From NCBI GenBank assembly GCA_963823065.1, contig CAWGJX010000004.1:192139-256138 (forward strand): a stretch of DNA of 64,000 bases, read 5' to 3'. The translations under genes and the position numbers were made by a program. This DNA is from an uncultured Bacteroidales bacterium (GTDB taxonomy: Bacteria; Bacteroidota; Bacteroidia; Bacteroidales; VadinHA17). The notes beneath the pieces were generated by a model. The model did not search any database. It was not told the DNA's origin and saw only the letters and a program-made list of their open reading frames with translations. Positions 1 to 64,000 of the stretch are shown in pieces (position 1 is the first letter of the stretch; each line of letters opens with the position of its first letter).

Positions 1-894
1 CATCCTGATGTCGTTTGCGATTTTCATAAGGCTAACTGCTAATTGCTTTATCGCTCCGTGTGCCTCAACAATAGCGTCATTTGATGCCAGTGCTTCAAAC
101 TTGTTTTCAGCTGTAATAAATGGCATTTTCGTCAACCTGGCGATTTCACTGGCAACCATAACGTCGAACTTTTCAGGTGTATTCAGCCCGGTTCCGACAG
201 CAGTTCCTCCCAAAGCTAACTCTGAAAGATGTGGTAAGGTGTTTACCAGCGCTTTCAGTCCATGTTTCAACTGGGATACATACCCTGAAAATTCCTGACC
301 TAGTGACAACGGAGTTGCATCCATTAAATGAGTACGGCCAATCTTGATTATTCCAGCCATTGACAGTGACTTGTCCGATAAAGTATTTGTTAACAGCTCC
401 AGAGCAGGGATAGTATATTCAGTTATCTTTTTGTACGCAGCGATATGCATTGCAGTCGGGAATGTGTCATTTGACGACTGCGACATATTCACATCATCAT
501 TTGGATGGATGAGTCTTTTTCCTTCTCCCAACCTGTTCCCCAGCAAAACATGTGCACGGTTTGCAATTACCTCATTACAATTCATATTGGTATGCGTTCC
601 CGATCCGGTTTGCCATATAACAAGTGGAAACTGGTCGTCAAGTTTACCATCAATAATTTCATCGCATACCTGCGAAATAATTTTCATTTTAATATCCGGA
701 AGCAATCCGAATTTATTATTTAGGACAGCTGCTGCTTTTTTCAGGTACCCAAAAGAATGTATTATCTCAATTGGCATGGAACCAGGCTGACCTATTGGGA
801 AATACATAATTGATCGTTGGGTCTGAGCTCCCCAATATTTATCAGAGGGGACCTGGATCTCTCCCATAGTATCTTTTTCAAGCCGGTATTCCAT
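1..894 (-). CDS. fumC: fumarate hydratase class II, N-terminal 298 codons (rest lies beyond the window start)
   Basis: Absent from the ORF track because it runs off the window edge. The minus-strand frame is open from the ATG at 894-892 down to nt 1. My translation starts [28 protein letters not shown] and contains [23 protein letters not shown] and [16 protein letters not shown], typical class II fumarase motifs. The ATG shares one base with the acnA stop (TGATG). Confidence 0.85.
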
Positions 895-3728
895 CACTTC
901 AATTTTGGATTATTTTTTACTGATCGGTTTTTTTCAGTTTTAAGAACATTTCTTAACACATATTGAAGTATTCCGTTACTCTTAAAATATGCTACTTCCA
1001 TTGAAGAATCAAGTCTTGCTACTGTCTTGAACTCTAATTTTGATCCATCAGGTCTGGTTGCTGACACTTTTATTTCCATATTAGGGTGCAGTTCACCAAG
1101 GTTAAAAATGTCATATGTTTCATTACCTGATAATTTGCATGTCATAGCATTTTCTCCATCCTTGAACTGCAGGGGCAGAACTCCCATTCCTACCAGATTA
1201 CTCCTGTGAATGCGTTCGAAACTTTCGGCAATAATCGCTCTGATCCCTAAAAGAGATACTCCTTTTGCCGCCCAGTCACGTGATGAACCGCTGCCATATT
1301 CCTTACCCGCAATTACAAGAAGGGGAGTATTATCTGCTTTATACTTTTCAGATGCCTCAAAAACTGACATCACCTTGTTATCGGGCAAGTAATTTGTGAA
1401 TCCACCTTCCCTTTCGACTAATTCATTTTTCAAACGGACATTGGCAAAAGTCCCTCTCATCATTATCTCATGATTACCCCTTCGTGAGCCATATGAGTTA
1501 AAATCCTTTTTATCAATACCCAGACTTTTCAGATACTCTCCTGCAGAGGAGTTCTCCGCTATAGATCCTGCAGGCGAGATATGATCTGTCGTTACCGAAT
1601 CTCCAAGTTTGAGCAATACCCTTGCTGCCCTGATATCAGAAATTTCATCTGCTTCTGCTGAAATATCCTTAAAAAATGGAGCTTCCTTTATATATGAGGA
1701 CTTTTCATCCCATTCAAATATTTCACTTTTCGGTGTATCAAGTATTTCCCACTTTTCATCACCTTTAAAAATGTTTTCATAATTCTTTATAAAATCTTTT
1801 GAATCAAGAACTTTGTTCATGACCGCCTCTATTTCTTCAGCAGAAGGCCAGATATCACGCAGGTAAACCGGTTCCAGGTTAGGGTCAAATCCTAATGGCT
1901 CGTTTTGAAAATCAATATCTATCCTTCCAGGCAATGCATATGCAATTACAAGCGGTGGAGAGGCCAGAAAATTCATTTTTACAAGAGGATGAATCCTGGC
2001 CTCAAAATTTCTGTTTCCTGAAAGAACCGATGCTACAACTAACTTATTGTCAGTTACGGCTTTATTGATGTGAGGAGGTAATGGGCCGCTGTTCCCTATA
2101 CAGGTTGTACAACCATACCCGACTGTGTGAAATCCCAGAGCTTCAAGGAAAGGAAGCAAATTAGCTTTTTCAAGGTACGTTGTCACAACCTTAGATCCTG
2201 GCGCAAGGCTTGTCTTAACCCATGGCCTTGTCCTCAGCCCTCTCTCCACAGCTTTCTTTGCAAGCAATCCTGCTGCTATCATAACGCTGGGGTTAGAGGT
2301 ATTTGTGCAACTTGTAATTGCAGCAATTACAACAGATCCGTCACTGATCAGAAATTCTGAGTTATCAGTTTTTATAGTTACACTTTTAAGGCCATTTTTT
2401 ATTTCTGCCCAAGTTTCCACTTCTATCCCTGCCTCTTCAATCTTATGCGACTCTGATTTAGTTTGCCTTACTTGTTGTTCAAGATGGCCGCCCTCGTTTG
2501 ACCATTGACCTCCTGATCTCGATTCAAGAGCGACATAATCTCTCTCATAGCTTTTCTTAAGAATTTCAATAAAACTGTTTTTTACTCCTGATAATGCAAT
2601 CTTATCCTGTGGTCTTCTCGGACCGGCGACAGACGGCTCTATATCGTTTAAATTCAATTGTATAACCTCAGTATACTTAATCTTATCCTCATTCTCACGC
2701 CATAAAAGATTCGTCTTAAGATATTTCTCAACCGTATCAATATGTTTTTTATCCCTTCCTGTTATTCTTAGATAATCGAGTGTTTTAGAGTCAGGAGGGA
2801 AATAAGTTACGGTGCATCCGAACTCAGGCGACATATTGGAAATTGTTGCCCTGTCGGGTACACTCAGGTTATTTAGCCCATCTCCGAAAACCTCAACAAA
2901 TTTATTCACGACTCCTTTTTTTCTTAATAATTCGGCTACCGTAAGTACTAAATCAGTGGATGTTATACCATCTTTCAGGTGACCGGTCAATTTCAAGCCG
3001 ACAACCTCCGGAAGCATTATGTAAATAGGTTGTCCAAGCATTACAGCTTCTGCTTCTATTCCACCAACACCCCAGCCAATCACACCAATACCATTAACCA
3101 TCGGGGTATGTGAGTCAGTTCCAACTAAAGTATCGGGAAATAAAATCCCGTTTCTTGCAGTAACAACCTTTGCAAGATATTCCAGATTTACCTGGTGACA
3201 AATGCCCAGTCCGGGAGGAAGGACATTAAAATTTTCAAATGACGACTGTGCCCATTTTAATAAGGAATATCTTTCTGAGTTGCGTTCATATTCCAGGTCC
3301 ACATTTCTCTGGTAAGCATAATTTGTACTAAAAAAATCGACCTGAACCGAGTGGTCAATTATTAAGTCAACTGGTACCTGAGGGTTAATTAATCCGGCAT
3401 TTATATTTTTCCGGGCTACCTCTGACCGGATTGACGCAATGTCCACAATTGAAGGAACGCCGGTGAAATCCTGCATCAGTACTCTTGAGGGTAAATATGG
3501 GATTTCCTTGAAAGTAAGATTAAGATTCCAGTTTAAAATATTGTCGACGTGAGTTTTATGGAAACCTGTGTTGTCGAAATTCCTGATTATATTTTCGAGT
3601 AGAATTCTTATTGAAAAAGGCAATTCATCTATCTTGTGACCATCTTTAGAAAGTTCAGACAAGGAGAAGTATCTGAACTTTCCCAGCGGTGTGTCAATAC
3701 TTTTAGATAATTTTTCTATTCCGGCCAT
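894..3728 (-). CDS. acnA: aconitate hydratase (AcnA type, 944 aa)
   Basis: Track ORF with aconitase Fe-S and substrate motifs [19 protein letters not shown] and [10 protein letters not shown], and a full-length four-domain size. Confidence 0.93.
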
Positions 3729-4196
3729 GACATACGTTCATTAAAATTATAATTCAGGAACAAATTAAAACCTGTCCGTCGAATACTGGTTAAACAACAG
3801 CTGACTCAAAGAGTTGATGAATTGATGATTTTTTATTTCTTTGGCCAGCATAATCAGTTTATCCGGAGAGGAAATACGAACACTTGATGCTTTTTGCAGG
3901 ACACACTTCATTGATCTTGTACCAAACCATAATTCCCTTGGTAATATGATGGCATGGGGATTCTGGAGAAAATTGGTACAGCAGGCGTTGTTTTGTATTT
4001 GAAATTTGCATCATAGCAGAAGTAAGCAAGCAAGTTAAACCAGAATGAATTCATAGCCGCACTGATATTGTGCATTGGGAAAATAACTTATCCAAATAGT
4101 TATCTGAATTTTAGGTAATCTCTTTTTACATCTGAAAATAATCCTGCCTTTTCTCAGAACATTTTTAAAGTGTCAATGGTTATTGTTACCGAGACC

Positions 4197-4204
4197 TAGT
4201 TTTG
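4197..4204 (+). promoter_or_regulatory. candidate Bacteroidota -7 promoter box TAGTTTTG upstream of the SusC-like gene
   Basis: Exact match to the TAnnTTTG consensus, 17 nt before the TTG at 4221 and 29 nt before the ATG at 4233. Confidence 0.4.
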
Positions 4205-4232
4205 ATAATCCTTTTATAAATTGTTCCAGCCT

Positions 4233-7211
4233 ATGAAAAAGATAATTCTGCTTTTAATTTCACTGGTTATTTTTCAAAATGTTTTTTCTCAGCAATCAGT
4301 GAAAGGGAAGATTACGGACGCACAGAATAATCCTGTTGCAGGGGCATCTGTGCAGGTTAAAAATACATTGCGCGGTACTTTCAGTGGTATAGATGGAGGA
4401 TACGAAATAGTTGCTTCGCCGACTGACACGTTAGTATTCTCAATGTTAGGTATGTCAACTCAGACAATTCCTGTTGCGGATAAAGAAATCGTAAACGTGA
4501 AATTACTTGTCGAATCAACGGAATTAAGTGAGGTTGTTGTAATAGGTTACGGAACAGTTAAAAAGAGCGATTTGACCGGCTCCGTATCAGTGGTAAAATC
4601 CGCTGACCTTACAAAAATAACAACATTAAACCCGGAACAGGAGTTGCAGGGAAAAGTTACAGGGGTGCAGGTGGCCAGTACTTCAGGCGCACCAGGAGCC
4701 GTACCTTCAATTCTTATAAGGGGCGTGGGTACCTTTAACGACAGTTCACCGATCTTTGTTGTAGATGGGGTAATTACGGATGATGTCTCTTTTCTTAACC
4801 CTGAAGATATTGCTTCAATGAGTATTCTCAAAGATGCTTCAGCCACTGCAATATATGGTTCAAGGGGTGCTAATGGGGTCATATTAATTACCACAAAAAC
4901 AGGCAAAAAAGGCAAAACAATATTTAGCTATTCAGGAGACTATGGAGTACAGATATTGGAAAAGAAAATCAATTTGCTGACCGGAAAAGAATATGCAACC
5001 GTAGTTAATGAGATTACACCAACCTACAATAATGTGAACCTTGTTCCTAATACCGACTGGCAGTCTTTGATATTTCATCCGGCATCCATTCAGAGCCACC
5101 AGTTCTCTGCCTCAGGCGCTACCGAAAACAATAAGTTTTATTTGAGTATGGGATATTTTAATCAGGATGGAATAGTAGATAAGTCAAGCTATAAAAGGCT
5201 CACTTTCCAATTAAATAATAGCTATTCCCTGACAAAAAATATTACATTAAGCAATTTCTTAACAATAACCCCTTATAAGCAGCAAAACGCGCCTAATGTG
5301 GTCTATTCTGCTTATCGTGCCCGCCCGGATCTTCTTCCATATAATTCTGATGGAAGTTATGCAGAAATTTTTAATGTGGGAAATCCTTTGGCCGACCTGC
5401 AATATTCCAATAATTATAATAATGGAGTTCGTGGTGTCGGAAATCTCATTGCTGAAGCAACGGTCCTGAAAGACTTTAAAGCAAAAAGCAGCTTTGGTCT
5501 TGATGCCGCGTACAATCAAGGCACAAGTTTTACTCCTGCTTATTATGTATCCTCTCAACAACAAAATCTTTTGAATACGCTTAATAAGGGTAACAGTCAC
5601 AATATAACCTGGATATGGGAAAACACCCTTACTTTTGATCACCAGTTCGGTAAACACTCTATAAATGCTCTAGCAGGATATACTATGCAGAGAGCTACTT
5701 CTGAAAATTCCTCCATGTCAGGGAAAAACATTATCCGGACCTCTCCTGATTTCTGGTACTTCAATCCGAACTATATTTACGATCCTACAAGCGGTGTAAA
5801 TACCATTAGCAGCATCTCCAACGGGGTTGATGCCAACCTGAACTATTCAATGATGTCGTACCTTTTCAGGGCAAATTATACATATAATTCAAAATATGTT
5901 TTAACAGGTACCTTTCGCCGCGACGGCTCCTCCAAATTCAGTTCATCTAACAGGTATGGTAATTTCCCTTCCTTCGCGGCAGGCTGGATTGTATCAAGAG
6001 AAAGTTTTATGGAGAACCTGAGCTTTCTTTCTAATTTAAAGCTGCGAGCAAGCTGGGGGATCATAGGTAATGATAAAATACCCTATCTTGGACGATATTC
6101 CGTTACTCTGCCACTGGTGACAGTACTGGGAGTTCCCCCCACTGTGAATTCAGCTGTCACTTATGATGTTTCCGGTAACCCAAACCTGAAATGGGAAAGC
6201 ACCAGGCAAGGCGATGCTGGTCTGGAAATTGGTCTTTTCAATGACAAACTATCGGGCGAATTTGACTATTATAACCGTGTCACTTACAACATCCTGCTTG
6301 CATTAGCCACACCTGATTATCTGGGAAATGGATCGGGTGCCCTGGAATATTTCAATGCGGCTTCAGTGAAAAATACCGGCTTTGAGGGCAAGATTACATG
6401 GAAAGCAAAACTAGGAGAGGTAAATTATAGCGTCTCCTTATTGGGATCGACTACCAGGAATAAAGTATTAAAAGTAGGTGGAAGCAGTGGAATCGATTCG
6501 GTGTTGTTAGGAGGATACTTGTCTAATGGGATTGCTGTGACTCAAAGCAGGGTAGGTCTGCCCATTGGAGCATTTTACGGATACAAAACCAACGGGATTT
6601 TTCAAAGTGTGGCCGACCTGAATGCCTACCCGCATTTATCAACGGCAGTGCCAGGCGACTTACGATTTGTTGATGTGAACCATGACGGGAAGATTGATGG
6701 TAATGACCGTACCTATATCGGATCACCAATTCCGAAATTTCTCATGGGATTTAATTTTGAAGTCGACTATAAAGGATTCGACTTCTCCTTAGATATACAG
6801 GGAGTTTATGGGAATAAGATTTTCAACGCCAAAGAAGATGTAAGGCCTGACCCATATAACTGGGAAAAGCATGTTCTTGGGGCATGGACGGGTCCTGGAA
6901 CAAGTAATTCTGAACCCAGAGCTACATATGGCGGCAACAATTACCTGCCTTCTGATAAATTTATACTGGACGGTTCTTTTACAAGGTTGAGAAATGTCAA
7001 CCTGGGTTATACACTGCCTTCTGCCATTACCAAAAAACTGGCAATCAGCAGATTGAGAATCTATGTGAAAGGGTCCAACTTATACACACTGACTAAGTTT
7101 ACAGGGTACTCACCTGAGATAGGAAGCTCCTCTGTTATTTCGGGCGCAATAGATAACGGAACCTATCCTGTCACTTCTGTATATTCCTTTGGAATTAACT
7201 TAACCTTTTGA
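4233..7211 (+). CDS. SusC/RagA-family TonB-dependent outer-membrane transporter
   Basis: Signal peptide (MKKIILLLISLVIFQNVFSQ), a CarboxypepD_reg-like N-terminal domain (VKGKITDAQNNPVAGASVQVKN), plug motifs (VVIGYGTVKKSDLTGSV, IRGVGTFNDSSPIFVVDG), a roughly 1000-aa barrel ending in ...GINLTF, and a SusD-like gene immediately downstream. The track ORF opens at a TTG at 4221; the ATG at 4233 is the more likely start. No STN domain is seen. Confidence 0.9.
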   Translation: MKKIILLLISLVIFQNVFSQQSVKGKITDAQNNPVAGASVQVKNTLRGTFSGIDGGYEIVASPTDTLVFSMLGMSTQTIPVADKEIVNVKLLVESTELSEVVVIGYGTVKKSDLTGSVSVVKSADLTKITTLNPEQELQGKVTGVQVASTSGAPGAVPSILIRGVGTFNDSSPIFVVDGVITDDVSFLNPEDIASMSILKDASATAIYGSRGANGVILITTKTGKKGKTIFSYSGDYGVQILEKKINLLTGKEYATVVNEITPTYNNVNLVPNTDWQSLIFHPASIQSHQFSASGATENNKFYLSMGYFNQDGIVDKSSYKRLTFQLNNSYSLTKNITLSNFLTITPYKQQNAPNVVYSAYRARPDLLPYNSDGSYAEIFNVGNPLADLQYSNNYNNGVRGVGNLIAEATVLKDFKAKSSFGLDAAYNQGTSFTPAYYVSSQQQNLLNTLNKGNSHNITWIWENTLTFDHQFGKHSINALAGYTMQRATSENSSMSGKNIIRTSPDFWYFNPNYIYDPTSGVNTISSISNGVDANLNYSMMSYLFRANYTYNSKYVLTGTFRRDGSSKFSSSNRYGNFPSFAAGWIVSRESFMENLSFLSNLKLRASWGIIGNDKIPYLGRYSVTLPLVTVLGVPPTVNSAVTYDVSGNPNLKWESTRQGDAGLEIGLFNDKLSGEFDYYNRVTYNILLALATPDYLGNGSGALEYFNAASVKNTGFEGKITWKAKLGEVNYSVSLLGSTTRNKVLKVGGSSGIDSVLLGGYLSNGIAVTQSRVGLPIGAFYGYKTNGIFQSVADLNAYPHLSTAVPGDLRFVDVNHDGKIDGNDRTYIGSPIPKFLMGFNFEVDYKGFDFSLDIQGVYGNKIFNAKEDVRPDPYNWEKHVLGAWTGPGTSNSEPRATYGGNNYLPSDKFILDGSFTRLRNVNLGYTLPSAITKKLAISRLRIYVKGSNLYTLTKFTGYSPEIGSSSVISGAIDNGTYPVTSVYSFGINLTF

Positions 7212-7216
7212 TCATC

Positions 7217-8704
7217 ATGAAAATAATAAACATTATCTTACTTTGTTTCTACATCCTTGCTGCAGGATGTAAAGACTATTTGCAGATTAATCCACAGGGA
7301 GAATTAACACAGGCTTCCTTCCCGGTATCTTCTGCGGATGCATTGCAGGCGACAAATGCCGTATATGCTGCTGTGAGAAATTGGTATTATAATTCGGGCG
7401 GCTACCCAATTCTGGATATCATGTCTGATGATGCTTATAAAGGAAGTAATACCAACGATCAGTTGTCGACGGTTGGAGCCTACGATAATTTTACTTTCAA
7501 CACCACTGGCGATGGATTGGACAGGTGGTGGGCCACCTTATACCAGGGCATCAAATGGGCTAATGTTGTTATTGAGAAGGTACCGGCCATTACCATGGAT
7601 ACTACCTTAAGAAACCGGTATGTCGGAGAAGCGCGGTTCCTTCGGGGACTATTCTACTTTGATCTGGTCCGTGCCTGGGGAGGCGTTCCTGAAATGACAA
7701 CCACTGAGCCTGTATTGCATCTCAAGCGGTCTACCAGCGATGAAATCTACTCACTGATTATTTCGGACTTATTATATGCAGAAGCCCACCTTCCCCCTAA
7801 AAGTCAGTATACGTCATCAGATAGGGGCAGGGCTACTTCAGGCGCTTCCGAAGCTCTTCTGGCAAGAGTATATCTTTTTAAAAAGGATTTTGCTAATGCG
7901 GAAATTTATGCGCTTAAAGTAATCCAGTCAAATGAATATTCTCTGGAACCTCGATTTATTGATGCTAACGGAGTGAATGGCAATAATGGAGTCGAGTCAA
8001 TTTTCGAAGTGGGGGCCCTGGGAGTTGAAGATTATGAGGGAGGAGGGGCACAGTACGCCAATACCCAGGGAGTGAGGGGAGCGCCAAACAGGGGATGGGG
8101 TTTCAACCGGCCATCCATCGATTTGAGAAAGTCGTTTGAACCTGGAGATCCTCGTCTGAAAGGTACAATAATCGATCTCGGTGACACAATTGACGGTATT
8201 CCCATTATAGGCGATCCTAATCCTTCAACTGATCCTGTGGTTACGCTGGGTCCAAATGGAGATACACTCAATATACAGTGTTATAACCGGAAAGTATGGA
8301 CCCCTGGAAATGACACCCCAACACAGTGGTCGCATCATCGAAGGTTGATTCGATATGCTGATGTTTTGCTGATGGCTGCCGAAGCTCTTAACGAAAACGG
8401 GAAACAAGCGGATGCACTTATTTACCTCAACCAGGTAAGAAAAAGAGCGAGAGGCGGAAACAATTCGATACTACCAGATGTTTCTATCGTTGATGTAAAT
8501 TTGCTAAGGGATAAGATTTTGCTAGAACGTCGGCATGAACTTGCCCTTGAAGGTGAAAGGTTCTGGGATCTTGTTCGAACTGGTAACGCAGCTGCAGTTC
8601 TTGGGCCCCTGGGATTTGTTTCCGGTAAAAACGAATTGTTGCCTATTCACCAGAGTGAAATCGATATTTCACAAGGTTCCTTAACACAAAATCCTAATTA
8701 CTAA
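7217..8704 (+). CDS. SusD/RagB-family nutrient-binding outer-membrane lipoprotein
   Basis: Lipoprotein signal (LLCFYILAAGCKD), SusD-like blocks (EARFLRGLFYFDLVRAWGGVP, RYADVLLMAAEA, ERRHELALEGERFWDL), and a start that overlaps the end of the SusC-like gene. Confidence 0.88.
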   Translation: MKIINIILLCFYILAAGCKDYLQINPQGELTQASFPVSSADALQATNAVYAAVRNWYYNSGGYPILDIMSDDAYKGSNTNDQLSTVGAYDNFTFNTTGDGLDRWWATLYQGIKWANVVIEKVPAITMDTTLRNRYVGEARFLRGLFYFDLVRAWGGVPEMTTTEPVLHLKRSTSDEIYSLIISDLLYAEAHLPPKSQYTSSDRGRATSGASEALLARVYLFKKDFANAEIYALKVIQSNEYSLEPRFIDANGVNGNNGVESIFEVGALGVEDYEGGGAQYANTQGVRGAPNRGWGFNRPSIDLRKSFEPGDPRLKGTIIDLGDTIDGIPIIGDPNPSTDPVVTLGPNGDTLNIQCYNRKVWTPGNDTPTQWSHHRRLIRYADVLLMAAEALNENGKQADALIYLNQVRKRARGGNNSILPDVSIVDVNLLRDKILLERRHELALEGERFWDLVRTGNAAAVLGPLGFVSGKNELLPIHQSEIDISQGSLTQNPNY

Positions 8705-8751
8705 GGTAAATCAATTTCATTAAGATATGTTTAACTAAATAATTAACAATT

Positions 8752-10011
8752 ATGAAAAGAAAGATTTTGATTCTTGGTATTTCAACGGTAATTACATCTG
8801 TTCTCCTGTTGGATAGTTGTAAAAAAAGTACTCCGACTGCTCTCAATCTGGGAACACTGATGGTTGGAACTATTGATTTGAATGCCGCTACTGCTCCCAC
8901 TAATGTGCCTGTCAATCCGACTATTACAGCCATTTTTACTACTGACGTCGATGTGACGACCGCGACTGCAAGTAATATAACTCTTACAGAGAACTATGAT
9001 AATGTTGTAATTCCTTTGACCATTTCAGCTTCAGGAACGACAATCACAGTTACTCCTAAAGCTAATCTGGCTAATGGTGCGCTCTATCAGCTTGATTTCG
9101 CTGTAGGGTTAAAAGCAACAAATGGGGAAACGCTTCCGGCTGTTAACCGCTCGTTTACTACATTAGGTTCATTTCTTCCTTCAGGTGTGTATGCTTACTG
9201 GAACTTTGACGGTAACGCCAATGATCAGACAGGAAAATATAACGCTACAAGCGGAGGAATAACAGATATTACCTATGTGACAGGCCGTAATGCAGCATCC
9301 GGTCAGGCTGCACAGTTTAATGGTACCACCTCTCTCATTGAGATTCCCGGCGGTGATTCTCTTGCAACTGCCAAGGACTTTTCATTGAGTTTTTGGGTAA
9401 AAGAAGACACTACCGCAAAACGTGATCAGTTTGTAATGGGTGTTGCAGGGTGGTATGGTTTCCAGTTCGAAATCAACAGCAATGTTTATGGTACACAGAA
9501 GGGCCAGTGTAAACTGGCTGCCACATATAGCATAAGCGATGGAACCACAGCCTCACAGGATTTGTGGTTTGATGGCAGTGGCAGTACCAAAGACAATGGG
9601 GGTTGGCAGGGCTGGACATTCTGCAAGGACCTTAATTCGGGTACAGGAACAGGTGTAAATGGACTGTTAGCTCAACAATGGGCACATGTTGTGGCCACAT
9701 ATGATCATACAACAAAAATTGGAACCATATACATAAACGGACAGGAAATGAAAGCCCAGGATTTTAATCTTTATCCTGTTCCATTGTTGAACGCTACCGG
9801 ACTGAAGTATAACGGAGCTCCCGGTAATAATACTTTTGTCTTCGGCTTTATCCAGGATAAAGTCAGCCCAACAATACCTGATAGCTGGGCAAGTTATGCA
9901 GATCCGACTAATGGTCATTTTAAGGGTCAATTAGATGATGTAGCCATATATCATTCGGTGCTTACACCAACTTTGATTACATTAATTTATAACTCGGGCA
10001 AACCGCAATAA
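8752..10011 (+). CDS. surface lipoprotein with an Ig-like (Big_5/SbsA-type) domain and a LamG/concanavalin-A-like domain; candidate glycan-binding protein
   Basis: Lipobox LLLDSCKKS and an Ig-like segment (PVNPTITAIFTTDVDVTTATASNITL...YQLDFAVGLKATNGETL). The LamG_3-like segment follows (WNFDGNANDQTG...AAQFNGTTSLIEIP...GQLDDVAIY). Its position directly after SusD is typical for SGBPs. Confidence 0.6.
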   Translation: MKRKILILGISTVITSVLLLDSCKKSTPTALNLGTLMVGTIDLNAATAPTNVPVNPTITAIFTTDVDVTTATASNITLTENYDNVVIPLTISASGTTITVTPKANLANGALYQLDFAVGLKATNGETLPAVNRSFTTLGSFLPSGVYAYWNFDGNANDQTGKYNATSGGITDITYVTGRNAASGQAAQFNGTTSLIEIPGGDSLATAKDFSLSFWVKEDTTAKRDQFVMGVAGWYGFQFEINSNVYGTQKGQCKLAATYSISDGTTASQDLWFDGSGSTKDNGGWQGWTFCKDLNSGTGTGVNGLLAQQWAHVVATYDHTTKIGTIYINGQEMKAQDFNLYPVPLLNATGLKYNGAPGNNTFVFGFIQDKVSPTIPDSWASYADPTNGHFKGQLDDVAIYHSVLTPTLITLIYNSGKPQ

Positions 10012-10022
10012 AGTTTTAAACA

Positions 10023-10066
10023 AAAAGTAAGGGAGGGTAAAGAAACCCTTCCTTTACTTTTTATTC
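10023..10066 (+). terminator. imperfect hairpin plus T-run between the LamG gene and the first GH144-like gene
   Basis: AAAGTAAGGGAGGGT-AAAGAA-ACCCTTCCTTTACTTT followed by TTATTCTT. It may be a terminator or an attenuator inside the locus. Confidence 0.45.
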
Positions 10067-10079
10067 TTATCTTTTGGGT

Positions 10080-12041
10080 ATGAAATATAAAGTATCTGCG
10101 CTTTCTTGTCTCATGCTCTTTATTGGTATTATATCGTGCAGAAAAGAGGCAACTTCGAATATAAATGCAGGACTTGTTCAGTTGGTCAGCGTTAAAATAG
10201 GACCTTCTACCCTGAGTGCTGACAGCACTATAAAAAACGTACCCGCTGATCAACCAATCCAATTTGCATTCACAAGTGCTGTGGATACCAATTCCATTCT
10301 TAAGGTTATTACTCTTAAAAATTCTCTCGGGGTTGTCACTTCTTATAAGTACTCATCAACAACCAATTCCACAGTTCTTATTATCACTCCGTCTCAAATA
10401 TTACAGTATTCCACCGATTATGACCTGACTATCTCTTCTGCATTTCGGGGAACAAAAGGCGAAACTTTCCCTGGAATCCAGTTTAAATTTACTACTGTCC
10501 GGGGTTCAATGATAATTGATTCAATAAGTCTCAATGGAAAAGCGGTGACAAGTACACTTTTACAAAACATCGATCCTAAAACTATCAACTTTAAAGTTAC
10601 CTTTTCACAAGCTCTGGATCCTGCAAATTATAAGTCGTCACTATCATTTACTGGTCCACCTTTGTCCTTCACACTTTCCAGCGATAATAAAACATTTATG
10701 GCAACGAATACGGTGAAGGCAAAAGGACTTACGAAGTATTCATTTTCAATTTCCTCTGCATTGACCTCGGCAGGCGGCTATTCTTTCGCTGGTTTTTCTT
10801 CTTCATTTTATACGATGGTCGATTCGACATATCAATTCGCTCAGATAACAGATGATGACCTGCTGACACTCGTGCAACAACAAACCTTTAAATATTTCTG
10901 GGATTTTGGACATCCTTCCAGCGGTATGGCCCGCGAGAGGAATTCTTCAGGCGATGTGGTTACAACCGGCGGTTCCGGATTTGGCATTATGGCTATGATT
11001 GTGGGTATGGAACGAGGATTCATTTCAAGGGCAGACGGTTTAACGAGACTCGATAAAATCCTTAGTTTTTTAGAAACATGTGACCGTTTTCATGGGGTAT
11101 GGCCACACTGGCTAAATGGTGTAACAGGAAAAACAGTACCTTTTAGCGCTACTGACAATGGAGGGGATATCGTTGAGACTTCCTATATGATACAAGGCTT
11201 ACTATGCATGAGACAATACCTCGATTCCACAGTAGTCGCAGAGAAAACAGAAATCAACCGGATCAATAATTTATTCCATTCAGTTGAGTTTGATTGGTTT
11301 ACAAATGGTCAGAAAACTCTTTACTGGGAATGGTCACCTGATTTTGGGTACAACCTAAAAGTCCAGGGTTACAATGAGACCCTCATCACATACGTAATTG
11401 CAGCCTCATCGCCAACTCATTCCATTACAGCAGATACTTACACCACAGGTTATGCAAATAACGGAGGTATCAAAAATGGGAAAAGCTATTACGGATACGT
11501 TTTGCCTCTGGGGCAAGACTATGGCGGACCATTATTTTTTACTCAATATTCATTTCTTGGCATCGATCCCCGTCATCTCAAAGACCAATATGCTGATTAT
11601 TGGGAACAGAATGTGAATCAATCTCTGATAAATTGGGCCTATTGCCAGGCAAATCCCCAAAAGTACCCGGGTTATGGACCAGGTATCTGGGGTCTGACTG
11701 CTTCCGACAACCCATCGGGATATAGTGCACAATCCCCTACAAATGACCTCGGGGTAATAACACCAACAGCTGCCATTTCATCAATTGTATATACTCCCGT
11801 CAACTCGCTGAATGCTTTAAAAACAGATTACTATTTTCTTGGAGACCATCTATGGGGTAATTATGGCTTTTTCGATGCTTTTGATGTGAAGGCAGGCTGG
11901 TGGGCAAATTCAACTCTGGCAATAGATCAGGGCCCAATAATTTGTATGATTGAAAATTACAGGACAGGACTTCTCTGGAATTTATTTATGTCAGCTCCTG
12001 AAGTACGAACCGGGTTGACGAAACTTGGCTTTACATATTAA
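10080..12041 (+). CDS. lipoprotein with two N-terminal Ig-like (Big_5) domains fused to a GH144-like (Pfam Glycoamylase, endo-beta-1,2-glucanase family) catalytic domain
   Basis: Lipobox IGIISCRKE. The C-terminal ~430 aa carry FWDFGHPSSGMARER, GGSGFGIMAMIVG, DRFHGVWPHW, GGDIVETSYMIQGLL, WGLTASD and AIDQGPIICMIENYRTGLLW. I recognise this family from memory and did not search it. Confidence 0.65.
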   Translation: MKYKVSALSCLMLFIGIISCRKEATSNINAGLVQLVSVKIGPSTLSADSTIKNVPADQPIQFAFTSAVDTNSILKVITLKNSLGVVTSYKYSSTTNSTVLIITPSQILQYSTDYDLTISSAFRGTKGETFPGIQFKFTTVRGSMIIDSISLNGKAVTSTLLQNIDPKTINFKVTFSQALDPANYKSSLSFTGPPLSFTLSSDNKTFMATNTVKAKGLTKYSFSISSALTSAGGYSFAGFSSSFYTMVDSTYQFAQITDDDLLTLVQQQTFKYFWDFGHPSSGMARERNSSGDVVTTGGSGFGIMAMIVGMERGFISRADGLTRLDKILSFLETCDRFHGVWPHWLNGVTGKTVPFSATDNGGDIVETSYMIQGLLCMRQYLDSTVVAEKTEINRINNLFHSVEFDWFTNGQKTLYWEWSPDFGYNLKVQGYNETLITYVIAASSPTHSITADTYTTGYANNGGIKNGKSYYGYVLPLGQDYGGPLFFTQYSFLGIDPRHLKDQYADYWEQNVNQSLINWAYCQANPQKYPGYGPGIWGLTASDNPSGYSAQSPTNDLGVITPTAAISSIVYTPVNSLNALKTDYYFLGDHLWGNYGFFDAFDVKAGWWANSTLAIDQGPIICMIENYRTGLLWNLFMSAPEVRTGLTKLGFTY

Positions 12042-12046
12042 TCGCA

Positions 12047-13411
12047 ATGAAAAAACTTTGGTCATTTACTCTGTTATCTCTCATTCTTGTAAGTGTAAAC
12101 TGTTACGCCGGAAGCGGATACAAAAAAACGGGCAAAAACAGTCAGACTGAATTTAAATCGATCTCGGATGATTCACTTCTCACACTGGTTCAATACAGGA
12201 CCTTCAGATACTTTTGGGACGGGGCTGAGCCCAATTCCGGAATGGCCCGAGAACGCTATAATGAAGACGGAATATATCCTGAAAATGATAAGAACGTAGT
12301 AACTTCAGGCGGAAGCGGTTTTGGTCTGATGGCAATACTGGTTGGTATTGAACGAGGATTTATTACAAAGGAAGAAGGAATCGCACGGTTTTCGAAAATT
12401 GTTGAGTTTCTGAAACGAGCTGACAGATTCCATGGTGCTTGGCCACATTGGATCTACGGCGAAACAGGAAAGGTAAAACCGTTCAGCCCTAAGGATGATG
12501 GTGCTGATATAGTTGAGACTGCTTACCTGATGCAGGGATTACTTTCTGTCAGACAATATTATATAAATGGTTCAGAACGAGGAAAGTTGCTTGCCTCAAA
12601 GATAGACAGCTTATGGAGAGGAGTTCAATGGAACTGGTTTACAAAAGGAGGGGAGGATGTCCTATACTGGCACTGGTCTCCTGATTTTGGTTGGGCAATG
12701 AACTTTCCGGTTGAAGGATATAATGAATGTTTAATTTTGTACATCCTGGCTGCATCGTCGCCTACTTACCCCATTAAACCCGAGGTTTACCATAAGGGTT
12801 GGGCCCGTTCAGGAGCCATAACTACACATTCTGGCATGTACGGATACGTTCTTTCACTAAAGCATAATGGAGCTGAGGAATACGGGGGACCACTTTTCTG
12901 GGCGCAATATTCATATCTTGGTCTTGACCCACGGTTCCTGAAAGATGAATATGCAGATTACTGGATTGAGAACAAGAATCAGACTCTCATTAATTGGACA
13001 TGGTGTTCCCTTAATCCTGACCATTTTGCGGGTTATAGTGAAGATTGCTGGGGTCTCACGGCCTCCTATTCTATGAAAGGGTATTTTGCGCACTCTCCGG
13101 GAAGCACTACTGATCTTGGTGTAATTTCTCCTACTGCTGCTATTTCTTCAATGCCTTATACCCCTGATCAATCGATGAATGCCCTGAAATATTTTTATTA
13201 TACTATGGGATCGAAAATATGGGGCGAGTATGGGTTCTATGATGCTTTCAGTGAGCAGAATAGTTGGTATCCTGAGAAATATCTTGCTATTGATCAGGGC
13301 CCTGAAGTGGTTATGATTGAGAATTACAGAACCGGGCTGCTATGGAGTCTGTTCATGTCTGCCCCTGAGGTTAAGAATGGCTTAAATCTCTTAGGTTTTA
13401 CATCAAATTGA
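12047..13411 (+). CDS. secreted GH144-like glycoside hydrolase (paralog of the previous gene, without Ig domains)
   Basis: Same conserved blocks as 10080-12041 (FWDGAEPNSGMARER, GGSGFGLMAILVG, DRFHGAWPHW, GADIVETAYLMQGLL, WGLTAS, AIDQGPEVVMIENYRTGLLW), plus a signal peptide. Confidence 0.65.
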   Translation: MKKLWSFTLLSLILVSVNCYAGSGYKKTGKNSQTEFKSISDDSLLTLVQYRTFRYFWDGAEPNSGMARERYNEDGIYPENDKNVVTSGGSGFGLMAILVGIERGFITKEEGIARFSKIVEFLKRADRFHGAWPHWIYGETGKVKPFSPKDDGADIVETAYLMQGLLSVRQYYINGSERGKLLASKIDSLWRGVQWNWFTKGGEDVLYWHWSPDFGWAMNFPVEGYNECLILYILAASSPTYPIKPEVYHKGWARSGAITTHSGMYGYVLSLKHNGAEEYGGPLFWAQYSYLGLDPRFLKDEYADYWIENKNQTLINWTWCSLNPDHFAGYSEDCWGLTASYSMKGYFAHSPGSTTDLGVISPTAAISSMPYTPDQSMNALKYFYYTMGSKIWGEYGFYDAFSEQNSWYPEKYLAIDQGPEVVMIENYRTGLLWSLFMSAPEVKNGLNLLGFTSN

Positions 13412-13489
13412 AAAGGTTTTAGGATGGTTTATTTTTGCACTATAGTTAAGAAAAATTGATTTAACTGTTGTTATATTCCGTAATTTTAA

Positions 13490-13497
13490 TATCTTTG
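13490..13497 (+). promoter_or_regulatory. candidate -7 box TATCTTTG upstream of the helical lipoprotein gene
   Basis: Exact TAnnTTTG match, 80 nt before the ATG at 13578. A second match, TATTTTTG, is at 13430-13437. Confidence 0.3.
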
Positions 13498-13577
13498 CCC
13501 CGTAATTTTAAAGTGAAACGATTATCTATAAATAGATCGGTTGAATAAATAAACAAAGTATTAAAAAGGTTAGAAAA

Positions 13578-14222
13578 ATGAAGAACAAAGTTTTAATGGG
13601 TTTAGCAGCTATCGCAATGGTTGCTTTCCTTTCTAGTTGTGGAAAAGTTCCACAGGCAAAAGTAGATGCTACTAATGCAGCCATCACAGCTGCACAGACT
13701 GCTGAAGCAGCTGTTTATGTACCGGCTGAATTTACAGCTGTACAGGATTCAATGAATGCTATTAACGCTGCAATTGAAGTTCAGAAATCAAAATTATTCA
13801 AGAAATTCGGACCTATCGAAGTTAAATTGGATGCCACACTTGCACAGGCAAACAAAGTAGCTTCTGATGCAACGGCTAAGAAAGATGAAGTTAAGAAAGA
13901 AGTAGAAACAACAATGGCTGCAGTTAAAGCTACTGTTGAAGAAAACGGAACTCTTATGAAAAAAGCTCCAAGAGGAAAAGAAGGGGCTGCAGTTCTTGAA
14001 GCAATGAAAACTGATATGGCAGCAATTGAAGCTACTATAACTGAAGCTCAGGGTTTGTATGACAAAGGTTCCTACATGGATGCTCTGAACAAAATTAAAG
14101 CAGCAAGCGAAAAAGCAAACGGTATTAATACCGAATTGAAGGATGCTATTGAAAAAGTTCATGGCAAAACCGCAACAAAACCAGCTGCAACAAAACCAGC
14201 TGCTGCACCAAAGAAAAAATAA
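13578..14222 (+). CDS. Ala/Lys-rich all-helical lipoprotein (DUF4398-like by eye) with a KPAAT repeat tail
   Basis: Lipobox AFLSSCGK, helical low-complexity repeats (AAITAAQTAEAAVYVPAEFTAVQDS...), and a C-terminal tail ATKPAATKPAAAPKKK. A strong terminator follows. Confidence 0.5.
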   Translation: MKNKVLMGLAAIAMVAFLSSCGKVPQAKVDATNAAITAAQTAEAAVYVPAEFTAVQDSMNAINAAIEVQKSKLFKKFGPIEVKLDATLAQANKVASDATAKKDEVKKEVETTMAAVKATVEENGTLMKKAPRGKEGAAVLEAMKTDMAAIEATITEAQGLYDKGSYMDALNKIKAASEKANGINTELKDAIEKVHGKTATKPAATKPAAAPKKK

Positions 14223-14250
14223 ATAATAAGTATTAACTTATTTATATGAG

Positions 14251-14279
14251 ATCCCCGGGAAGTTCCCGGGGATTTTTTT
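14251..14279 (+). terminator. intrinsic terminator
   Basis: Perfect 10-bp stem ATCCCCGGGA / TCCCGGGGAT, a 3-nt loop, then TTTTTT. Confidence 0.8.
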
Positions 14280-14301
14280 AAAATCGTCACGGGTGTTTCA
14301 C

Positions 14302-15414
14302 ATGAGAAAGAATTGGAGAGATGTGTTGATTTTTTCTGCAATTGCAGTTTCAATTCCGTTAATATTCCTTTTATTAATTCGATTTACCCCTAAACCACCG
14401 GTACGTAAGGTGGAAAATGCCAGGATAATTCTATCTAAAGCAGGAACAAGTAAAGCAGATACTTATTCTAAAAAACTTTTTGCCGAGGCAAGGATCTATT
14501 ATGATTCGGCAATGATTAGCTGGAAGAAAGAAAATAAAAGATTTATTTATTTCAGGAATTATGATAAGGTCCTCAGGTTTGCTGAACTATCAGCAAAAAA
14601 AGCCGGTATGGCTAATGATAGTTCTATAAGCAGTGAATCGGACCTTAAAATAAGACTAAGGCAAAAAATTGACACACTTAATGATTTGGTGACGCAAATT
14701 GATGCCCTTTTCGAAACTTATCCCCTGACTTCGGAGGTACGTAACCGGATCTCAAAAGGAAAAATATTACTGGAAGAAGGAAAGATTATTTTTACTAAAG
14801 GTCAGTTCGTCCAGGCAAGCAGGAAGATTAATGATTCAGAATATCTGCTTACCGGTTCATACGAAAACGCATCGGAAAATCTTAAAAATTATTTTAAATC
14901 ATTTCCTGTTTGGACCAAATGGGTTAATTTGACATTAAATGATTCTAAAAAAAATAATGATTTCTCAATAATTATTGATAAATTTTCACGTAAATTTTTT
15001 ATTTACCGCAATGGTGCCCAGAAATACGTGTTTGAGGCTGAATTAGGTAAGAACTGGGTTGGAAATAAGAGAGTCAGGGGTGATAATGCAACTCCTGAAG
15101 GAATGTACAAGATTACTAAAAAGTTCGACAGCAATAAAACAAAGTACTATAAAGCTCTTTTAATTGATTATCCCAATGATGAGGATTTGCGAAAATTCAA
15201 AGCTGAGGTGTCAAAAGGATCACTTCCTAACACTGCAAAAATAGGTGGTCTGATAGAGATTCATGGCAACGGAGGGAAAGGAATTGACTGGACCGAGGGA
15301 TGTATTGCTCTTACTGATTCTGAAATGGATATTGTATTTAAGATTGTAAAAGTTGGTACACCTGTTACAATTGTAGGATCAATGGTTAATTTGAAGGAAA
15401 TAGTGAATAAGTAA
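14302..15414 (+). CDS. membrane-anchored L,D-transpeptidase (YkuD domain) with a helical N-terminal region
   Basis: N-terminal TM helix (VLIFSAIAVSIPLIFLLLI). YkuD catalytic motif IEIHGNGGKGIDWTEGCIALTDSEMDIVF near the C-terminus. The track ORF opens at a GTG at 14293; the ATG at 14302 is more likely. Confidence 0.8.
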   Translation: MRKNWRDVLIFSAIAVSIPLIFLLLIRFTPKPPVRKVENARIILSKAGTSKADTYSKKLFAEARIYYDSAMISWKKENKRFIYFRNYDKVLRFAELSAKKAGMANDSSISSESDLKIRLRQKIDTLNDLVTQIDALFETYPLTSEVRNRISKGKILLEEGKIIFTKGQFVQASRKINDSEYLLTGSYENASENLKNYFKSFPVWTKWVNLTLNDSKKNNDFSIIIDKFSRKFFIYRNGAQKYVFEAELGKNWVGNKRVRGDNATPEGMYKITKKFDSNKTKYYKALLIDYPNDEDLRKFKAEVSKGSLPNTAKIGGLIEIHGNGGKGIDWTEGCIALTDSEMDIVFKIVKVGTPVTIVGSMVNLKEIVNK

Positions 15415-15424
15415 ATTGTCTGAT

Positions 15425-16219
15425 ATGGAAAACGAGAATATAATACCCGGGAGTACTCAACCTAAACCTGAACCTGACTCAATTCTTGCAAATGTTGATG
15501 CAAAAAAAACAGATTCTGCGCCAACACCTGTAGTGAATACCGGTATTGGAAGATTTTTACGGGGGGTCGCAATATTCTTTGGCACTGTTATATTTATACT
15601 GGCCATGGCGTTCTTTATCGTATATCTTGTTCCTGTTCTCAACGAAATTCTGCCGGGTAAAAAGTCTGAAATTGTTAAAAATACGGAACTAAAGAATTCT
15701 GCTGATTATAAGAAACAGTTGAGCATGCTCAATAAGGATATCCAGCGTTTTACTTTGAAATCTAATGGATATACCTCGGGGCAGTCATATATTGTTGTAA
15801 ATACTACGGAAAACAGGTTTTATCTTTATACAAACAAGAAGCTTATCAGAGAAGGTTTCTGCAGTACAGGAAGTTTAATGATGCTCAAAACTGATAAAGG
15901 GAAAGTCTGGGTATTTAAAACACCAAGGGGAAAACGGACGATTCAGGGGAAAATAGCTAATCCTTCATGGAAAAGGCCCGACTGGTCATTTATTGAAGAA
16001 GGTTCACCTGTTCCACCGAAGGATGACCCATCGCGATGGGAATCAGGTGTGTTGGGCGATTATGCACTTGGTATCGGCGACGGATACCTCATACACGGGA
16101 CAATCTATAAACGTTTTCTTGGAATGCCCGTAACGCACGGTTGCGTAAGGCTTAATGATGCTGATCTGAAAGTAATATTCAATACCCTGAATGTCGGATC
16201 GAAAGTTTATATTTTCTGA
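15425..16219 (+). CDS. membrane-anchored L,D-transpeptidase (YkuD domain)
   Basis: TM helix (VAIFFGTVIFILAMAFFIVYLV) and YkuD motif YLIHGTIYKRFLGMPVTHGCVRLNDADLKVIF. The track ORF opens at a TTG at 15416; an ATG is at 15425. Confidence 0.8.
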   Translation: MENENIIPGSTQPKPEPDSILANVDAKKTDSAPTPVVNTGIGRFLRGVAIFFGTVIFILAMAFFIVYLVPVLNEILPGKKSEIVKNTELKNSADYKKQLSMLNKDIQRFTLKSNGYTSGQSYIVVNTTENRFYLYTNKKLIREGFCSTGSLMMLKTDKGKVWVFKTPRGKRTIQGKIANPSWKRPDWSFIEEGSPVPPKDDPSRWESGVLGDYALGIGDGYLIHGTIYKRFLGMPVTHGCVRLNDADLKVIFNTLNVGSKVYIF

Positions 16220-16293
16220 TCTTATTTAATGCAATATGGAAACTGAAGTCAAGAAGTCTAATTTTAAAACAACTTTCATAGTTCTGATAAGCA

Positions 16294-17028
16294 TTGTTTT
16301 GGCGTTTGCAATTTATTATTCTATTATGTCAATGCTTAGTCCGGAAAGGAAACTTGAACGAGATAAAAAGTGAATTCATCGGTAAAGCTTCTGAAAAAAA
16401 TGAAAACGAACAGCAGATACTAACTGATTCGACATATCTTAAACTTCTGAAAGAAAAAGCGTTCCTTCAGTCCAGACTTGCAATGGCTCAAACCGATTCA
16501 ATTTATCTCAGTATAAATCTGGAAGACAGCACTATTAATCTTGAGATAAGCGGGGTGGTAGTACATAAAGCTAAGATAAACAGCTTTCAAATAAGTAAGA
16601 TTCTTTCAGGAAGTGATTATTCGATATTATCGATGTTGTCAACACCATTTATAATATCAAGTTCGATTGCAACTATTAAAAAAGAACCGGTAATGCTCAA
16701 AATGGCACCTAAAGATACGTCAGAATATAAACCGGACATCATGCCCGACACCTCTATTGCCGAGCCGGTAAATTATATTCTTGAGCTGAACCATGGAATC
16801 AGAATCTATGTTTATCAGGCAGATAAAACAAAATTCGTTGACAAGATGAGTCAGTTTAAGTTTGATTTAAAAGACCGCCTTAACAATATATGGAGTTCAT
16901 TAAAGAGCATTGTTGTGCTGAAAGTACCCGAATATCATCCTTTTATCAGAATAAAACTGCTCAGGACAGATGCAAAAATAATATACAGGGCTATACCAAA
17001 AAATGGGCAGATTGCAGTTCTTACCTGA
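16294..17028 (+). CDS. hypothetical protein; probably the downstream part of a membrane-anchored protein split by a 1-nt frameshift (see findings)
   Basis: Track ORF with a TTG start. An upstream 45-codon ORF (16236-16373) encodes a plausible N-terminal TM anchor in another frame and ends at an A5 run. Confidence 0.5.
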   Translation: MFWRLQFIILLCQCLVRKGNLNEIKSEFIGKASEKNENEQQILTDSTYLKLLKEKAFLQSRLAMAQTDSIYLSINLEDSTINLEISGVVVHKAKINSFQISKILSGSDYSILSMLSTPFIISSSIATIKKEPVMLKMAPKDTSEYKPDIMPDTSIAEPVNYILELNHGIRIYVYQADKTKFVDKMSQFKFDLKDRLNNIWSSLKSIVVLKVPEYHPFIRIKLLRTDAKIIYRAIPKNGQIAVLT

Positions 17029-17095
17029 AGAAATATGTAAACCACTTTTAATTATATTTTATTGTTCTTAAACTAATAGTCTAATCTCTGAAAGA

Positions 17096-17482
17096 ATGAA
17101 AAAAATCATCTGTCGTTCATTGTTGAATACAGCTGTCTTAACGCTTGTTCTCCTCTTTGTGAACCTATCAGCTAAAGGCCAGGATAATGCAAAATTGGTT
17201 GCCTCTTTTCCTGATAATGTAAATAAAATTATTTCTACATCCTGCACTCCTTGTCATACCGATAAAGGTGGAACAATGTCAAAATCCAAATTAAATTTTT
17301 CAGCCTGGGAAAAATATTCGCCTGAAAAGCAGAATGAAAAGGCTAAAAAGATGTACTCCGAACTGGATAAAGGTAAAATGCCTCCTAAAGCTGCAAGGCA
17401 AAAAAGACCAGACCTGATTCCAACTGCAGAACAGGTAGCAATCATAAAGAAGTGGTCAGAGACCTACTCTGCGAATAAATAG
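17096..17482 (+). CDS. small secreted haem-binding-domain protein (single CxxCH)
   Basis: Signal peptide, CTPCH haem c motif, and a downstream GKMPP...IKKW pattern that I associate with the Haem_bd (PF14376-like) family. Confidence 0.55.
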   Translation: MKKIICRSLLNTAVLTLVLLFVNLSAKGQDNAKLVASFPDNVNKIISTSCTPCHTDKGGTMSKSKLNFSAWEKYSPEKQNEKAKKMYSELDKGKMPPKAARQKRPDLIPTAEQVAIIKKWSETYSANK

Positions 17483-17604
17483 AGAATATCAAATAAACTG
17501 TTATCGTACAACCTATTCTCAATGTTGGTTATTTCAGAAGTTACTTTCTTTTGAAACGGTAATGCTTTTTCCCTTAATCCTTCGTTAATTTTCAAAAAAA
17601 AATG

Positions 17605-17612
17605 TAGGTTTG
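17605..17612 (+). promoter_or_regulatory. candidate -7 box TAGGTTTG upstream of the nucleoside transporter gene
   Basis: Exact TAnnTTTG match, 33 nt before the ATG at 17645. Confidence 0.35.
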
Positions 17613-17644
17613 AAATCTACACTTTTAATTAACCAAATTGAAAA

Positions 17645-18922
17645 ATGGGAAGATTTACTGGCGTCATAGGAATCATTGTTATTCTGGGACTTGCATTTCT
17701 ATGGTCAAATAACAGAAGAAAAATTAATTACCGCGTTGTAATTGTTGGTCTCCTTTTACAAATAACACTTGCGATTTTTATTCTGAAAGTCCCAATCGGG
17801 CGGGAGATATTTTTCTGGCTGGGCAAGGGTATTAATAAAATTCTTGACTTCTCTATGGTAGGTGGTCTTTTTGTTTTTGGCGATCTTACTAAAGTAACGC
17901 AGATACTTCCCGAGGGAATTGTAAGAAGCGGCGTATTCCTTTTCATTCTGTTACCCACAATTATTTTTGTTTGTGTACTTGTTGCAATAGCATATCATAT
18001 CGGTCTGATGCAAAGAGTAATAGCAGTAATCGCCCGATTCGTACATTGGGCAATGAGGGTGAGCGGAAGCGAGGCATTATCGAATGTGGCAAGTGCCTTC
18101 GTAGGCCAGGTCGAGGCCCAGATAATGATTCGGCCATACCTGTCGGGAATGACAATGTCTGAATTGCTGGCCTCAATGACAGGAAGTATGGCCTGTATAG
18201 CGGGTGGCGTGATGGCAGTCTACATATCAATGGGTGTGCCGGCTTCCTACCTGCTGGCTGCAAGCCTCATGGCCGCTCCGGGGGCTCTGGTTATTGCAAA
18301 AATAGTATACCCCGAGACTGAAGAATCTGAAACCCAGGGAACTGTAAAGCTTGAAGTTAAACAAGAATATTCAAATATTATGGATGCTATCTCCCATGGC
18401 GCCAGTGATGGAATGAAAATATCAATAAATGTCATTGCAATGCTAATTGGAGTTATTGCATTGATAGCCCTGCTGGATGCACTTCTTGGATATTTCGGAC
18501 ATTTTCTTTCATGGACCGGATTGTCGCTTAATGCATTGGGTCTGAACGTAGATAATCTTCGTCTGAAAGATGTAGTGGGAGCCTTTTTCAGCCTCTTTGC
18601 AGTGGTCATGGGGGTTCCTCCATCCGAATCATTACATGTAGGTTCTCTTTTGGGAACTAAAATGGTAATAAATGAATTTGTAGCATATTCCGATCTTACT
18701 CCCATGATCCATCAGGGATTGTTAAGTGCAAAATCAGTTGTAATTGCCAGTTTTGCGTTATGCGGTTTTGCAAACTTCAGTTCAATAGCTATCCAGCTAG
18801 GTGGTATTGGAGTATTGGTGCCAAACCGTAAAGCCGACCTTGCGCGACTTGGCTTCAAAGCGATGCTCTGCGGAACAATGGCTTCATATATTTCAGCTTC
18901 ACTGGCCGGGATACTTCTTTGA
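17645..18922 (+). CDS. NupC/CNT-family nucleoside transporter
   Basis: 425-aa polytopic membrane protein with CNT-type blocks (GSEALSNVASAFVGQVEAQIMIRPYL, NEFVAYSDL, CGFANFSSIAIQLGGIG). Confidence 0.85.
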   Translation: MGRFTGVIGIIVILGLAFLWSNNRRKINYRVVIVGLLLQITLAIFILKVPIGREIFFWLGKGINKILDFSMVGGLFVFGDLTKVTQILPEGIVRSGVFLFILLPTIIFVCVLVAIAYHIGLMQRVIAVIARFVHWAMRVSGSEALSNVASAFVGQVEAQIMIRPYLSGMTMSELLASMTGSMACIAGGVMAVYISMGVPASYLLAASLMAAPGALVIAKIVYPETEESETQGTVKLEVKQEYSNIMDAISHGASDGMKISINVIAMLIGVIALIALLDALLGYFGHFLSWTGLSLNALGLNVDNLRLKDVVGAFFSLFAVVMGVPPSESLHVGSLLGTKMVINEFVAYSDLTPMIHQGLLSAKSVVIASFALCGFANFSSIAIQLGGIGVLVPNRKADLARLGFKAMLCGTMASYISASLAGILL

Positions 18923-18934
18923 AAAAATTGAACT

Positions 18935-19624
18935 CTATTGCTTTGCAGCAACGGTCTGTAAGTATTTTATAATTGAGTTTCCTTCTTCATCTGTAATAGC
19001 TGCCATATTATAATCCTTCATACGCTTCCTCATACGTTCTACAACAGCAGGCCATTGTTCAGCAGTATGTTGATATGGAGATGGCAGGGCATGACATCTC
19101 GAGCAACTGTTCTTAAATTCTTCTGTTTGTGAGCCAGAGAGATCGGGGAGCTCATTTTCCTCGATAGTTTTCAGGCTATTGGCCTGAAGGTATGATAGAA
19201 TCTCTTTTTGTTCAGTTTGTGTGGGTACTTTTGCACTCATCATTCCCATAGGCATATTTCTTCTACGCATCATTCCTCTTCTCATTCCTCCCATCATTCC
19301 ACCCCTGGAACCCAGGTCTTCAGACTGCTGCGTTAAAAGCATCATCTTCCTCATGATTACTACCCAGTCTGATGCACTATGTCCAGCTGGATATGGGATC
19401 CCATGGCACTGAGAACAATACTGGACAGTCAGCTTGGCCCCTTCCGAATTTGGATCTGGCATCTGTTCCTTTTTTAATCCCTCTGGCATAAGTAATAGGG
19501 ATGAGGGCCATGCACTTTTATCCGATGCCTTGTTTTGACAACTAGCAGTAAGTGCTGTTAGAATGAAAAATGTAATTATCAAACAGATTGGTTTTGGAAA
19601 CGTGAAATCAGTCATCATGGTCAA
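18935..19624 (-). CDS. dihaem c-type cytochrome lipoprotein with a Met/Arg-rich insert
   Basis: Lipobox LTASCQ. Two repeated modules each carry CxxCH (CSQCHGIPYP..H....W, CSRCHALPSP..H....W). The insert is GGMMGGMRRGMMRRRNMPMGMMS. Confidence 0.65.
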   Translation of the reverse strand: MTMMTDFTFPKPICLIITFFILTALTASCQNKASDKSAWPSSLLLMPEGLKKEQMPDPNSEGAKLTVQYCSQCHGIPYPAGHSASDWVVIMRKMMLLTQQSEDLGSRGGMMGGMRRGMMRRRNMPMGMMSAKVPTQTEQKEILSYLQANSLKTIEENELPDLSGSQTEEFKNSCSRCHALPSPYQHTAEQWPAVVERMRKRMKDYNMAAITDEEGNSIIKYLQTVAAKQ

Positions 19625-19815
19625 TTATTTTAGGTAGATGTTAGCCAATGAGCTGTAAACTTTGTTCTGTTAACAATATAACAATTGTAATTACTTAAAA
19701 GTTTAAATAAAAGTTTATCTGCTTATTCTGAAATGATATCTTACATATCTTTTATCAGATTGGTTCTATGATTGTTTCAGCGGAGAGAGAAGCCTGATTC
19801 GTCCAGCTCTGAATT

Positions 19816-19839
19816 AAAAATCCCCCCGGCGTCGCCGGG
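19816..19839 (-). terminator. GC-rich hairpin followed by a T-run on the minus strand, downstream of a tRNA 3'-end fragment
   Basis: CCCGGCG-T-CGCCGGG on the plus strand. Read on the minus strand it is followed by GGGATTTTTAATT. Confidence 0.4.
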
Positions 19840-19854
19840 AGGAGTAATTTGATC

Positions 19855-19872
19855 TGCGGAGAGAGGGGGATT
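19855..19872 (-). repeat. 18-nt exact duplicate of the tRNA-Ser 3' end (TGCGGAGAGAGGGGGATT, identical to 20022-20039)
   Basis: Direct comparison of the two stretches. A weaker third copy, CGGAGAGAGA, is at 19781-19790. Confidence 0.85.
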
Positions 19873-19900
19873 ATTTTCAATGATCCCGGTGGGGCATCCA

Positions 19901-20024
19901 GCAAAGCTTAAATGAACCCTTCGGGTTTTATTTGTTTTTCCTCAGTCCCTCCAGAAAGCAAGCTTTCTTCGGGATTTCGTCAAAACAAATAACCCCGCTG
20001 ACGCGGGGTTCATTTAAGCTTTGC
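19901..20024. repeat. 124-nt imperfect inverted repeat with perfect 19-nt termini abutting the tRNA-Ser 3' end
   Basis: GCAAAGCTTAAATGAACCC (19901-19919) is the exact reverse complement of GGGTTCATTTAAGCTTTGC (20006-20024). The inner arms GGTTTTATTTGTTTT and AAAACAAATAACC also pair, and there is a central 7-bp hairpin AGAAAGC-AA-GCTTTCT. Confidence 0.75.
19981..20008 (-). terminator. intrinsic terminator downstream of tRNA-Ser
   Basis: Stem CCCCGC / GCGGGG with a 4-nt loop. On the minus strand it is followed by TTATTTGTTTTG. Confidence 0.6.
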
Positions 20025-20112
20025 GGAGAGAGGGGGATTCGAACCCCCGGTTCGCCGGAAGGCGAACAACGGTTTTCGAGACCGCCGCATTCGACCACTC
20101 TGCCATCTCTCC
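20024..20112 (-). tRNA. tRNA-Ser (anticodon CGA), 89 nt, CCA not encoded
   Basis: Minus strand reads GGAGAGA-TG-GCAGAGTGGTCGAATGC-G-GCGGT-CTCGAAA-ACCGT-TGTTCGCCTTCCGGCGAAC-C-GGGGGTTCGAATCCCCC-TCTCTCC-G. This gives a 7-bp acceptor stem, a CGA anticodon loop, a long variable arm with a 7-bp stem (class II tRNA), and a canonical TTCGAAT T-loop. Confidence 0.95.
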
Positions 20113-20333
20113 TTAACCTTAGACAATCGATTACTTCTCTGCTTCTTAAAGGATTTCAAAAATAGCAATTATTTGGATTCTTCTCATTCTTTATTTATAA
20201 TTAGATGATCCTTCTGTTTTGTATTCTGTAAGTTAATCTGTTAAATTCGTTAAGATTCTTTTGATTCCAAAATTGAAACCTTTAATTTGCACTTCCTTAA
20301 ATTATAAATAAATTCTAATCACTCTTTCAAATC

Positions 20334-22448
20334 ATGAAAAAGCTTTATAAAACATTATTAATTTGCGGTTTCATCTGCATCGCGATTGCAGGATGCAAAA
20401 CTAAACCAGTAACCAAGGTGGATAATTCAAATCCTTTTTTTACTTCTTTTAATACCCCTTTCGAAGTACCTCCATTTGAAAAGATAATGGCGAAACATTA
20501 TATGCCTGCTTTTATAAAAGGAATGGCAGAAGGAAGGGAAGATATTAAGAATCTTGTTAATAATTCAACCAACCCGACTTTTGAGAACACTATTGGAGCC
20601 TTAGACAAGTCAGGTGAGCTTTTGACTAAAGTATCTGCTGTTTTTTTCTCCCAGACATCAGCAAATACTAATGACTCACTTCAACAGATTGAAGTTGAAG
20701 TTTCTCCTTTACTATCGGCATACCATGACGAAATCCTCCTTGATTCAGCGCTTTTCAGAAGGATCAAAACTTTATATGATGGTAAGGATAAGCTCTCACT
20801 TACTCCGGAACAGGATTTTCTTCTTGTAAATCTGTATAAAAATTTTGTTCGTAACGGAGCTCTTCTTAAAGGAGCCGATCAGGATACTTTGAAAAAACTA
20901 AATGAGAAACTATCAGTACTGTCAGTGAAATTCGGGCAGAATGTGTTAGGAGAAAATAATAAATTTAAACTTGTAATTGATAATAAAGATGATCTGAAGG
21001 GATTACCTGAGGGCGTTATCAATGGAGCCGCTGATCTTGCTAAAAAAGATAGCCTTGACGGGAAATGGGTATTTACAATACAAAAACCAAGCATGCTTCC
21101 TTTCCTTACTTATGATGAAAACAGTGATTTGCGAAAAACATTGTATGATGGATATATAACAAAAGGGAATCATGGCGACAATCTGGATAACAATAAAATC
21201 CTGGCTGATATCGTAACTCTCAGGGCAGAACGCGCAAAACTGCTGGGTTTTAAATCATATGCTGACCTGAATCTCGACAACAGGATGGCTAAGACTCCTG
21301 CGAATGTCTATGCACTTTTGAATCAGCTTTGGTCACCTGCTTTAAAAGTAGCAGGACAGGAGCTTAACGAAATGCAAAAAATTGCCGGCAGGGAAAATAC
21401 AAAATTTAAAATTGAACCTTCAGACTGGTGGTACTACGCTGAGAAACTACGTAAAGAAAAATATAATCTTGATGATAATGAGCTCAGACCGTATTTTCAA
21501 CTCGATAACGTGAGAGAAGGCGCGTTCTCCGTTGCAAATAAGCTATATGGTATAACTTTCACTCAAATATCTGACATTCCGCTTCCCCATCCTGATGCTA
21601 AGGCTTTTGAAGTTAAAGAGGCTGACGGAACTCCTGTTGGTGTTCTGTATATGGATTTTTATACAAGGGCAAGCAAAGGTCAGGGTGCCTGGTGCGGCAG
21701 CTTCCGCGATCATAAATGGGCGGACGGTAAAGAAATTAAACCTATAGTAACAATCGTATGTAATTTCACTAATCCGTCGGGCGATACTCCCTCTTTGTTA
21801 AGTCTTGATGATGTGCAGACTCTTTTTCATGAATTCGGGCATGGACTCCAGGGTCTCTTCTCAGTAAATAAATACAGCATGACAAATACAGCTCAGGATA
21901 TTGTGGAATTGCCTTCGCAGATAATGGAACATTGGGCAACAGAACCTGAAGTACTAAAGATGTATGCAAAGAATTACAAAACAGGGGAAGTAATACCTGA
22001 AACACTTATCAGCAAAATTCAGAAAAGCAGATATTTTAATACCGGTTTTGATAATGTAGAATTGCTTGCAGCTTCACTTCTTGATATGGACTATCATACC
22101 CTTGAAGCACCTGTACATATCGATATTCAAAATTTTGAAAAAGAGCATCTTCAGAAAATGGGGCTCATTAAAGAAATTTTACCACGATACAGAAGTACTT
22201 ATTTTCTGCATATATCGGGCGATGGATATGCTGCCGGATATTATTGCTACACATGGGCTGCAGTACTGGACAACGATGCATTCGAAGCATTTAAGGAAAA
22301 AGGTATTTTTGACAAAGCAACCGCTGAATCTTTTAGAAAGAATGTACTGGCTCCGATGGGAATCATGGATGCCGAACAGAGCTATATCAATTTCAGAGGC
22401 CGTAAACCTGTTATAGAACCTTTATTGAAAAACAGGGGACTTATCTAA
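20334..22448 (+). CDS. dcp: M3-family peptidyl-dipeptidase (Dcp-like) lipoprotein
   Basis: 704 aa, lipobox IAIAGCKT, zinc motif HEFGHGLQ and a downstream E (ELPSQIMEH). Overall M3A length. Confidence 0.85.
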   Translation: MKKLYKTLLICGFICIAIAGCKTKPVTKVDNSNPFFTSFNTPFEVPPFEKIMAKHYMPAFIKGMAEGREDIKNLVNNSTNPTFENTIGALDKSGELLTKVSAVFFSQTSANTNDSLQQIEVEVSPLLSAYHDEILLDSALFRRIKTLYDGKDKLSLTPEQDFLLVNLYKNFVRNGALLKGADQDTLKKLNEKLSVLSVKFGQNVLGENNKFKLVIDNKDDLKGLPEGVINGAADLAKKDSLDGKWVFTIQKPSMLPFLTYDENSDLRKTLYDGYITKGNHGDNLDNNKILADIVTLRAERAKLLGFKSYADLNLDNRMAKTPANVYALLNQLWSPALKVAGQELNEMQKIAGRENTKFKIEPSDWWYYAEKLRKEKYNLDDNELRPYFQLDNVREGAFSVANKLYGITFTQISDIPLPHPDAKAFEVKEADGTPVGVLYMDFYTRASKGQGAWCGSFRDHKWADGKEIKPIVTIVCNFTNPSGDTPSLLSLDDVQTLFHEFGHGLQGLFSVNKYSMTNTAQDIVELPSQIMEHWATEPEVLKMYAKNYKTGEVIPETLISKIQKSRYFNTGFDNVELLAASLLDMDYHTLEAPVHIDIQNFEKEHLQKMGLIKEILPRYRSTYFLHISGDGYAAGYYCYTWAAVLDNDAFEAFKEKGIFDKATAESFRKNVLAPMGIMDAEQSYINFRGRKPVIEPLLKNRGLI

Positions 22449-22714
22449 AATGCCTTGCTGATTTCTTCATGACTGACACCACGGACTTTACGAGATACTT
22501 TATCAAGTTCCTGTTTGTCACCTGTTAAATGCAAGGTATATTGTATATGACTGAGGTTTTCTCCCGGCTTAAGATCAGCTGCCGGTGAGGAAGTCTCAAG
22601 TTCATAAAACGGCCCCATCTGCGAACCATCTTCAAGCGGACCGTCATTATATGAATTGAGAATCTTCACCCTCAAACTCTGGCTTGCCAGACTTGTCATT
22701 TTTTTTCTTTTCAT
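22445..22714 (-). pseudogene. 89-codon ORF that looks like the C-terminal remnant of a larger conserved hypothetical protein
   Basis: The block NSYNDGPLEDGSQMGPFYELETSSPAADLKPGENLSH resembles, from memory, the C-terminal end of ~300-aa Bacteroidota proteins of unknown function. There is no room for the missing N-terminal part, because rlmN starts 135 nt upstream on the other strand. Confidence 0.35.
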
Positions 22715-22831
22715 ACCTTCTCCAGAAGGGGAGAGATGTAAGTGAGGTAAAGCGAATAATAAACCGGATCGGATTCAATGCAATTACCACCGCTTACCCG
22801 ATAATTATAACCAGGATATTGATAATCGCTC

Positions 22832-22839
22832 TATTTTTG
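22832..22839 (+). promoter_or_regulatory. candidate -7 box TATTTTTG only 10 nt before the rlmN ATG
   Basis: Exact TAnnTTTG match; the ATG is at 22850. Confidence 0.4.
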
Positions 22840-22849
22840 CAAATATCTG

Positions 22850-23875
22850 ATGAATATGGTTAGGAAAAGTATCTGCGGATTGACTTCTGATGAAATATAT
22901 GAATTTATAAGATCAGATGGATTCACTGCCGGGCATGCGATAACACTCGCACATAACGTTTATAAAAAACACAGATCAGATATATCATTGTTTGAAAAAA
23001 TTCCGAAAACGCTCAAATTAATGCTTTCTGCTTCTGCAGTGAGTGGAATCTTCGTCCCAAAGAATGAACTGGTTTCCGAAGACAAATCAGTTAAGTATCT
23101 GTTCGTCTCGGAATTGGGGAACATGTTCGAAACTGTTTACATTCCGGAAGGTAGGAGACATACTGTATGTGTTTCAACGCAGTCAGGATGCAGAATGGGG
23201 TGTACATTTTGTGCAACCGGGGAATATGGCTACAAAGGCAATCTTACTCCGGCAGAAATTGTGAATCAAATCATAGCCATTCCACAGTCTGAAAAGATTA
23301 CTCATGTTGTTTTTATGGGCATGGGAGAGCCAATGGATAATCTGGAAAATGTTCTTAGGGCATGTAATATCATTACAGCCGAATGGGGTTTGGCATTGAG
23401 TCCAAGAAATGTAACTGTTTCAACTGTAGGAATTTTGCCCGGAATTGAAAAATTTCTTAAAGCTTCTGACTGTAATATGACTTTAAGTCTTTTTTCTCCA
23501 TTTACTGATGAACGGGTTAAGGGAGTCCCGATAGAAAGGCTATATCCTTTTCAAAAGATATTGGGTCTTATGAAACAATTTAAGGTCAGGAAGGGGAGGA
23601 GATTAACCGTGGCTTATATGATGATACAAAATGTAAATGATACAGATTCGCATCTCAGAGAACTGATATCTCTTGTTAAAGGGTCCTCAATACGGGTAAA
23701 TTTAATACCATATCATCCGCATCCTGGCTTGCCGAACTTATCATCGTCCAGAGAGAGGATGCAGTATTTTAAACATAATCTGGTAATTTCAGGAATATCC
23801 GCTTCAATTCGAAAATCAAGAGGATCAGATATTTCAGCTGCTTGCGGGTTACTGGCAGCAAGGACTATTTATTAA
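22850..23875 (+). CDS. rlmN: radical-SAM 23S rRNA/tRNA adenine-C2 methyltransferase (RlmN family)
   Basis: Radical SAM cluster motif GCRMGCTFCATG, a C-terminal catalytic Cys in DISAACGLL, and a size of 341 aa. Confidence 0.82.
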   Translation: MNMVRKSICGLTSDEIYEFIRSDGFTAGHAITLAHNVYKKHRSDISLFEKIPKTLKLMLSASAVSGIFVPKNELVSEDKSVKYLFVSELGNMFETVYIPEGRRHTVCVSTQSGCRMGCTFCATGEYGYKGNLTPAEIVNQIIAIPQSEKITHVVFMGMGEPMDNLENVLRACNIITAEWGLALSPRNVTVSTVGILPGIEKFLKASDCNMTLSLFSPFTDERVKGVPIERLYPFQKILGLMKQFKVRKGRRLTVAYMMIQNVNDTDSHLRELISLVKGSSIRVNLIPYHPHPGLPNLSSSRERMQYFKHNLVISGISASIRKSRGSDISAACGLLAARTIY

Positions 23876-24383
23876 TCAATTGGAACATAAATTCATCGAG
23901 GTAGCCATCATCTGTTTTGATCCAGTCTTTTTTTGTTCCGCTTTTCACAAATCCTTGCTTCACGAACAGATCAATGCTTTCAGCATTATTTGAAATTATG
24001 TTGCAGAATACCTGGTGCAACTTCAGAATTTCAAAACAATAATTTAAAAGACATGTTAGTGACATCGATGCAAATCCCTTTTTCCTGTAGCATTCGTAGG
24101 CTATGAGTATTCCAATTCCTGCTCTTTTATGAAATGGATCGAATTCAAATACATCGATGGTCCCAATAGTTTTTTTATCATCAATATGGTCAATCATAAG
24201 CCTGAGTTGTCCTGTCTCATAGATATTTTTATTAGAATTTTCAATGTACTGTTTGAGGTTATATCTTGAAAAAGGAGTAATGGTATTGCTTATTGACCAG
24301 AAACTCTGATTGTTTTCCCACTCGTAAAGCAACTCCAGGTCCTCAGGTTCCACCGCCCTGAGTTTGATATTTTTATACTTCAT
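23865..24383 (-). CDS. GNAT-family N-acetyltransferase (RimJ/RimL-like)
   Basis: 172 aa with an acetyl-CoA-binding-type block (RKKGFASMSL...) and typical GNAT length. Its 3' end overlaps the rlmN 3' end by 11 nt (convergent). Confidence 0.75.
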   Translation of the reverse strand: MKYKNIKLRAVEPEDLELLYEWENNQSFWSISNTITPFSRYNLKQYIENSNKNIYETGQLRLMIDHIDDKKTIGTIDVFEFDPFHKRAGIGILIAYECYRKKGFASMSLTCLLNYCFEILKLHQVFCNIISNNAESIDLFVKQGFVKSGTKKDWIKTDDGYLDEFMFQLINK

Positions 24384-24391
24384 GGTCTCTT

Positions 24392-26902
24392 CTATTTGGT
24401 TACCAATTCGTAGAGATTTCTGATATATGCATCATCATATCCTGTTTTGTGGACTATTAAAAGTGCATTTTTAGCATCTGAAAGAGAGGTATATTCGCCA
24501 TAGTAATATTTATAATATCCATCGTTGGCTTTTATCTCAGAAACTCCTTGAAGTCCGCTGAATATTTTCCCGGCATTTATAGGATTTCTTGTAGCTCCAA
24601 GCTGAATAGTATATTTCTTGTGATCCAGATGACTTAAAAATGAGTTTTTTCCACCGGGGTTTAATATTGCGTTTGATTCATTTTCCAGGTCATACTGGTT
24701 CAATATATAGGCATTTTTGAATCCATTATCCCGGGCATATCCAAGATATTTCAAAGCGTCTGTCTTATTGTAGAATACTCCCAGAACGTACATTGAGATT
24801 GTATCGGATTTAATCGTCCTGATAAAGAATAGTTTATCATTTGTTAATGAAGAAAAGTAATCGGGTGTCAGTTTCCTGGCTGATTTTAGTAAAACAATAC
24901 TGTATCTAAGTGAAAATGGTTGTCGGAGTTGCTCCGGTGTGTAGGTTTCCTGCCGGATTATAATACCGGTTTTATGATCGACAATTCCAAATGTAACACG
25001 CCGGTTATACTTTCTCCCTTCCGGATTATCTGAACCATCAGGATTTGAGTTTAGAGCAACATAATCAGCTTTTCCGTATGATTTTTTAATAAACATTCTG
25101 ATTGATGCTCCATTCTGCGTTAGGTAATCTATTACAGCCTGAGCTCTCTTATCAGCGAGCATTTCATTATATTCTTTGGTACCTTTTCCATCGGTATATC
25201 CTGCAACCTCCACTTTTAATTCAGGATAATTGGTGAGGACAGATCTTAACCTTTCAAGAACTGATAGAGCCTGATCGTTCAGTTTAAAACTATTAAAGTC
25301 AAAAAGGACATTGTTTAATGACAGAAACTCGCCGTCAAATACTTTATCTGGTACAAGAGAGGAGCTGACAAAAACATAGTTACCTCCGAAATTTACCGGG
25401 ATACTCAGATTAATTGAATCTGTCTTATACCCGGTATGACTTATATAAAGCTGATATTCACCCGGTTTAATATCAAAAGAGTAATTAGCTGAATCGAGTA
25501 GATCTATTTTTTTTGTTTCTTTTTGGTCAACAAGCAGTATTTTTGTCTGTTTGGGATCTGCTGTTATTCCATCCTGAAGTTCAATATCTCCTTTTAATTT
25601 TATAACTCTTTCTACTGGTATTTCAGTAGTAAGCGTATATATATTCCGTGTACGTGATTTTTCGTCAAAAAGGCTGGTTATATAGCTATTTTTTTGATCA
25701 CTCTGGATAAAGAAGTTGTTGCTAACAGTATTATTTAATGGATAAGGCAATCCCACGGGATTAGACCATGTTCCATTCTTCTTCTGAGAACTGAATACAT
25801 CGTAACCTCCCATGCTGATATGACCCATTGAACTGAATAGCATAGTTCCCTTATCCTGATCGAAGAAAGGAGTATCTTCATTATAAGGAGTATTAATGAC
25901 ATTCCCGCAATTGACTGGTTCAGACCATTTCCCAGCATCATTTTTTTCAGAAAACCATATGTCAAGCTCACCGTAACCGCCAGGCCTGTTGCTTGAAAAG
26001 TATATAGATTTACCATCAGGGGTAATAAAGCCAGAGGACTGCCAGTAAATGGAATTAACAGGTTTTGGGAAACTTTTGATCCTGGTCCAGGTGGAATCTT
26101 TCCTCTGTGAATAATATAGATTTCCGTTTCCCCCTTCTTCGAGATAAATGACCAAAAACTTTCCATCACCTGTAATCGAGTTCGAATAAAATTTATCAGC
26201 TCCTCCAAGTTGTCTGGAGATATCAACAGGCTTTTTCCATGTTCCTGTATTGTAAGAGCAGAAAATGTGAGTTTTGCCGTTTTCTTTCCGGGTAAAAATA
26301 AATACAGAATCATTTTTTGAAAGTACCGGATTGCATGCTCCGGGATAATCACTTAGCCATCCTGTAAATAATTGTGAGAATAACCTTATAGGTTTTTTCT
26401 CCATATCAATCGCATACTTACAATCTTTTATCTGATTGTCAATGTATTCGTCCTTGAAGATTTTTGTGCCGCTTAAACGTTTTCTGGCGGCAGAGTAGAG
26501 CGTGATTGCTTTTTGGAGACTATCACTCTGATGATATGCAGTTGCAAGGTACAGATAAGTATCAATCGGCGCCTTTTCGCCATATTCAATATATTCCTTG
26601 TCAGTGCCGGCTACATTCAAAATCGCTTTTGAAAGAAGTTTCAGTGCTTCGTAGTTTCTTCCATCGAGATTCAAATAGCATATTCCAAGTTTAGCTGCAA
26701 GGTTAGAGTTCTCGGGATAAATCTTATAGAGCGCTTCATACAGACTGGCAGCTTTTTCGTAATTCTGATCGTAATAGTAATAAATATCAGCTTCCTGAAC
26801 GGCATTAATGAATCCTCTTTTGGAAAGTGTTTGAGAGAAAGAAGACAGGTACAAGAAAATCAACAGGGATAGAATAACTGTCCTCCTGAGCGCAGTTTTC
26901 AT
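24392..26902 (-). CDS. PorE-like envelope protein: signal peptide, TPR, PD40/TolB-like beta-propeller, CRD-like domain, OmpA_C peptidoglycan-binding domain, two SPOR-like domains
   Basis: OmpA_C motif VEVAGYTDGKGTKEYNEMLADKRAQAVIDYL...NRRVTF lies at about nt 24977-25324. PD40 blades include YFSSNRPGGYGELDIWFS and GHISMGGYDVFSS. The SPOR-like segments lie at about nt 24698-24910 and 24407-24616. Confidence 0.7.
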   Translation of the reverse strand: MKTALRRTVILSLLIFLYLSSFSQTLSKRGFINAVQEADIYYYYDQNYEKAASLYEALYKIYPENSNLAAKLGICYLNLDGRNYEALKLLSKAILNVAGTDKEYIEYGEKAPIDTYLYLATAYHQSDSLQKAITLYSAARKRLSGTKIFKDEYIDNQIKDCKYAIDMEKKPIRLFSQLFTGWLSDYPGACNPVLSKNDSVFIFTRKENGKTHIFCSYNTGTWKKPVDISRQLGGADKFYSNSITGDGKFLVIYLEEGGNGNLYYSQRKDSTWTRIKSFPKPVNSIYWQSSGFITPDGKSIYFSSNRPGGYGELDIWFSEKNDAGKWSEPVNCGNVINTPYNEDTPFFDQDKGTMLFSSMGHISMGGYDVFSSQKKNGTWSNPVGLPYPLNNTVSNNFFIQSDQKNSYITSLFDEKSRTRNIYTLTTEIPVERVIKLKGDIELQDGITADPKQTKILLVDQKETKKIDLLDSANYSFDIKPGEYQLYISHTGYKTDSINLSIPVNFGGNYVFVSSSLVPDKVFDGEFLSLNNVLFDFNSFKLNDQALSVLERLRSVLTNYPELKVEVAGYTDGKGTKEYNEMLADKRAQAVIDYLTQNGASIRMFIKKSYGKADYVALNSNPDGSDNPEGRKYNRRVTFGIVDHKTGIIIRQETYTPEQLRQPFSLRYSIVLLKSARKLTPDYFSSLTNDKLFFIRTIKSDTISMYVLGVFYNKTDALKYLGYARDNGFKNAYILNQYDLENESNAILNPGGKNSFLSHLDHKKYTIQLGATRNPINAGKIFSGLQGVSEIKANDGYYKYYYGEYTSLSDAKNALLIVHKTGYDDAYIRNLYELVTK

Positions 26903-28854
26903 TATTTTGAGACTTTCTTGATAAAGATTTCTTCAGGATACCCTTTCCTTATCAACTCGAGTCTTAATGAATAAGCTTCATCCCGTGTCGCAAATCTACC
27001 TGTGGTGTACCTGTAGAACTTATCGAGATCATTATACAGGACTTTCATATCGGTGATATATTTAAAATACGTTACATCAACAGGACGATGGAGAGCCATA
27101 ACCTGTACTGTATAATAAAGTACATCAGAATCTTTTATATTAACGTCACTTACATCGCTTACATTGAGGTTTCTGATCAGAGTACTGGTATCTGCTTCTG
27201 CAATGGTAGGGATTAACGAAAGATTTATTTTATCATAAACAACAGGGTGGCTGGTAATCCTCTTTATGGTTGTATCTCTTTCAAGTGACACATCTATATT
27301 TATCGAGAGGTTAGGGCTATCCTGCAAAATGGCGGTATCAATTATCTGAGTTTTATAGCCATACCCTTTATAATAGATTCTGAATTGCCCCGGCGCAACA
27401 ATAAAATTATAAAGGCCTGTATATTTATTCGGGAATCCTACATCGAGAGTATCTCCTGATGTTTTATTTAAAAGATCAATGGAGTAATTTTTATCAAACG
27501 TTACTGTTGTATCTCTAAGACTGAATCTGCCTTTTATTTCAAAGGACTGGTTTACGTCAGTATTTCCCATCCCGAGATAAAATATTTCTTTCTGTTTATA
27601 ATCAGTTGGCATCGAATAATAGGCATTCTTTCCATTATTTACTGGTTGAAAGAATTTGTCATCGTCAGTTGTATTAATGGGATACCCTAAATTTGTTGGC
27701 GTTTTCCAGCCTGATCCTATCTTCTGACTCTTAAAATTATCAAATCCGCCCATTGAGCTATGTCCCTCAGAAGAAAAATAAAGCACTGAATCATTCTGGG
27801 TTATGAAAGGTGTATCTTCATTAAATGGAGTATTGATAGCTGAGCCAAGGTTTACAGCAGGACCCCAATCGCCATTTTCATCTTTTTCAGAAACATAAAT
27901 GTCGAGGTTTCCCTGACCACCGTCTCTGTTGCTGGAAAAATATAGTTTCTTCGAATCGGCAGAAATAGAGGCATGCGATTCATAAAATTTCGTATTTATG
28001 TTCTTATTTAATTTTTTAATTGGCGTCCAGGCGCCATCAACGAAATTCGAGGAATATATTGCTCCATCGTAGTTATCAGTTTTGTACAGGAAGAGCTCTG
28101 TTCCATCAAAGTTAAGCGAACAGGATGAACAATCGTCACCCGCATTTAATTGAGCGGTTATTTCAATTGGAGTCTGCCATTTGCCTCTTTCTTTCTTTGA
28201 AAAGAAAAGTGCATTAACTGCTCCTCTGCGTTCGGTATATACAATTGTGTTGCCATCGAAGCTAACAGCAGGATTCTCATTTATTGAGCCCTGGTTGAAT
28301 TCACTTCCCATTGGTTTTTTACTGAACGTTACAGGATTCTTTTCATAATCAATTGCGTTCTTGCATGCCTGAATCTGTTGTTCAATGTAATCAAGATTCT
28401 TCATGCCTCCCCTGGAAGATGTTTCTCTGGCAAGCTTATTAAAAGTCTGAAGAGTGCTTAGAGCTTTATATAGTTGATTATTAATAAGATATGCCTTGGA
28501 TAGAGAGAAGTATGAATCAAGTGGGGCCCTCTTTTCCTTGAAAGATTCGGGTTTTGACTCGTAAGATGCTGATTTAACAGCTCTCTCGAGATATGGAATT
28601 GATTTTTCTTTCTCTCCGGGAATATTAAGATAACAATTGCCTATTTTATATTGAATGTTTCCATTGCCGGTGGTATCCATTATAAGATATAATTGATTTG
28701 CCAGATCATATTCTTCATAAAGATAATATGACTCGGCTTTCTCAAATATTTTCTTCATCTCACCTGAAGACTGGGCAGAAACCGTGATTGGAATTATTAC
28801 CAAAGCTGTCAGCTGCAGTAAGCCCCTTACGATTTTTACTCTGAAGTTATCCAT
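26902..28854 (-). CDS. PorE-like paralog: signal peptide, TPR, PD40 beta-propeller, CRD-like domain, C-terminal SPOR-like domain
   Basis: Shares its N-terminal plan with its three neighbours. The last ~70 aa (YTVQVMALHRP...GRFATRDEAYSLRLELIRKGYPEEIFIKK) look SPOR-like. Its stop shares one base with the next gene's ATG (TAATG). Confidence 0.6.
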   Translation of the reverse strand: MDNFRVKIVRGLLQLTALVIIPITVSAQSSGEMKKIFEKAESYYLYEEYDLANQLYLIMDTTGNGNIQYKIGNCYLNIPGEKEKSIPYLERAVKSASYESKPESFKEKRAPLDSYFSLSKAYLINNQLYKALSTLQTFNKLARETSSRGGMKNLDYIEQQIQACKNAIDYEKNPVTFSKKPMGSEFNQGSINENPAVSFDGNTIVYTERRGAVNALFFSKKERGKWQTPIEITAQLNAGDDCSSCSLNFDGTELFLYKTDNYDGAIYSSNFVDGAWTPIKKLNKNINTKFYESHASISADSKKLYFSSNRDGGQGNLDIYVSEKDENGDWGPAVNLGSAINTPFNEDTPFITQNDSVLYFSSEGHSSMGGFDNFKSQKIGSGWKTPTNLGYPINTTDDDKFFQPVNNGKNAYYSMPTDYKQKEIFYLGMGNTDVNQSFEIKGRFSLRDTTVTFDKNYSIDLLNKTSGDTLDVGFPNKYTGLYNFIVAPGQFRIYYKGYGYKTQIIDTAILQDSPNLSINIDVSLERDTTIKRITSHPVVYDKINLSLIPTIAEADTSTLIRNLNVSDVSDVNIKDSDVLYYTVQVMALHRPVDVTYFKYITDMKVLYNDLDKFYRYTTGRFATRDEAYSLRLELIRKGYPEEIFIKKVSK

Positions 28855-28859
28855 TAAAA

Positions 28860-28867
28860 CAAATATA
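28860..28867 (-). promoter_or_regulatory. candidate -7 box (TATATTTG on the minus strand) 5 nt upstream of the ATG at 28854
   Basis: Plus-strand CAAATATA is an exact reverse-complement match to TAnnTTTG. Confidence 0.35.
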
Positions 28868-28904
28868 GCATTATTTAAAAGGGATTTTGCAAACGGGTCG
28901 ATTT

Positions 28905-30179
28905 TTATTTAAATGTTATTTTATAGATGTCTTCCTTACCATATCCGCCTGTTTCTTTATATCTTGAATAATAGCCCGATTTACCGTCACCTATAGGCAT
29001 AAAGAATACGTCATCATCGGGTGTATTGATAGGATATCCAAGATTTTTTGGATTACTCCATAGACCATTCGATTGGAGATCAGATCTGAATATGTCATAA
29101 CCTCCTATCGTTTCATGTCCCTGGGAACTGAAAAAAATGGTTTTTCCATTATTAATCAGAAATGGTCTGTCCTCATTGAATTGTGTATTAATTTCCGGGC
29201 CAAGATTGACTGGTGGACCCCAGTCGCCATTTACTTTTTGGGAAATGTACAGATCAAGTCCGCCGAAGCCTCCTGGTCTGTCCGATGCGAAAATCAGCTG
29301 ATTCCCGTCTTCTGAAATAAATCCGTGTGATTCCCAGTATTTTGTATTAATGTTTTTGTTTAGTTTGACAATTTTTGTCCAGGTCTCTCCGACAAGAGAG
29401 CTCACATATATATCGCTGTTATCGTTATCATCTTTGGAAAGAAATAGTAATTTCCCATCGGCAGAAAGACATGAGATATAAAAATCTCCATCGGTTTGGA
29501 GGTCAGGTGTGATATTAACAGGAGCTGACCATTTCCCATTTATAAGTTTGGAAAACATAACAGCATCATAGAATTTGAGAGAAACCATATAAGCAAAAGA
29601 CTTGCCATCTGCTGATATCAGAGGATTAAACTGAGACTTTTCATCATTAAACTGTTCTCCAATGTTTTCTTCAGTAAAAGATACCGGCTTAGCTATAAAA
29701 TCTTTAGCCTTATCGCATACTTCAATTTCATGTTTTACGAACTCCACATTCTCATGATCGTCAGGCAGAAGTGTAGCAAGATATTTAGTGAAAGCCTCTT
29801 TTGCCTGATCGAACTTGAAATTAACGCGATAAGCTTTCCCAAGCTGAAATAATGCATCATATGGAGCTGCTACCTGGTTAATGCTTCCTTCTTTGCGCTT
29901 GGCTGACATATTCTTTGATGCAATACTGAGATAATCTACAGATAGATTCTTTTTTGAAGGAATATTAAGATAGCACACTCCTATGCGGTATGCAAGGTTC
30001 GCATTGGAAGGCAATTTCTCATATAAAGGCAGATAATATGTGAGAGCATCAGAATAATCTCCGTTCATCATGAAATATTCAGCTTCAAGGAATGCATCCT
30101 GAAGCTCTTTATTTCCCTGAGCACGTAGCGGAATGATGAAAATAAATATACTAAACAGACACATTACTCTTTTGCGCAT
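28905..30179 (-). CDS. PorE-like paralog, minimal form: signal peptide, TPR, PD40 beta-propeller only
   Basis: 424 aa. Same conserved blocks (GVCYLNIP, AAPYDALFQLGKAYR, IFASDRPGGFGGLDLYIS, GHETIGGYDIFRS). Ends directly after the propeller. Confidence 0.6.
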   Translation of the reverse strand: MRKRVMCLFSIFIFIIPLRAQGNKELQDAFLEAEYFMMNGDYSDALTYYLPLYEKLPSNANLAYRIGVCYLNIPSKKNLSVDYLSIASKNMSAKRKEGSINQVAAPYDALFQLGKAYRVNFKFDQAKEAFTKYLATLLPDDHENVEFVKHEIEVCDKAKDFIAKPVSFTEENIGEQFNDEKSQFNPLISADGKSFAYMVSLKFYDAVMFSKLINGKWSAPVNITPDLQTDGDFYISCLSADGKLLFLSKDDNDNSDIYVSSLVGETWTKIVKLNKNINTKYWESHGFISEDGNQLIFASDRPGGFGGLDLYISQKVNGDWGPPVNLGPEINTQFNEDRPFLINNGKTIFFSSQGHETIGGYDIFRSDLQSNGLWSNPKNLGYPINTPDDDVFFMPIGDGKSGYYSRYKETGGYGKEDIYKITFK

Positions 30180-30198
30180 AGACAGAGATTTTGTTAGT

Positions 30199-30206
30199 CA
30201 AATTTA
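30199..30206 (-). promoter_or_regulatory. candidate -7 box (TAAATTTG on the minus strand) 19 nt upstream of the ATG at 30179
   Basis: Plus-strand CAAATTTA is an exact reverse-complement match to TAnnTTTG. Confidence 0.3.
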
Positions 30207-30246
30207 TTAAAAAATCGGCAATAGAATGTTAAACCTGTAATATTTT

Positions 30247-30280
30247 ATGAAAATGACCGGCGAGGACCAGTCATTTTCAT
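30247..30280 (-). terminator. 11-bp hairpin just downstream of the first PorE-like gene (terminator or attenuator)
   Basis: ATGAAAATGAC ... GTCATTTTCAT with a 12-nt loop. The downstream sequence on the minus strand is A/T-rich but has no clean T-run. Confidence 0.35.
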
Positions 30281-30284
30281 TCAT

Positions 30285-33137
30285 TTATTTTTTGTTTTTG
30301 TTTTTTCTTCTCCAAAGAATAAGGAATAAACTAAATATTCCGAGAAGTATCAGCAGCCATAATATCCACAACCCATTTTTATTTCCGGATGACACTATTG
30401 ATTTAGAATTTTCAGGTGAAATGTTTTTTGAAAGTATCAGGTTGGCTATACTTCCAAAAACAAATTCCTGTGGATACTTTTCTTTATTAGTAATAAGATA
30501 TTTTATAAGGTTCTCTGGCGTTTTGATTTTTTCTTTCTTCAGTTCAATAGATTTCAGTACTGAAATGAATTGTTCATCTGATTGTCCGATCAAATCATTG
30601 AGATATTGGTCCATTTTAGTATCAGGCAATGAGCTCAGTCTTACAAGCAACTCTACAAGCTGAGCCTGTGAGAGCCCCTGCCTGAGAGATTCATTATAAA
30701 ATGATTGCAGCCATTTCCAGGTTGTTTTAGAGTTGCTGTTATCGGCAGAAGTCACAGCCCCTTTGACGAGCAATCCTATTGAAGAGTTTTCAGTGAATGA
30801 CAGAATCTTAGATCTCAAAATATCTATATTCGGGTCAATCCCGTTCAGGATGGCTGCGGCAATCCTGTTCAGGTCGCGTGGACTTATCCTTCCACCGGTT
30901 TTTTCTGAAATATATTGCTGCAGATCAGTCCATGTCTTCAAATTGGACGTATGTATATCAAGGCCAGAGAGAAGCTTTTGCAGTTCGCCATCTGAATATT
31001 TTGCAAGTAAATCGACTGCAGCCTGGGTAAGAATATTATCAAATACAGCTACCGTAAGTGCCAGCCTGTCAATGTCTTCTGGGTTTATGCCTTTTTTAAC
31101 AGCTTCTTCCTTAAGTAATGAAATATAGTCGTCGATTTTTCCGAATTCCTTTTGTTTTATATTAGCATTCGTGATAAGATCAAGAAGTTTGTCCCCGGCG
31201 CGGCTTTTAAGCATCTCGACAAAGATGGAGATCTGTTTCTGAGAAATAATTCTGTTGTATTCAGGTCTCTTAACCGGTTGATTTGTAATGTTTCTTTCAC
31301 GGGTAATCAGAACTTCGGTCTGGGTTTGGTTATTGTATCTGTCGGCAAGTTTAAACACAACCCTGTTTTTACCGTTAGCGGGTGCCATTTTATAATTAAA
31401 AACTGAATCGCGCACAGTAAAATGCTGCACAGATACTAATGAATCACCAACCCAGTTCTCGACAGTAAGGATCGATTTCGGTTCAATTTTCATTGGAATG
31501 ACAATTGAGTCGCCTCCGCTGACAGATATGCTTTTATTTGATTCCACGTTTAAATCAGCCTCAAAATCTGTTCTTGGTATAATTGTTCCGGGAAGTATCA
31601 AGCTGTCGGAGGGATTTAGCAGAGGAAGATTTAAATTTTTGATAACTGTTTGACCTCCATCTCCCTGATATGTAATTTGATAATCCCCCTGTGGAAGCTG
31701 GAATTCGTACTGACCGGTCTGAGGATTCGAATATACAATCATCGTCTGATCAGGATTCTTTATATTCATAGCGCTGATCTTAACGCTGTCATTCATGTTA
31801 TTTATCAAATCGGCAACCTTTACCATCCCTCTGACAAAGAATTTTCTGGGATGATCATTTGAAAAGATTTCGACACGGTATATATCCTGTTTCCCAAACC
31901 CTCCCGGAAGTTCTTTCGAAATATAACCTTCATAGCCTTGATTCAAAGGTCTGAAGAATACATCATCATCAGTAGTATTTAAAGGGAAACCTACATTCAG
32001 GGGTACTGACCATTCTCCGTTATCAAGTAATGTTGAGTAAAAAATATCATACCCACCCATGTTAAAGTGACCCCTTGAACTGAAAAACAGTGTTTTGTCA
32101 TCCTGACTCAAAAATGGAGATTCTTCATTATAAGGTGTGTTTATCTTCGGTCCAAGATTAACTGCCGGACCCCAATCCCCGATACTGTCGCGGGTAGATA
32201 CATATATATCCAGTCCGCCATATGTACCTTTCCTGTTACTGGTGAAATAAAGCTTTTTGTTATCGTGAGAAATAGTTGCATGTGATTCCCAGTATTTGGT
32301 ATTTATTTTATCATTCAGCTTTACGATAGGAGACCATTTCCCATTCACAAGCCGTGAGGTATAAATTATCCCATCATAATCAGCTGAACTGTATAAATAA
32401 AGATCCTTACCGTCCTTCGAGATTGAAGTAGGAAAAAGATCACGGTCTACTTTTAAGAGCTCATTCATATTCTGAGGATCCGTCCATACACCATTGACTT
32501 TAGTTGAAAAAAGAATAGCATCATAAAAAGCCTGGCTCCTTGAAAAAACAATCATATCCTCTTTATCAGATACCACAGGATTGTAATCATTATTACTACT
32601 GTTTATTACATTCCCGAGGTTCTTCTCTTTGAGATAGAGAGGCATCCTCATAAGCTCCTGGGCATTCCGGCAACTCTGTATCTGGAGATTCACAACTGTC
32701 GTATCATATACCGCAGGGTTCATATTTAATTTGAAAAGTTCATATGTTTTTAGTGCTTTATCTATCTGATTATTGATGCGGTATGCATTTGCAAGATAGT
32801 ACAGAGCATCATACGGAGCACCTGTTTCATTAAATCTGCCTTCTTTATATTTCGGATCAATATCTGCAACAGCGTCCTCAAGATAACTGATGGCTTTAAA
32901 TTTCTCACCCGGTATATTGATATAACATTGACCTGTCCTGTATTTGTAATTTGAATTTTCAGGGTATTTTTTCAGTAGTTGCAGATATAATGGCAGGGCA
33001 TCCTGATACGACTCAAATAAGATCCAACTCTCAGCTTCGAAAAAATTTTGCCTGCTCTCTTCCTTAGATTGTGAGCGTAACTCAGGATTGATAAATGTAG
33101 CCAGCAGCCACATTATGATAACTAATCTTTTCATCAT
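30285..33137 (-). CDS. PorE-like paralog, long form: signal peptide, TPR, PD40 beta-propeller, CRD-like and Ig-like segments, ~280-aa helical repeat region, C-terminal TM anchor
   Basis: 950 aa. Blocks GQCYINIPGEK, GAPYDALYYLANAYR, YFTSNRKGTYGGLDIYVS and GHFNMGGYDIFYS. The C-terminal sequence is GLWILWLLILLGIFSLFLILW followed by RRKNKNKK. Confidence 0.6.
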   Translation of the reverse strand: MMKRLVIIMWLLATFINPELRSQSKEESRQNFFEAESWILFESYQDALPLYLQLLKKYPENSNYKYRTGQCYINIPGEKFKAISYLEDAVADIDPKYKEGRFNETGAPYDALYYLANAYRINNQIDKALKTYELFKLNMNPAVYDTTVVNLQIQSCRNAQELMRMPLYLKEKNLGNVINSSNNDYNPVVSDKEDMIVFSRSQAFYDAILFSTKVNGVWTDPQNMNELLKVDRDLFPTSISKDGKDLYLYSSADYDGIIYTSRLVNGKWSPIVKLNDKINTKYWESHATISHDNKKLYFTSNRKGTYGGLDIYVSTRDSIGDWGPAVNLGPKINTPYNEESPFLSQDDKTLFFSSRGHFNMGGYDIFYSTLLDNGEWSVPLNVGFPLNTTDDDVFFRPLNQGYEGYISKELPGGFGKQDIYRVEIFSNDHPRKFFVRGMVKVADLINNMNDSVKISAMNIKNPDQTMIVYSNPQTGQYEFQLPQGDYQITYQGDGGQTVIKNLNLPLLNPSDSLILPGTIIPRTDFEADLNVESNKSISVSGGDSIVIPMKIEPKSILTVENWVGDSLVSVQHFTVRDSVFNYKMAPANGKNRVVFKLADRYNNQTQTEVLITRERNITNQPVKRPEYNRIISQKQISIFVEMLKSRAGDKLLDLITNANIKQKEFGKIDDYISLLKEEAVKKGINPEDIDRLALTVAVFDNILTQAAVDLLAKYSDGELQKLLSGLDIHTSNLKTWTDLQQYISEKTGGRISPRDLNRIAAAILNGIDPNIDILRSKILSFTENSSIGLLVKGAVTSADNSNSKTTWKWLQSFYNESLRQGLSQAQLVELLVRLSSLPDTKMDQYLNDLIGQSDEQFISVLKSIELKKEKIKTPENLIKYLITNKEKYPQEFVFGSIANLILSKNISPENSKSIVSSGNKNGLWILWLLILLGIFSLFLILWRRKNKNKK

Positions 33138-33275
33138 AATACAATTAATCTAAATGGAATTAGGGCACATAAATCATATGTGAAAATTAAGATCCTTAGG
33201 TTCTATTTTTAGAATGGAGGAAGTCAAACTGTTATTTCTCTACTCAAGGCTACTAATATAGGATAAATATTAGAA

Positions 33276-33302
33276 AAAAGGACTATTTGAAGTAGTCCTT
33301 TT
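33276..33302. terminator. bidirectional-type hairpin downstream of the E2 gene
   Basis: 10-bp stem AAAAGGACTA / TAGTCCTTTT with a 7-nt loop. An A-run lies before it and a T-run after it, so a T-run follows on either strand. Confidence 0.6.
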
Positions 33303-33372
33303 TACCTTTTTTTTTCAAACAGCGATTATTCGCTGATGAAATTCATAACAAATATACCTTCTTAACTTTTAA

Positions 33373-34752
33373 TCAGATATAGTCCGGAGTATAATTCTCA
33401 AGGATTTCTTTTATTTTATGAATGAATTTTCCTGCCAGTGCCCCATCAATAACCCGGTGGTCGTAACTTAACGACAGAATCATTATTTGTCTTATTCCAA
33501 TCATATCCCCTTCTTCTGTTTCAATAACCACAGGAGTTTTTCTTACAACACCCGTACCCAGGATAGCAGCCTGTGGCTGATTTATTATTGGTGTTCCTGC
33601 AAGATTTTGATAACTTCCAAAATTCGTAATTGTAAATGTACCACCCGTAATTTCATCAGGTTTTAATTTATTGATCCTTGCTCTTTCAGCCAGATCGTTG
33701 ACTGTTTTGGCCAGACCGGTAAGGCTTTTCTCATTAGCATTTTTAATGACCGGGACAATCAGGTTGCCATCGGGTAGGGCAGTGGCCATTCCAATATTAA
33801 TATTCTTCTTTTTGATTATGTTTTCTCCATCAACTGATATATTTACCATAGGAAATTCATGCAGAGCTTTGGCAACAGCATCAATAAAAATTGGGGTAAG
33901 TGTAAGCTTTTGACCCTCTGATGCCAGGAAACGATCCTTATTTGCGTTTCTCCAGTTGACAAGACGAGTAACATCAGCATCAATAAAAGATGTAACATGG
34001 GGAGATGTTCGTTTAGACATAACCATATGCTCTGCAATTATTTTGCGGATTCTGTCCATGGGAATAACTTCATCCCCTGCCGATTTTGTTACCGGATTTT
34101 CTTTCTTTTCACTCCTTTCAATAGCTGGAACTGCTTTTGTCTCAACAATCTTTTTAGATTCTATTGGTGAAATTACTGAATCAGGAATTTCCTTGCTTGC
34201 GACAGTTTTTACGGGCTCAACTGACTCTTTTCCTGTATTCCTCTCATCAAGTATTTTTAAGATATCATCTTTTGTAATCCGGCCATCCATTCCTGTTCCT
34301 GTAACATTATCAAGATCGTCATAACTAATACCTTCACGTGAAGCAATACTCCTTACTAATGGAGAAATAAACTTACCCGAAGGCGTCCTGCTTTTCATAT
34401 CATGCGACAAGTTCTCCGTTTCAGTTTTTTCACGCTTTGAAGATTCGATTGTTTCACGGACTCTTTCAACCTCCTTATCAACTTTTTTCAAATCTTCTTT
34501 TGTCGGAGTGGCATTATTTTCAATCACGGCCAGAATCTCACCGATTTTAGCAATTGAGCCTTCTTTTACATTTATCGATATGAGAGTACCAGCCACAGGG
34601 GCCGGAACTTCAGAATCCACTTTATCAGTAGCTACTTCAACCAGCGGATCATCTTCCTTAACCTGTGAACCTTCAGAAACCAGCCATTTATTTATTGTTG
34701 CTTCTATTACGCCTTCTCCCATTGCAGGTAATGTGATATTCAATCTTGCCAT
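33373..34752 (-). CDS. 2-oxoacid dehydrogenase E2 component (dihydrolipoamide acyltransferase)
   Basis: N-terminal lipoyl domain (VATDKVDSEVPAP), a peripheral subunit-binding domain (SPLVRSIASREGISYDDL), and a catalytic domain with the DHRVIDGA motif. Confidence 0.88.
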   Translation of the reverse strand: MARLNITLPAMGEGVIEATINKWLVSEGSQVKEDDPLVEVATDKVDSEVPAPVAGTLISINVKEGSIAKIGEILAVIENNATPTKEDLKKVDKEVERVRETIESSKREKTETENLSHDMKSRTPSGKFISPLVRSIASREGISYDDLDNVTGTGMDGRITKDDILKILDERNTGKESVEPVKTVASKEIPDSVISPIESKKIVETKAVPAIERSEKKENPVTKSAGDEVIPMDRIRKIIAEHMVMSKRTSPHVTSFIDADVTRLVNWRNANKDRFLASEGQKLTLTPIFIDAVAKALHEFPMVNISVDGENIIKKKNINIGMATALPDGNLIVPVIKNANEKSLTGLAKTVNDLAERARINKLKPDEITGGTFTITNFGSYQNLAGTPIINQPQAAILGTGVVRKTPVVIETEEGDMIGIRQIMILSLSYDHRVIDGALAGKFIHKIKEILENYTPDYI

Positions 34753-34977
34753 ATTTTAATATTTTGAGTATAATTTTCTTTTCAACGGTTATTCAATGAT
34801 TTTGCCGTAAACTAGTTACTATTGCTTAACAGGTAGAAATTTCATAAATATTAAACAAGCGGATTGAAAAAATGTTTCAGATTAAAGTTGCATCATGAAA
34901 CAATAGACGCTTGACCCTATCCAAAATATCATCAAGGCTTTTGAGAAGGTTGAAATCCAATTATTGCTAAGGTCGTG

Positions 34978-34998
34978 CCCCCCTTACACCCTAAAGGG
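34978..34998. repeat. G/C-run element CCCCCCTTACACCCTAAAGGG, related to the element at 37353-37376
   Basis: By-eye alignment to CCCCCCAACCCCCCTAAAGGGGGG. It contains the stop codon of the truncated aminotransferase ORF. Confidence 0.5.
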
Positions 34999-35197
34999 AG
35001 CTATCAGGACCGTCCTTTTCAAGTATCTCACAGACAATTTGTTTTAGATCATGAACGGGAAGTGTTTCAGGTGCGGGAAGCCCTCCGGCAAAGGATATCA
35101 TACCTGGTTCCCGGAGATGTTTTAGTATTTCCCTGATCGCCGACCGTTTTATACGCTTACCCGAATCGGAGAGTAAATGATTTATTGATTTTATCAT
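34991..35197 (-). pseudogene. N-terminal ~62-codon remnant of a PLP-dependent class I/II aminotransferase (LysN/AadAT-like)
   Basis: SAIREILKHLREPGMISFAGGLPAPETLP is the conserved N-terminal signature of ~400-aa aminotransferases. The ORF stops after 68 codons and 238 nt of non-coding DNA follow. Its ATG overlaps the recR stop (ATGA). Confidence 0.6.
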
Positions 35198-35808
35198 TGC
35201 TGGTAAGGGTTTCTGTTATTAATGGCGCGTCCTAATGTTATCTCATCAGTATATTCAAGTTCATCCCCTACTGCTACTCCTCTTGCAAGTGTTGTTATTT
35301 GTATGTTATACTTACTGAGTCTTTTATAAAGGTAGTAATTTGTTGTATCACCTTCCATTGTTGTGCTGAGAGCAAGAATTAGTTCGGTTATTCCTCCGGA
35401 TTTCACCTTTTCTTCAAGATTGTCGATTTTCAGATCGGAAGGACCTATTCCGTCAATCGGCGAAATGATTCCTCCCAGAACATGATATACTCCCCTGAAT
35501 TGCCGCGTATTTTCAATAGCCATCACGTCCTGAATGTTTTCAACAACGCAGATTACAGATTTCTCCCTTTTATCATCATTACAGATATTGCATATTTCGG
35601 TATCGGAAATATTATTGCAGATCTTGCAGTAATGAATTTCTTCATGAAGTCTTATAATACTCTCACCAAACTTTTTCACCTCTTCTGAGTCTCTTCTTAA
35701 TAAATTCATTACCAGACGGAACGCTGTTTTTCTGCCAACACCCGGGAGTGAAGCAAATTCATTTACGGCATTTTCTAAAAGCCTCGATGGAAATTCAGTA
35801 AAACTCAT
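35194..35808 (-). CDS. recR: recombination protein RecR
   Basis: [12 protein letters not shown] helix-hairpin-helix, a C4 zinc finger ([16 protein letters not shown]) and a Toprim domain; 204 aa. Confidence 0.93.
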
Positions 35809-35825
35809 GATTTAAATCTTTCAGA

Positions 35826-35833
35826 CAAAATTA
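35826..35833 (-). promoter_or_regulatory. candidate -7 box (TAATTTTG on the minus strand) 17 nt upstream of the recR ATG
   Basis: Plus-strand CAAAATTA is an exact reverse-complement match to TAnnTTTG. Confidence 0.35.
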
Positions 35834-35919
35834 GTTCAAATTTCCAGTGTTATTTATACAGTACGGAATTTTTTGTACTGCGTTCTTTTTGTTATTCTTG
35901 TGTCCTAATTGTTTTTTAT

Positions 35920-37383
35920 ATGTCACCTTTCCTTATACTCGGAATTTTCCTCATTTACACAATAGTTTTGTTTTCTGTTACCTGGTTCACTGCAAGGAAA
36001 GCTGACAACCAGTCATTTTTTATCGGGAATAAGGTTTCTCCATGGTTTGTGGTTGCATACGGTATGATAGGCGCTTCTCTCTCGGGAGTGACTTTTATGT
36101 CGGTGCCCGGTTGGGTAAAAGATACCCAGTTCAGCTATATGGTTGTTGTTTTTGGGTATTTGTTTGGTTATCTGGTAATCGCACTTGTCCTTCTTCCAAT
36201 GTATTACAGATTAAAACTTACATCTATTTATGCTTACCTCGGACAAAGGTTCGGATCGTGGTCATATAAAACCGGTGCCGGTTTTTTCATCCTTTCAAGA
36301 ACACTGGGAGCTTCCCTCCGGATGTTTCTTGTTATTAATGTTCTTCAGATTTTTGTATTCGATGCATGGAATGTACCATTTTGGATCAATGTTCTGATAT
36401 TTATTACTTTAATTATATTGTATACCCTGAAAGGAGGGATAAGGACAATTATCTGGACTGACACTTTGCAAACAACGTTTATGTTACTTGCTGTAGTACT
36501 GTCAGTGATTTATATAGGAAAGAATCTTCATCTGCCACTGGTTAAGCTGGTGTCAATAGTCAGGGAGAGTCACTCCTCTCAGATTTTTATCACTGACTGG
36601 CATAATCCGCGATTTTTTGTCAAACAATTTTTCAGCGGAATATTCATCACGATAGCCATGACAGGTCTGGATCAGGAAATGATGCAAAAGAATCTAAGCT
36701 GCAGGAATATTAAGGATGCACAAAAAAATATGTTCACATTCAGCGGTACACTAGTTATTGTAAACCTGCTGTTTCTTTTTCTTGGTGCTATACTGCTGAT
36801 CTTTGTTAAAGACAAAGGACTTACAATTTTATCAAGTGATGATATATTCCCGACAATTGCAATAAGTTATCTTGGCCCGGTTGCAGGCATCGTATTTCTT
36901 ATAGGACTCATTTCAGCGGCGTTCCCCAGTGCCGATGGTGCTATAACCTCACTTACAACATCGGTGAGTATCGATTTCATAGGCCTCGAACAAAGAGCTA
37001 TATCAGAAAAGGCAAAGACCAGGATACGCTATATCGTGCACTTGTCAATAGGTCTGGTATTCTTTGTAAGTGTAATGATGTTCAGTGTTCTGAATGATAA
37101 AGCAGTGATTGACAAGCTTTTCACCATTGCAGGTTATACTTATGGTCCGCTTCTGGGTTTATATTCTTTTGGGTTGTTTACGAAACGAGTTGTAAATGAT
37201 AAAATGACACCGGCTATTGCTATTTTCTCCCCACTTGCATGCTTCTTCCTAAGCAAATATTCAGTAGAATTATTTAATGGATATAAGTTCGGGTTTGAAT
37301 TGCTTCTTCTGAACGGCTTGCTAACCTTTGCAGGTTTATATATTTTCAGCAACCCCCCAACCCCCCTAAAGGGGGGCAATTAG
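35920..37383 (+). CDS. sodium:solute symporter (SSF) family transporter
   Basis: 487-aa polytopic membrane protein with SSF-like blocks (GGIRTIIWTDTLQT, TGLDQEMMQKNLSCRN). The last 9 codons (PPTPLKGGN) and the stop are encoded by a G/C-run hairpin element. Confidence 0.72.
   Translation: MSPFLILGIFLIYTIVLFSVTWFTARKADNQSFFIGNKVSPWFVVAYGMIGASLSGVTFMSVPGWVKDTQFSYMVVVFGYLFGYLVIALVLLPMYYRLKLTSIYAYLGQRFGSWSYKTGAGFFILSRTLGASLRMFLVINVLQIFVFDAWNVPFWINVLIFITLIILYTLKGGIRTIIWTDTLQTTFMLLAVVLSVIYIGKNLHLPLVKLVSIVRESHSSQIFITDWHNPRFFVKQFFSGIFITIAMTGLDQEMMQKNLSCRNIKDAQKNMFTFSGTLVIVNLLFLFLGAILLIFVKDKGLTILSSDDIFPTIAISYLGPVAGIVFLIGLISAAFPSADGAITSLTTSVSIDFIGLEQRAISEKAKTRIRYIVHLSIGLVFFVSVMMFSVLNDKAVIDKLFTIAGYTYGPLLGLYSFGLFTKRVVNDKMTPAIAIFSPLACFFLSKYSVELFNGYKFGFELLLLNGLLTFAGLYIFSNPPTPLKGGN
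37353..37376. repeat. G/C-run hairpin element (CCCCCC-TAAA-GGGGGG preceded by CCCCCCAA)
   Basis: A perfect 6-bp G/C stem at 37361-37376 in an otherwise AT-rich context. It lies at the 3' end of the SSF gene. Confidence 0.6.
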
Positions 37384-37422
37384 ATCCTATGGAGGCATCC
37401 TGCAAAACGAGAGGTATCTCTT

Positions 37423-37459
37423 CTTTGTGACCTTTGTGTCAACCTTTGTGTCCTTTGTG
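37423..37459. repeat. four tandem copies of CTTTGTG at 9/12/9-nt spacing
   Basis: CTTTGTG occurs at 37423, 37432, 37444 and 37453, between two convergent genes. Confidence 0.7.
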
Positions 37460-37477
37460 GTTAATGGATTTCGACCC

Positions 37478-38239
37478 CTATTGCCTTATAATTGAACCGT
37501 CAGTAGTACCCGAATTTTCTTTATTCCCTTCTGTATTATCCTCTGGTTCTTCGGGAGCTGGTTTTTTCATTATTACATTTTTCGTTTTAAACGGAATATT
37601 CCATACCAGAAAATAGTTCACTCCGGCCGTAATAATCTTTGCGGCATTTCCAAATCCTGGTAAATAGATGGGTCTTACATCACTGCCTGAGCCTGAGCTA
37701 ACCAATAACCTCATGCCTATAGACCAACCCATGCTGAAATTCTTAAAAATCTCAGTACGTACACCTGGAGATATTTCAACAAATTGAGCCAGCGCTTTCC
37801 TTGAAGGAATAGAAGATGAAGTAGTACCCCAATACCCTGTTTTATCAAAAAAGGGTACCTTGGAATTAAAACTGCTCAAACCATATCTTAAGCCAATACC
37901 AAACCAATATTTGCCCTGCGATTTGTCGGGCTTCAGGAGGTTAAAGTCCATTCCAAAACGGACAAATTGACCACTACTCATATAAGAGTAATTATATTGA
38001 CTGAATTTGTAATTAGAAGAACCCACAGAAACCACAACAGCTTTCGATTCATCCAGATCGACAGACATATATGCCTCGAGGTTAAGAACATTTTTATTTG
38101 AATAATAAGTAGCCGGCCCTAATACATCTATCCCGATCTTTATTTTAAGAGGGATAGGTATTGTATCCTGGGCATAAACCTGACATACAGTTAGTACCAG
38201 AATACCAATGAGACTAATATTTAATCGTAATGTTCTCAA
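37478..38239 (-). CDS. hypothetical outer-membrane beta-barrel-type protein (possibly DUF6048 family; from memory)
   Basis: Signal peptide, alternating hydrophobic beta-strand pattern with aromatic-rich strands, and a disordered acidic C-terminal tail. Confidence 0.45.
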   Translation of the reverse strand: MRTLRLNISLIGILVLTVCQVYAQDTIPIPLKIKIGIDVLGPATYYSNKNVLNLEAYMSVDLDESKAVVVSVGSSNYKFSQYNYSYMSSGQFVRFGMDFNLLKPDKSQGKYWFGIGLRYGLSSFNSKVPFFDKTGYWGTTSSSIPSRKALAQFVEISPGVRTEIFKNFSMGWSIGMRLLVSSGSGSDVRPIYLPGFGNAAKIITAGVNYFLVWNIPFKTKNVIMKKPAPEEPEDNTEGNKENSGTTDGSIIRQ

Positions 38240-38687
38240 TTTTTAAATTCGTAACGGTCGGGCTATCTATTATAATACTGTCGATTATGTGTTTTGTAAA
38301 TATTGGTAAAGAGTCAAGATGATGATAATAAGTGTAACCGCATTCCTTCGAAATCAGATGTGGATAACTGCTGTAATGGAATTGAATGGTGTCGGTTATT
38401 CCGTCTATTTTAATGACAAATGTCGAGCTTTGGGCAGTGTCATTCAAAGGGATCAGAGCCAGAGCTACATCGGCAACTTTATTATAAATAATTGAATCAC
38501 GATTCAGTCCATAGAGGGAAAGACTATCAGGAGCAAGGATTTTACTGAAAGAAGTATTATATAAGGAAGCTTTCAGATATGATTCTGTTTCATCAAAACA
38601 TGATGCCTGGGCACACGAATATAAAATTATTATTAAACCAGACAGAACAGGAATAAGGCTTCGCGGGACAACTTTTCTCATTTGCAA
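38214..38687 (-). CDS. hypothetical small lipoprotein (possibly DUF6452 family; from memory)
   Basis: Lipobox-like ILYSCAQ. 157 aa. Overlaps the downstream beta-barrel gene by 26 nt. Confidence 0.45.
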   Translation of the reverse strand: MQMRKVVPRSLIPVLSGLIIILYSCAQASCFDETESYLKASLYNTSFSKILAPDSLSLYGLNRDSIIYNKVADVALALIPLNDTAQSSTFVIKIDGITDTIQFHYSSYPHLISKECGYTYYHHLDSLPIFTKHIIDSIIIDSPTVTNLKIENITIKY

Positions 38688-38784
38688 TTTAAAAACTCAA
38701 AATTACAAAAATATTGGTTAACAGCAACCCTTTTGCAGGATGTTGAAAAAGTCCTTTTTAACCGTAAAGTACGCTAAGCCGGAG

Positions 38785-38812
38785 ACCCCCTGGCCGCTAT
38801 GCGGCCGTCCCC
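38785..38812. repeat. G/C-run hairpin element (CCCCCTGGCCGC-TAT-GCGGCCGTCCCC) just downstream of the acyl-CoA synthetase stop
   Basis: 6-bp stem GGCCGC / GCGGCC. It shares the 10-mer CCCCCTGGCC with the element at 46225-46234. Confidence 0.55.
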
Positions 38813-38814
38813 AT

Positions 38815-40659
38815 TTAGAATTTAGGCAGATTCTTAAGAACTCCATTTATCCCGTTTTTAATCCGGATCAGAACATTAGAGTCTTTTTCTCCGTTGAAAT
38901 ATATTTCGTCAATTATTTCCTTGTATTCTTTGGACAGGTAATTTCTTTTAAGCTTCAGGGTAGGGGATAATTCTCCTGTCTGAGGACTCCATTCCTCTGT
39001 TACTAACCTGATTCTCTTTATCTGCTCAAATTCACCAAGTGATTTATTTACTTCTTTAACCTCTTTACTGAATCGTTCGGTTACTTCGGAAAGCTCAATT
39101 AGTTCTCTGTTATCCCTGAACTGGATTTTATGAATTGAGCACCAGTCGTGCAGGAAGGTGAAATTCGGTGAAAGAATGGCACTGGCAAATTTCTGATTTT
39201 CACCGATTACCATTGCCTGCTCTATAAAAAACGATTCTTTTAGCTTGTTCTCAATTACCTGGGGCGCTATATATTTCCCTGCACTGAGTTTAAACATTTC
39301 TTTTTTCCTGTCTGTAATCTTGAGAAATTTTCCATCTTCAATCACACCTATATCTCCGGTATGCAGCCATCCATCACTGTCTATCATTTCTGCAGTCAGA
39401 TCAGGGGCTTTATAATAACCCATCATGACATTGACCCCTTTGCATAAAATTTCACCGTCGTCAGCTATTTTTACTTCACAACCTTCAATAACAGGACCGC
39501 AGGTACCAAACCCGATTTCATCAATTCTGAATGGATTGACTGCAATTACCGGAGAAGTCTCAGTGAGACCATATCCCTGGATTACCGGTATTCCTGCAGC
39601 CCAGAAGATTTTTTCAAGTCTCGATTGAAGAGCAGCGCCGCCTGAAACAAGTACTTGTAGTTCACCACCCAGAGCTTCCTGCCATTTGCTGAAAATCAGT
39701 TTTCTGGCAATCCTGAGACGGAATTTGTAAAACTGTGAATTGTCTCTTAACCTGAATTTAAGTCCGAGATTTACTGCCCAGAAAAAAATCTGTTTTTTTA
39801 GCCATGGAAGATTTCGGCCTTTGCTGATTATGTTATCGTAGATTTTCTCAAGAAGACGTGGAACAGTATTAAAAATGTGAGGTTTAATCTCTTTGACAGT
39901 TTCCGAGACGGTACCCATATTTTCAACATAATAAACACTTATCCCTTTATATTGGAAATGATAGTTTACCATTCTTTCGTATACATGACACAATGGAAGG
40001 AAGCTTATAGCCCTGTGTCCATAACCAAGATGATGAGCCTTAGATGTTGTAATTGCATTCTTCACCAGGTTATTGTGCGACAGCATGACACCCTTTGAAT
40101 TTCCGGTAGTTCCGGATGTATAAATTATGGTAACGAGATCTTCCGGTTTAATACTTTCTTTTATTTTCTCAACTTCTTCACGAAATTTGTCAGCATTCTT
40201 TCTGCCTGCTTCTAAAATTTCCTCAAATGGTTTCAACTCATCAACTGGATCGAAAGAATAAATTTCCCTGAGTCCGTGAATCTTATTGGCAATGGGCTTT
40301 ACCTTGTTATAGATAGTTTTATTGCCGAGGATAATTACTTTGACATCAGAATGTTCTAAAATATATTCATACTCATCGGTCCCGATTGTCGGATATATAG
40401 GTACATGAATAATCCCAATCTGTGCAATCCCCATATCAACAAAATTCCATTCAGGTTTATTCCCACTTATAGTTGCAATTTTATCTCCCGTTTTATAGCC
40501 AAGTGAAAGAAGTCCATAACTGACGAGGTTCACATAATTGCTTACTTCCTCGGTCGAGTATGTTATCCATGCTTTGTCTTTTTTTCCGGCATACATATCC
40601 TTACGCGGATATTTCTCAAGATTCCACTGAATTATGTCAAAGGTCCTTCTAACTTCCAT
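38815..40659 (-). CDS. long-chain-fatty-acid--CoA ligase (AMP-binding family)
   Basis: AMP-binding signature IIYTSGTTGNSKGVMLSHNN, plus GYGLTETS and a C-terminal TGDIG...DRKKEMFKLSAGKYIAP block; 614 aa. Confidence 0.85.
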   Translation of the reverse strand: MEVRRTFDIIQWNLEKYPRKDMYAGKKDKAWITYSTEEVSNYVNLVSYGLLSLGYKTGDKIATISGNKPEWNFVDMGIAQIGIIHVPIYPTIGTDEYEYILEHSDVKVIILGNKTIYNKVKPIANKIHGLREIYSFDPVDELKPFEEILEAGRKNADKFREEVEKIKESIKPEDLVTIIYTSGTTGNSKGVMLSHNNLVKNAITTSKAHHLGYGHRAISFLPLCHVYERMVNYHFQYKGISVYYVENMGTVSETVKEIKPHIFNTVPRLLEKIYDNIISKGRNLPWLKKQIFFWAVNLGLKFRLRDNSQFYKFRLRIARKLIFSKWQEALGGELQVLVSGGAALQSRLEKIFWAAGIPVIQGYGLTETSPVIAVNPFRIDEIGFGTCGPVIEGCEVKIADDGEILCKGVNVMMGYYKAPDLTAEMIDSDGWLHTGDIGVIEDGKFLKITDRKKEMFKLSAGKYIAPQVIENKLKESFFIEQAMVIGENQKFASAILSPNFTFLHDWCSIHKIQFRDNRELIELSEVTERFSKEVKEVNKSLGEFEQIKRIRLVTEEWSPQTGELSPTLKLKRNYLSKEYKEIIDEIYFNGEKDSNVLIRIKNGINGVLKNLPKF

Positions 40660-40855
40660 AGTTATTTACGAATTGAGTGTTTATCGATCTTTACATACAA
40701 ATCAATCAGGCAACAAGTCTAATGATAATTTTCGAACAAATATTAATGCGAATGCAATCTAAAACTAAATATGTATGTAAGTAGCATATAATCAGTATAT
40801 TATTAAAATATGTTTTATAATATATTTCGAATAGGTAAATATAAATGTATTAATT

Positions 40856-40931
40856 GTAGGGCCACGCCATGGCGTGGCTCTACAATTTACACCATATAAT
40901 AAAGTAGGGTCATGCCATGGCATGACCCTAC
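40856..40931. repeat. doublet of 28-nt REP-like palindromes beginning with GTAG, downstream of alaS
   Basis: GTAGGGCCACGCCATGGCGTGGCTCTAC (40856-40883; imperfect) and GTAGGGTCATGCCATGGCATGACCCTAC (40904-40931; a perfect palindrome centred on CCATGG). Both are followed by AATT. Confidence 0.8.
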
Positions 40932-40945
40932 AATTAACAATTAAT

Positions 40946-43573
40946 TCACGATTTTAGAATGAATTCGGCTGCTTTCGCAATGGCATTTGTTATCCCATTC
41001 GGATTTTTGCCTCCTGCCGTAGCCAGAAATGGCTGACCACCACCTCCTCCATTAATTTCGCCCGAAATTTCCTTAATTATGCTTACAGCATTGATGTTTT
41101 TCCCTTTGATAAGATCATCGGTGACAGTAACCAGGATATTGGCTTTACCAGCGTTTTTAGAACCAATGACCATTACTGTATTCTCCGAAGAGTTTCTGAT
41201 CTGGTAAGCGACATTTTTCAATATCTCGGTTGAATCGGAATCAATAACTCCCGACACAAAATTTATGTTATTGATTTTTGTCCCTTTCTCTATTATCTCT
41301 CTTACCATTGCAGTTGTGGACTGAATCTGAAATTTTTCAACACTTTTCCTGAGCGTTTTATTTTCAGTCAGTAGTTTTTCTATACTTTCGGATATGCTGC
41401 CTTTACTATCCAGAAGCGATGCAATTTCATCGTTAATCTTTAATTTTTCATTAATATACTCCTCCGCGTTTGAAGCAGTTAATGCTTCAATTCTTCTTAT
41501 CCCGGCAGCAATTGCACTTTCAGACACAATTTTCACAATCCCGATGTTCCCGGTTGATTGTACATGTGTACCACCGCAGAGTTCTATTGATTTTCCAAAT
41601 TGAACAACGCGTACAAGATCACCGTATTTTTCACCAAAAAGTGCCATTGCACCCATTTTTTTGGCATTGTCCATTGAAACCTCGGTAATCTTACCTGTAT
41701 TATTTTCCCGTACCATCAGGTTTACCAGAGCTTCAACCTTTGATAATTCTTCCTTGCTCATTTTAGCGAAATGACTAAAGTCGAAACGCAGCCGATCGGG
41801 AGTTACAAGAGAGCCTTTTTGTTCAACATGTTTGCCAAGTACTGAACGTAATGCAAAATGAATAAGATGAGTAGCTGTATGGTTATTAGCTGTCATCTGA
41901 CGTTTTTCACTATCAACGCTTGCCCTGAATTGAACTGATAAGCCGGTTGGCAATTTGTCTGAAAAATGAATAACCAGATTATTTTCTTTAATAGTGTCTG
42001 TAATGTAAATCTTTTCGTTCTCTGACTCTAAATAGCCTGTGTCACCAACCTGACCACCCGATTCAGCATAAAAGGGGGTTTTATCAAAAACAAGTTGAAA
42101 AATTTCCTTGCCTTTATTCTTAACTTTTCGATATTTTGAAATGTATACCTTATCCTCTGTCTTGTGATAACCGGTAAATTCGGTGCCCTCTATTTCCTTA
42201 AGAATCGTCCAGTCAGCTGCCTCAACAGATGCATCTTCTCTTGAGCGGACTTTCTGATTTTTCATCTCCTCTTCAAATCCCTTCATGTCGAGATTCATAT
42301 CATTCTCTTTAAGAATTAGCTGGGTGAGGTCAACGGGAAATCCAAAAGTATCATACATCTCAAAAGCTACTTTCCCGGGAAGTAAATTCTTTTTGGAATT
42401 TCTTAGATCGGCAATCATTTTTTCAATCATTTTTAAGCCCTTCCCAAGTGTTTTCAGAAAGGCAGTTTCCTCTTCAAAAATGATTTTAGCAATTTGTTCT
42501 TTACCTGACTGAAGTTCAGGGTACTGATTCCCCATAGTTGAGGCGAGGACAGGCACCAGTTTGTACATAAAAGGTTCCTCAATGCCTAAATTATTATATC
42601 CATATCTTACTGCACGACGAAGGATCCTTCTTATTACATAACCTGCTTTATTATTAGTGGGAAGTTGTCCATCAGCAATGGAAAAGGAGACTGCTCTTAC
42701 ATGATCAGCCACCACCCGAAGAGCAATATCCCATTTTTCGTTTATTCCATAAGCCTTGCCTGTAATCTCTGATATTTTACTTATAATATCCTGAAAAATA
42801 TCCGTTTCGTAATTTGATTTCTTGCCCTGAACAATCATACAGAGCCTTTCAAACCCCATTCCTGTATCTACATGTCTTGCAGGAAGTTGTTCAAGTATTC
42901 CGTCAGTACGCCGGTTATATTGTATGAAAACAAGGTTCCATATTTCAATTACCTGGGGGTGACCTTTATTTACAAGGTCTTTTCCAGGAATCTTTTTTCT
43001 TTCAGCATCGTCACGTATATCCACATGAATTTCCGAACATGGTCCGCAGGGCCCGGTTTCACCCATTTCCCAGAAATTATCTTTTTTCGAACCATCAAGA
43101 ATCCTGCCTTCAGGGTGTGCAAAACATTTTTCCCAGATCTCAAATGCTTCATTATCACGGGGTACTTTGTCTTCCTTGCTTCCTTCAAATATTGTTGTAT
43201 ACAGACGATCCTGCGGAATCCCGAGTTTATTTACCAGCAATTCCCAACTCCATTCAATCGCTTCTTTTTTAAAATAATCGCCGAACGACCAGTTACCCAG
43301 CATCTCAAACATAGTATGGTGATAAGTATCGTGCCCGACTTCTTCGAGATCATTATGTTTACCCGATACTCTTAAACATTTCTGAGAGTTTGCAACTCTC
43401 TTGTTCACCGCCAGTCGGTTTCCAAGGAAAATATCTTTGAATTGATTCATCCCGGCATTGGTGAACATCAGAGTAGGGTCATTTTTGATTACCATGGGAG
43501 CTGAAGGCACAATCAGATGACCTTTAGATTCAAAAAAATCGAAAAACAATTGCCTCAGTTCCTGCGCCTTCAT
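40946..43573 (-). CDS. alaS: alanine--tRNA ligase
   Basis: 875 aa. N-terminal FFDFFESKGH..VPSAP, class II core, editing-domain motif HTATHL and a C-terminal DHHA1-type domain. Confidence 0.95.
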   Translation of the reverse strand: MKAQELRQLFFDFFESKGHLIVPSAPMVIKNDPTLMFTNAGMNQFKDIFLGNRLAVNKRVANSQKCLRVSGKHNDLEEVGHDTYHHTMFEMLGNWSFGDYFKKEAIEWSWELLVNKLGIPQDRLYTTIFEGSKEDKVPRDNEAFEIWEKCFAHPEGRILDGSKKDNFWEMGETGPCGPCSEIHVDIRDDAERKKIPGKDLVNKGHPQVIEIWNLVFIQYNRRTDGILEQLPARHVDTGMGFERLCMIVQGKKSNYETDIFQDIISKISEITGKAYGINEKWDIALRVVADHVRAVSFSIADGQLPTNNKAGYVIRRILRRAVRYGYNNLGIEEPFMYKLVPVLASTMGNQYPELQSGKEQIAKIIFEEETAFLKTLGKGLKMIEKMIADLRNSKKNLLPGKVAFEMYDTFGFPVDLTQLILKENDMNLDMKGFEEEMKNQKVRSREDASVEAADWTILKEIEGTEFTGYHKTEDKVYISKYRKVKNKGKEIFQLVFDKTPFYAESGGQVGDTGYLESENEKIYITDTIKENNLVIHFSDKLPTGLSVQFRASVDSEKRQMTANNHTATHLIHFALRSVLGKHVEQKGSLVTPDRLRFDFSHFAKMSKEELSKVEALVNLMVRENNTGKITEVSMDNAKKMGAMALFGEKYGDLVRVVQFGKSIELCGGTHVQSTGNIGIVKIVSESAIAAGIRRIEALTASNAEEYINEKLKINDEIASLLDSKGSISESIEKLLTENKTLRKSVEKFQIQSTTAMVREIIEKGTKINNINFVSGVIDSDSTEILKNVAYQIRNSSENTVMVIGSKNAGKANILVTVTDDLIKGKNINAVSIIKEISGEINGGGGGQPFLATAGGKNPNGITNAIAKAAEFILKS

Positions 43574-43639
43574 CTTATTTAGAATTGTGTTAAATAAATA
43601 TTAGTCAAATTTTAGCTTGTAAAATTAATTTTTTTGGTT

Positions 43640-43647
43640 TAGATTTG
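43640..43647 (+). promoter_or_regulatory. candidate -7 box TAGATTTG upstream of the first M23 peptidase gene
   Basis: Exact TAnnTTTG match, 37 nt before the TTG start at 43685. Confidence 0.35.
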
Positions 43648-43684
43648 TCAAATAGCGTAATATATTTTAAATAACCTCTACCTG

Positions 43685-44653
43685 TTGTTACGGAGCCGGA
43701 AATACATTCTCGACTTATCTGATCTGCAATATAAGCAAGTCAGGCTGCCATGGAAAAAGAAGCTGCTACAGTTTCTATTATGGTTCGCCGGATCACTTGC
43801 TCTTGCATTCATGTACGGATCATTTATCAGCAATATTTTCGGATCACCAAAAGAAAGAATGCTCACTCAGCAAATAGAAAATCTCAAACTTCAATATACA
43901 CTTATTGGCAGGGAACTTGATAATTCCCTCGAGTCTCTGAATAGTTTCAGACTCTCTGATGACAAACGCTACAGACCGATTCTTCATATGGAGACTGTTC
44001 CTGAAACTTACAGGAAAGCAGGATTTGGAGGGGTCGACAGGTATAGTGATCTCGCTGGATATCGGAACTCGGATTTGCTCATTGAATATAAAAGCAAAAT
44101 AGATGAGATAAAAAGCATGTCTACAGTGCAGAAAGAGTCCTTTAAAACATTATCTGAACGAAGTTTAGAATGGCGGAGAGAAATAGATCATTTCCCGGGT
44201 ATTAGTCCGGTAAATATTAAGTTCAGACTTGGCGACGGATATAAGTGGCGTCCAATTCATCCTGTTTTAGGAACGGCACGAATGCATAATGGTCAGGATT
44301 TTGAGGTTCCATACGGTACTGAAGTATATGCTACGGGTGATGGTACAATCGTGGAATCAGGATGGAATTCAGGAGGTTTTGGAAATTGCATTGTAATAGA
44401 TCACGGTTATGGTTTTCAAACTGTCTATGGTCATCTCAGCGACATTAAAGTGACCAGAGGACAGAATGTAAAGCGTGGTGATCTGATAGGAATAAGCGGA
44501 AGCACAGGCTTATCTTCAGGCCCTCATCTTCATTACCAGGTTGAGGAGTTTGGAAAACATGAGAACCCGGTCAATTTTTTTAATAATGATGTGAGTGCCG
44601 ATGAATACAATGATATGATTCAGGCTTTTGCATCAAGAGCAAAATTAAGATAA
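43685..44653 (+). CDS. M23-family (LytM-domain) metallopeptidase with an N-terminal TM anchor and coiled coil
   Basis: HNGQDF...HLHYQV LytM motifs. A TTG start is inferred because the N-terminus aligns with the paralog at 44741 and a stop lies 27 nt upstream in frame. Confidence 0.85.
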   Translation: MLRSRKYILDLSDLQYKQVRLPWKKKLLQFLLWFAGSLALAFMYGSFISNIFGSPKERMLTQQIENLKLQYTLIGRELDNSLESLNSFRLSDDKRYRPILHMETVPETYRKAGFGGVDRYSDLAGYRNSDLLIEYKSKIDEIKSMSTVQKESFKTLSERSLEWRREIDHFPGISPVNIKFRLGDGYKWRPIHPVLGTARMHNGQDFEVPYGTEVYATGDGTIVESGWNSGGFGNCIVIDHGYGFQTVYGHLSDIKVTRGQNVKRGDLIGISGSTGLSSGPHLHYQVEEFGKHENPVNFFNNDVSADEYNDMIQAFASRAKLR

Positions 44654-44725
44654 CATTCTCCCTTAATTAGTTTGTTAATATCGTATTCAAAGATGATATG
44701 AATTTCTTATTTTTTAAGAATTGAT

Positions 44726-44733
44726 TATCTTTG
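44726..44733 (+). promoter_or_regulatory. candidate -7 box TATCTTTG 7 nt before the ATG of the second M23 peptidase gene
   Basis: Exact TAnnTTTG match; the ATG is at 44741. Confidence 0.4.
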
Positions 44734-44740
44734 ACGCATT

Positions 44741-45712
44741 ATGCCACCTACAAAATATAAATTCGATCCCGATTCACTGAGCTTTGATAAAATAAAACTC
44801 GGAATAAAGACTTTATTTCTGCGATCACTTGCATTCTTTGGCGGGTCGGTGTTGATTGCCATGATTTATTGGGTAGTTTTTGCATCATTCTTTGATTCCC
44901 CAAAGGAAAAAGCGCTTAAGCGTGAGGTTGCACAGATGACAATTCAATATGATCTTATTCACAGGGAGATGGGTGATGTAGAAAATGTTCTTGAAGATCT
45001 TCAGAAAACCGACGATAATCTTTACAGAACTATTTTCGAAGCTGAACCTATTCCATCCACACTGCGAGACGGTGGAATAGGAGGAGTAAACAGATATGAA
45101 GCTCTTGAAGGTTACGACAACTCCAAACTGGTAATAGAAACTGCTAACAGGCTTGATAAGATCAGGAAAAAGATATATATACAATCCAAATCATACGATC
45201 AACTTATCAGACTGGCAAAAGACAAAGAGGAGATGCTTAAATCTATACCTGCAATCATTCCGGTCACCAATAAAGATCTGACAAGAACTGCTTCAGGCTA
45301 TGGCTGGCGGATACATCCCATTTATAAAATCAGTAAATTTCACTATGGCATGGACTTTACAGCCCCTCTTGGAACTGACGTCTATGCTACCGGCAACGGA
45401 ACCGTAGTCGGAATGGTTTCTTCACAAAGAGGTTTTGGTAAACATATTATTATTGATCATGGTTTCGGCTATTCCAGTGTATATGCACATCTGAGCAATT
45501 TTAATGTAAAGGTTGGACAGAAAGTAAAAAGGGGTGATATTATTGGTTATGTTGGCAATACAGGCACTTCAGTTGCTAACCATCTTCACTATGAAATTAA
45601 ACTTAACGGAGTAAATGTCGATCCGGTCAACTACTTTTTCGAAGAACTCAGTTCGGAAGAATATGAAAAAATGGTTGAAATTGCTTCAAAAACCGGGCAG
45701 TCTTTCGATTAG
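44741..45712 (+). CDS. M23-family (LytM-domain) metallopeptidase, tandem paralog
   Basis: HYGMDF...HLHYEI motifs and the same TM + coiled-coil + LytM plan as the upstream gene. Confidence 0.85.
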   Translation: MPPTKYKFDPDSLSFDKIKLGIKTLFLRSLAFFGGSVLIAMIYWVVFASFFDSPKEKALKREVAQMTIQYDLIHREMGDVENVLEDLQKTDDNLYRTIFEAEPIPSTLRDGGIGGVNRYEALEGYDNSKLVIETANRLDKIRKKIYIQSKSYDQLIRLAKDKEEMLKSIPAIIPVTNKDLTRTASGYGWRIHPIYKISKFHYGMDFTAPLGTDVYATGNGTVVGMVSSQRGFGKHIIIDHGFGYSSVYAHLSNFNVKVGQKVKRGDIIGYVGNTGTSVANHLHYEIKLNGVNVDPVNYFFEELSSEEYEKMVEIASKTGQSFD

Positions 45713-45872
45713 TCATTTTCTTAAAACTTATTATGAAGAGACGGGACGTTCTGCTGATACTTGCAAGAATTGCCAGTGCACGGCAGGTTATATATAAATT
45801 AAGAGAATTGGTTGCTCAGGATTTTCCTGATGGAGTGGTGAATAGATAATAAGATGGTGAAATCACATATAA

Positions 45873-46217
45873 ATGACAGAAATGCCTTATAAAGAAAAAA
45901 AAGTCGAAAAACTCTATTATTCGATAGGGGAAGTTGCTGAAATGTTGGATGTTCCGGTTTCCACAATCCGTTTTTGGGAGAATGAGTTTGATATTCTCAA
46001 GCCGATGAAAAACAAAAAAGGAAACAGGATGTTTACACCGGAAGACATCAAGAACCTAAAAATTCTCCATCATCTTGTTAAGGAAGAAGGGATGACCCTC
46101 TCGGGTGCGAAAAAGAAACTCTCCGAAAAGTGGGGCGAAACTGAATATAAGTATGAGATTAATGAATCTCTTCTTAAAATTAAAACTTTATTACTTGATA
46201 TCAGGGATAGTATCTAA
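45873..46217 (+). CDS. MerR-family transcriptional regulator
   Basis: N-terminal winged HTH YSIGEVAEMLDVPVSTIRFWENEF; 114 aa. Confidence 0.8.
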   Translation: MTEMPYKEKKVEKLYYSIGEVAEMLDVPVSTIRFWENEFDILKPMKNKKGNRMFTPEDIKNLKILHHLVKEEGMTLSGAKKKLSEKWGETEYKYEINESLLKIKTLLLDIRDSI

Positions 46218-46233
46218 TACCTCATCCCCCTGG

Positions 46234-46304
46234 CCCCCTTCTCCCAAGGGAGAAGGGGGAAGCCCGGTTACATAAGAAAAAGTCCCTCCTCCTTGGGGGA
46301 GGGA
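46234..46304. repeat. pair of G/C-run hairpins downstream of the MerR gene
   Basis: 12-bp stem CCCCCTTCTCCC-AA-GGGAGAAGGGGG (46234-46259) and 7-bp stem TCCCTCC...GGAGGGA (46283-46304). The second is followed by TTT. Confidence 0.7.
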
Positions 46305-46331
46305 TTTAGGGAGAGGTAAAAAAACAGAACT

Positions 46332-47426
46332 ATGAAACTAAAAGAACTTTGTTCATATCTGGATACAGCAGTCCCATTGTCATTTCAGGAGGACTACGAT
46401 AATTGCGGATTACAGGTCGGTTTACCCAACGCTGAAATATCTTCAGCTCTGGTTACTATTGACGTTACCGAGGAAGTTATAGAAGAAGCAATAGCAAATA
46501 AATGTAATGTGATCGTTTCTCATCATCCTCTGATATTCAGGGGGATAAAAAGTCTGACAGGAAGTTCCTATGTCGAGAGGATCATTCATAGTGCGATAAA
46601 GAATGATCTGGCAATTTATTCTTCTCATACCAATCTTGACGTGTTCAGTGACGGAGTAAGCAGGAAAATGGCAGAAAAGCTGGGTATGGAGGACATTACT
46701 GTTTTGTCTCCTTCAGAAAACACTCTTCTGAAGCTTGTAACTTATATTCCGGAAACTCATTTTGAAAAAGTCAGGGACAAACTTTTTGAAGCAGGGGCCG
46801 GAAAGACAGGAAATTATGATAAATGCGGATTCTCGGTGTCAGGAACCGGAAGTTTCAGAGCAAACGAAAAAGCCAATCCGTTTGTTGGCGAAAAAGACAA
46901 ACTGCATTTTGAAAATGAAATAAGGTTTGAAACAATTTTGTTTTCCCACCTGCAGGATAAAGTAACTAAAGCTCTGCTTGAGACACATCCTTATGAAGAA
47001 GTTGCTTATGATTTTTATGTCCTCGAAAATAAAAATGCAGAAATTGGTTTGGGATGTGTCGGAAAATTACCCCAACCGGTTTCAGAGGAGGAATTCCTGA
47101 AAATTGCTTCATCCGTTTTTGACGCGAAGGGGTTAAGATTTTCAAAGCTGACTGGGAAACCAGTCAGTAAAGTAGCACTCTGTGGCGGTTCTGGAATATC
47201 ACTATTAGATTGTGCAATCAATTCAGGAGCTGAAGTATTTTTGACTGCTGATATTAAATATCATGATTTTTTTAACACAGAAAATAGAATACTTCTTGTT
47301 GATACTGGTCATTATGAGAGCGAAAAATTCTCAACTGAAATATTAAAAGACCTAATTATTAAAAAATTCCCTAAATTTGCAGTCCGGTTTTCAGAAACAA
47401 ATACGAATCCGATAAATTATTTTTAA
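46332..47426 (+). CDS. Nif3-like dinuclear metal-centre protein (long form with inserted domain)
   Basis: NIF3 blocks (DNCGLQVG, VIVSHHPLIF, IYSSHTNLD, C-terminal DTGHYESE); 364 aa. Confidence 0.85.
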   Translation: MKLKELCSYLDTAVPLSFQEDYDNCGLQVGLPNAEISSALVTIDVTEEVIEEAIANKCNVIVSHHPLIFRGIKSLTGSSYVERIIHSAIKNDLAIYSSHTNLDVFSDGVSRKMAEKLGMEDITVLSPSENTLLKLVTYIPETHFEKVRDKLFEAGAGKTGNYDKCGFSVSGTGSFRANEKANPFVGEKDKLHFENEIRFETILFSHLQDKVTKALLETHPYEEVAYDFYVLENKNAEIGLGCVGKLPQPVSEEEFLKIASSVFDAKGLRFSKLTGKPVSKVALCGGSGISLLDCAINSGAEVFLTADIKYHDFFNTENRILLVDTGHYESEKFSTEILKDLIIKKFPKFAVRFSETNTNPINYF

Positions 47427-47428
47427 AA

Positions 47429-48193
47429 ATGGAAAAAGCAAAATCACATGAATCTGAAATTTCTGTTGAAGAGAGATTAAGAGCATTATATGGTTTACAA
47501 TTAGTTGATTCAGAAATAGATAAGATTAGAACCCTGAGAGGTGAACTTCCTCTGGAAGTACAAGATCTGGAAGATGAAATCGCAGGATTGGAGACAAGGT
47601 TAGGTAACGTGAAAGATGAAGTATCGAATCTTGAAAAGTCGGTTTTAAAGAAGAATAATGAGATTGCTGATGCTGAAGGACTAATAAAAAAATATGAAGA
47701 ACAGCAAAAAAACGTAAGAAATAACAGAGAATTTGACTCTCTTTCAAAAGAGATAGAATATCAAAACCTGGAGATTGAATTGTTCAATAAAAAAATCAAA
47801 GAATTCAATTTTCTGATAGATGAGAAGAATCTGGTTATTGCTGATTCAGAAACCACTCTTGCTGATCGAAAGACTGACCTGGAAAATAAAAAGTCAGAAC
47901 TGGATGAGATAATATCCGATACCCAGAAAGAGGAAGAAGGACTATATAAAAAATCTGAAAAAGTAGAAGCTATTATTGAGGAAAGACTTCTCACCGCTTA
48001 TAAAAGAATTAGGTCAAATGCCAGAAATGGTCTCGCCGTAGTTCCTGTTCAGAGGGATGCCTGCGGAGGTTGTTTTAACCAGATACCTCCTCAGAGACAG
48101 CTTGATATCAAATCGAGAAAGAAAATTATAGTATGCGAATATTGCGGCCGTATTCTCGTCGATGATGAAATTATTAAGGAAGGTCATTTATAG
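47429..48193 (+). CDS. coiled-coil protein with a C-terminal C4 zinc ribbon (COG1579-like Nif3 partner)
   Basis: Long heptad-rich region followed by CGGCFNQIPPQ...CEYCGRIL. The start lies 2 nt after the nif3 stop. Confidence 0.75.
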   Translation: MEKAKSHESEISVEERLRALYGLQLVDSEIDKIRTLRGELPLEVQDLEDEIAGLETRLGNVKDEVSNLEKSVLKKNNEIADAEGLIKKYEEQQKNVRNNREFDSLSKEIEYQNLEIELFNKKIKEFNFLIDEKNLVIADSETTLADRKTDLENKKSELDEIISDTQKEEEGLYKKSEKVEAIIEERLLTAYKRIRSNARNGLAVVPVQRDACGGCFNQIPPQRQLDIKSRKKIIVCEYCGRILVDDEIIKEGHL

Positions 48194-48216
48194 ACCAATC
48201 TCCAGAAATATAGAAG

Positions 48217-48248
48217 AGCTGACTTTTTAAGGGTCAGCTTTTTTTTTG
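48217..48248 (+). terminator. intrinsic terminator after the zinc-ribbon gene
   Basis: Stem AGCTGAC / GTCAGCT with a 9-nt loop, followed by a run of 9 T. Confidence 0.75.
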
Positions 48249-48249
48249 G

Positions 48250-48372
48250 ACCCTCTTGCCCTACGGGCACTCCCCCTGACAGGGGAAAAAAATTCTGGAA
48301 GTATTTGAAATCTCACTAAACAGACGAGTATTATCGCCCCTTTAGGGGAGATGTCGCGAAGCGACAGAGGGG
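48250..48372. repeat. cluster of short G/C-run hairpins between the terminator and hutU
   Basis: TGCCC-TAC-GGGCA (48257-48269), CCCCT-GACA-GGGG (48273-48285), CCCCT-TT-AGGGG (48337-48348) and TGTCGC-GAA-GCGACA (48352-48366). The 62-aa track ORF 48227-48415 is just a translation of these. Confidence 0.65.
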
Positions 48373-48426
48373 ATTTCCTCTTCCGAAAAAAAATTAACTT
48401 TACATTATATTTCACAATCAGATTTC

Positions 48427-50439
48427 ATGACAAACGCTGAATTCAAAAAACAAGTCGCGGAAGGAATTCCATCAGAGCTTCCGGCTATCAGGTTGTATGA
48501 TAAAAATCTTAATCATGCACCTAAAAGAAAAGATATTCTGAATGATAATGAAAAACACCTTGCAATTAAGAATGCCCTCAGATACTTTCCTGAAAAATTT
48601 CATTCCGTTCTTGCGGGAGAGTTTGCCCTGGAACTGAAAACCTACGGAAGGATTTATATGTACCGGTTCAGGCCCGATTATGAGATAAAAGCCCGGCACA
48701 TAGATGACTTTCCTTACAAATCGAGAAGTGCGGCTGCTATTATGCTAATGATCTCCAATAACCTCGATATATCTGTTGCACAGCATCCCCACGAGCTTAT
48801 TACATATGGAGGGAATGGGGCAGTTTTCCAGAACTGGGCCCAATACAGGTTAACGATGAAATATCTTTCGGAAATGACCGATGAGCAAACTCTCGTTATA
48901 TACTCAGGTCATCCTCTTGGTATTTTCCCTTCACAAAAGTTAGCTCCCAGATTGGTGGTGACAAATGGAATGGTAATACCAAATTACTCCTCGCAGGATG
49001 ACTGGGAGAAATTCAATGCATTAGGCGTATCACAATATGGTCAGATGACTGCTGGATCATATATGTACATTGGACCCCAGGGGATTGTTCATGGCACTAC
49101 CATTACAATTCTTAATGCTGCAAGGATAATAAGCAGATCGATGAATAAACCCGGAATTAAATTATTTGTATCATCTGGTCTGGGTGGAATGTCGGGAGCT
49201 CAACCTAAAGCTGCAAGTATAGCGGGTGTGATTTCAGTAATTGCCGAAGTGAATCCGAAAGCTTTAAAAACCAGACATTCGCAGGGATGGGTGGACGAGA
49301 TATTCAAGGATTTAGATAAACTTATATCCAGACTTAGGCATCTGATTGACAATAAAACGGTTACTTCAATTGGTTACGAGGGTAATATTGTTGATTTATG
49401 GGAGAAGTTAGCAGAGGAAAATATCTATGTAGATCTAGGCTCTGATCAGACATCTCTTCATAATCCATGGTCGGGCGGTTATTATCCCGCCGGATTAAGT
49501 TTTGATGAATCGAACAGAATGTTATCAGAGAAGTCCGAAATGTTTAAAGATGAGGTTCGGAAATCATTAAGGCGTCAGGTGGAAGCAATAAACAAACACA
49601 CCTCCAGGGGTACTTACTTTTTCGATTACGGGAACGCATTTCTTCTGGAAGCTTCAAGAGCCGGAGGAGATATTCTTAAAAAAAATGGTGATTTCAAATA
49701 TCCTTCATATGTTCAGGATATTATCGGTCCCATGTGTTTTGACTATGGTTTCGGACCATTCAGATGGGTTTGTTGTTCAAATAATGCATCTGACCTGGCG
49801 GCAACAGATAGTATTGCTCTTAATGTACTCCTGAAATTAATCAAGGAATCACCTGATGAAATTACTCAGCAATTGAAAGACAATATTCAATGGATTCGGG
49901 AAGCCGGAAGGAATAATCTTGTAGTTGGTTCCCAGGCGCGCATTCTTTACGCTGATGCCAGAGGAAGGATGGAGATTGCCTCAGCTTTTAATAAGGCTAT
50001 TGCTGATGGAATAGTTTCAGCACCGGTAGTTATTGGTCGCGATCATCATGATGTTTCGGGCACAGATTCTCCTTACCGTGAGACTTCAAATATCTACGAC
50101 GGATCTAAATTCACCGCCGATATGGCGGTTCAGAATGTAATTGGAGATTCCTTCCGCGGCGCTACATGGGTCTCATTGCATAATGGTGGTGGAGTGGGAT
50201 GGGGAGAGGTAATAAATGGAGGATTTGGTATGGTACTTGATGGTTCTTCCGAATCTGAAACTAAACTGAGGAACATGCTTCATTGGGATGTAAACAACGG
50301 AATTGCCCGTCGTAGCTGGGCCAGAAATAAAGAAGCAATATTTACACTTCGAAAGGAGATGGAAAGAACTCCCGGTCTTAAGGTTACAATTCCTTATATT
50401 GCTGATGATAAGATAATTGATGAAGCGTTGTCCTTCTAG
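48427..50439 (+). CDS. hutU: urocanate hydratase
   Basis: 670 aa. Urocanase blocks (YGGNGAVFQNW, GQMTAGSYMYIGPQGIVHGT, SGLGGMSGAQ, GRDHHDVSGTDSPYRETSN). Confidence 0.92.
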   Translation: MTNAEFKKQVAEGIPSELPAIRLYDKNLNHAPKRKDILNDNEKHLAIKNALRYFPEKFHSVLAGEFALELKTYGRIYMYRFRPDYEIKARHIDDFPYKSRSAAAIMLMISNNLDISVAQHPHELITYGGNGAVFQNWAQYRLTMKYLSEMTDEQTLVIYSGHPLGIFPSQKLAPRLVVTNGMVIPNYSSQDDWEKFNALGVSQYGQMTAGSYMYIGPQGIVHGTTITILNAARIISRSMNKPGIKLFVSSGLGGMSGAQPKAASIAGVISVIAEVNPKALKTRHSQGWVDEIFKDLDKLISRLRHLIDNKTVTSIGYEGNIVDLWEKLAEENIYVDLGSDQTSLHNPWSGGYYPAGLSFDESNRMLSEKSEMFKDEVRKSLRRQVEAINKHTSRGTYFFDYGNAFLLEASRAGGDILKKNGDFKYPSYVQDIIGPMCFDYGFGPFRWVCCSNNASDLAATDSIALNVLLKLIKESPDEITQQLKDNIQWIREAGRNNLVVGSQARILYADARGRMEIASAFNKAIADGIVSAPVVIGRDHHDVSGTDSPYRETSNIYDGSKFTADMAVQNVIGDSFRGATWVSLHNGGGVGWGEVINGGFGMVLDGSSESETKLRNMLHWDVNNGIARRSWARNKEAIFTLRKEMERTPGLKVTIPYIADDKIIDEALSF

Positions 50440-50801
50440 AATTGCCGGCAAGCCATCATTGCCAGAAGACAATCGGTGACTACTTCAATGTTCTCCTTCT
50501 CGAGGATATCCTCAAATTCAGGATTTGTAGCTCCCGGATTGAAAATGACTCTCTTTGGATGGAGCGATAATATGTAATCGTAGTACTCCTTCTGGTTTTT
50601 TGCATTGAGATACATAGCTACTGTATGTACCGGACCTATATCTTCCGGTGTACCTGAAATTATTTTCAGGTCCCCGGCATCATAATTTCTTTTTCCGATT
50701 GCAATAACAGGTATGTTATTGTTTTTAAGAGTCCTGACTGCTCTGTATGAATATCTTTCGGGCTTTGGACTCGCACCAAGGACCAACGTTATCTTTTCCA
50801 T
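50436..50801 (-). CDS. CoA-binding domain protein (YccU-like)
   Basis: 121 aa with an N-terminal ITLVLGASPKPERYSYRAV Rossmann-type CoA-binding pattern. Its stop overlaps the hutU stop in the palindrome CTAG (50436-50439). Confidence 0.72.
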   Translation of the reverse strand: MEKITLVLGASPKPERYSYRAVRTLKNNNIPVIAIGKRNYDAGDLKIISGTPEDIGPVHTVAMYLNAKNQKEYYDYILSLHPKRVIFNPGATNPEFEDILEKENIEVVTDCLLAMMACRQF

Positions 50802-50818
50802 TTAGTAGTTCTTGTATT

Positions 50819-51301
50819 TTATTCCTTCTTAATTAACAGAACAACTGCCAAAGCGACAATTCCTTCACCTCTGCCGGTAAAACCGAGTTTCTCAGTGGTG
50901 GTTGCTTTGATTGCTATGTTTTCAGGTTCTGTTTCAAGAATTATTGAAATTGCGCTTTTCATTTCCTGGATGAAGGAGGATATTTTAGGTTCTTCCAGGC
51001 ATATAGTACTATCTAAATTTACAATTTTGTATCCTTTTTCACTGATTAGTTCAAAGGTGTTTGTTAGCAGGATTTTGCTGTCGATGTTTTTAAACCTGGC
51101 ATCTGTATCAGGAAAATAATGTCCGATATCTTTTAAACCTGCTGCTCCCAGAAGAGCGTCACATATTGCGTGAATCAGAACATCGCCATCTGAGTGAGCA
51201 ACACAACCCTTTTTATAAGGTATTTTTATTCCTCCCAACCATAAATCTAAACCTGTTTCGAGTTTGTGAAAATCAATTCCCTGACCAATTCTGATATTCA
51301 T
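50819..51301 (-). CDS. ispF: 2-C-methyl-D-erythritol 2,4-cyclodiphosphate synthase
   Basis: IGQGIDFHKL, AHSDGDVLIHAICDALLGAAGLKDIGHYFPDTD; 160 aa. The ATG overlaps the porV stop (ATGA). Confidence 0.93.
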   Translation of the reverse strand: MNIRIGQGIDFHKLETGLDLWLGGIKIPYKKGCVAHSDGDVLIHAICDALLGAAGLKDIGHYFPDTDARFKNIDSKILLTNTFELISEKGYKIVNLDSTICLEEPKISSFIQEMKSAISIILETEPENIAIKATTTEKLGFTGRGEGIVALAVVLLIKKE

Positions 51302-52491
51302 CCTTTTGACCTGTTTGCGTTTCTTAGAGCGTTGAAATCAAAAGCTATGGAAAACCTGAGAGTATGAGCAAGAGGATTATTTTGTGCAAGCGGCATAAGA
51401 TAGGAGAAATCGAGTGTAAATGCTTTGAGCCTGAATCCGGCGCCAGTTGTAAAGTATTTCCTATTCCCTTTTGAAGGATCTTCATAAAAAAAGCCACCCC
51501 TGAGAGCGAACTGATTATTATACCAATACTCAATTCCCGTCGAATAGGTAATTTCATGCATTTCTTCCTTAAATCCGCCGGGTGCATCAAAAAATGATTG
51601 AAAGATTGCAACAGGAACCGAAACATTAGGATCTTTTCCTTTAATAATGCTATCTGGTTTTGCACTGCTGTATAACGGAGGAGTGGGAACAAGCAGTTTA
51701 TTCAGATCGAGAGTGAGGGTAATTTTATTATAGGTATCAAGATTAATTGTGGTAGCAGCACCAATACGCATGTTCATCGGAATGAAATCAGCTGTTTGAG
51801 ACTGTGAATAACTCATTTTTGTCCCGATGTTTGAAAAATTAATTCCCACTCCCAACTGAGCATCCTTATTGAAAAGCGATATTTTTTTCTGGTAATATCC
51901 TGAAATGTCTGATGCAAAGGATATTCCTGGTCTTGTAGCAACTCCGCCCGAATATGATCCCCCGGTTAAATTTGAATATATAAATCTAAAAGCAATACTT
52001 CCGGAAATGTTTTCGCTGAATAGTCTTGCATAAGCTGCATCAAAAGCAAATTCGTTTGGGTTAAAAGTACGTTCAAGATTACCAAATTCATCGGTGAAAG
52101 GAACATCGCCAAGTGATGAATAAACCAGGCTGGTGGCAATTACCTGCTTGGTATCAATTCTCTTATATCCTGTGAGATATGCTATATTTATATCAGGTAC
52201 CAGATTTCTAAGCCAGGGAGAATAAGAAATTCCTATGCCGCCATTTCCGTCGATAAAAGCAAATTTAGAAGGATTCCAGTGCATACTGTAAACATCTGGA
52301 GAGGTCGCAACTCCTGCATCCCCCATGGCGCCGGCTCTTGAGTCAGGAGCTATGGTTAGAAACGGAACGACAGTCTGAATTGCATTAAGTCCACCTGAAC
52401 TCTGTTGAGAGAAAAGTAATGTTTCACCGGAAAAGGCGATGATAAGCAGGAAAATTGCAATTCTCTTTATCTTCATATCTAGGTTTATCAT
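51298..52491 (-). CDS. porV: type IX secretion system outer-membrane shuttle protein PorV (LptO)
   Basis: Signal peptide, then the N-terminal block VVPFLTIAPDSRAGAMGDAGVATSPD that I recognise as PorV-typical. A ~390-aa beta-barrel located directly downstream of porU. An alternative start is the ATG at 52476. Confidence 0.82.
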   Translation of the reverse strand: MINLDMKIKRIAIFLLIIAFSGETLLFSQQSSGGLNAIQTVVPFLTIAPDSRAGAMGDAGVATSPDVYSMHWNPSKFAFIDGNGGIGISYSPWLRNLVPDINIAYLTGYKRIDTKQVIATSLVYSSLGDVPFTDEFGNLERTFNPNEFAFDAAYARLFSENISGSIAFRFIYSNLTGGSYSGGVATRPGISFASDISGYYQKKISLFNKDAQLGVGINFSNIGTKMSYSQSQTADFIPMNMRIGAATTINLDTYNKITLTLDLNKLLVPTPPLYSSAKPDSIIKGKDPNVSVPVAIFQSFFDAPGGFKEEMHEITYSTGIEYWYNNQFALRGGFFYEDPSKGNRKYFTTGAGFRLKAFTLDFSYLMPLAQNNPLAHTLRFSIAFDFNALRNANRSKG

Positions 52492-52504
52492 TCTACGATC
52501 TTTA

Positions 52505-52512
52505 CAAATATA
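52505..52512 (-). promoter_or_regulatory. candidate -7 box (TATATTTG on the minus strand) between porU and porV
   Basis: Plus-strand CAAATATA is an exact reverse-complement match, 13 nt upstream of the ATG at 52491. Confidence 0.3.
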
Positions 52513-52545
52513 AAACTATTTTTCATCCTTAATATTGTGTGTATA

Positions 52546-55500
52546 TCACAAAATGATCATTCGTCCTGCAACCACGGCTATCTCACCACTTGCAGTTGTA
52601 ACTGTTACGGTATAAGGATACAATCCTTTTCCTGCTCTTTGTCCGTTCTCATCATTTCCATTCCAGGTTAAAGGTGGCAATGTATAACCATCGGGAATAG
52701 TTTTTGTTTGAAGGATCCTGATCAATTTCCCGGCAATATTATAAATTCTAATAATTATATCTAACTCGTTATCAGGTCTGTTGTGTTCCAGAATGATTTT
52801 TGTTTCATTAGTAAACGGATTCGGATAATTAATCAGGTTACTGAGTATGAATTTATGTTCTGTTACCCGAAAAGAAATCGTTTTTTCAGATGAGTTGTTA
52901 AAATTGTCCCAGGCTTTAACTGTAAGATAATGAAGACCTTCATTCAATCCGTACAGATCATAGTTAATTCGCCCCTTCATAAAATTATTGAAATCGTTTT
53001 CAAAATAATTATTCAGAATAAAGGAATTATCCGGGTTATTATCAAGAAAACCTGTTAAATCGTGGCCAATACCTGATCCTGAAGTATTTATGCCATCGGG
53101 GTCATTAATCACTGCAAGGAGCCTGGGATTACTGTCTGTAAGACCTCCATTTCTGAAAAGAGTATCATTCATGTATAACTTAATATCAGGACCAAGAGTA
53201 TCAGAAATCATCGTTTTTGAAAACCCGCCAACGGTTATGTTGCTAAAGCTGCCATTCATATCTTCCTGGTTATTACTTGCATAATAACTGATTTTTCCGG
53301 GACCGAAAGTGTAATTTATATCCCTTGGTACAATAAAAGAAAATCTGAAGGATCCATTCTTAGCTATCGTCTTGCCACTGTAAAGAATGTTGTTCATCTG
53401 GTCAAAAATCATGCTTTGTCCCCCGTCATTTGCAAGAGTTTTTATTTTATTTGGTTTATCAAAAACTATCGGAGAGATTATCCCATTGAAATTGTGCAAG
53501 GTATCACCCAGCAGGTTTTCAACATGTCCGGCGATTGTAATTAATGAAAGTGCTTTCAGGCTGTCGATATTTTTGTAAACTGAAACATTATTTATTGAAT
53601 CAGTTACGACCTTACCATAATAAGGGTAAGCCAGTTTTAGAGCGGGGTCCCCGAGCAGAGTAAAATTTCGTTTGTTTGGGCCGCTCCCGGAGTTGTTTTT
53701 CGCCAGTTTAATTATGTCACCAAAGGCCAATGGATTTCCATTTTCATCACGACTAAATGCGATACTGAAAATGTTTTTGTTAAGGTCATAATTCGGGGAG
53801 GAATAGACAACCCTGGTAGTCGACATAAGTGCAATGCCTCCTCCATTTTTATTCAGGAGAACCATTTCACCTCCGGACAGATTCTCTGTCATTTGCCGGG
53901 TAGCCACGTTAAGTATTATATCATCGAAACGGCTGAATTCGCAGGTCGCAGTAATAAATAAGGGCAGTTTTCCGCCATTATCCCACGAATTAATATCGGT
54001 CGTTGTGACAACTCCCTCGGCAGCAAAACCATTCTCATTACCGTGCCCTGTGTAATTAAAAATAAGACATCCTGCATTTATACGATCATTAATAGCCTTA
54101 TTTACATCGGGATAAGACTGTCCATTTACTGAAGTTATTTGTTTGAAAGCATCAAGGTAAATTTTATCAATATTATATACTGGAACGCTATCTTTCAGAA
54201 CCGCTGCAAGACCTTCAGCATCAATCATGTGGGTATTAGCGTCTTCGTCATCTGCTGTAAGGCAAATAATATTCTTCCATTCGCCCATATTAGCCGGATC
54301 CAGATATTTTTTGATTTTTGAAAGAACTATTCCGGCCTGGGTAGTATCCGATACGGGTAGCCGTCCAATTCCAATATCAAGCGTGCCTTCTGCTTCCCCT
54401 TCTCCGTCATCCAACAGACCAAAAAAGTCATCAGATGTAAAGGAAGATACAACATCATTTGAGTTCTGTGACTGATATGTAGGTATATAATCCGGATTAT
54501 TTGGCGGAGGTGTTTTATTCTCGTATGAGCCATCACCGAAGAGGAGCGCATATTTTAAAGGATGGCCACTGTCTTTTTGTCTCAGGTACTTCATTCGCAA
54601 AAAATTCCTGATAGCGACCATATCTGGGATGCCTCCGGAAAACTCGTTATATATTTGTTGAGGAGTGACTATCTGAGAAATCAATCCATCAGTTTTCAGA
54701 TGAATAGCTGCCAGTTTTTCAGCGTAGCTTTTGAAGAGGGGGTGGGTAATAATAATCATATCTGCAGATTCTGTTCCGTGCAGATCCTGATTCGGAATTG
54801 GAGCTGGTTTAATAACCGGAACAAGGGCACTTGCTGCGGAAAAAGCGATAAATGTTCTTAAAGTATCTGTGGCGATTCTAAATGTAATATTCTCGCTGTT
54901 TCTCGTATATTGAATGAGTTTGGAGTTGAATGGATCTGTTACATCCCATATTATAGGATCGATGTCGGGTGTCATTATTGAAAATGCAGTTATTCTCCCT
55001 GGTTCCATTGATCTTGAATCGGTATATTGCACTTCTGATCCTGAAAATGAATTTAATCCTCTTCCTTGCAATATTATCCGGTCAAGCCATCCATGAGCAC
55101 CTGTTTCGCCATTGTCAAAGAACCTGATATCATATGTCGGATTTTGGGATGTGGTTTGCATCGATCCTGAAGAATCGCTTATCTGCGCATAAATTCCATT
55201 GTCATCATAAAGATTGACTCCCTGTATATCGACGCTTTTTTTCAAAGATGAGCCTTCATATATTCTGAAAGTTGTTGAAGCGGAGGCCCTGCCTGCTACT
55301 CTGATGTCATAATTTATCTTTTCTGCCGGAAGGAGATCAGTAAAACCGGGGTCTATATGAAGCGAAGAAACCGGCTGAAACCATTCTCTTCCTGATTTGA
55401 TAAGATTTTCATCATCCTGATCATGCACAAATACCAAATCTGATTCGGTTGAACTATAATTTATTGATGATGAAGGTTCAACTGAAGGAGTAATTTCTTT

Positions 55501-55956
55501 CCGGGGCGATGGATCTGATGTTATAAAATAGAAAGCAGTATCTGAATAATTGTGGGGCAGATATTCGTATCTTCCATTGCTCTGGTTGTATTTCCATCTT
55601 ACAGTACCTTTTCCATAAAATAACAGATAATCCCCTTCATTGAAAATCCCATCACTCCCGGTATTAATCTGAATTGCGATTTCATTCAAATCATCTGGTT
55701 GTGTGTCATCATTATAGTAAGACAATTGTCCGTAATTATTGCCAAAAATCCTTGGATGAGATGGGTCCGTTAATCCTAATTGCCTGAGTTTTGAGTAATC
55801 AATTCTGTATACTCCATCTTTAGTTAATGCAATACGGAACCATAAACCATGCGAGAGTTTAGAAGCTGAAGAATAACTATCTTTGATGATCTGCGCATAA
55901 AGATTAACTGATAAAAACAACAGAACCGCCAGCAATATTTGAAATCTTCTTCTCAT
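52546..55956 (-). CDS. porU: type IX secretion system sortase PorU (C25-like peptidase with its own CTD)
   Basis: 1136 aa. N-terminal GLWFRIALTKDGVYRIDYSKL block, a gingipain/C25-like central region, and a C-terminal T9SS sorting domain (NYPNPFTNETKIILE...IRIYNIAGKLIRIL). Confidence 0.82.
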   Translation of the reverse strand: MRRRFQILLAVLLFLSVNLYAQIIKDSYSSASKLSHGLWFRIALTKDGVYRIDYSKLRQLGLTDPSHPRIFGNNYGQLSYYNDDTQPDDLNEIAIQINTGSDGIFNEGDYLLFYGKGTVRWKYNQSNGRYEYLPHNYSDTAFYFITSDPSPRKEITPSVEPSSSINYSSTESDLVFVHDQDDENLIKSGREWFQPVSSLHIDPGFTDLLPAEKINYDIRVAGRASASTTFRIYEGSSLKKSVDIQGVNLYDDNGIYAQISDSSGSMQTTSQNPTYDIRFFDNGETGAHGWLDRIILQGRGLNSFSGSEVQYTDSRSMEPGRITAFSIMTPDIDPIIWDVTDPFNSKLIQYTRNSENITFRIATDTLRTFIAFSAASALVPVIKPAPIPNQDLHGTESADMIIITHPLFKSYAEKLAAIHLKTDGLISQIVTPQQIYNEFSGGIPDMVAIRNFLRMKYLRQKDSGHPLKYALLFGDGSYENKTPPPNNPDYIPTYQSQNSNDVVSSFTSDDFFGLLDDGEGEAEGTLDIGIGRLPVSDTTQAGIVLSKIKKYLDPANMGEWKNIICLTADDEDANTHMIDAEGLAAVLKDSVPVYNIDKIYLDAFKQITSVNGQSYPDVNKAINDRINAGCLIFNYTGHGNENGFAAEGVVTTTDINSWDNGGKLPLFITATCEFSRFDDIILNVATRQMTENLSGGEMVLLNKNGGGIALMSTTRVVYSSPNYDLNKNIFSIAFSRDENGNPLAFGDIIKLAKNNSGSGPNKRNFTLLGDPALKLAYPYYGKVVTDSINNVSVYKNIDSLKALSLITIAGHVENLLGDTLHNFNGIISPIVFDKPNKIKTLANDGGQSMIFDQMNNILYSGKTIAKNGSFRFSFIVPRDINYTFGPGKISYYASNNQEDMNGSFSNITVGGFSKTMISDTLGPDIKLYMNDTLFRNGGLTDSNPRLLAVINDPDGINTSGSGIGHDLTGFLDNNPDNSFILNNYFENDFNNFMKGRINYDLYGLNEGLHYLTVKAWDNFNNSSEKTISFRVTEHKFILSNLINYPNPFTNETKIILEHNRPDNELDIIIRIYNIAGKLIRILQTKTIPDGYTLPPLTWNGNDENGQRAGKGLYPYTVTVTTASGEIAVVAGRMIIL

Positions 55957-55964
55957 TATACCGA

Positions 55965-55972
55965 CAAAGATA
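55965..55972 (-). promoter_or_regulatory. candidate -7 box (TATCTTTG on the minus strand) 8 nt upstream of the porU ATG
   Basis: Plus-strand CAAAGATA is an exact reverse-complement match; the ATG is at 55956. Confidence 0.4.
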
Positions 55973-56070
55973 GAAATGTGCTAATTGAATGCCGTTTTAT
56001 TTGGTTTTTTTGTTATTTATTTTAACATAATAATAACGAGTTCATTACGTTGATATTGCAGTATTTTTAT

Positions 56071-57039
56071 ATGTTGAGGAAATTAAATATAATATTCATA
56101 TTCAACTGCTTCATGCTGGTCTGCTGTTTCGGTCAGGAACCTGATCCGGGACCCGGATATCAGATGATGATGATTAATAACCCGTCACTTGCCGGGAGTA
56201 CTGGTGAGGGTGAATTAAGACTTTCATACCTGAATTTTTTCCCTGGCAATGGCTATAATCTGCATTCAGTCTACTTTTCGTATGATTCATATTTTCAAAC
56301 ATTGCATGGGGGAGCAGGTATATATCTGGCTGATGATTATTTGGGAGGTATTATAAATGATTTCAGGGGAGGTTTGTCATACGCGTATTTTCTACAGGCA
56401 GGGAAGAATCTTTTTATCAACGCAGGACTTTCAGCGTCGATCTATCACCGGGGCTTCAACTTTGACAATGCTATTTTGCCTGACCAGATTGATCCACTTG
56501 GCGGTGTAACTGTTCCTTCGTCTGAGGTACTTGCTTTATCAGGCAGAACAGTATTTGATGTAGCTGCCGGGTTCCTTTTCATTTCCGGTGAGTTTTCAGG
56601 AGGATTTTCCATTAATCATCTGGCTGAACCCGACTTATCCACTACCGGCAACTCTAACGAAAGACTTAAAAGAAAAGTTTTAATTCATTTATCGGGCGAT
56701 TTTTTTCTTAATGAATCGCAGAATCTAAAAATTCAGCCACTGACATATCTGGAATTTCAAAGGAGTTATCTTGTATATGGGGCAGGTGCCGCATTAGCAA
56801 GCAAATATCTGTCTGTCAATGCAATCATTATGCGAGATAATTCACAAAATCTAAATATCCAGACAGGATTTTCTTTGACAACAGGGAGGATATCAGTTTA
56901 TTACAACTATCGTTTTAATGCAATATCCGGAAATAAATTTCTGCCATTCTCCCTTCTTCACGAAACAGGACTAGCTTTCGGTTTGAGTAATGTTGAAAAA
57001 AGAAATACAATCAAAACAATAAATTTTCCTAAAATGTAG
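56071..57039 (+). CDS. PorP/SprF-family type IX secretion membrane protein
   Basis: ~320-aa beta-barrel-type protein with PorP/SprF-like blocks (NNPSLAG, LRLSYLNFFPG, HGGAGIYLADDYLGGI, SINHLAEPDLS). The track ORF opens at a TTG at 56050; the ATG at 56071 (MLRKLNIIFIF) is more likely. Confidence 0.72.
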   Translation: MLRKLNIIFIFNCFMLVCCFGQEPDPGPGYQMMMINNPSLAGSTGEGELRLSYLNFFPGNGYNLHSVYFSYDSYFQTLHGGAGIYLADDYLGGIINDFRGGLSYAYFLQAGKNLFINAGLSASIYHRGFNFDNAILPDQIDPLGGVTVPSSEVLALSGRTVFDVAAGFLFISGEFSGGFSINHLAEPDLSTTGNSNERLKRKVLIHLSGDFFLNESQNLKIQPLTYLEFQRSYLVYGAGAALASKYLSVNAIIMRDNSQNLNIQTGFSLTTGRISVYYNYRFNAISGNKFLPFSLLHETGLAFGLSNVEKRNTIKTINFPKM

Positions 57040-57121
57040 TTATATTTGGTGAGTAAAAAGATCGTTCGATAATATCTTATTGTATTTGAGTATTCTTAAA
57101 AGCCATAAAAATAAAGGAGTT

Positions 57122-58627
57122 ATGTATAAATTCAGAGCCTTACCAGTTGTTCTAATCACTGTCTTGCTTTTTACATCCTGCATATTTAAGAAAAAAGGGA
57201 AAGATGATGTTTCCACTTCAACAGGCTGGAAGTATAATGATCCTGACAATGGCGGATTTGAAGTTGCTTTGGGAGCTGAACAGAAAACAGGTCCTGGCCT
57301 TGTATTGATTGAAGGTGGTCGCTTTACCATGGGCCAGGTTCAGCAGGATGTGATGTTTGATTGGAATAATATGCCAAGAACGGTCACAGTATCATCATTC
57401 TATATGGACGAAACTGAAGTAAAAAATATTGATTACCGTGAATACCTTTTCTGGCTGCGGAGGGTTTACAAAGATTATCCTGAAGTTTATAGAAGAGCAC
57501 TCCCTGACACTTTAGTCTGGAGAAGTCCGATGGGTTTTAATGATCCTTATGTTGAGTATTATTTCAGGCACCCATCCTATAATAATTATCCGGTTGTCGG
57601 AGTAAGCTGGGTAAAAGCAAATGACTTCTGCCTTTGGAGAACTGACAGGGTGAATGAACAATTGCTGATAGATGAAGGTGAACTTAACCCTGATCCCAAC
57701 CAGACAAATGAAAAGAGTTTCAATACTGAAGCATATCTGGCCGGACAATATGAAGGTGTTGTAAACCAGCTAAGACCCAGCCTTAATCCGAATCAGACAG
57801 AACGCAGGACTAACTTTGAAGATGGAATTCTTCTGCCAAGTTACAGGCTGCCAACAGAGGCTGAATGGGAATTTGCTGCTTATGCACTCAGAGGGAATAC
57901 TTTTGAGGAAAGAATATATGAAAGAAGAATTTATCCATGGGACGGACATAACGTCAGAAACTCAGACAATAAAAACAGGGGCCAGATGATGGCTAACTTC
58001 GTACGCGGAAGAGGTGACCTTATGGGAGTTGCTGGCAGTTTGAACGATAATGGAAGTATTACTGTTGATGTTAAATCTTACTGGCCAAATGATTATGGAC
58101 TTTATTGTATGGCTGGTAATGTGAATGAATGGGTACAGGACGTATACAGACCGCTTACTTCAGAAGATGTTGATGGATTTAATCCTTTCAGAGGGAATGT
58201 TTATACTGATCTGCGTCGCGATGCAAATGGTTCAGTAGTCGCTAAAGATAAACTCGGCCGTTTGATAGTAGACACTGTTAAAGATGCTGATGTGGCAAAC
58301 AGATATAATTATCAGAAAGCCGATTACAGAAACTTCAGAGACGGTGATCTTCAGTCAGCTATCCCGTCTGGCGGAGGATCTGATTTTAACGTTGAGGATG
58401 GTAAAAAGGCTTCCCTCAGGATGTACGCACAAGACGCCAATTCAGGAACCAACGATTTTGTTACTCTTATTAATGATAATGCCAGAGTTTATAAAGGTGG
58501 CTCCTGGAAAGACAGAGCCTACTGGCTGAATCCTGCTACAAGAAGATTCCTTGATCAGGAAAGCTCACGCGATGATATAGGCTTCAGGTGCGCGATGATA
58601 AGGGTTGGAAGTCCATCAGGATTATAA
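57122..58627 (+). CDS. gldJ: gliding-motility / T9SS lipoprotein GldJ (FGE-sulfatase fold, PorK/GldK paralog)
   Basis: Lipobox LLFTSC, STGWKYNDPDNGGFE, GLVLIEGGRFTMGQVQQDVMFDWNN, SFYMDETEVKN, YPVVGVSWVKANDFC and GFRCAM. The ATG at 57122 is preferred over the track start at 57080. Confidence 0.85.
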   Translation: MYKFRALPVVLITVLLFTSCIFKKKGKDDVSTSTGWKYNDPDNGGFEVALGAEQKTGPGLVLIEGGRFTMGQVQQDVMFDWNNMPRTVTVSSFYMDETEVKNIDYREYLFWLRRVYKDYPEVYRRALPDTLVWRSPMGFNDPYVEYYFRHPSYNNYPVVGVSWVKANDFCLWRTDRVNEQLLIDEGELNPDPNQTNEKSFNTEAYLAGQYEGVVNQLRPSLNPNQTERRTNFEDGILLPSYRLPTEAEWEFAAYALRGNTFEERIYERRIYPWDGHNVRNSDNKNRGQMMANFVRGRGDLMGVAGSLNDNGSITVDVKSYWPNDYGLYCMAGNVNEWVQDVYRPLTSEDVDGFNPFRGNVYTDLRRDANGSVVAKDKLGRLIVDTVKDADVANRYNYQKADYRNFRDGDLQSAIPSGGGSDFNVEDGKKASLRMYAQDANSGTNDFVTLINDNARVYKGGSWKDRAYWLNPATRRFLDQESSRDDIGFRCAMIRVGSPSGL

Positions 58628-58650
58628 AAAGTGATTCTCTGACAATATAA

Positions 58651-58684
58651 GCCTCATTATTTAATCGTAATGAGGCATTTTTTT
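58651..58684 (+). terminator. intrinsic terminator after gldJ
   Basis: 9-bp stem GCCTCATTA / TAATGAGGC with an 8-nt loop, then ATTTTTTT. The track's murF start (ATG at 58670) lies inside the stem. Confidence 0.75.
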
Positions 58685-58690
58685 AACAAA

Positions 58691-59983
58691 ATGAAAACAG
58701 AACAACTATACAAGCTATTTAAAGAGTCCTCAGGAGTGGTTACTGACTCCCGTAATGTTGGTAAAGGGCAGATTTTCTTTGCTCTCTGGGGTGACAAATA
58801 CAACGGTAATAAATATGCTTCAGAAGCGCTTGCAAAAGGAGCTTTATGTGCTGTTATTGACGATCCTCTTTTTGAAACTGAAAACACAATACTTGTTGAT
58901 GACTGCCTTTTCGAACTGCAGGCTCTGGCTGCATATTACCGTAAAGCATTAAATGTCCCGATACTGGCAATAACAGGCACAAATGGCAAAACAACTACCA
59001 AGGAACTACTTGCCACCATCCTTTCAAAGAAACTCAGAGTTCATTATACAAAGGGGAACCTGAATAATCATATTGGTGTTCCGCTTACAATTCTATCTGC
59101 TCCTGTCGATACGGAAATGTTGATTATTGAGATGGGAGCCAGCCATCTTGGTGAAATACGTACATTATGCTTAATTGCAAAACCTGATTATGGCATAATT
59201 ACAAATATTGGAACCGCACATATTGAAGGATTTGGTTCTTTCGAAGGTGTCGCCAGAGCAAAGACTGAACTGTATGAACACCTTAGGAAGGTTAATGGAG
59301 TCGCACTTTATAATGATAAAGATCTGCTACTAAGTGAGAAAATTTTCGGAATCATAAACAGAGCTATACCCTTTTCTGACCCTACCGGTACGGAGCTGAA
59401 CATTGATATGATTCCTTCAGACATTAATCTGAAGCTATCTGTAACCTATCTTCATCATACCTACAGTCTGAATACCAATCTTTTTGGAAGCTATAATCTT
59501 GAAAATGTCAGAGCTGCAATAGCAACCGGTTTGTTTTTTGAGGTCGATATAAAAGATATTATTGATGCAGTTGAGAAATATCAGCCGGCCAACAACAGAT
59601 CTCAGATTAAAATCACAAAAAGTAATACTCTTATTTGCGATTCATATAATGCAAATCCTACGAGTATGTCACTTAGTATCGGTTCTTTTTCAAAATTAAA
59701 AGCCGACAGGAAAATTGTAATCCTGGGTGATATGCTTGAATTGGGAGAAAAGAGCGGTGAAGAGCATCTGAAAATTCTGAAATTAATACAATCGGATTTT
59801 GGTGGAAATGGTTACCTGGTGGGTCCTGAATTTCAGAAAGTATCTTCCGATTCGGGGTGCAGATCATTTTATAATACTGATAAGCTTATTGAGTTCTTAA
59901 AATCGGAACCTTTAAAAGGAAACACTATTCTTATTAAAGGTTCAAGAGGAATGGGGCTTGAAAAGATCTATGATCTGCTGTAG
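58691..59983 (+). CDS. murF: UDP-N-acetylmuramoyl-tripeptide--D-alanyl-D-alanine ligase
   Basis: Mur ligase P-loop ITGTNGKTTTKE and the MurF-type C-terminal domain. The start is moved to 58691 (MKTEQLYKLF) because 58670 lies within the gldJ terminator. Confidence 0.9.
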   Translation: MKTEQLYKLFKESSGVVTDSRNVGKGQIFFALWGDKYNGNKYASEALAKGALCAVIDDPLFETENTILVDDCLFELQALAAYYRKALNVPILAITGTNGKTTTKELLATILSKKLRVHYTKGNLNNHIGVPLTILSAPVDTEMLIIEMGASHLGEIRTLCLIAKPDYGIITNIGTAHIEGFGSFEGVARAKTELYEHLRKVNGVALYNDKDLLLSEKIFGIINRAIPFSDPTGTELNIDMIPSDINLKLSVTYLHHTYSLNTNLFGSYNLENVRAAIATGLFFEVDIKDIIDAVEKYQPANNRSQIKITKSNTLICDSYNANPTSMSLSIGSFSKLKADRKIVILGDMLELGEKSGEEHLKILKLIQSDFGGNGYLVGPEFQKVSSDSGCRSFYNTDKLIEFLKSEPLKGNTILIKGSRGMGLEKIYDLL

Positions 59984-60025
59984 CCATTAATTTGCCGTTG
60001 GTTTAAACCAACGGCAAATTAATGG
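59984..60025. terminator. 42-nt perfect palindrome between convergent murF and the metallophosphoesterase gene (bidirectional terminator candidate)
   Basis: CCATTAATTTGCCGTTGGTTT / AAACCAACGGCAAATTAATGG. It starts 1 nt after the murF stop and includes the stop codon (60019-60021) of the minus-strand gene. Confidence 0.65.
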
Positions 60026-61176
60026 TTCCCCGTAAAAGTCAAATTAATCAGCAGTACTTCCGATCTGCTAGCGGATCTGACTCTTGGTCCCCATAAGCCA
60101 TAACCTGAAGAGACGATGAAATTAGTATTCTTTTTTTTAAGATAGCCTGTGCTCAATTCATAGATCATCGCGGTTACATGATTCAGAGGCCACATCTGTC
60201 CGTTGTGAGTATGTCCTGAAAGCTGAAGATCAATACCGTACTTTGCTGTTTCGTCAAGGTGGAAAGGTTGATGATCAAGCAGAATGACCGGCCGGGTTGT
60301 ATCAGCCTGGTTCATCAATTCAGCAAGCGACAGCCGTTCTTTTCTGTAAAATCGATATGAATCCCTGTCGAGCCGGCCAATGAGCTGAATTCCACCTGGC
60401 AGAGTAACCATTTCATCCTTTAGAATTCTTATCCCCTTGCTCTCAATATATGGAATAGTGCGCGCAGCTCCACCGATGAATTCGTGGTTACCGGTGATGG
60501 CATACAGACCATCTGTACAATCGGGGTAAGAAAAATACCGGAGAAGATCACCTCTCATTACCGGACCAATTTCGCCATCTACAATATCCCCAAGCAGCAA
60601 AACAAGATCGGGCTTCAGATCTTTTATAATGCCCGACATCTTTTTTAAACTTCTTTTTCTGATGATACTCCCTAAATGAATATCAGACACTGCAGCAATT
60701 CTTAGTGTTTTAACCTGGCCGGCAGATTTATTTATTGTTATGTTATATTCCCTGGTAAAAGGAATTATTGCATTGATAAATCCTCCGATAATAAGTAAGG
60801 CGGATGTTGTAATAATAATGATAAAGGACCATTTTCTAAAGATCGCTATGCTATCTCCTTTTACAATTCCGGGAATTCTGAGTATCAGTAAAATAATGTC
60901 TGAAAGGATGAAGAATAAAAAACCATACAGCATAAATGCGAGCCAGAATCCTCCTATAATATTAAGAGCGTCGGTAATTACTGATGAATGTTTTGACTCA
61001 AGAATCTTAGCAAAAATAAAGAGGCCGGCCAACACAAAAAAAGATATTGCATATATGAACTTGTTTTTTTGCAAGAGAGGAACAGCCTGGTATCCCTTAT
61101 AATATAAATAGATATTTACCAGTGAGTAAATAGAAAGTGCTATTGTAAAAAATACAATCATTTGATATCTTTTCAT
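60019..61176 (-). CDS. membrane-anchored metallophosphoesterase (calcineurin-like, YkuE-type)
   Basis: Four or five N-terminal TM helices, then the motifs VSDIHLG, LGDIVDG, GNHE and GHTHNG. Confidence 0.8.
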   Translation of the reverse strand: MKRYQMIVFFTIALSIYSLVNIYLYYKGYQAVPLLQKNKFIYAISFFVLAGLFIFAKILESKHSSVITDALNIIGGFWLAFMLYGFLFFILSDIILLILRIPGIVKGDSIAIFRKWSFIIIITTSALLIIGGFINAIIPFTREYNITINKSAGQVKTLRIAAVSDIHLGSIIRKRSLKKMSGIIKDLKPDLVLLLGDIVDGEIGPVMRGDLLRYFSYPDCTDGLYAITGNHEFIGGAARTIPYIESKGIRILKDEMVTLPGGIQLIGRLDRDSYRFYRKERLSLAELMNQADTTRPVILLDHQPFHLDETAKYGIDLQLSGHTHNGQMWPLNHVTAMIYELSTGYLKKKNTNFIVSSGYGLWGPRVRSASRSEVLLINLTFTGNH

Positions 61177-61186
61177 TTAGTTCAGT

Positions 61187-62215
61187 TTATGGTACCAGGC
61201 TCTTATATGTTTTATTTCCTTTTACATAAAACTCAAATACAATACTCTTGTTCAAAACTTCTGGTTCGGTTTTACTTATTTCCAGTTCCTTAACTTTTTC
61301 TCTTTTCTTCCTGAGGTCAGCCATTGCCTTGTAATAATCCATATGAGCTTTCCATACAGCTCTTATACTTTCGAGACTGCCCTTTGAAAGAAAAAATACA
61401 GCAGCCATTCCATCTAAAATTTTTCTGACAAATAAAACTCTATGAAGTCTTTTATCAGGAAGGTTTTTATAAAGAAGAAAAAGACTGTTTCTGAAGTTCA
61501 GGTAAGTTTTCAAAGGTGAACTGTACGGAAGCGTGCCTCCACCTACATGATAAATGACAGAGTCAGGCAAAAAACATACCCGGTAACCTGCTTTGTGGAA
61601 ACGCCAGCACAGATCAATTTCTTCCATATGGGCAAAGAAATCAGGATCAAACCCGCCGCATTTTTTCCAGGCGTCAGCTCTTACAATCATACATGCGCCA
61701 CTTGACCAGAAAACATCTATCTGAGAATCGTATTGCCCTATATCTTTTTCAATTTTATTCAAAATTCTTCCACGACAGAAGGGATAGCCGTATTTATCAA
61801 TAAAACAACCTGCTGCTCCTGCATGCTCAAAATGATCTTTCTGATTATATGAAAGTATTTTTGGCTGACATGATGCAACATCGTGGTTGTTATCCATGAA
61901 ACTGACAAGGGGTTGTAGCCAGCCTTCGGTAACTTCAATATCGGAATTTAACAAAAGGAAGTATTTTGCATCAAGTTGAGCTATCGCCTGATTATATCCG
62001 CCCGCAAATCCGTAGTTTTTGTCAAGCATTATAAGTCTGACATTGCTGAAGTTCTCTTTTACCCACTCAGGGGAACCGTCAGTTGATCCATTGTCAGCAA
62101 CACAGATAAGGGTATCTTTATCGCCGGAATTCTTAATAACTGTTCCAAGGAACTTTTTCAAAAAGCCAAGCCCATTCCAGTTTAATATGACAATAACTGT
62201 TTTATGCATTTTCAA
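61187..62215 (-). CDS. family 2 glycosyltransferase
   Basis: VIVILNWNG...VADNGSTDGS and a DxD-like LLNSDIEV block; 342 aa. Confidence 0.78.
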   Translation of the reverse strand: MKMHKTVIVILNWNGLGFLKKFLGTVIKNSGDKDTLICVADNGSTDGSPEWVKENFSNVRLIMLDKNYGFAGGYNQAIAQLDAKYFLLLNSDIEVTEGWLQPLVSFMDNNHDVASCQPKILSYNQKDHFEHAGAAGCFIDKYGYPFCRGRILNKIEKDIGQYDSQIDVFWSSGACMIVRADAWKKCGGFDPDFFAHMEEIDLCWRFHKAGYRVCFLPDSVIYHVGGGTLPYSSPLKTYLNFRNSLFLLYKNLPDKRLHRVLFVRKILDGMAAVFFLSKGSLESIRAVWKAHMDYYKAMADLRKKREKVKELEISKTEPEVLNKSIVFEFYVKGNKTYKSLVP

Positions 62216-63089
62216 CAGGCCTCGAATGCTTCCAGCGACGATGACTCCATATCCAGTATTCCGGTTTGTTCTTTATGATCTGTTCAAGCCTTCTGACATG
62301 AACTTCTGTGATATCATTCTCTGAGAGTCCCTTCGGGTGATCAATCAGAAGCTCTACATCAAGATTGTAATGACCCCTTTTTATTTTCCGGACATGAAAA
62401 AAGACAATAGCCATATCGTATTTTGAGGCGATTTTCCCTGCACCGGTAAATACGGCAGTATCCTGGTTTAAAAAAGTAGTCCAGTACTTAATATCGCCTT
62501 TTGCCGGAATCTGGTCGGAAATGAATACTGAAACTGTATTTATTTTATTTAGTCTGTAATTAATTATTTCTCGTATAATCTGAGAAGTCGGAGTGAGCAC
62601 TATCCCATGTTTTGATCTCGAAGAATTAACGAAATTGTTAAAATATTTGTTCTGCAAAGGCTTATAAATTATTATAGTCTTGTACTTGAGATAATAGGGA
62701 AGCAAGGTTGGCCACTCCCAGTTGTTATAATGCCCGACAATAGCAATTATATCTCGTTTATCCTCCCTGAGTTTGTCTATAACATTAAGATTTGTATAGG
62801 TAAAGCGTTTCTTTTGCTCTTTTTCTGACATATGTGTGAGCTTGAGAGTCTCAACAAAAAGGTCTGCAAGATGTCTGTAAAATTTTTTTTCGATAATTTT
62901 AAGTTCCTCTTCGGTTTTTTCAGGAAAGGAATTTTTTAAATTAGTCTCTACTACTTTCCTGCGATATGAAGGGAAATAGTAAAGTATATAGTAAAGCAGG
63001 TCTGCAAAAACGTATAAAACGCTTAATGGCAAGAGAGTTATAATCCAGTTTACTCCGTAAAAAATATAATACGCAATGGCGTTCATCAC
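62202..63089 (-). CDS. lysophospholipid / lipid A (LpxL/HtrB-like) acyltransferase
   Basis: N-terminal TM helix and the acyltransferase motif VGHYNNWEW (HX4E type); 295 aa. Overlaps the GT2 start by 14 nt. Confidence 0.72.
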   Translation of the reverse strand: MMNAIAYYIFYGVNWIITLLPLSVLYVFADLLYYILYYFPSYRRKVVETNLKNSFPEKTEEELKIIEKKFYRHLADLFVETLKLTHMSEKEQKKRFTYTNLNVIDKLREDKRDIIAIVGHYNNWEWPTLLPYYLKYKTIIIYKPLQNKYFNNFVNSSRSKHGIVLTPTSQIIREIINYRLNKINTVSVFISDQIPAKGDIKYWTTFLNQDTAVFTGAGKIASKYDMAIVFFHVRKIKRGHYNLDVELLIDHPKGLSENDITEVHVRRLEQIIKNKPEYWIWSHRRWKHSRPVENA

Positions 63090-63097
63090 CAGGATTA

Positions 63098-63895
63098 TTA
63101 ATTTTTCATAAATTTATTCACTATTTCCAGTATTTCTGAAAAAATAAGACTATTTGATGCCAGGAATTCCTCCCCAGTCAGATTCTTATCATTTCCTGAA
63201 AAATCGCTAACCCTTCCACCGGCTTCTTTTACTAATAATATTCCGGCCGCAATATCCCACGGATGCAACCCATATTCATAGAATGCTTCAAATCGCCCGC
63301 ATGCCAGATAAGCAAGATCGATTGCTGCGGAACCAAACCTCCTTATTCCATGAGTATTTTTACAAAAATAGGTGAAACAGTTCATATACGAATTAAGTCT
63401 GCTGAAATCACTATATGGAAATCCGGTTGCCACAAGACTGTCAGCCAGCTTTGTAGCTTCTGAGACATGAATAGCAGAACCATTAAGCCATGCACCGCCA
63501 TTTTTCCATGCCGTGAATGTTTCATTTCCGCTTACTTCATGAACCACGCCGGCAACGATCTCGTCTTCTTCCTTTAGTCCGATGCTTATCGCATAGGGAT
63601 GGAGCCCGTGAAGAAAGTTTGTAGTACCATCAAGGGGATCAATAACCCAGCAATATTTCAATCCTACCTTTTTTGAAGTACCTTCTTCTGCCAGGAACCC
63701 GGCCTCTGGCAGGATATTCCCGAGCTTTTCCACAAGCAATTTTTCGGAGCCCTTATCAACATAACTGACAAAATTATTCAGTCCCTTTTTTTCTGTCCTG
63801 TTAATGTCAAATCCGACGGATTCCTTTTGAATGAATTCTCCTGCTTCAAGAGCAGCTATTTCAATTTCCCTGCAAACTTTCTTAAGATCGAGCAT
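63098..63895 (-). CDS. inositol monophosphatase family protein (SuhB-like)
   Basis: IMPase motifs WVIDPLDGTTNF and the WDIAAG block; 265 aa. Confidence 0.88.
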   Translation of the reverse strand: MLDLKKVCREIEIAALEAGEFIQKESVGFDINRTEKKGLNNFVSYVDKGSEKLLVEKLGNILPEAGFLAEEGTSKKVGLKYCWVIDPLDGTTNFLHGLHPYAISIGLKEEDEIVAGVVHEVSGNETFTAWKNGGAWLNGSAIHVSEATKLADSLVATGFPYSDFSRLNSYMNCFTYFCKNTHGIRRFGSAAIDLAYLACGRFEAFYEYGLHPWDIAAGILLVKEAGGRVSDFSGNDKNLTGEEFLASNSLIFSEILEIVNKFMKN

Positions 63896-63897
63896 TA

Positions 63898-64000
63898 CTA
63901 ATTAATTATTTCAATATTCATTCTTCCTGAGGATGAGATACCTGTAAGTCTTACTTTTCTTATATTTCCTGCGAGTCTGGCATCCCATGGATGACTCAAC
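63898..64000 (-). CDS. 3' end of an unidentified gene running off the window
   Basis: The minus-strand frame is open to the window edge and ends in TAG at 63898-63900 (...LSHPWDARLAGNIRKVRLTGISSSGRMNIEIIN). A second frame is also open, so the frame choice is uncertain. Confidence 0.3.
   Translation of the reverse strand, partial: LSHPWDARLAGNIRKVRLTGISSSGRMNIEIIN

Follow-up and report, generated by a model that had tools for sequence, protein, structure and literature searches.

Why does a member of the Bacteroidales carry four copies of one periplasmic scaffold in a row, each ending in a different C-terminus, and does this array serve type IX secretion (T9SS) or the cohesion of the cell envelope? 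Bacteroidota seem to be devoid of tol-pal, no such locus having been detected in Bacteroidetes (PMC12204202), and the way in which their outer membrane is tethered and constricted at division is an open question. The real job of PorE, the best-known protein with this scaffold, is disputed between a T9SS anchor and a general tether of the outer membrane to the cell wall. The window analyzed here is a 64,000-nucleotide stretch of DNA from an uncultured Bacteroidales bacterium, and the relatives with which it was compared are MAGs. The array consists of the following ORFs.

30285-33137, minus strand: g1, an ORF of 950 amino acids (PD40 E 7.7e-17; AF2 model with pLDDT 76)
28905-30179, minus strand: g2, 424 amino acids; signal peptide, TPR and propeller, with nothing after the propeller
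26902-28854, minus strand: g3, 650 amino acids; scaffold, a CRD-like domain (aa ~431-560) and one SPOR-like domain (aa ~571-650) (PD40 E 8.5e-18)
24392-26902, minus strand: g4, 836 amino acids; scaffold, a CRD-like domain, OmpA_C and two SPOR-like domains

The four ORFs lie exactly where the initial annotation had placed them, and their C-termini are graded as it had described. They have in common a scaffold of ~420-425 aa made of a signal peptide, a TPR block and a PD40 propeller. Alignment of this scaffold over ~420 aa gave 83 invariant columns, which include every motif previously quoted for the shared N-terminal plan. PD40 was detected by Pfam in all four paralogs (E 1e-13 to 1e-18). The TPR models matched weakly in g1, g2 and g4, and Pfam's own TPR cut-off was reached only by TPR_14 (g2, g4) and TPR_19 (g4), by none in g1. 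No Pfam TPR match was obtained with g3, yet its TPR block aligns with those of the other paralogs. Signal peptides and topology were assigned by inspection of the sequence only: the signal peptides of g1 to g4 end with a small residue followed by Gln at the predicted cleavage site, and no Cys indicative of a lipobox occurs at any of these sites. The CRD-like segments of g1, g3 and g4 stayed below the Pfam threshold (CarboxypepD_reg E 0.018 in g1), but HHalign found them homologous to one another with a probability of 98-99.8%, the value for g1 against the middle segments of g3 and g4 being 98.4-98.5%. A T9SS C-terminal sorting domain was rejected for every paralog because no such NCBIfam model matched g1-g4.

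Pairs of paralogs share 32-44% protein identity and 46-52% nucleotide identity, and are thus far from near-identical, near-identity being one of the refuting conditions set by the initial annotation. At third codon positions the identity is ~34%. This saturation indicates that the duplication which gave g1-g4 is old, and a recent, meaningless duplication was rejected for the same reason. Judged from their sequences, the four proteins are anciently diverged paralogs of a periplasmic scaffold of the PorE/CHU_0125 type, in which a CpoB-like TPR is fused to a TolB-like propeller.

The largest paralog, g1, has more than 120 full-length homologues in a protein search. After its signal peptide it is built of the following parts.

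32649-33071, minus strand: TPR block, aa ~23-163 (AF2 helices at 18-163, weak Pfam TPR, invariant columns)
31860-32639, minus strand: PD40/TolB-like beta-propeller, aa ~167-426 (Pfam, AF2, Foldseek)
31305-31844, minus strand: CRD-like beta-sandwich (aa 432-520) and a second, Ig-like beta-sandwich (aa 545-611) (AF2 strands)
30429-31241, minus strand: helical spacer of four four-helix modules (repeat HMM; AF2 model of aa 621-950, pLDDT 86.8)
30288-30371, minus strand: TM helix (aa 923-947) and basic tail RRKNKNKK (hydropathy; AF2 helix 923-947)

Two Cys of the TPR block (C71 and C156) are invariant across the four paralogs. The best specific Foldseek matches of the AF2 model were TolB structures (prob 1.0, TM-score (target) 0.35-0.42), a match at the level of the fold only; the TolB HMM matched g2 with an E of 5.5e-8, far below the cut-off of the model. 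The four-helix modules occupy aa 633-700, 705-764, 770-835 and 842-903. Three of them are detectable as a sequence repeat of ~58 aa, and orthologues of g1 carry 0, 1, 3 or 10 detectable copies. Searching the PDB with the helical region by Foldseek gave no significant fold match (best E 0.4), and a sequence search of the PDB with g1 gave nothing useful. At the C-terminus, a LWxLW..GAG motif is conserved, and the TM helix and the basic tail are kept in all complete orthologues. We predict that g1 is a periplasmic subunit anchored in the inner membrane, and that g2, which ends with the propeller, is a soluble periplasmic one.

The anchors of g3 and g4 are of another kind.

26905-27174, minus strand: C-terminal SPOR-like domain of g3 (top Pfam match; HHalign)
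24968-25327, minus strand: OmpA_C peptidoglycan-binding domain of g4, aa ~526-645 (Pfam OmpA at residues 533-623, E 7.9e-15)
24395-24952, minus strand: SPOR-like domain 1 (aa ~651-750) and SPOR domain 2 (aa ~755-836) of g4 (HHalign; Pfam)

SPOR is a septal module which binds denuded glycan and is found in FtsN, DamX, DedD and RlpA. SPOR domain 2 of g4 (residues 761-827) passed Pfam with an E of 1.7e-7, scoring 31.9 bits as part of full-length g4 and 35.2 bits when isolated (threshold 21), while the preceding domain 1 was visible only by profile-profile comparison (99.0% to the g4 SPOR profile in HHalign). The C-terminus of g3 scored 16.6 bits against SPOR (PF05036), for a gathering threshold of 21 bits. 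However, SPOR was the top Pfam match in all seven g3 C-termini (that of the window and six orthologues), one of which was above threshold, and the g3 C-terminal profile matched the g4 SPOR profile with an HHalign probability of 99.9%, against 0.6% for the negative control. Of the domains initially assigned, PD40 in g1-g4, OmpA in g4 and the second SPOR of g4 were thus recovered by Pfam, whereas CRD and the g3 SPOR fell below threshold and TPR was weak, or missing in g3. The array shares SPOR with FtsN, DamX, DedD and RlpA through the last domain of g4, to which the SPOR-like C-terminus of g3 is homologous. Unlike in these proteins, SPOR is joined here to a large scaffold of TPR and propeller, and in g4 also to OmpA_C; no mention of a SPOR-scaffold fusion was found in the literature searched.

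Is g4 PorE? The order TPR, beta-propeller, CRD, OmpA_C of Porphyromonas gingivalis PorE (PG1058/PGN_1296) is found in g4 only, with a CRD that is sub-threshold in Pfam. The g4 OmpA_C matched the PorE domain 6TOP with an E of 4e-14, compared with 1e-9 to 1e-10 for Pal and OmpA, and 6TOP was the closest among the Bacteroidota chains matched. In this alignment D571 and N579 of g4 fall on D576 and N584, the peptidoglycan-binding residues of PorE (PMC12773672); R586 lies within a LSx2RAx2V motif. All four paralogs matched the NCBIfam PorE model (NF052230) across the scaffold, but with 158.6 (g4), 142.5 (g2), 123.7 (g1) and 116.8 bits (g3) they remained below its cut-off of 600 bits. The best-scoring NCBIfam model for each of them was CHU_0125 (NF053607), with 178.8 (g4), 177.5 (g1), 148.9 (g2) and 121.7 bits (g3), also below its cut-off of 620 bits. 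Ten PorE-sized relatives behaved alike: none exceeded either cut-off, and they reached ~210-240 bits with the PorE model or gave no match at E 1e-60, which suggests that this model is narrow. The 87-aa PorE fragment of 6TOP matched only fragments of at most 153 aa in the protein database. PorE is moreover a lipoprotein tethered to the outer membrane, whereas g1-g4 bear no lipoprotein signal; the two SPOR domains of g4 are additional, OmpA_C is absent from g1-g3, and neither que genes nor a T9SS neighbourhood surround the array. The score of 158.6 against 600 bits, the higher score with the CHU_0125 model, the missing lipobox, the two additional SPOR domains and the absence of g4 from 23 of 65 complete arrays leave the earlier view of g4 as a PorE orthologue unsupported in that form. 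By sequence, g4 is assigned to the PorE/CHU_0125 superfamily. CHU_0125, an outer-membrane integrity protein of Cytophaga hutchinsonii with TPR, PD40 and OmpA_C, has the same scaffold and OmpA_C as g4 but carries no SPOR domain itself, and the paper on CHU_0125 does not describe partners that are TM-anchored or OmpA-less. [quoted passage not shown]

The conservation of the array was evaluated with g1 orthologues from a scan of genome contigs, one locus per genome. Synteny of the block g1-g2-g3(-g4)-GNAT, flanks included, extends to 80 species-level MAGs of the Bacteroidales with a g1 identity of 51-94%, so that absence from relatives, another refuting condition of the initial annotation, does not apply. 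Complete MAG chromosomes with the array include OY970346.1, OW818650.1 and OY759745.1, besides the 4.99-Mb contig of L001. The paralog classes are distinct across loci (58-62% identity within a class versus 32-43% between classes). Even a g4 homologue as distant as 40% identity is surrounded by the same array; at 34% identity, a four-paralog array with GNAT still occurs, but among other neighbouring genes. The full set of four genes is not obligatory, since g4 is missing in 23 of the 65 complete arrays and two arrays consist of g1-g2 only. In five distant arrays (L054, L055, L068, L079, L082) the anchors are shuffled, and OmpA-SPOR homologues also exist as singletons. A natural fusion (P0354) unites three complete scaffolds, OmpA and SPOR in one chain, its scaffolds 2 and 3 being devoid of signal peptides. 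Of the 150 nearest clusters at 50% identity, roughly half combine OmpA with SPOR.

Three further elements of the block were located.

33275-33303, no strand: bidirectional terminator-like hairpin between the upstream E2 acyltransferase gene and g1
30250-30277, minus strand: 15-bp hairpin, 8 nt past the g1 stop (-20.4 kcal/mol, z -6.6)
23865-24383, minus strand: GNAT (Acetyltransf_3-type) acetyltransferase with no signal peptide, starting 8 nt after the g4 stop

GNAT is a constant member of the block, its fifth gene: its start lies within 32 nt of the stop of the last paralog in 58 of 65 loci, and it is present also in L083-L085. The 58 nt that follow the g1 stop fold with -12 kcal/mol or better at 27 of 74 loci, the region after the g2 stop at one of 73; the core ATGACCGG..CCGGTCAT was seen in most of the 14 loci inspected. 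This hairpin appears terminator- or attenuator-like. A -7-like motif, TAAATTTG, is located 27 nt upstream of g2, where such a motif was found in 55 of 73 loci, and TATATTTG, a Bacteroidetes -7 motif, 13 nt upstream of g3. A scan for sigma-70 promoters was uninformative (31 matches for 36 expected). With a conserved hairpin behind g1 and -7 motifs in front of both g2 and g3, the block probably comprises more than one transcription unit, and "operon-like", as the series had been called, does not describe it well. The start of g4 does overlap the stop of g3 (TAATG at 26900-26904), as reported before. The genes porV, porU, a PorP-family gene and gldJ were likewise found again, at 51298-58627, the PorP-family gene occupying 56050-57039. 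These T9SS genes are the nearest to the array and lie 18-25 kb off with housekeeping genes between, and across the 80 loci none of the conserved neighbours (E2 acyltransferase, GNAT, RlmN) is related to the T9SS.

From this anatomy, homology and conservation we infer a topology, ligands, a co-assembly and a physiological role. With a probability of roughly 45%, g1-g4 together constitute an envelope-tethering, septum-biased set, the Bacteroidales counterpart of the Tol-Pal job; such a role fits the array at least as well as the proposed link to type IX secretion. The four proteins would be exported via their Sec signal peptides and each parked at a different layer of the envelope. The C-terminal TM helix would hold g1 in the inner membrane with its basic tail in the cytoplasm, and its scaffold would be projected outward on the two beta-sandwiches and on a spacer whose number of modules varies between species. 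While g2 would be free in the periplasm, g3 would bind denuded glycan strands by its one SPOR domain, and g4 would contact peptidoglycan stem peptides via OmpA_C and denuded glycan via its two SPOR domains. The set could thereby link the inner membrane, the cell wall and, by the TPR/propeller faces, partners of the outer membrane. A bias to division septa is suggested by SPOR, and a joint working of the paralogs by the g3/g4 overlap and by the P0354 fusion.

The Tol-Pal-like role is supported by the TolB fold match, the CHU_0125 deletion phenotype, the failure to detect tol-pal loci in Bacteroidetes, and the frequency of OmpA with SPOR in the clusters. PorE has itself been read as a CpoB-TolB-Pal fusion, a compact Tol-Pal analogue that "potentially undergoes septal trafficking" (PMC12204202). 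Like the Tol-Pal proteins of Proteobacteria (TolA, TolB, Pal, CpoB), the array has a TolB-like propeller, a CpoB-like TPR, a Pal-like OmpA_C and septum-targeting modules, and g1 loosely recalls TolA domain II by its inner-membrane anchor and long helical periplasmic region. However, the helical modules of g1 are unrelated to TolA, the lipobox of Pal is absent from the array proteins, and Tol-Pal consists of separate single genes whereas the domains of the array are fused and multiplied. Septal targeting would also differ, SPOR being used in place of the energized capture of Pal. Several data count against the tethering role. Neither the block with its conserved flanks nor the window (most ORFs of at least 150 aa scanned) yielded a motor gene of the TolQ/TolR/ExbBD type, and g1 is anchored C-terminally, TolA N-terminally. 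The pg1058 mutant of P. gingivalis has no envelope-integrity defect (PMC5053529). The array varies in content, OmpA-SPOR homologues exist alone, and the hairpin and -7 motifs point to separate transcription. A stronger version, in which the block is a multi-subunit replacement of Tol-Pal, an inner membrane-septal wall-outer membrane bridge recruited by SPOR, with g1 as a periplasmic ruler set by the number (0-10) of its modules, which would be of a kind not described before, is quite unlikely.

We considered whether the four proteins could instead be a periplasm-spanning scaffold dedicated to the T9SS, in which g4 would be the PorE that fixes PorP and the PorK/N ring to the cell wall, g1-g3 providing the link to the inner membrane. 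The genome does carry porU, porV, gldJ and a PorP-family gene. With PorE, g4 shares the domain order and the peptidoglycan-binding residues; of the Bacteroidota chains matched, 6TOP is also the one closest to its OmpA_C. In P. gingivalis, PorE binds PorP, a contact in which its WD40 domain is implicated, and secretion needs its TPR, WD40 and OmpA_C domains (PMC9143113, PMC12773672). This explanation is nevertheless rather unlikely given the low score of g4 with the PorE model and its higher one with CHU_0125, the lack of a lipobox in all four paralogs, the 23 of 65 arrays without g4 and the distance of the T9SS genes; furthermore, a different function is considered probable for the non-lipoprotein PorE homologues of gliding bacteria (PMC12773672). 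Functional independence of the paralogs, each TPR/propeller face having its own partner or process and the tandem order being historical, would agree with the likely separate promoters and the terminator-like hairpin within the block, the variable gene content, the shuffled anchors of the distant arrays, the singletons, and the 2-13 PG1058 homologues per species in some Bacteroidetes (PMC5053529). We regard it as unlikely, since the g1-g2-g3 order is strictly kept across 80 species, g3 and g4 are translationally coupled, multi-scaffold fusion proteins exist and GNAT follows the last paralog closely. Finally, it is very improbable that the hydrophobic helix and basic tail of g1 are a cleaved sorting signal (exosortase-, rhombosortase- or sortase-like) and that g1 is attached elsewhere. 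The conserved motif, the TM helix and the Arg/Lys cluster at the extreme C-terminus resemble the layout of known sorting signals, and two homologues are labelled 'LPXTG-motif cell wall-anchored protein' by JGI, but the tail matches no NCBIfam or Pfam sorting-signal model, the block contains no sortase-like gene, and the positive-inside rule suffices to explain the tail.

The novelty suggested initially appears justified for the gene series itself and not for its principle: multi-copy PorE homologues and a CpoB-TolB-Pal-like tether are already published (PMC5053529, PMC12773672, PMC12204202). What this array adds is a set of paralogs that lack OmpA and have other anchors, a gene order that stays fixed, fusions with SPOR, and an inner-membrane subunit of variable length. 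In this block a PorE-type scaffold has been multiplied and given other predicted anchors, one in the inner membrane and one on septal glycan, or none at all; one subunit bears a length-variable spacer, and OmpA_C-SPOR fusions are common in the family. The array gives concrete predictions on localization and co-assembly. Earlier surveys, which demanded all four PorE domains, overlooked the OmpA-less paralogs, and the members of the clusters bear no other name than 'OmpA family protein [Bacteroidales bacterium]'.

Four tandem paralogs, g1 to g4, lie on the minus strand exactly where the initial annotation had placed them:

30285-33137, minus strand: g1, ORF of 950 aa
28905-30179, minus strand: g2, ORF of 424 aa
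26902-28854, minus strand: g3, ORF of 650 aa
24392-26902, minus strand: g4, ORF of 836 aa

The TAATG overlap described between g3 and g4 was found, and the scaffold motifs quoted in that annotation all belong to the 83 invariant columns of the g1-g4 alignment (first ~425 residues). The proposed identity comparison gave 32-44% between scaffolds in protein and 46-52% in nucleotides, with third codon positions ~34% identical, that is, saturated. These values indicate that the duplication is old. PD40 repeats were detected in all four proteins (Pfam, E 1e-13 to 1e-18). TPR models matched g1, g2 and g4 weakly, Pfam's own cut-off being reached only by TPR_14 (g2, g4) and TPR_19 (g4); no TPR model reached it in g1, and g3 gave no TPR match in Pfam. 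On inspection, the N-termini resemble Sec signal peptides ending in a small residue followed by Gln, with neither a lipobox nor a Cys at the predicted cleavage site in any of them. Two cysteines of the TPR block (C71 and C156 in g1, with equivalents in g2-g4) are invariant in the four paralogs and in 72 g1 homologues; they may form a periplasmic disulfide.

In the AlphaFold2 model of g1 (mean pLDDT 76, from an alignment of 72 sequences), TPR helices run as far as residue 163 and are followed by propeller strands (167-426), beta-sandwiches at 432-520 and at 545-611, four four-helix modules (633-903) and a TM helix (923-947). Foldseek grouped the propeller with TolB structures (probability 1.0). 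The helical region (window 30429-31241, minus strand) had no PDB fold match in Foldseek (best E 0.4), despite a pLDDT of ~87 (86.8 for residues 621-950 modelled separately). Its unit is a ~58-aa repeat with a ~70-aa period, and the number detected in g1 orthologues is 0, 1, 3 or 10, with protein lengths of ~700, ~840, ~950 and ~1480 aa respectively; this variation can be seen at loci L040, L045 and L082. All complete g1 orthologues end in the TM helix and basic tail.

In g4, Pfam detected OmpA at 533-623 (7.9e-15) and SPOR at 761-827 (1.7e-7), and HHalign matched the first SPOR-like repeat to the g4 SPOR profile with 99.0% probability. The g3 C-terminus scored below the SPOR threshold (16.6 against 21 bits); SPOR was nevertheless the top Pfam match in seven of seven g3 C-termini (the window's and six orthologues), and their profile matched that of the g4 SPOR domain with 99.9% probability, the HHalign negative control giving 0.6%. 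The CRD-like segments are below the Pfam threshold and mutually homologous (98.4-99.8%, HHalign). Overall, the anatomy of g1-g4 is secure. The best PDB sequence match of the g4 OmpA_C domain (residues 528-638), outranking PorE, was residues 752-862 of 7f4v chain aB (E 3.8e-17; 872 residues, deposited as photosystem I PsaB), which has the insert PDGSDNPxGRxxNRRV in common with g4.

Conservation across Bacteroidota, as the initial annotation had proposed to examine, was surveyed in one genome per GTDB species, using fragments of the window proteins for locus annotation. This yielded 80 loci, all in Bacteroidales-type MAGs, and the order g1-g2-g3 is retained wherever the contig reaches far enough, with SSF transporter, RecR and E2 acyltransferase genes upstream and GNAT and RlmN genes downstream. 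More than 120 full-length g1 homologues are 65-94% identical, the nearest locus being that of Bacteroidales bacterium fen_974 (94%). Among the 65 loci with a visible downstream boundary, 37 contain g1-g2-g3-g4, 23 g1-g2-g3, two g1-g2 and three other arrangements. Scaffold identity is 58-62% inside a paralog class and 32-43% across classes, with g4 monophyletic and branching as the outgroup of g1-g3. At L083 and L084, where the g4 homologue is just 40% identical, the array is still in place; L085, in another neighbourhood, has four paralogs (34% identity) and GNAT, and L086 a singleton homologue. Anchors are shuffled in more distant loci: L054 and L055 carry OmpA_C on the second and third genes, and L068 has six consecutive paralogs. 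The GNAT gene (Acetyltransf_3-type, cytoplasmic; window 23865-24383, minus strand) ends the array whichever paralog is last, starting at most 32 nt from its stop in 58 of 65 loci, and is also found in another genomic neighbourhood. It is loosely reminiscent of the acyl-CoA thioesterase YbgC of proteobacterial tol-pal operons.

An exhaustive HMMER search with g4 gave 4353 clusters (50% identity) at E <=1e-30. Architectures were tallied for the best 150 of these: scaffold-CRD-OmpA-SPORx2 accounts for 32 and a triple-SPOR form for 20, another 36 resemble PorE and lack SPOR, seven are g1-type and a few have two or three scaffolds per chain. Protein P0354 (1685 aa; 11.7-kb contig of Logan ERR13166144) has three complete scaffolds followed by OmpA and SPOR, the second and third scaffolds lacking signal peptides. 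It is a natural fusion of genes that are separate in the window; a 1061-aa paralog (PD40-CRD-OmpA) lies 24 nt upstream.

The following candidate transcription signals were found:

33275-33303, both strands: bidirectional hairpin, ending the upstream E2 gene
30250-30277, minus strand: 15-bp hairpin just 3' of the g1 stop (-20.4 kcal/mol, z -6.6)
~30199-30206, minus strand: Bacteroidetes -7 motif TAAATTTG, beginning 27 nt upstream of the g2 start codon
~28860-28867, minus strand: Bacteroidetes -7 motif TATATTTG, beginning 13 nt upstream of the g3 start codon

The hairpin 3' of g1 is probably a terminator or attenuator parting g1 from g2. Folds at least as stable as -12 kcal/mol are found at this position in 27 of 74 loci, and after the g2 stop in one of 73. 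In most of 14 loci compared, its core ATGACCGG..CCGGTCAT can be recognised, with apparent compensatory changes. Over 9.1 kb the minus strand has only six TAnnTTTG motifs, among them the two -7 motifs listed above; such a motif precedes g2 in 55 of 73 loci, g3 in 45 of 61 and g4 in only one of 39. For g3, the motif would imply an mRNA with a very short leader or none. The motifs suggest g1, g2 and g3-g4-GNAT as the likely transcription units, with read-through possible.

Multiple PorE homologues of unknown role occur in gliding bacteria (PMC12773672, PMC9127263), most of them not lipoproteins (PMC12773672). Heath et al. (2016) counted 424 PG1058 homologues, with some species having 2-13 of them, and noted uncharacterised C-terminal extensions, in a survey that demanded all four domains (PMC5053529). 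All four window proteins match the CHU_0125 and PorE NCBIfam models far under the cut-offs (g4: 178.8 against 620, and 158.6 against 600). None of ten PorE-sized relatives reached either cut-off, which indicates that these models are narrow. NCBI names g4 orthologues 'OmpA family protein'. On the proposal that g4 is a PorE orthologue, the results point both ways: of the Bacteroidota chains matched, PorE 6TOP is the one nearest to its OmpA_C (E 4e-14), which retains the residues aligned with PorE D576 and N584, but the full-length score is low and a lipobox is missing. The porV, porU, PorP-family and gldJ genes, to which the initial annotation had linked the paralogs, do lie in the window (51298-58627). 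The conserved neighbourhood of the array contains no T9SS gene in the 80-locus survey, a third of the arrays do without g4 and no paralog has a lipobox, all of which argues against a dedicated T9SS scaffold, an unlikely reading.

We favour, at a probability of roughly 0.45, a co-operating set that would tether the envelope with a septal bias. In its favour are the SPOR and OmpA_C anchors, the resemblance to TolB and CpoB, the fixed gene order, the multi-scaffold fusion and the disruption of outer-membrane integrity upon CHU_0125 loss (PMC5891637). A published search of Bacteroidetes detected no tol-pal locus; the same study reads PorE as a CpoB-TolB-CP-Pal fusion and proposes it as an outer-membrane-to-peptidoglycan tether with possible septal trafficking (PMC12204202). 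The main counter-arguments to a tethering set are the variable gene content, the apparently split transcription and the failure to find motor genes in the block, its conserved flanks or most window ORFs of 150 aa or more. That the four are simply independent paralogs is likewise unlikely, the same anchors, order and fusion favouring the tethering set. PorE multiplicity and the Tol-Pal analogy are already known; new are the OmpA-less paralogs with their alternative anchors, the conservation of gene order, the fusions to SPOR and the four-helix spacer of variable length. Full-text searches for SPOR together with PorE or OmpA/TolB gave no relevant paper, and SPOR is not mentioned in the two PorE papers checked.

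Elsewhere in the window, positions 4221-13411 (plus strand) are a polysaccharide utilisation locus, in which a SusC/SusD-like pair precedes a Laminin_G/Big_5 protein and two putative members of the glucoamylase family. The plus strand also carries two adjacent YkuD-type L,D-transpeptidase genes (14293-15414 and 15416-16219) and two adjacent M23 peptidase paralogs of 322 and 323 aa with the domain at the same position (43685-44653 and 44741-45712).
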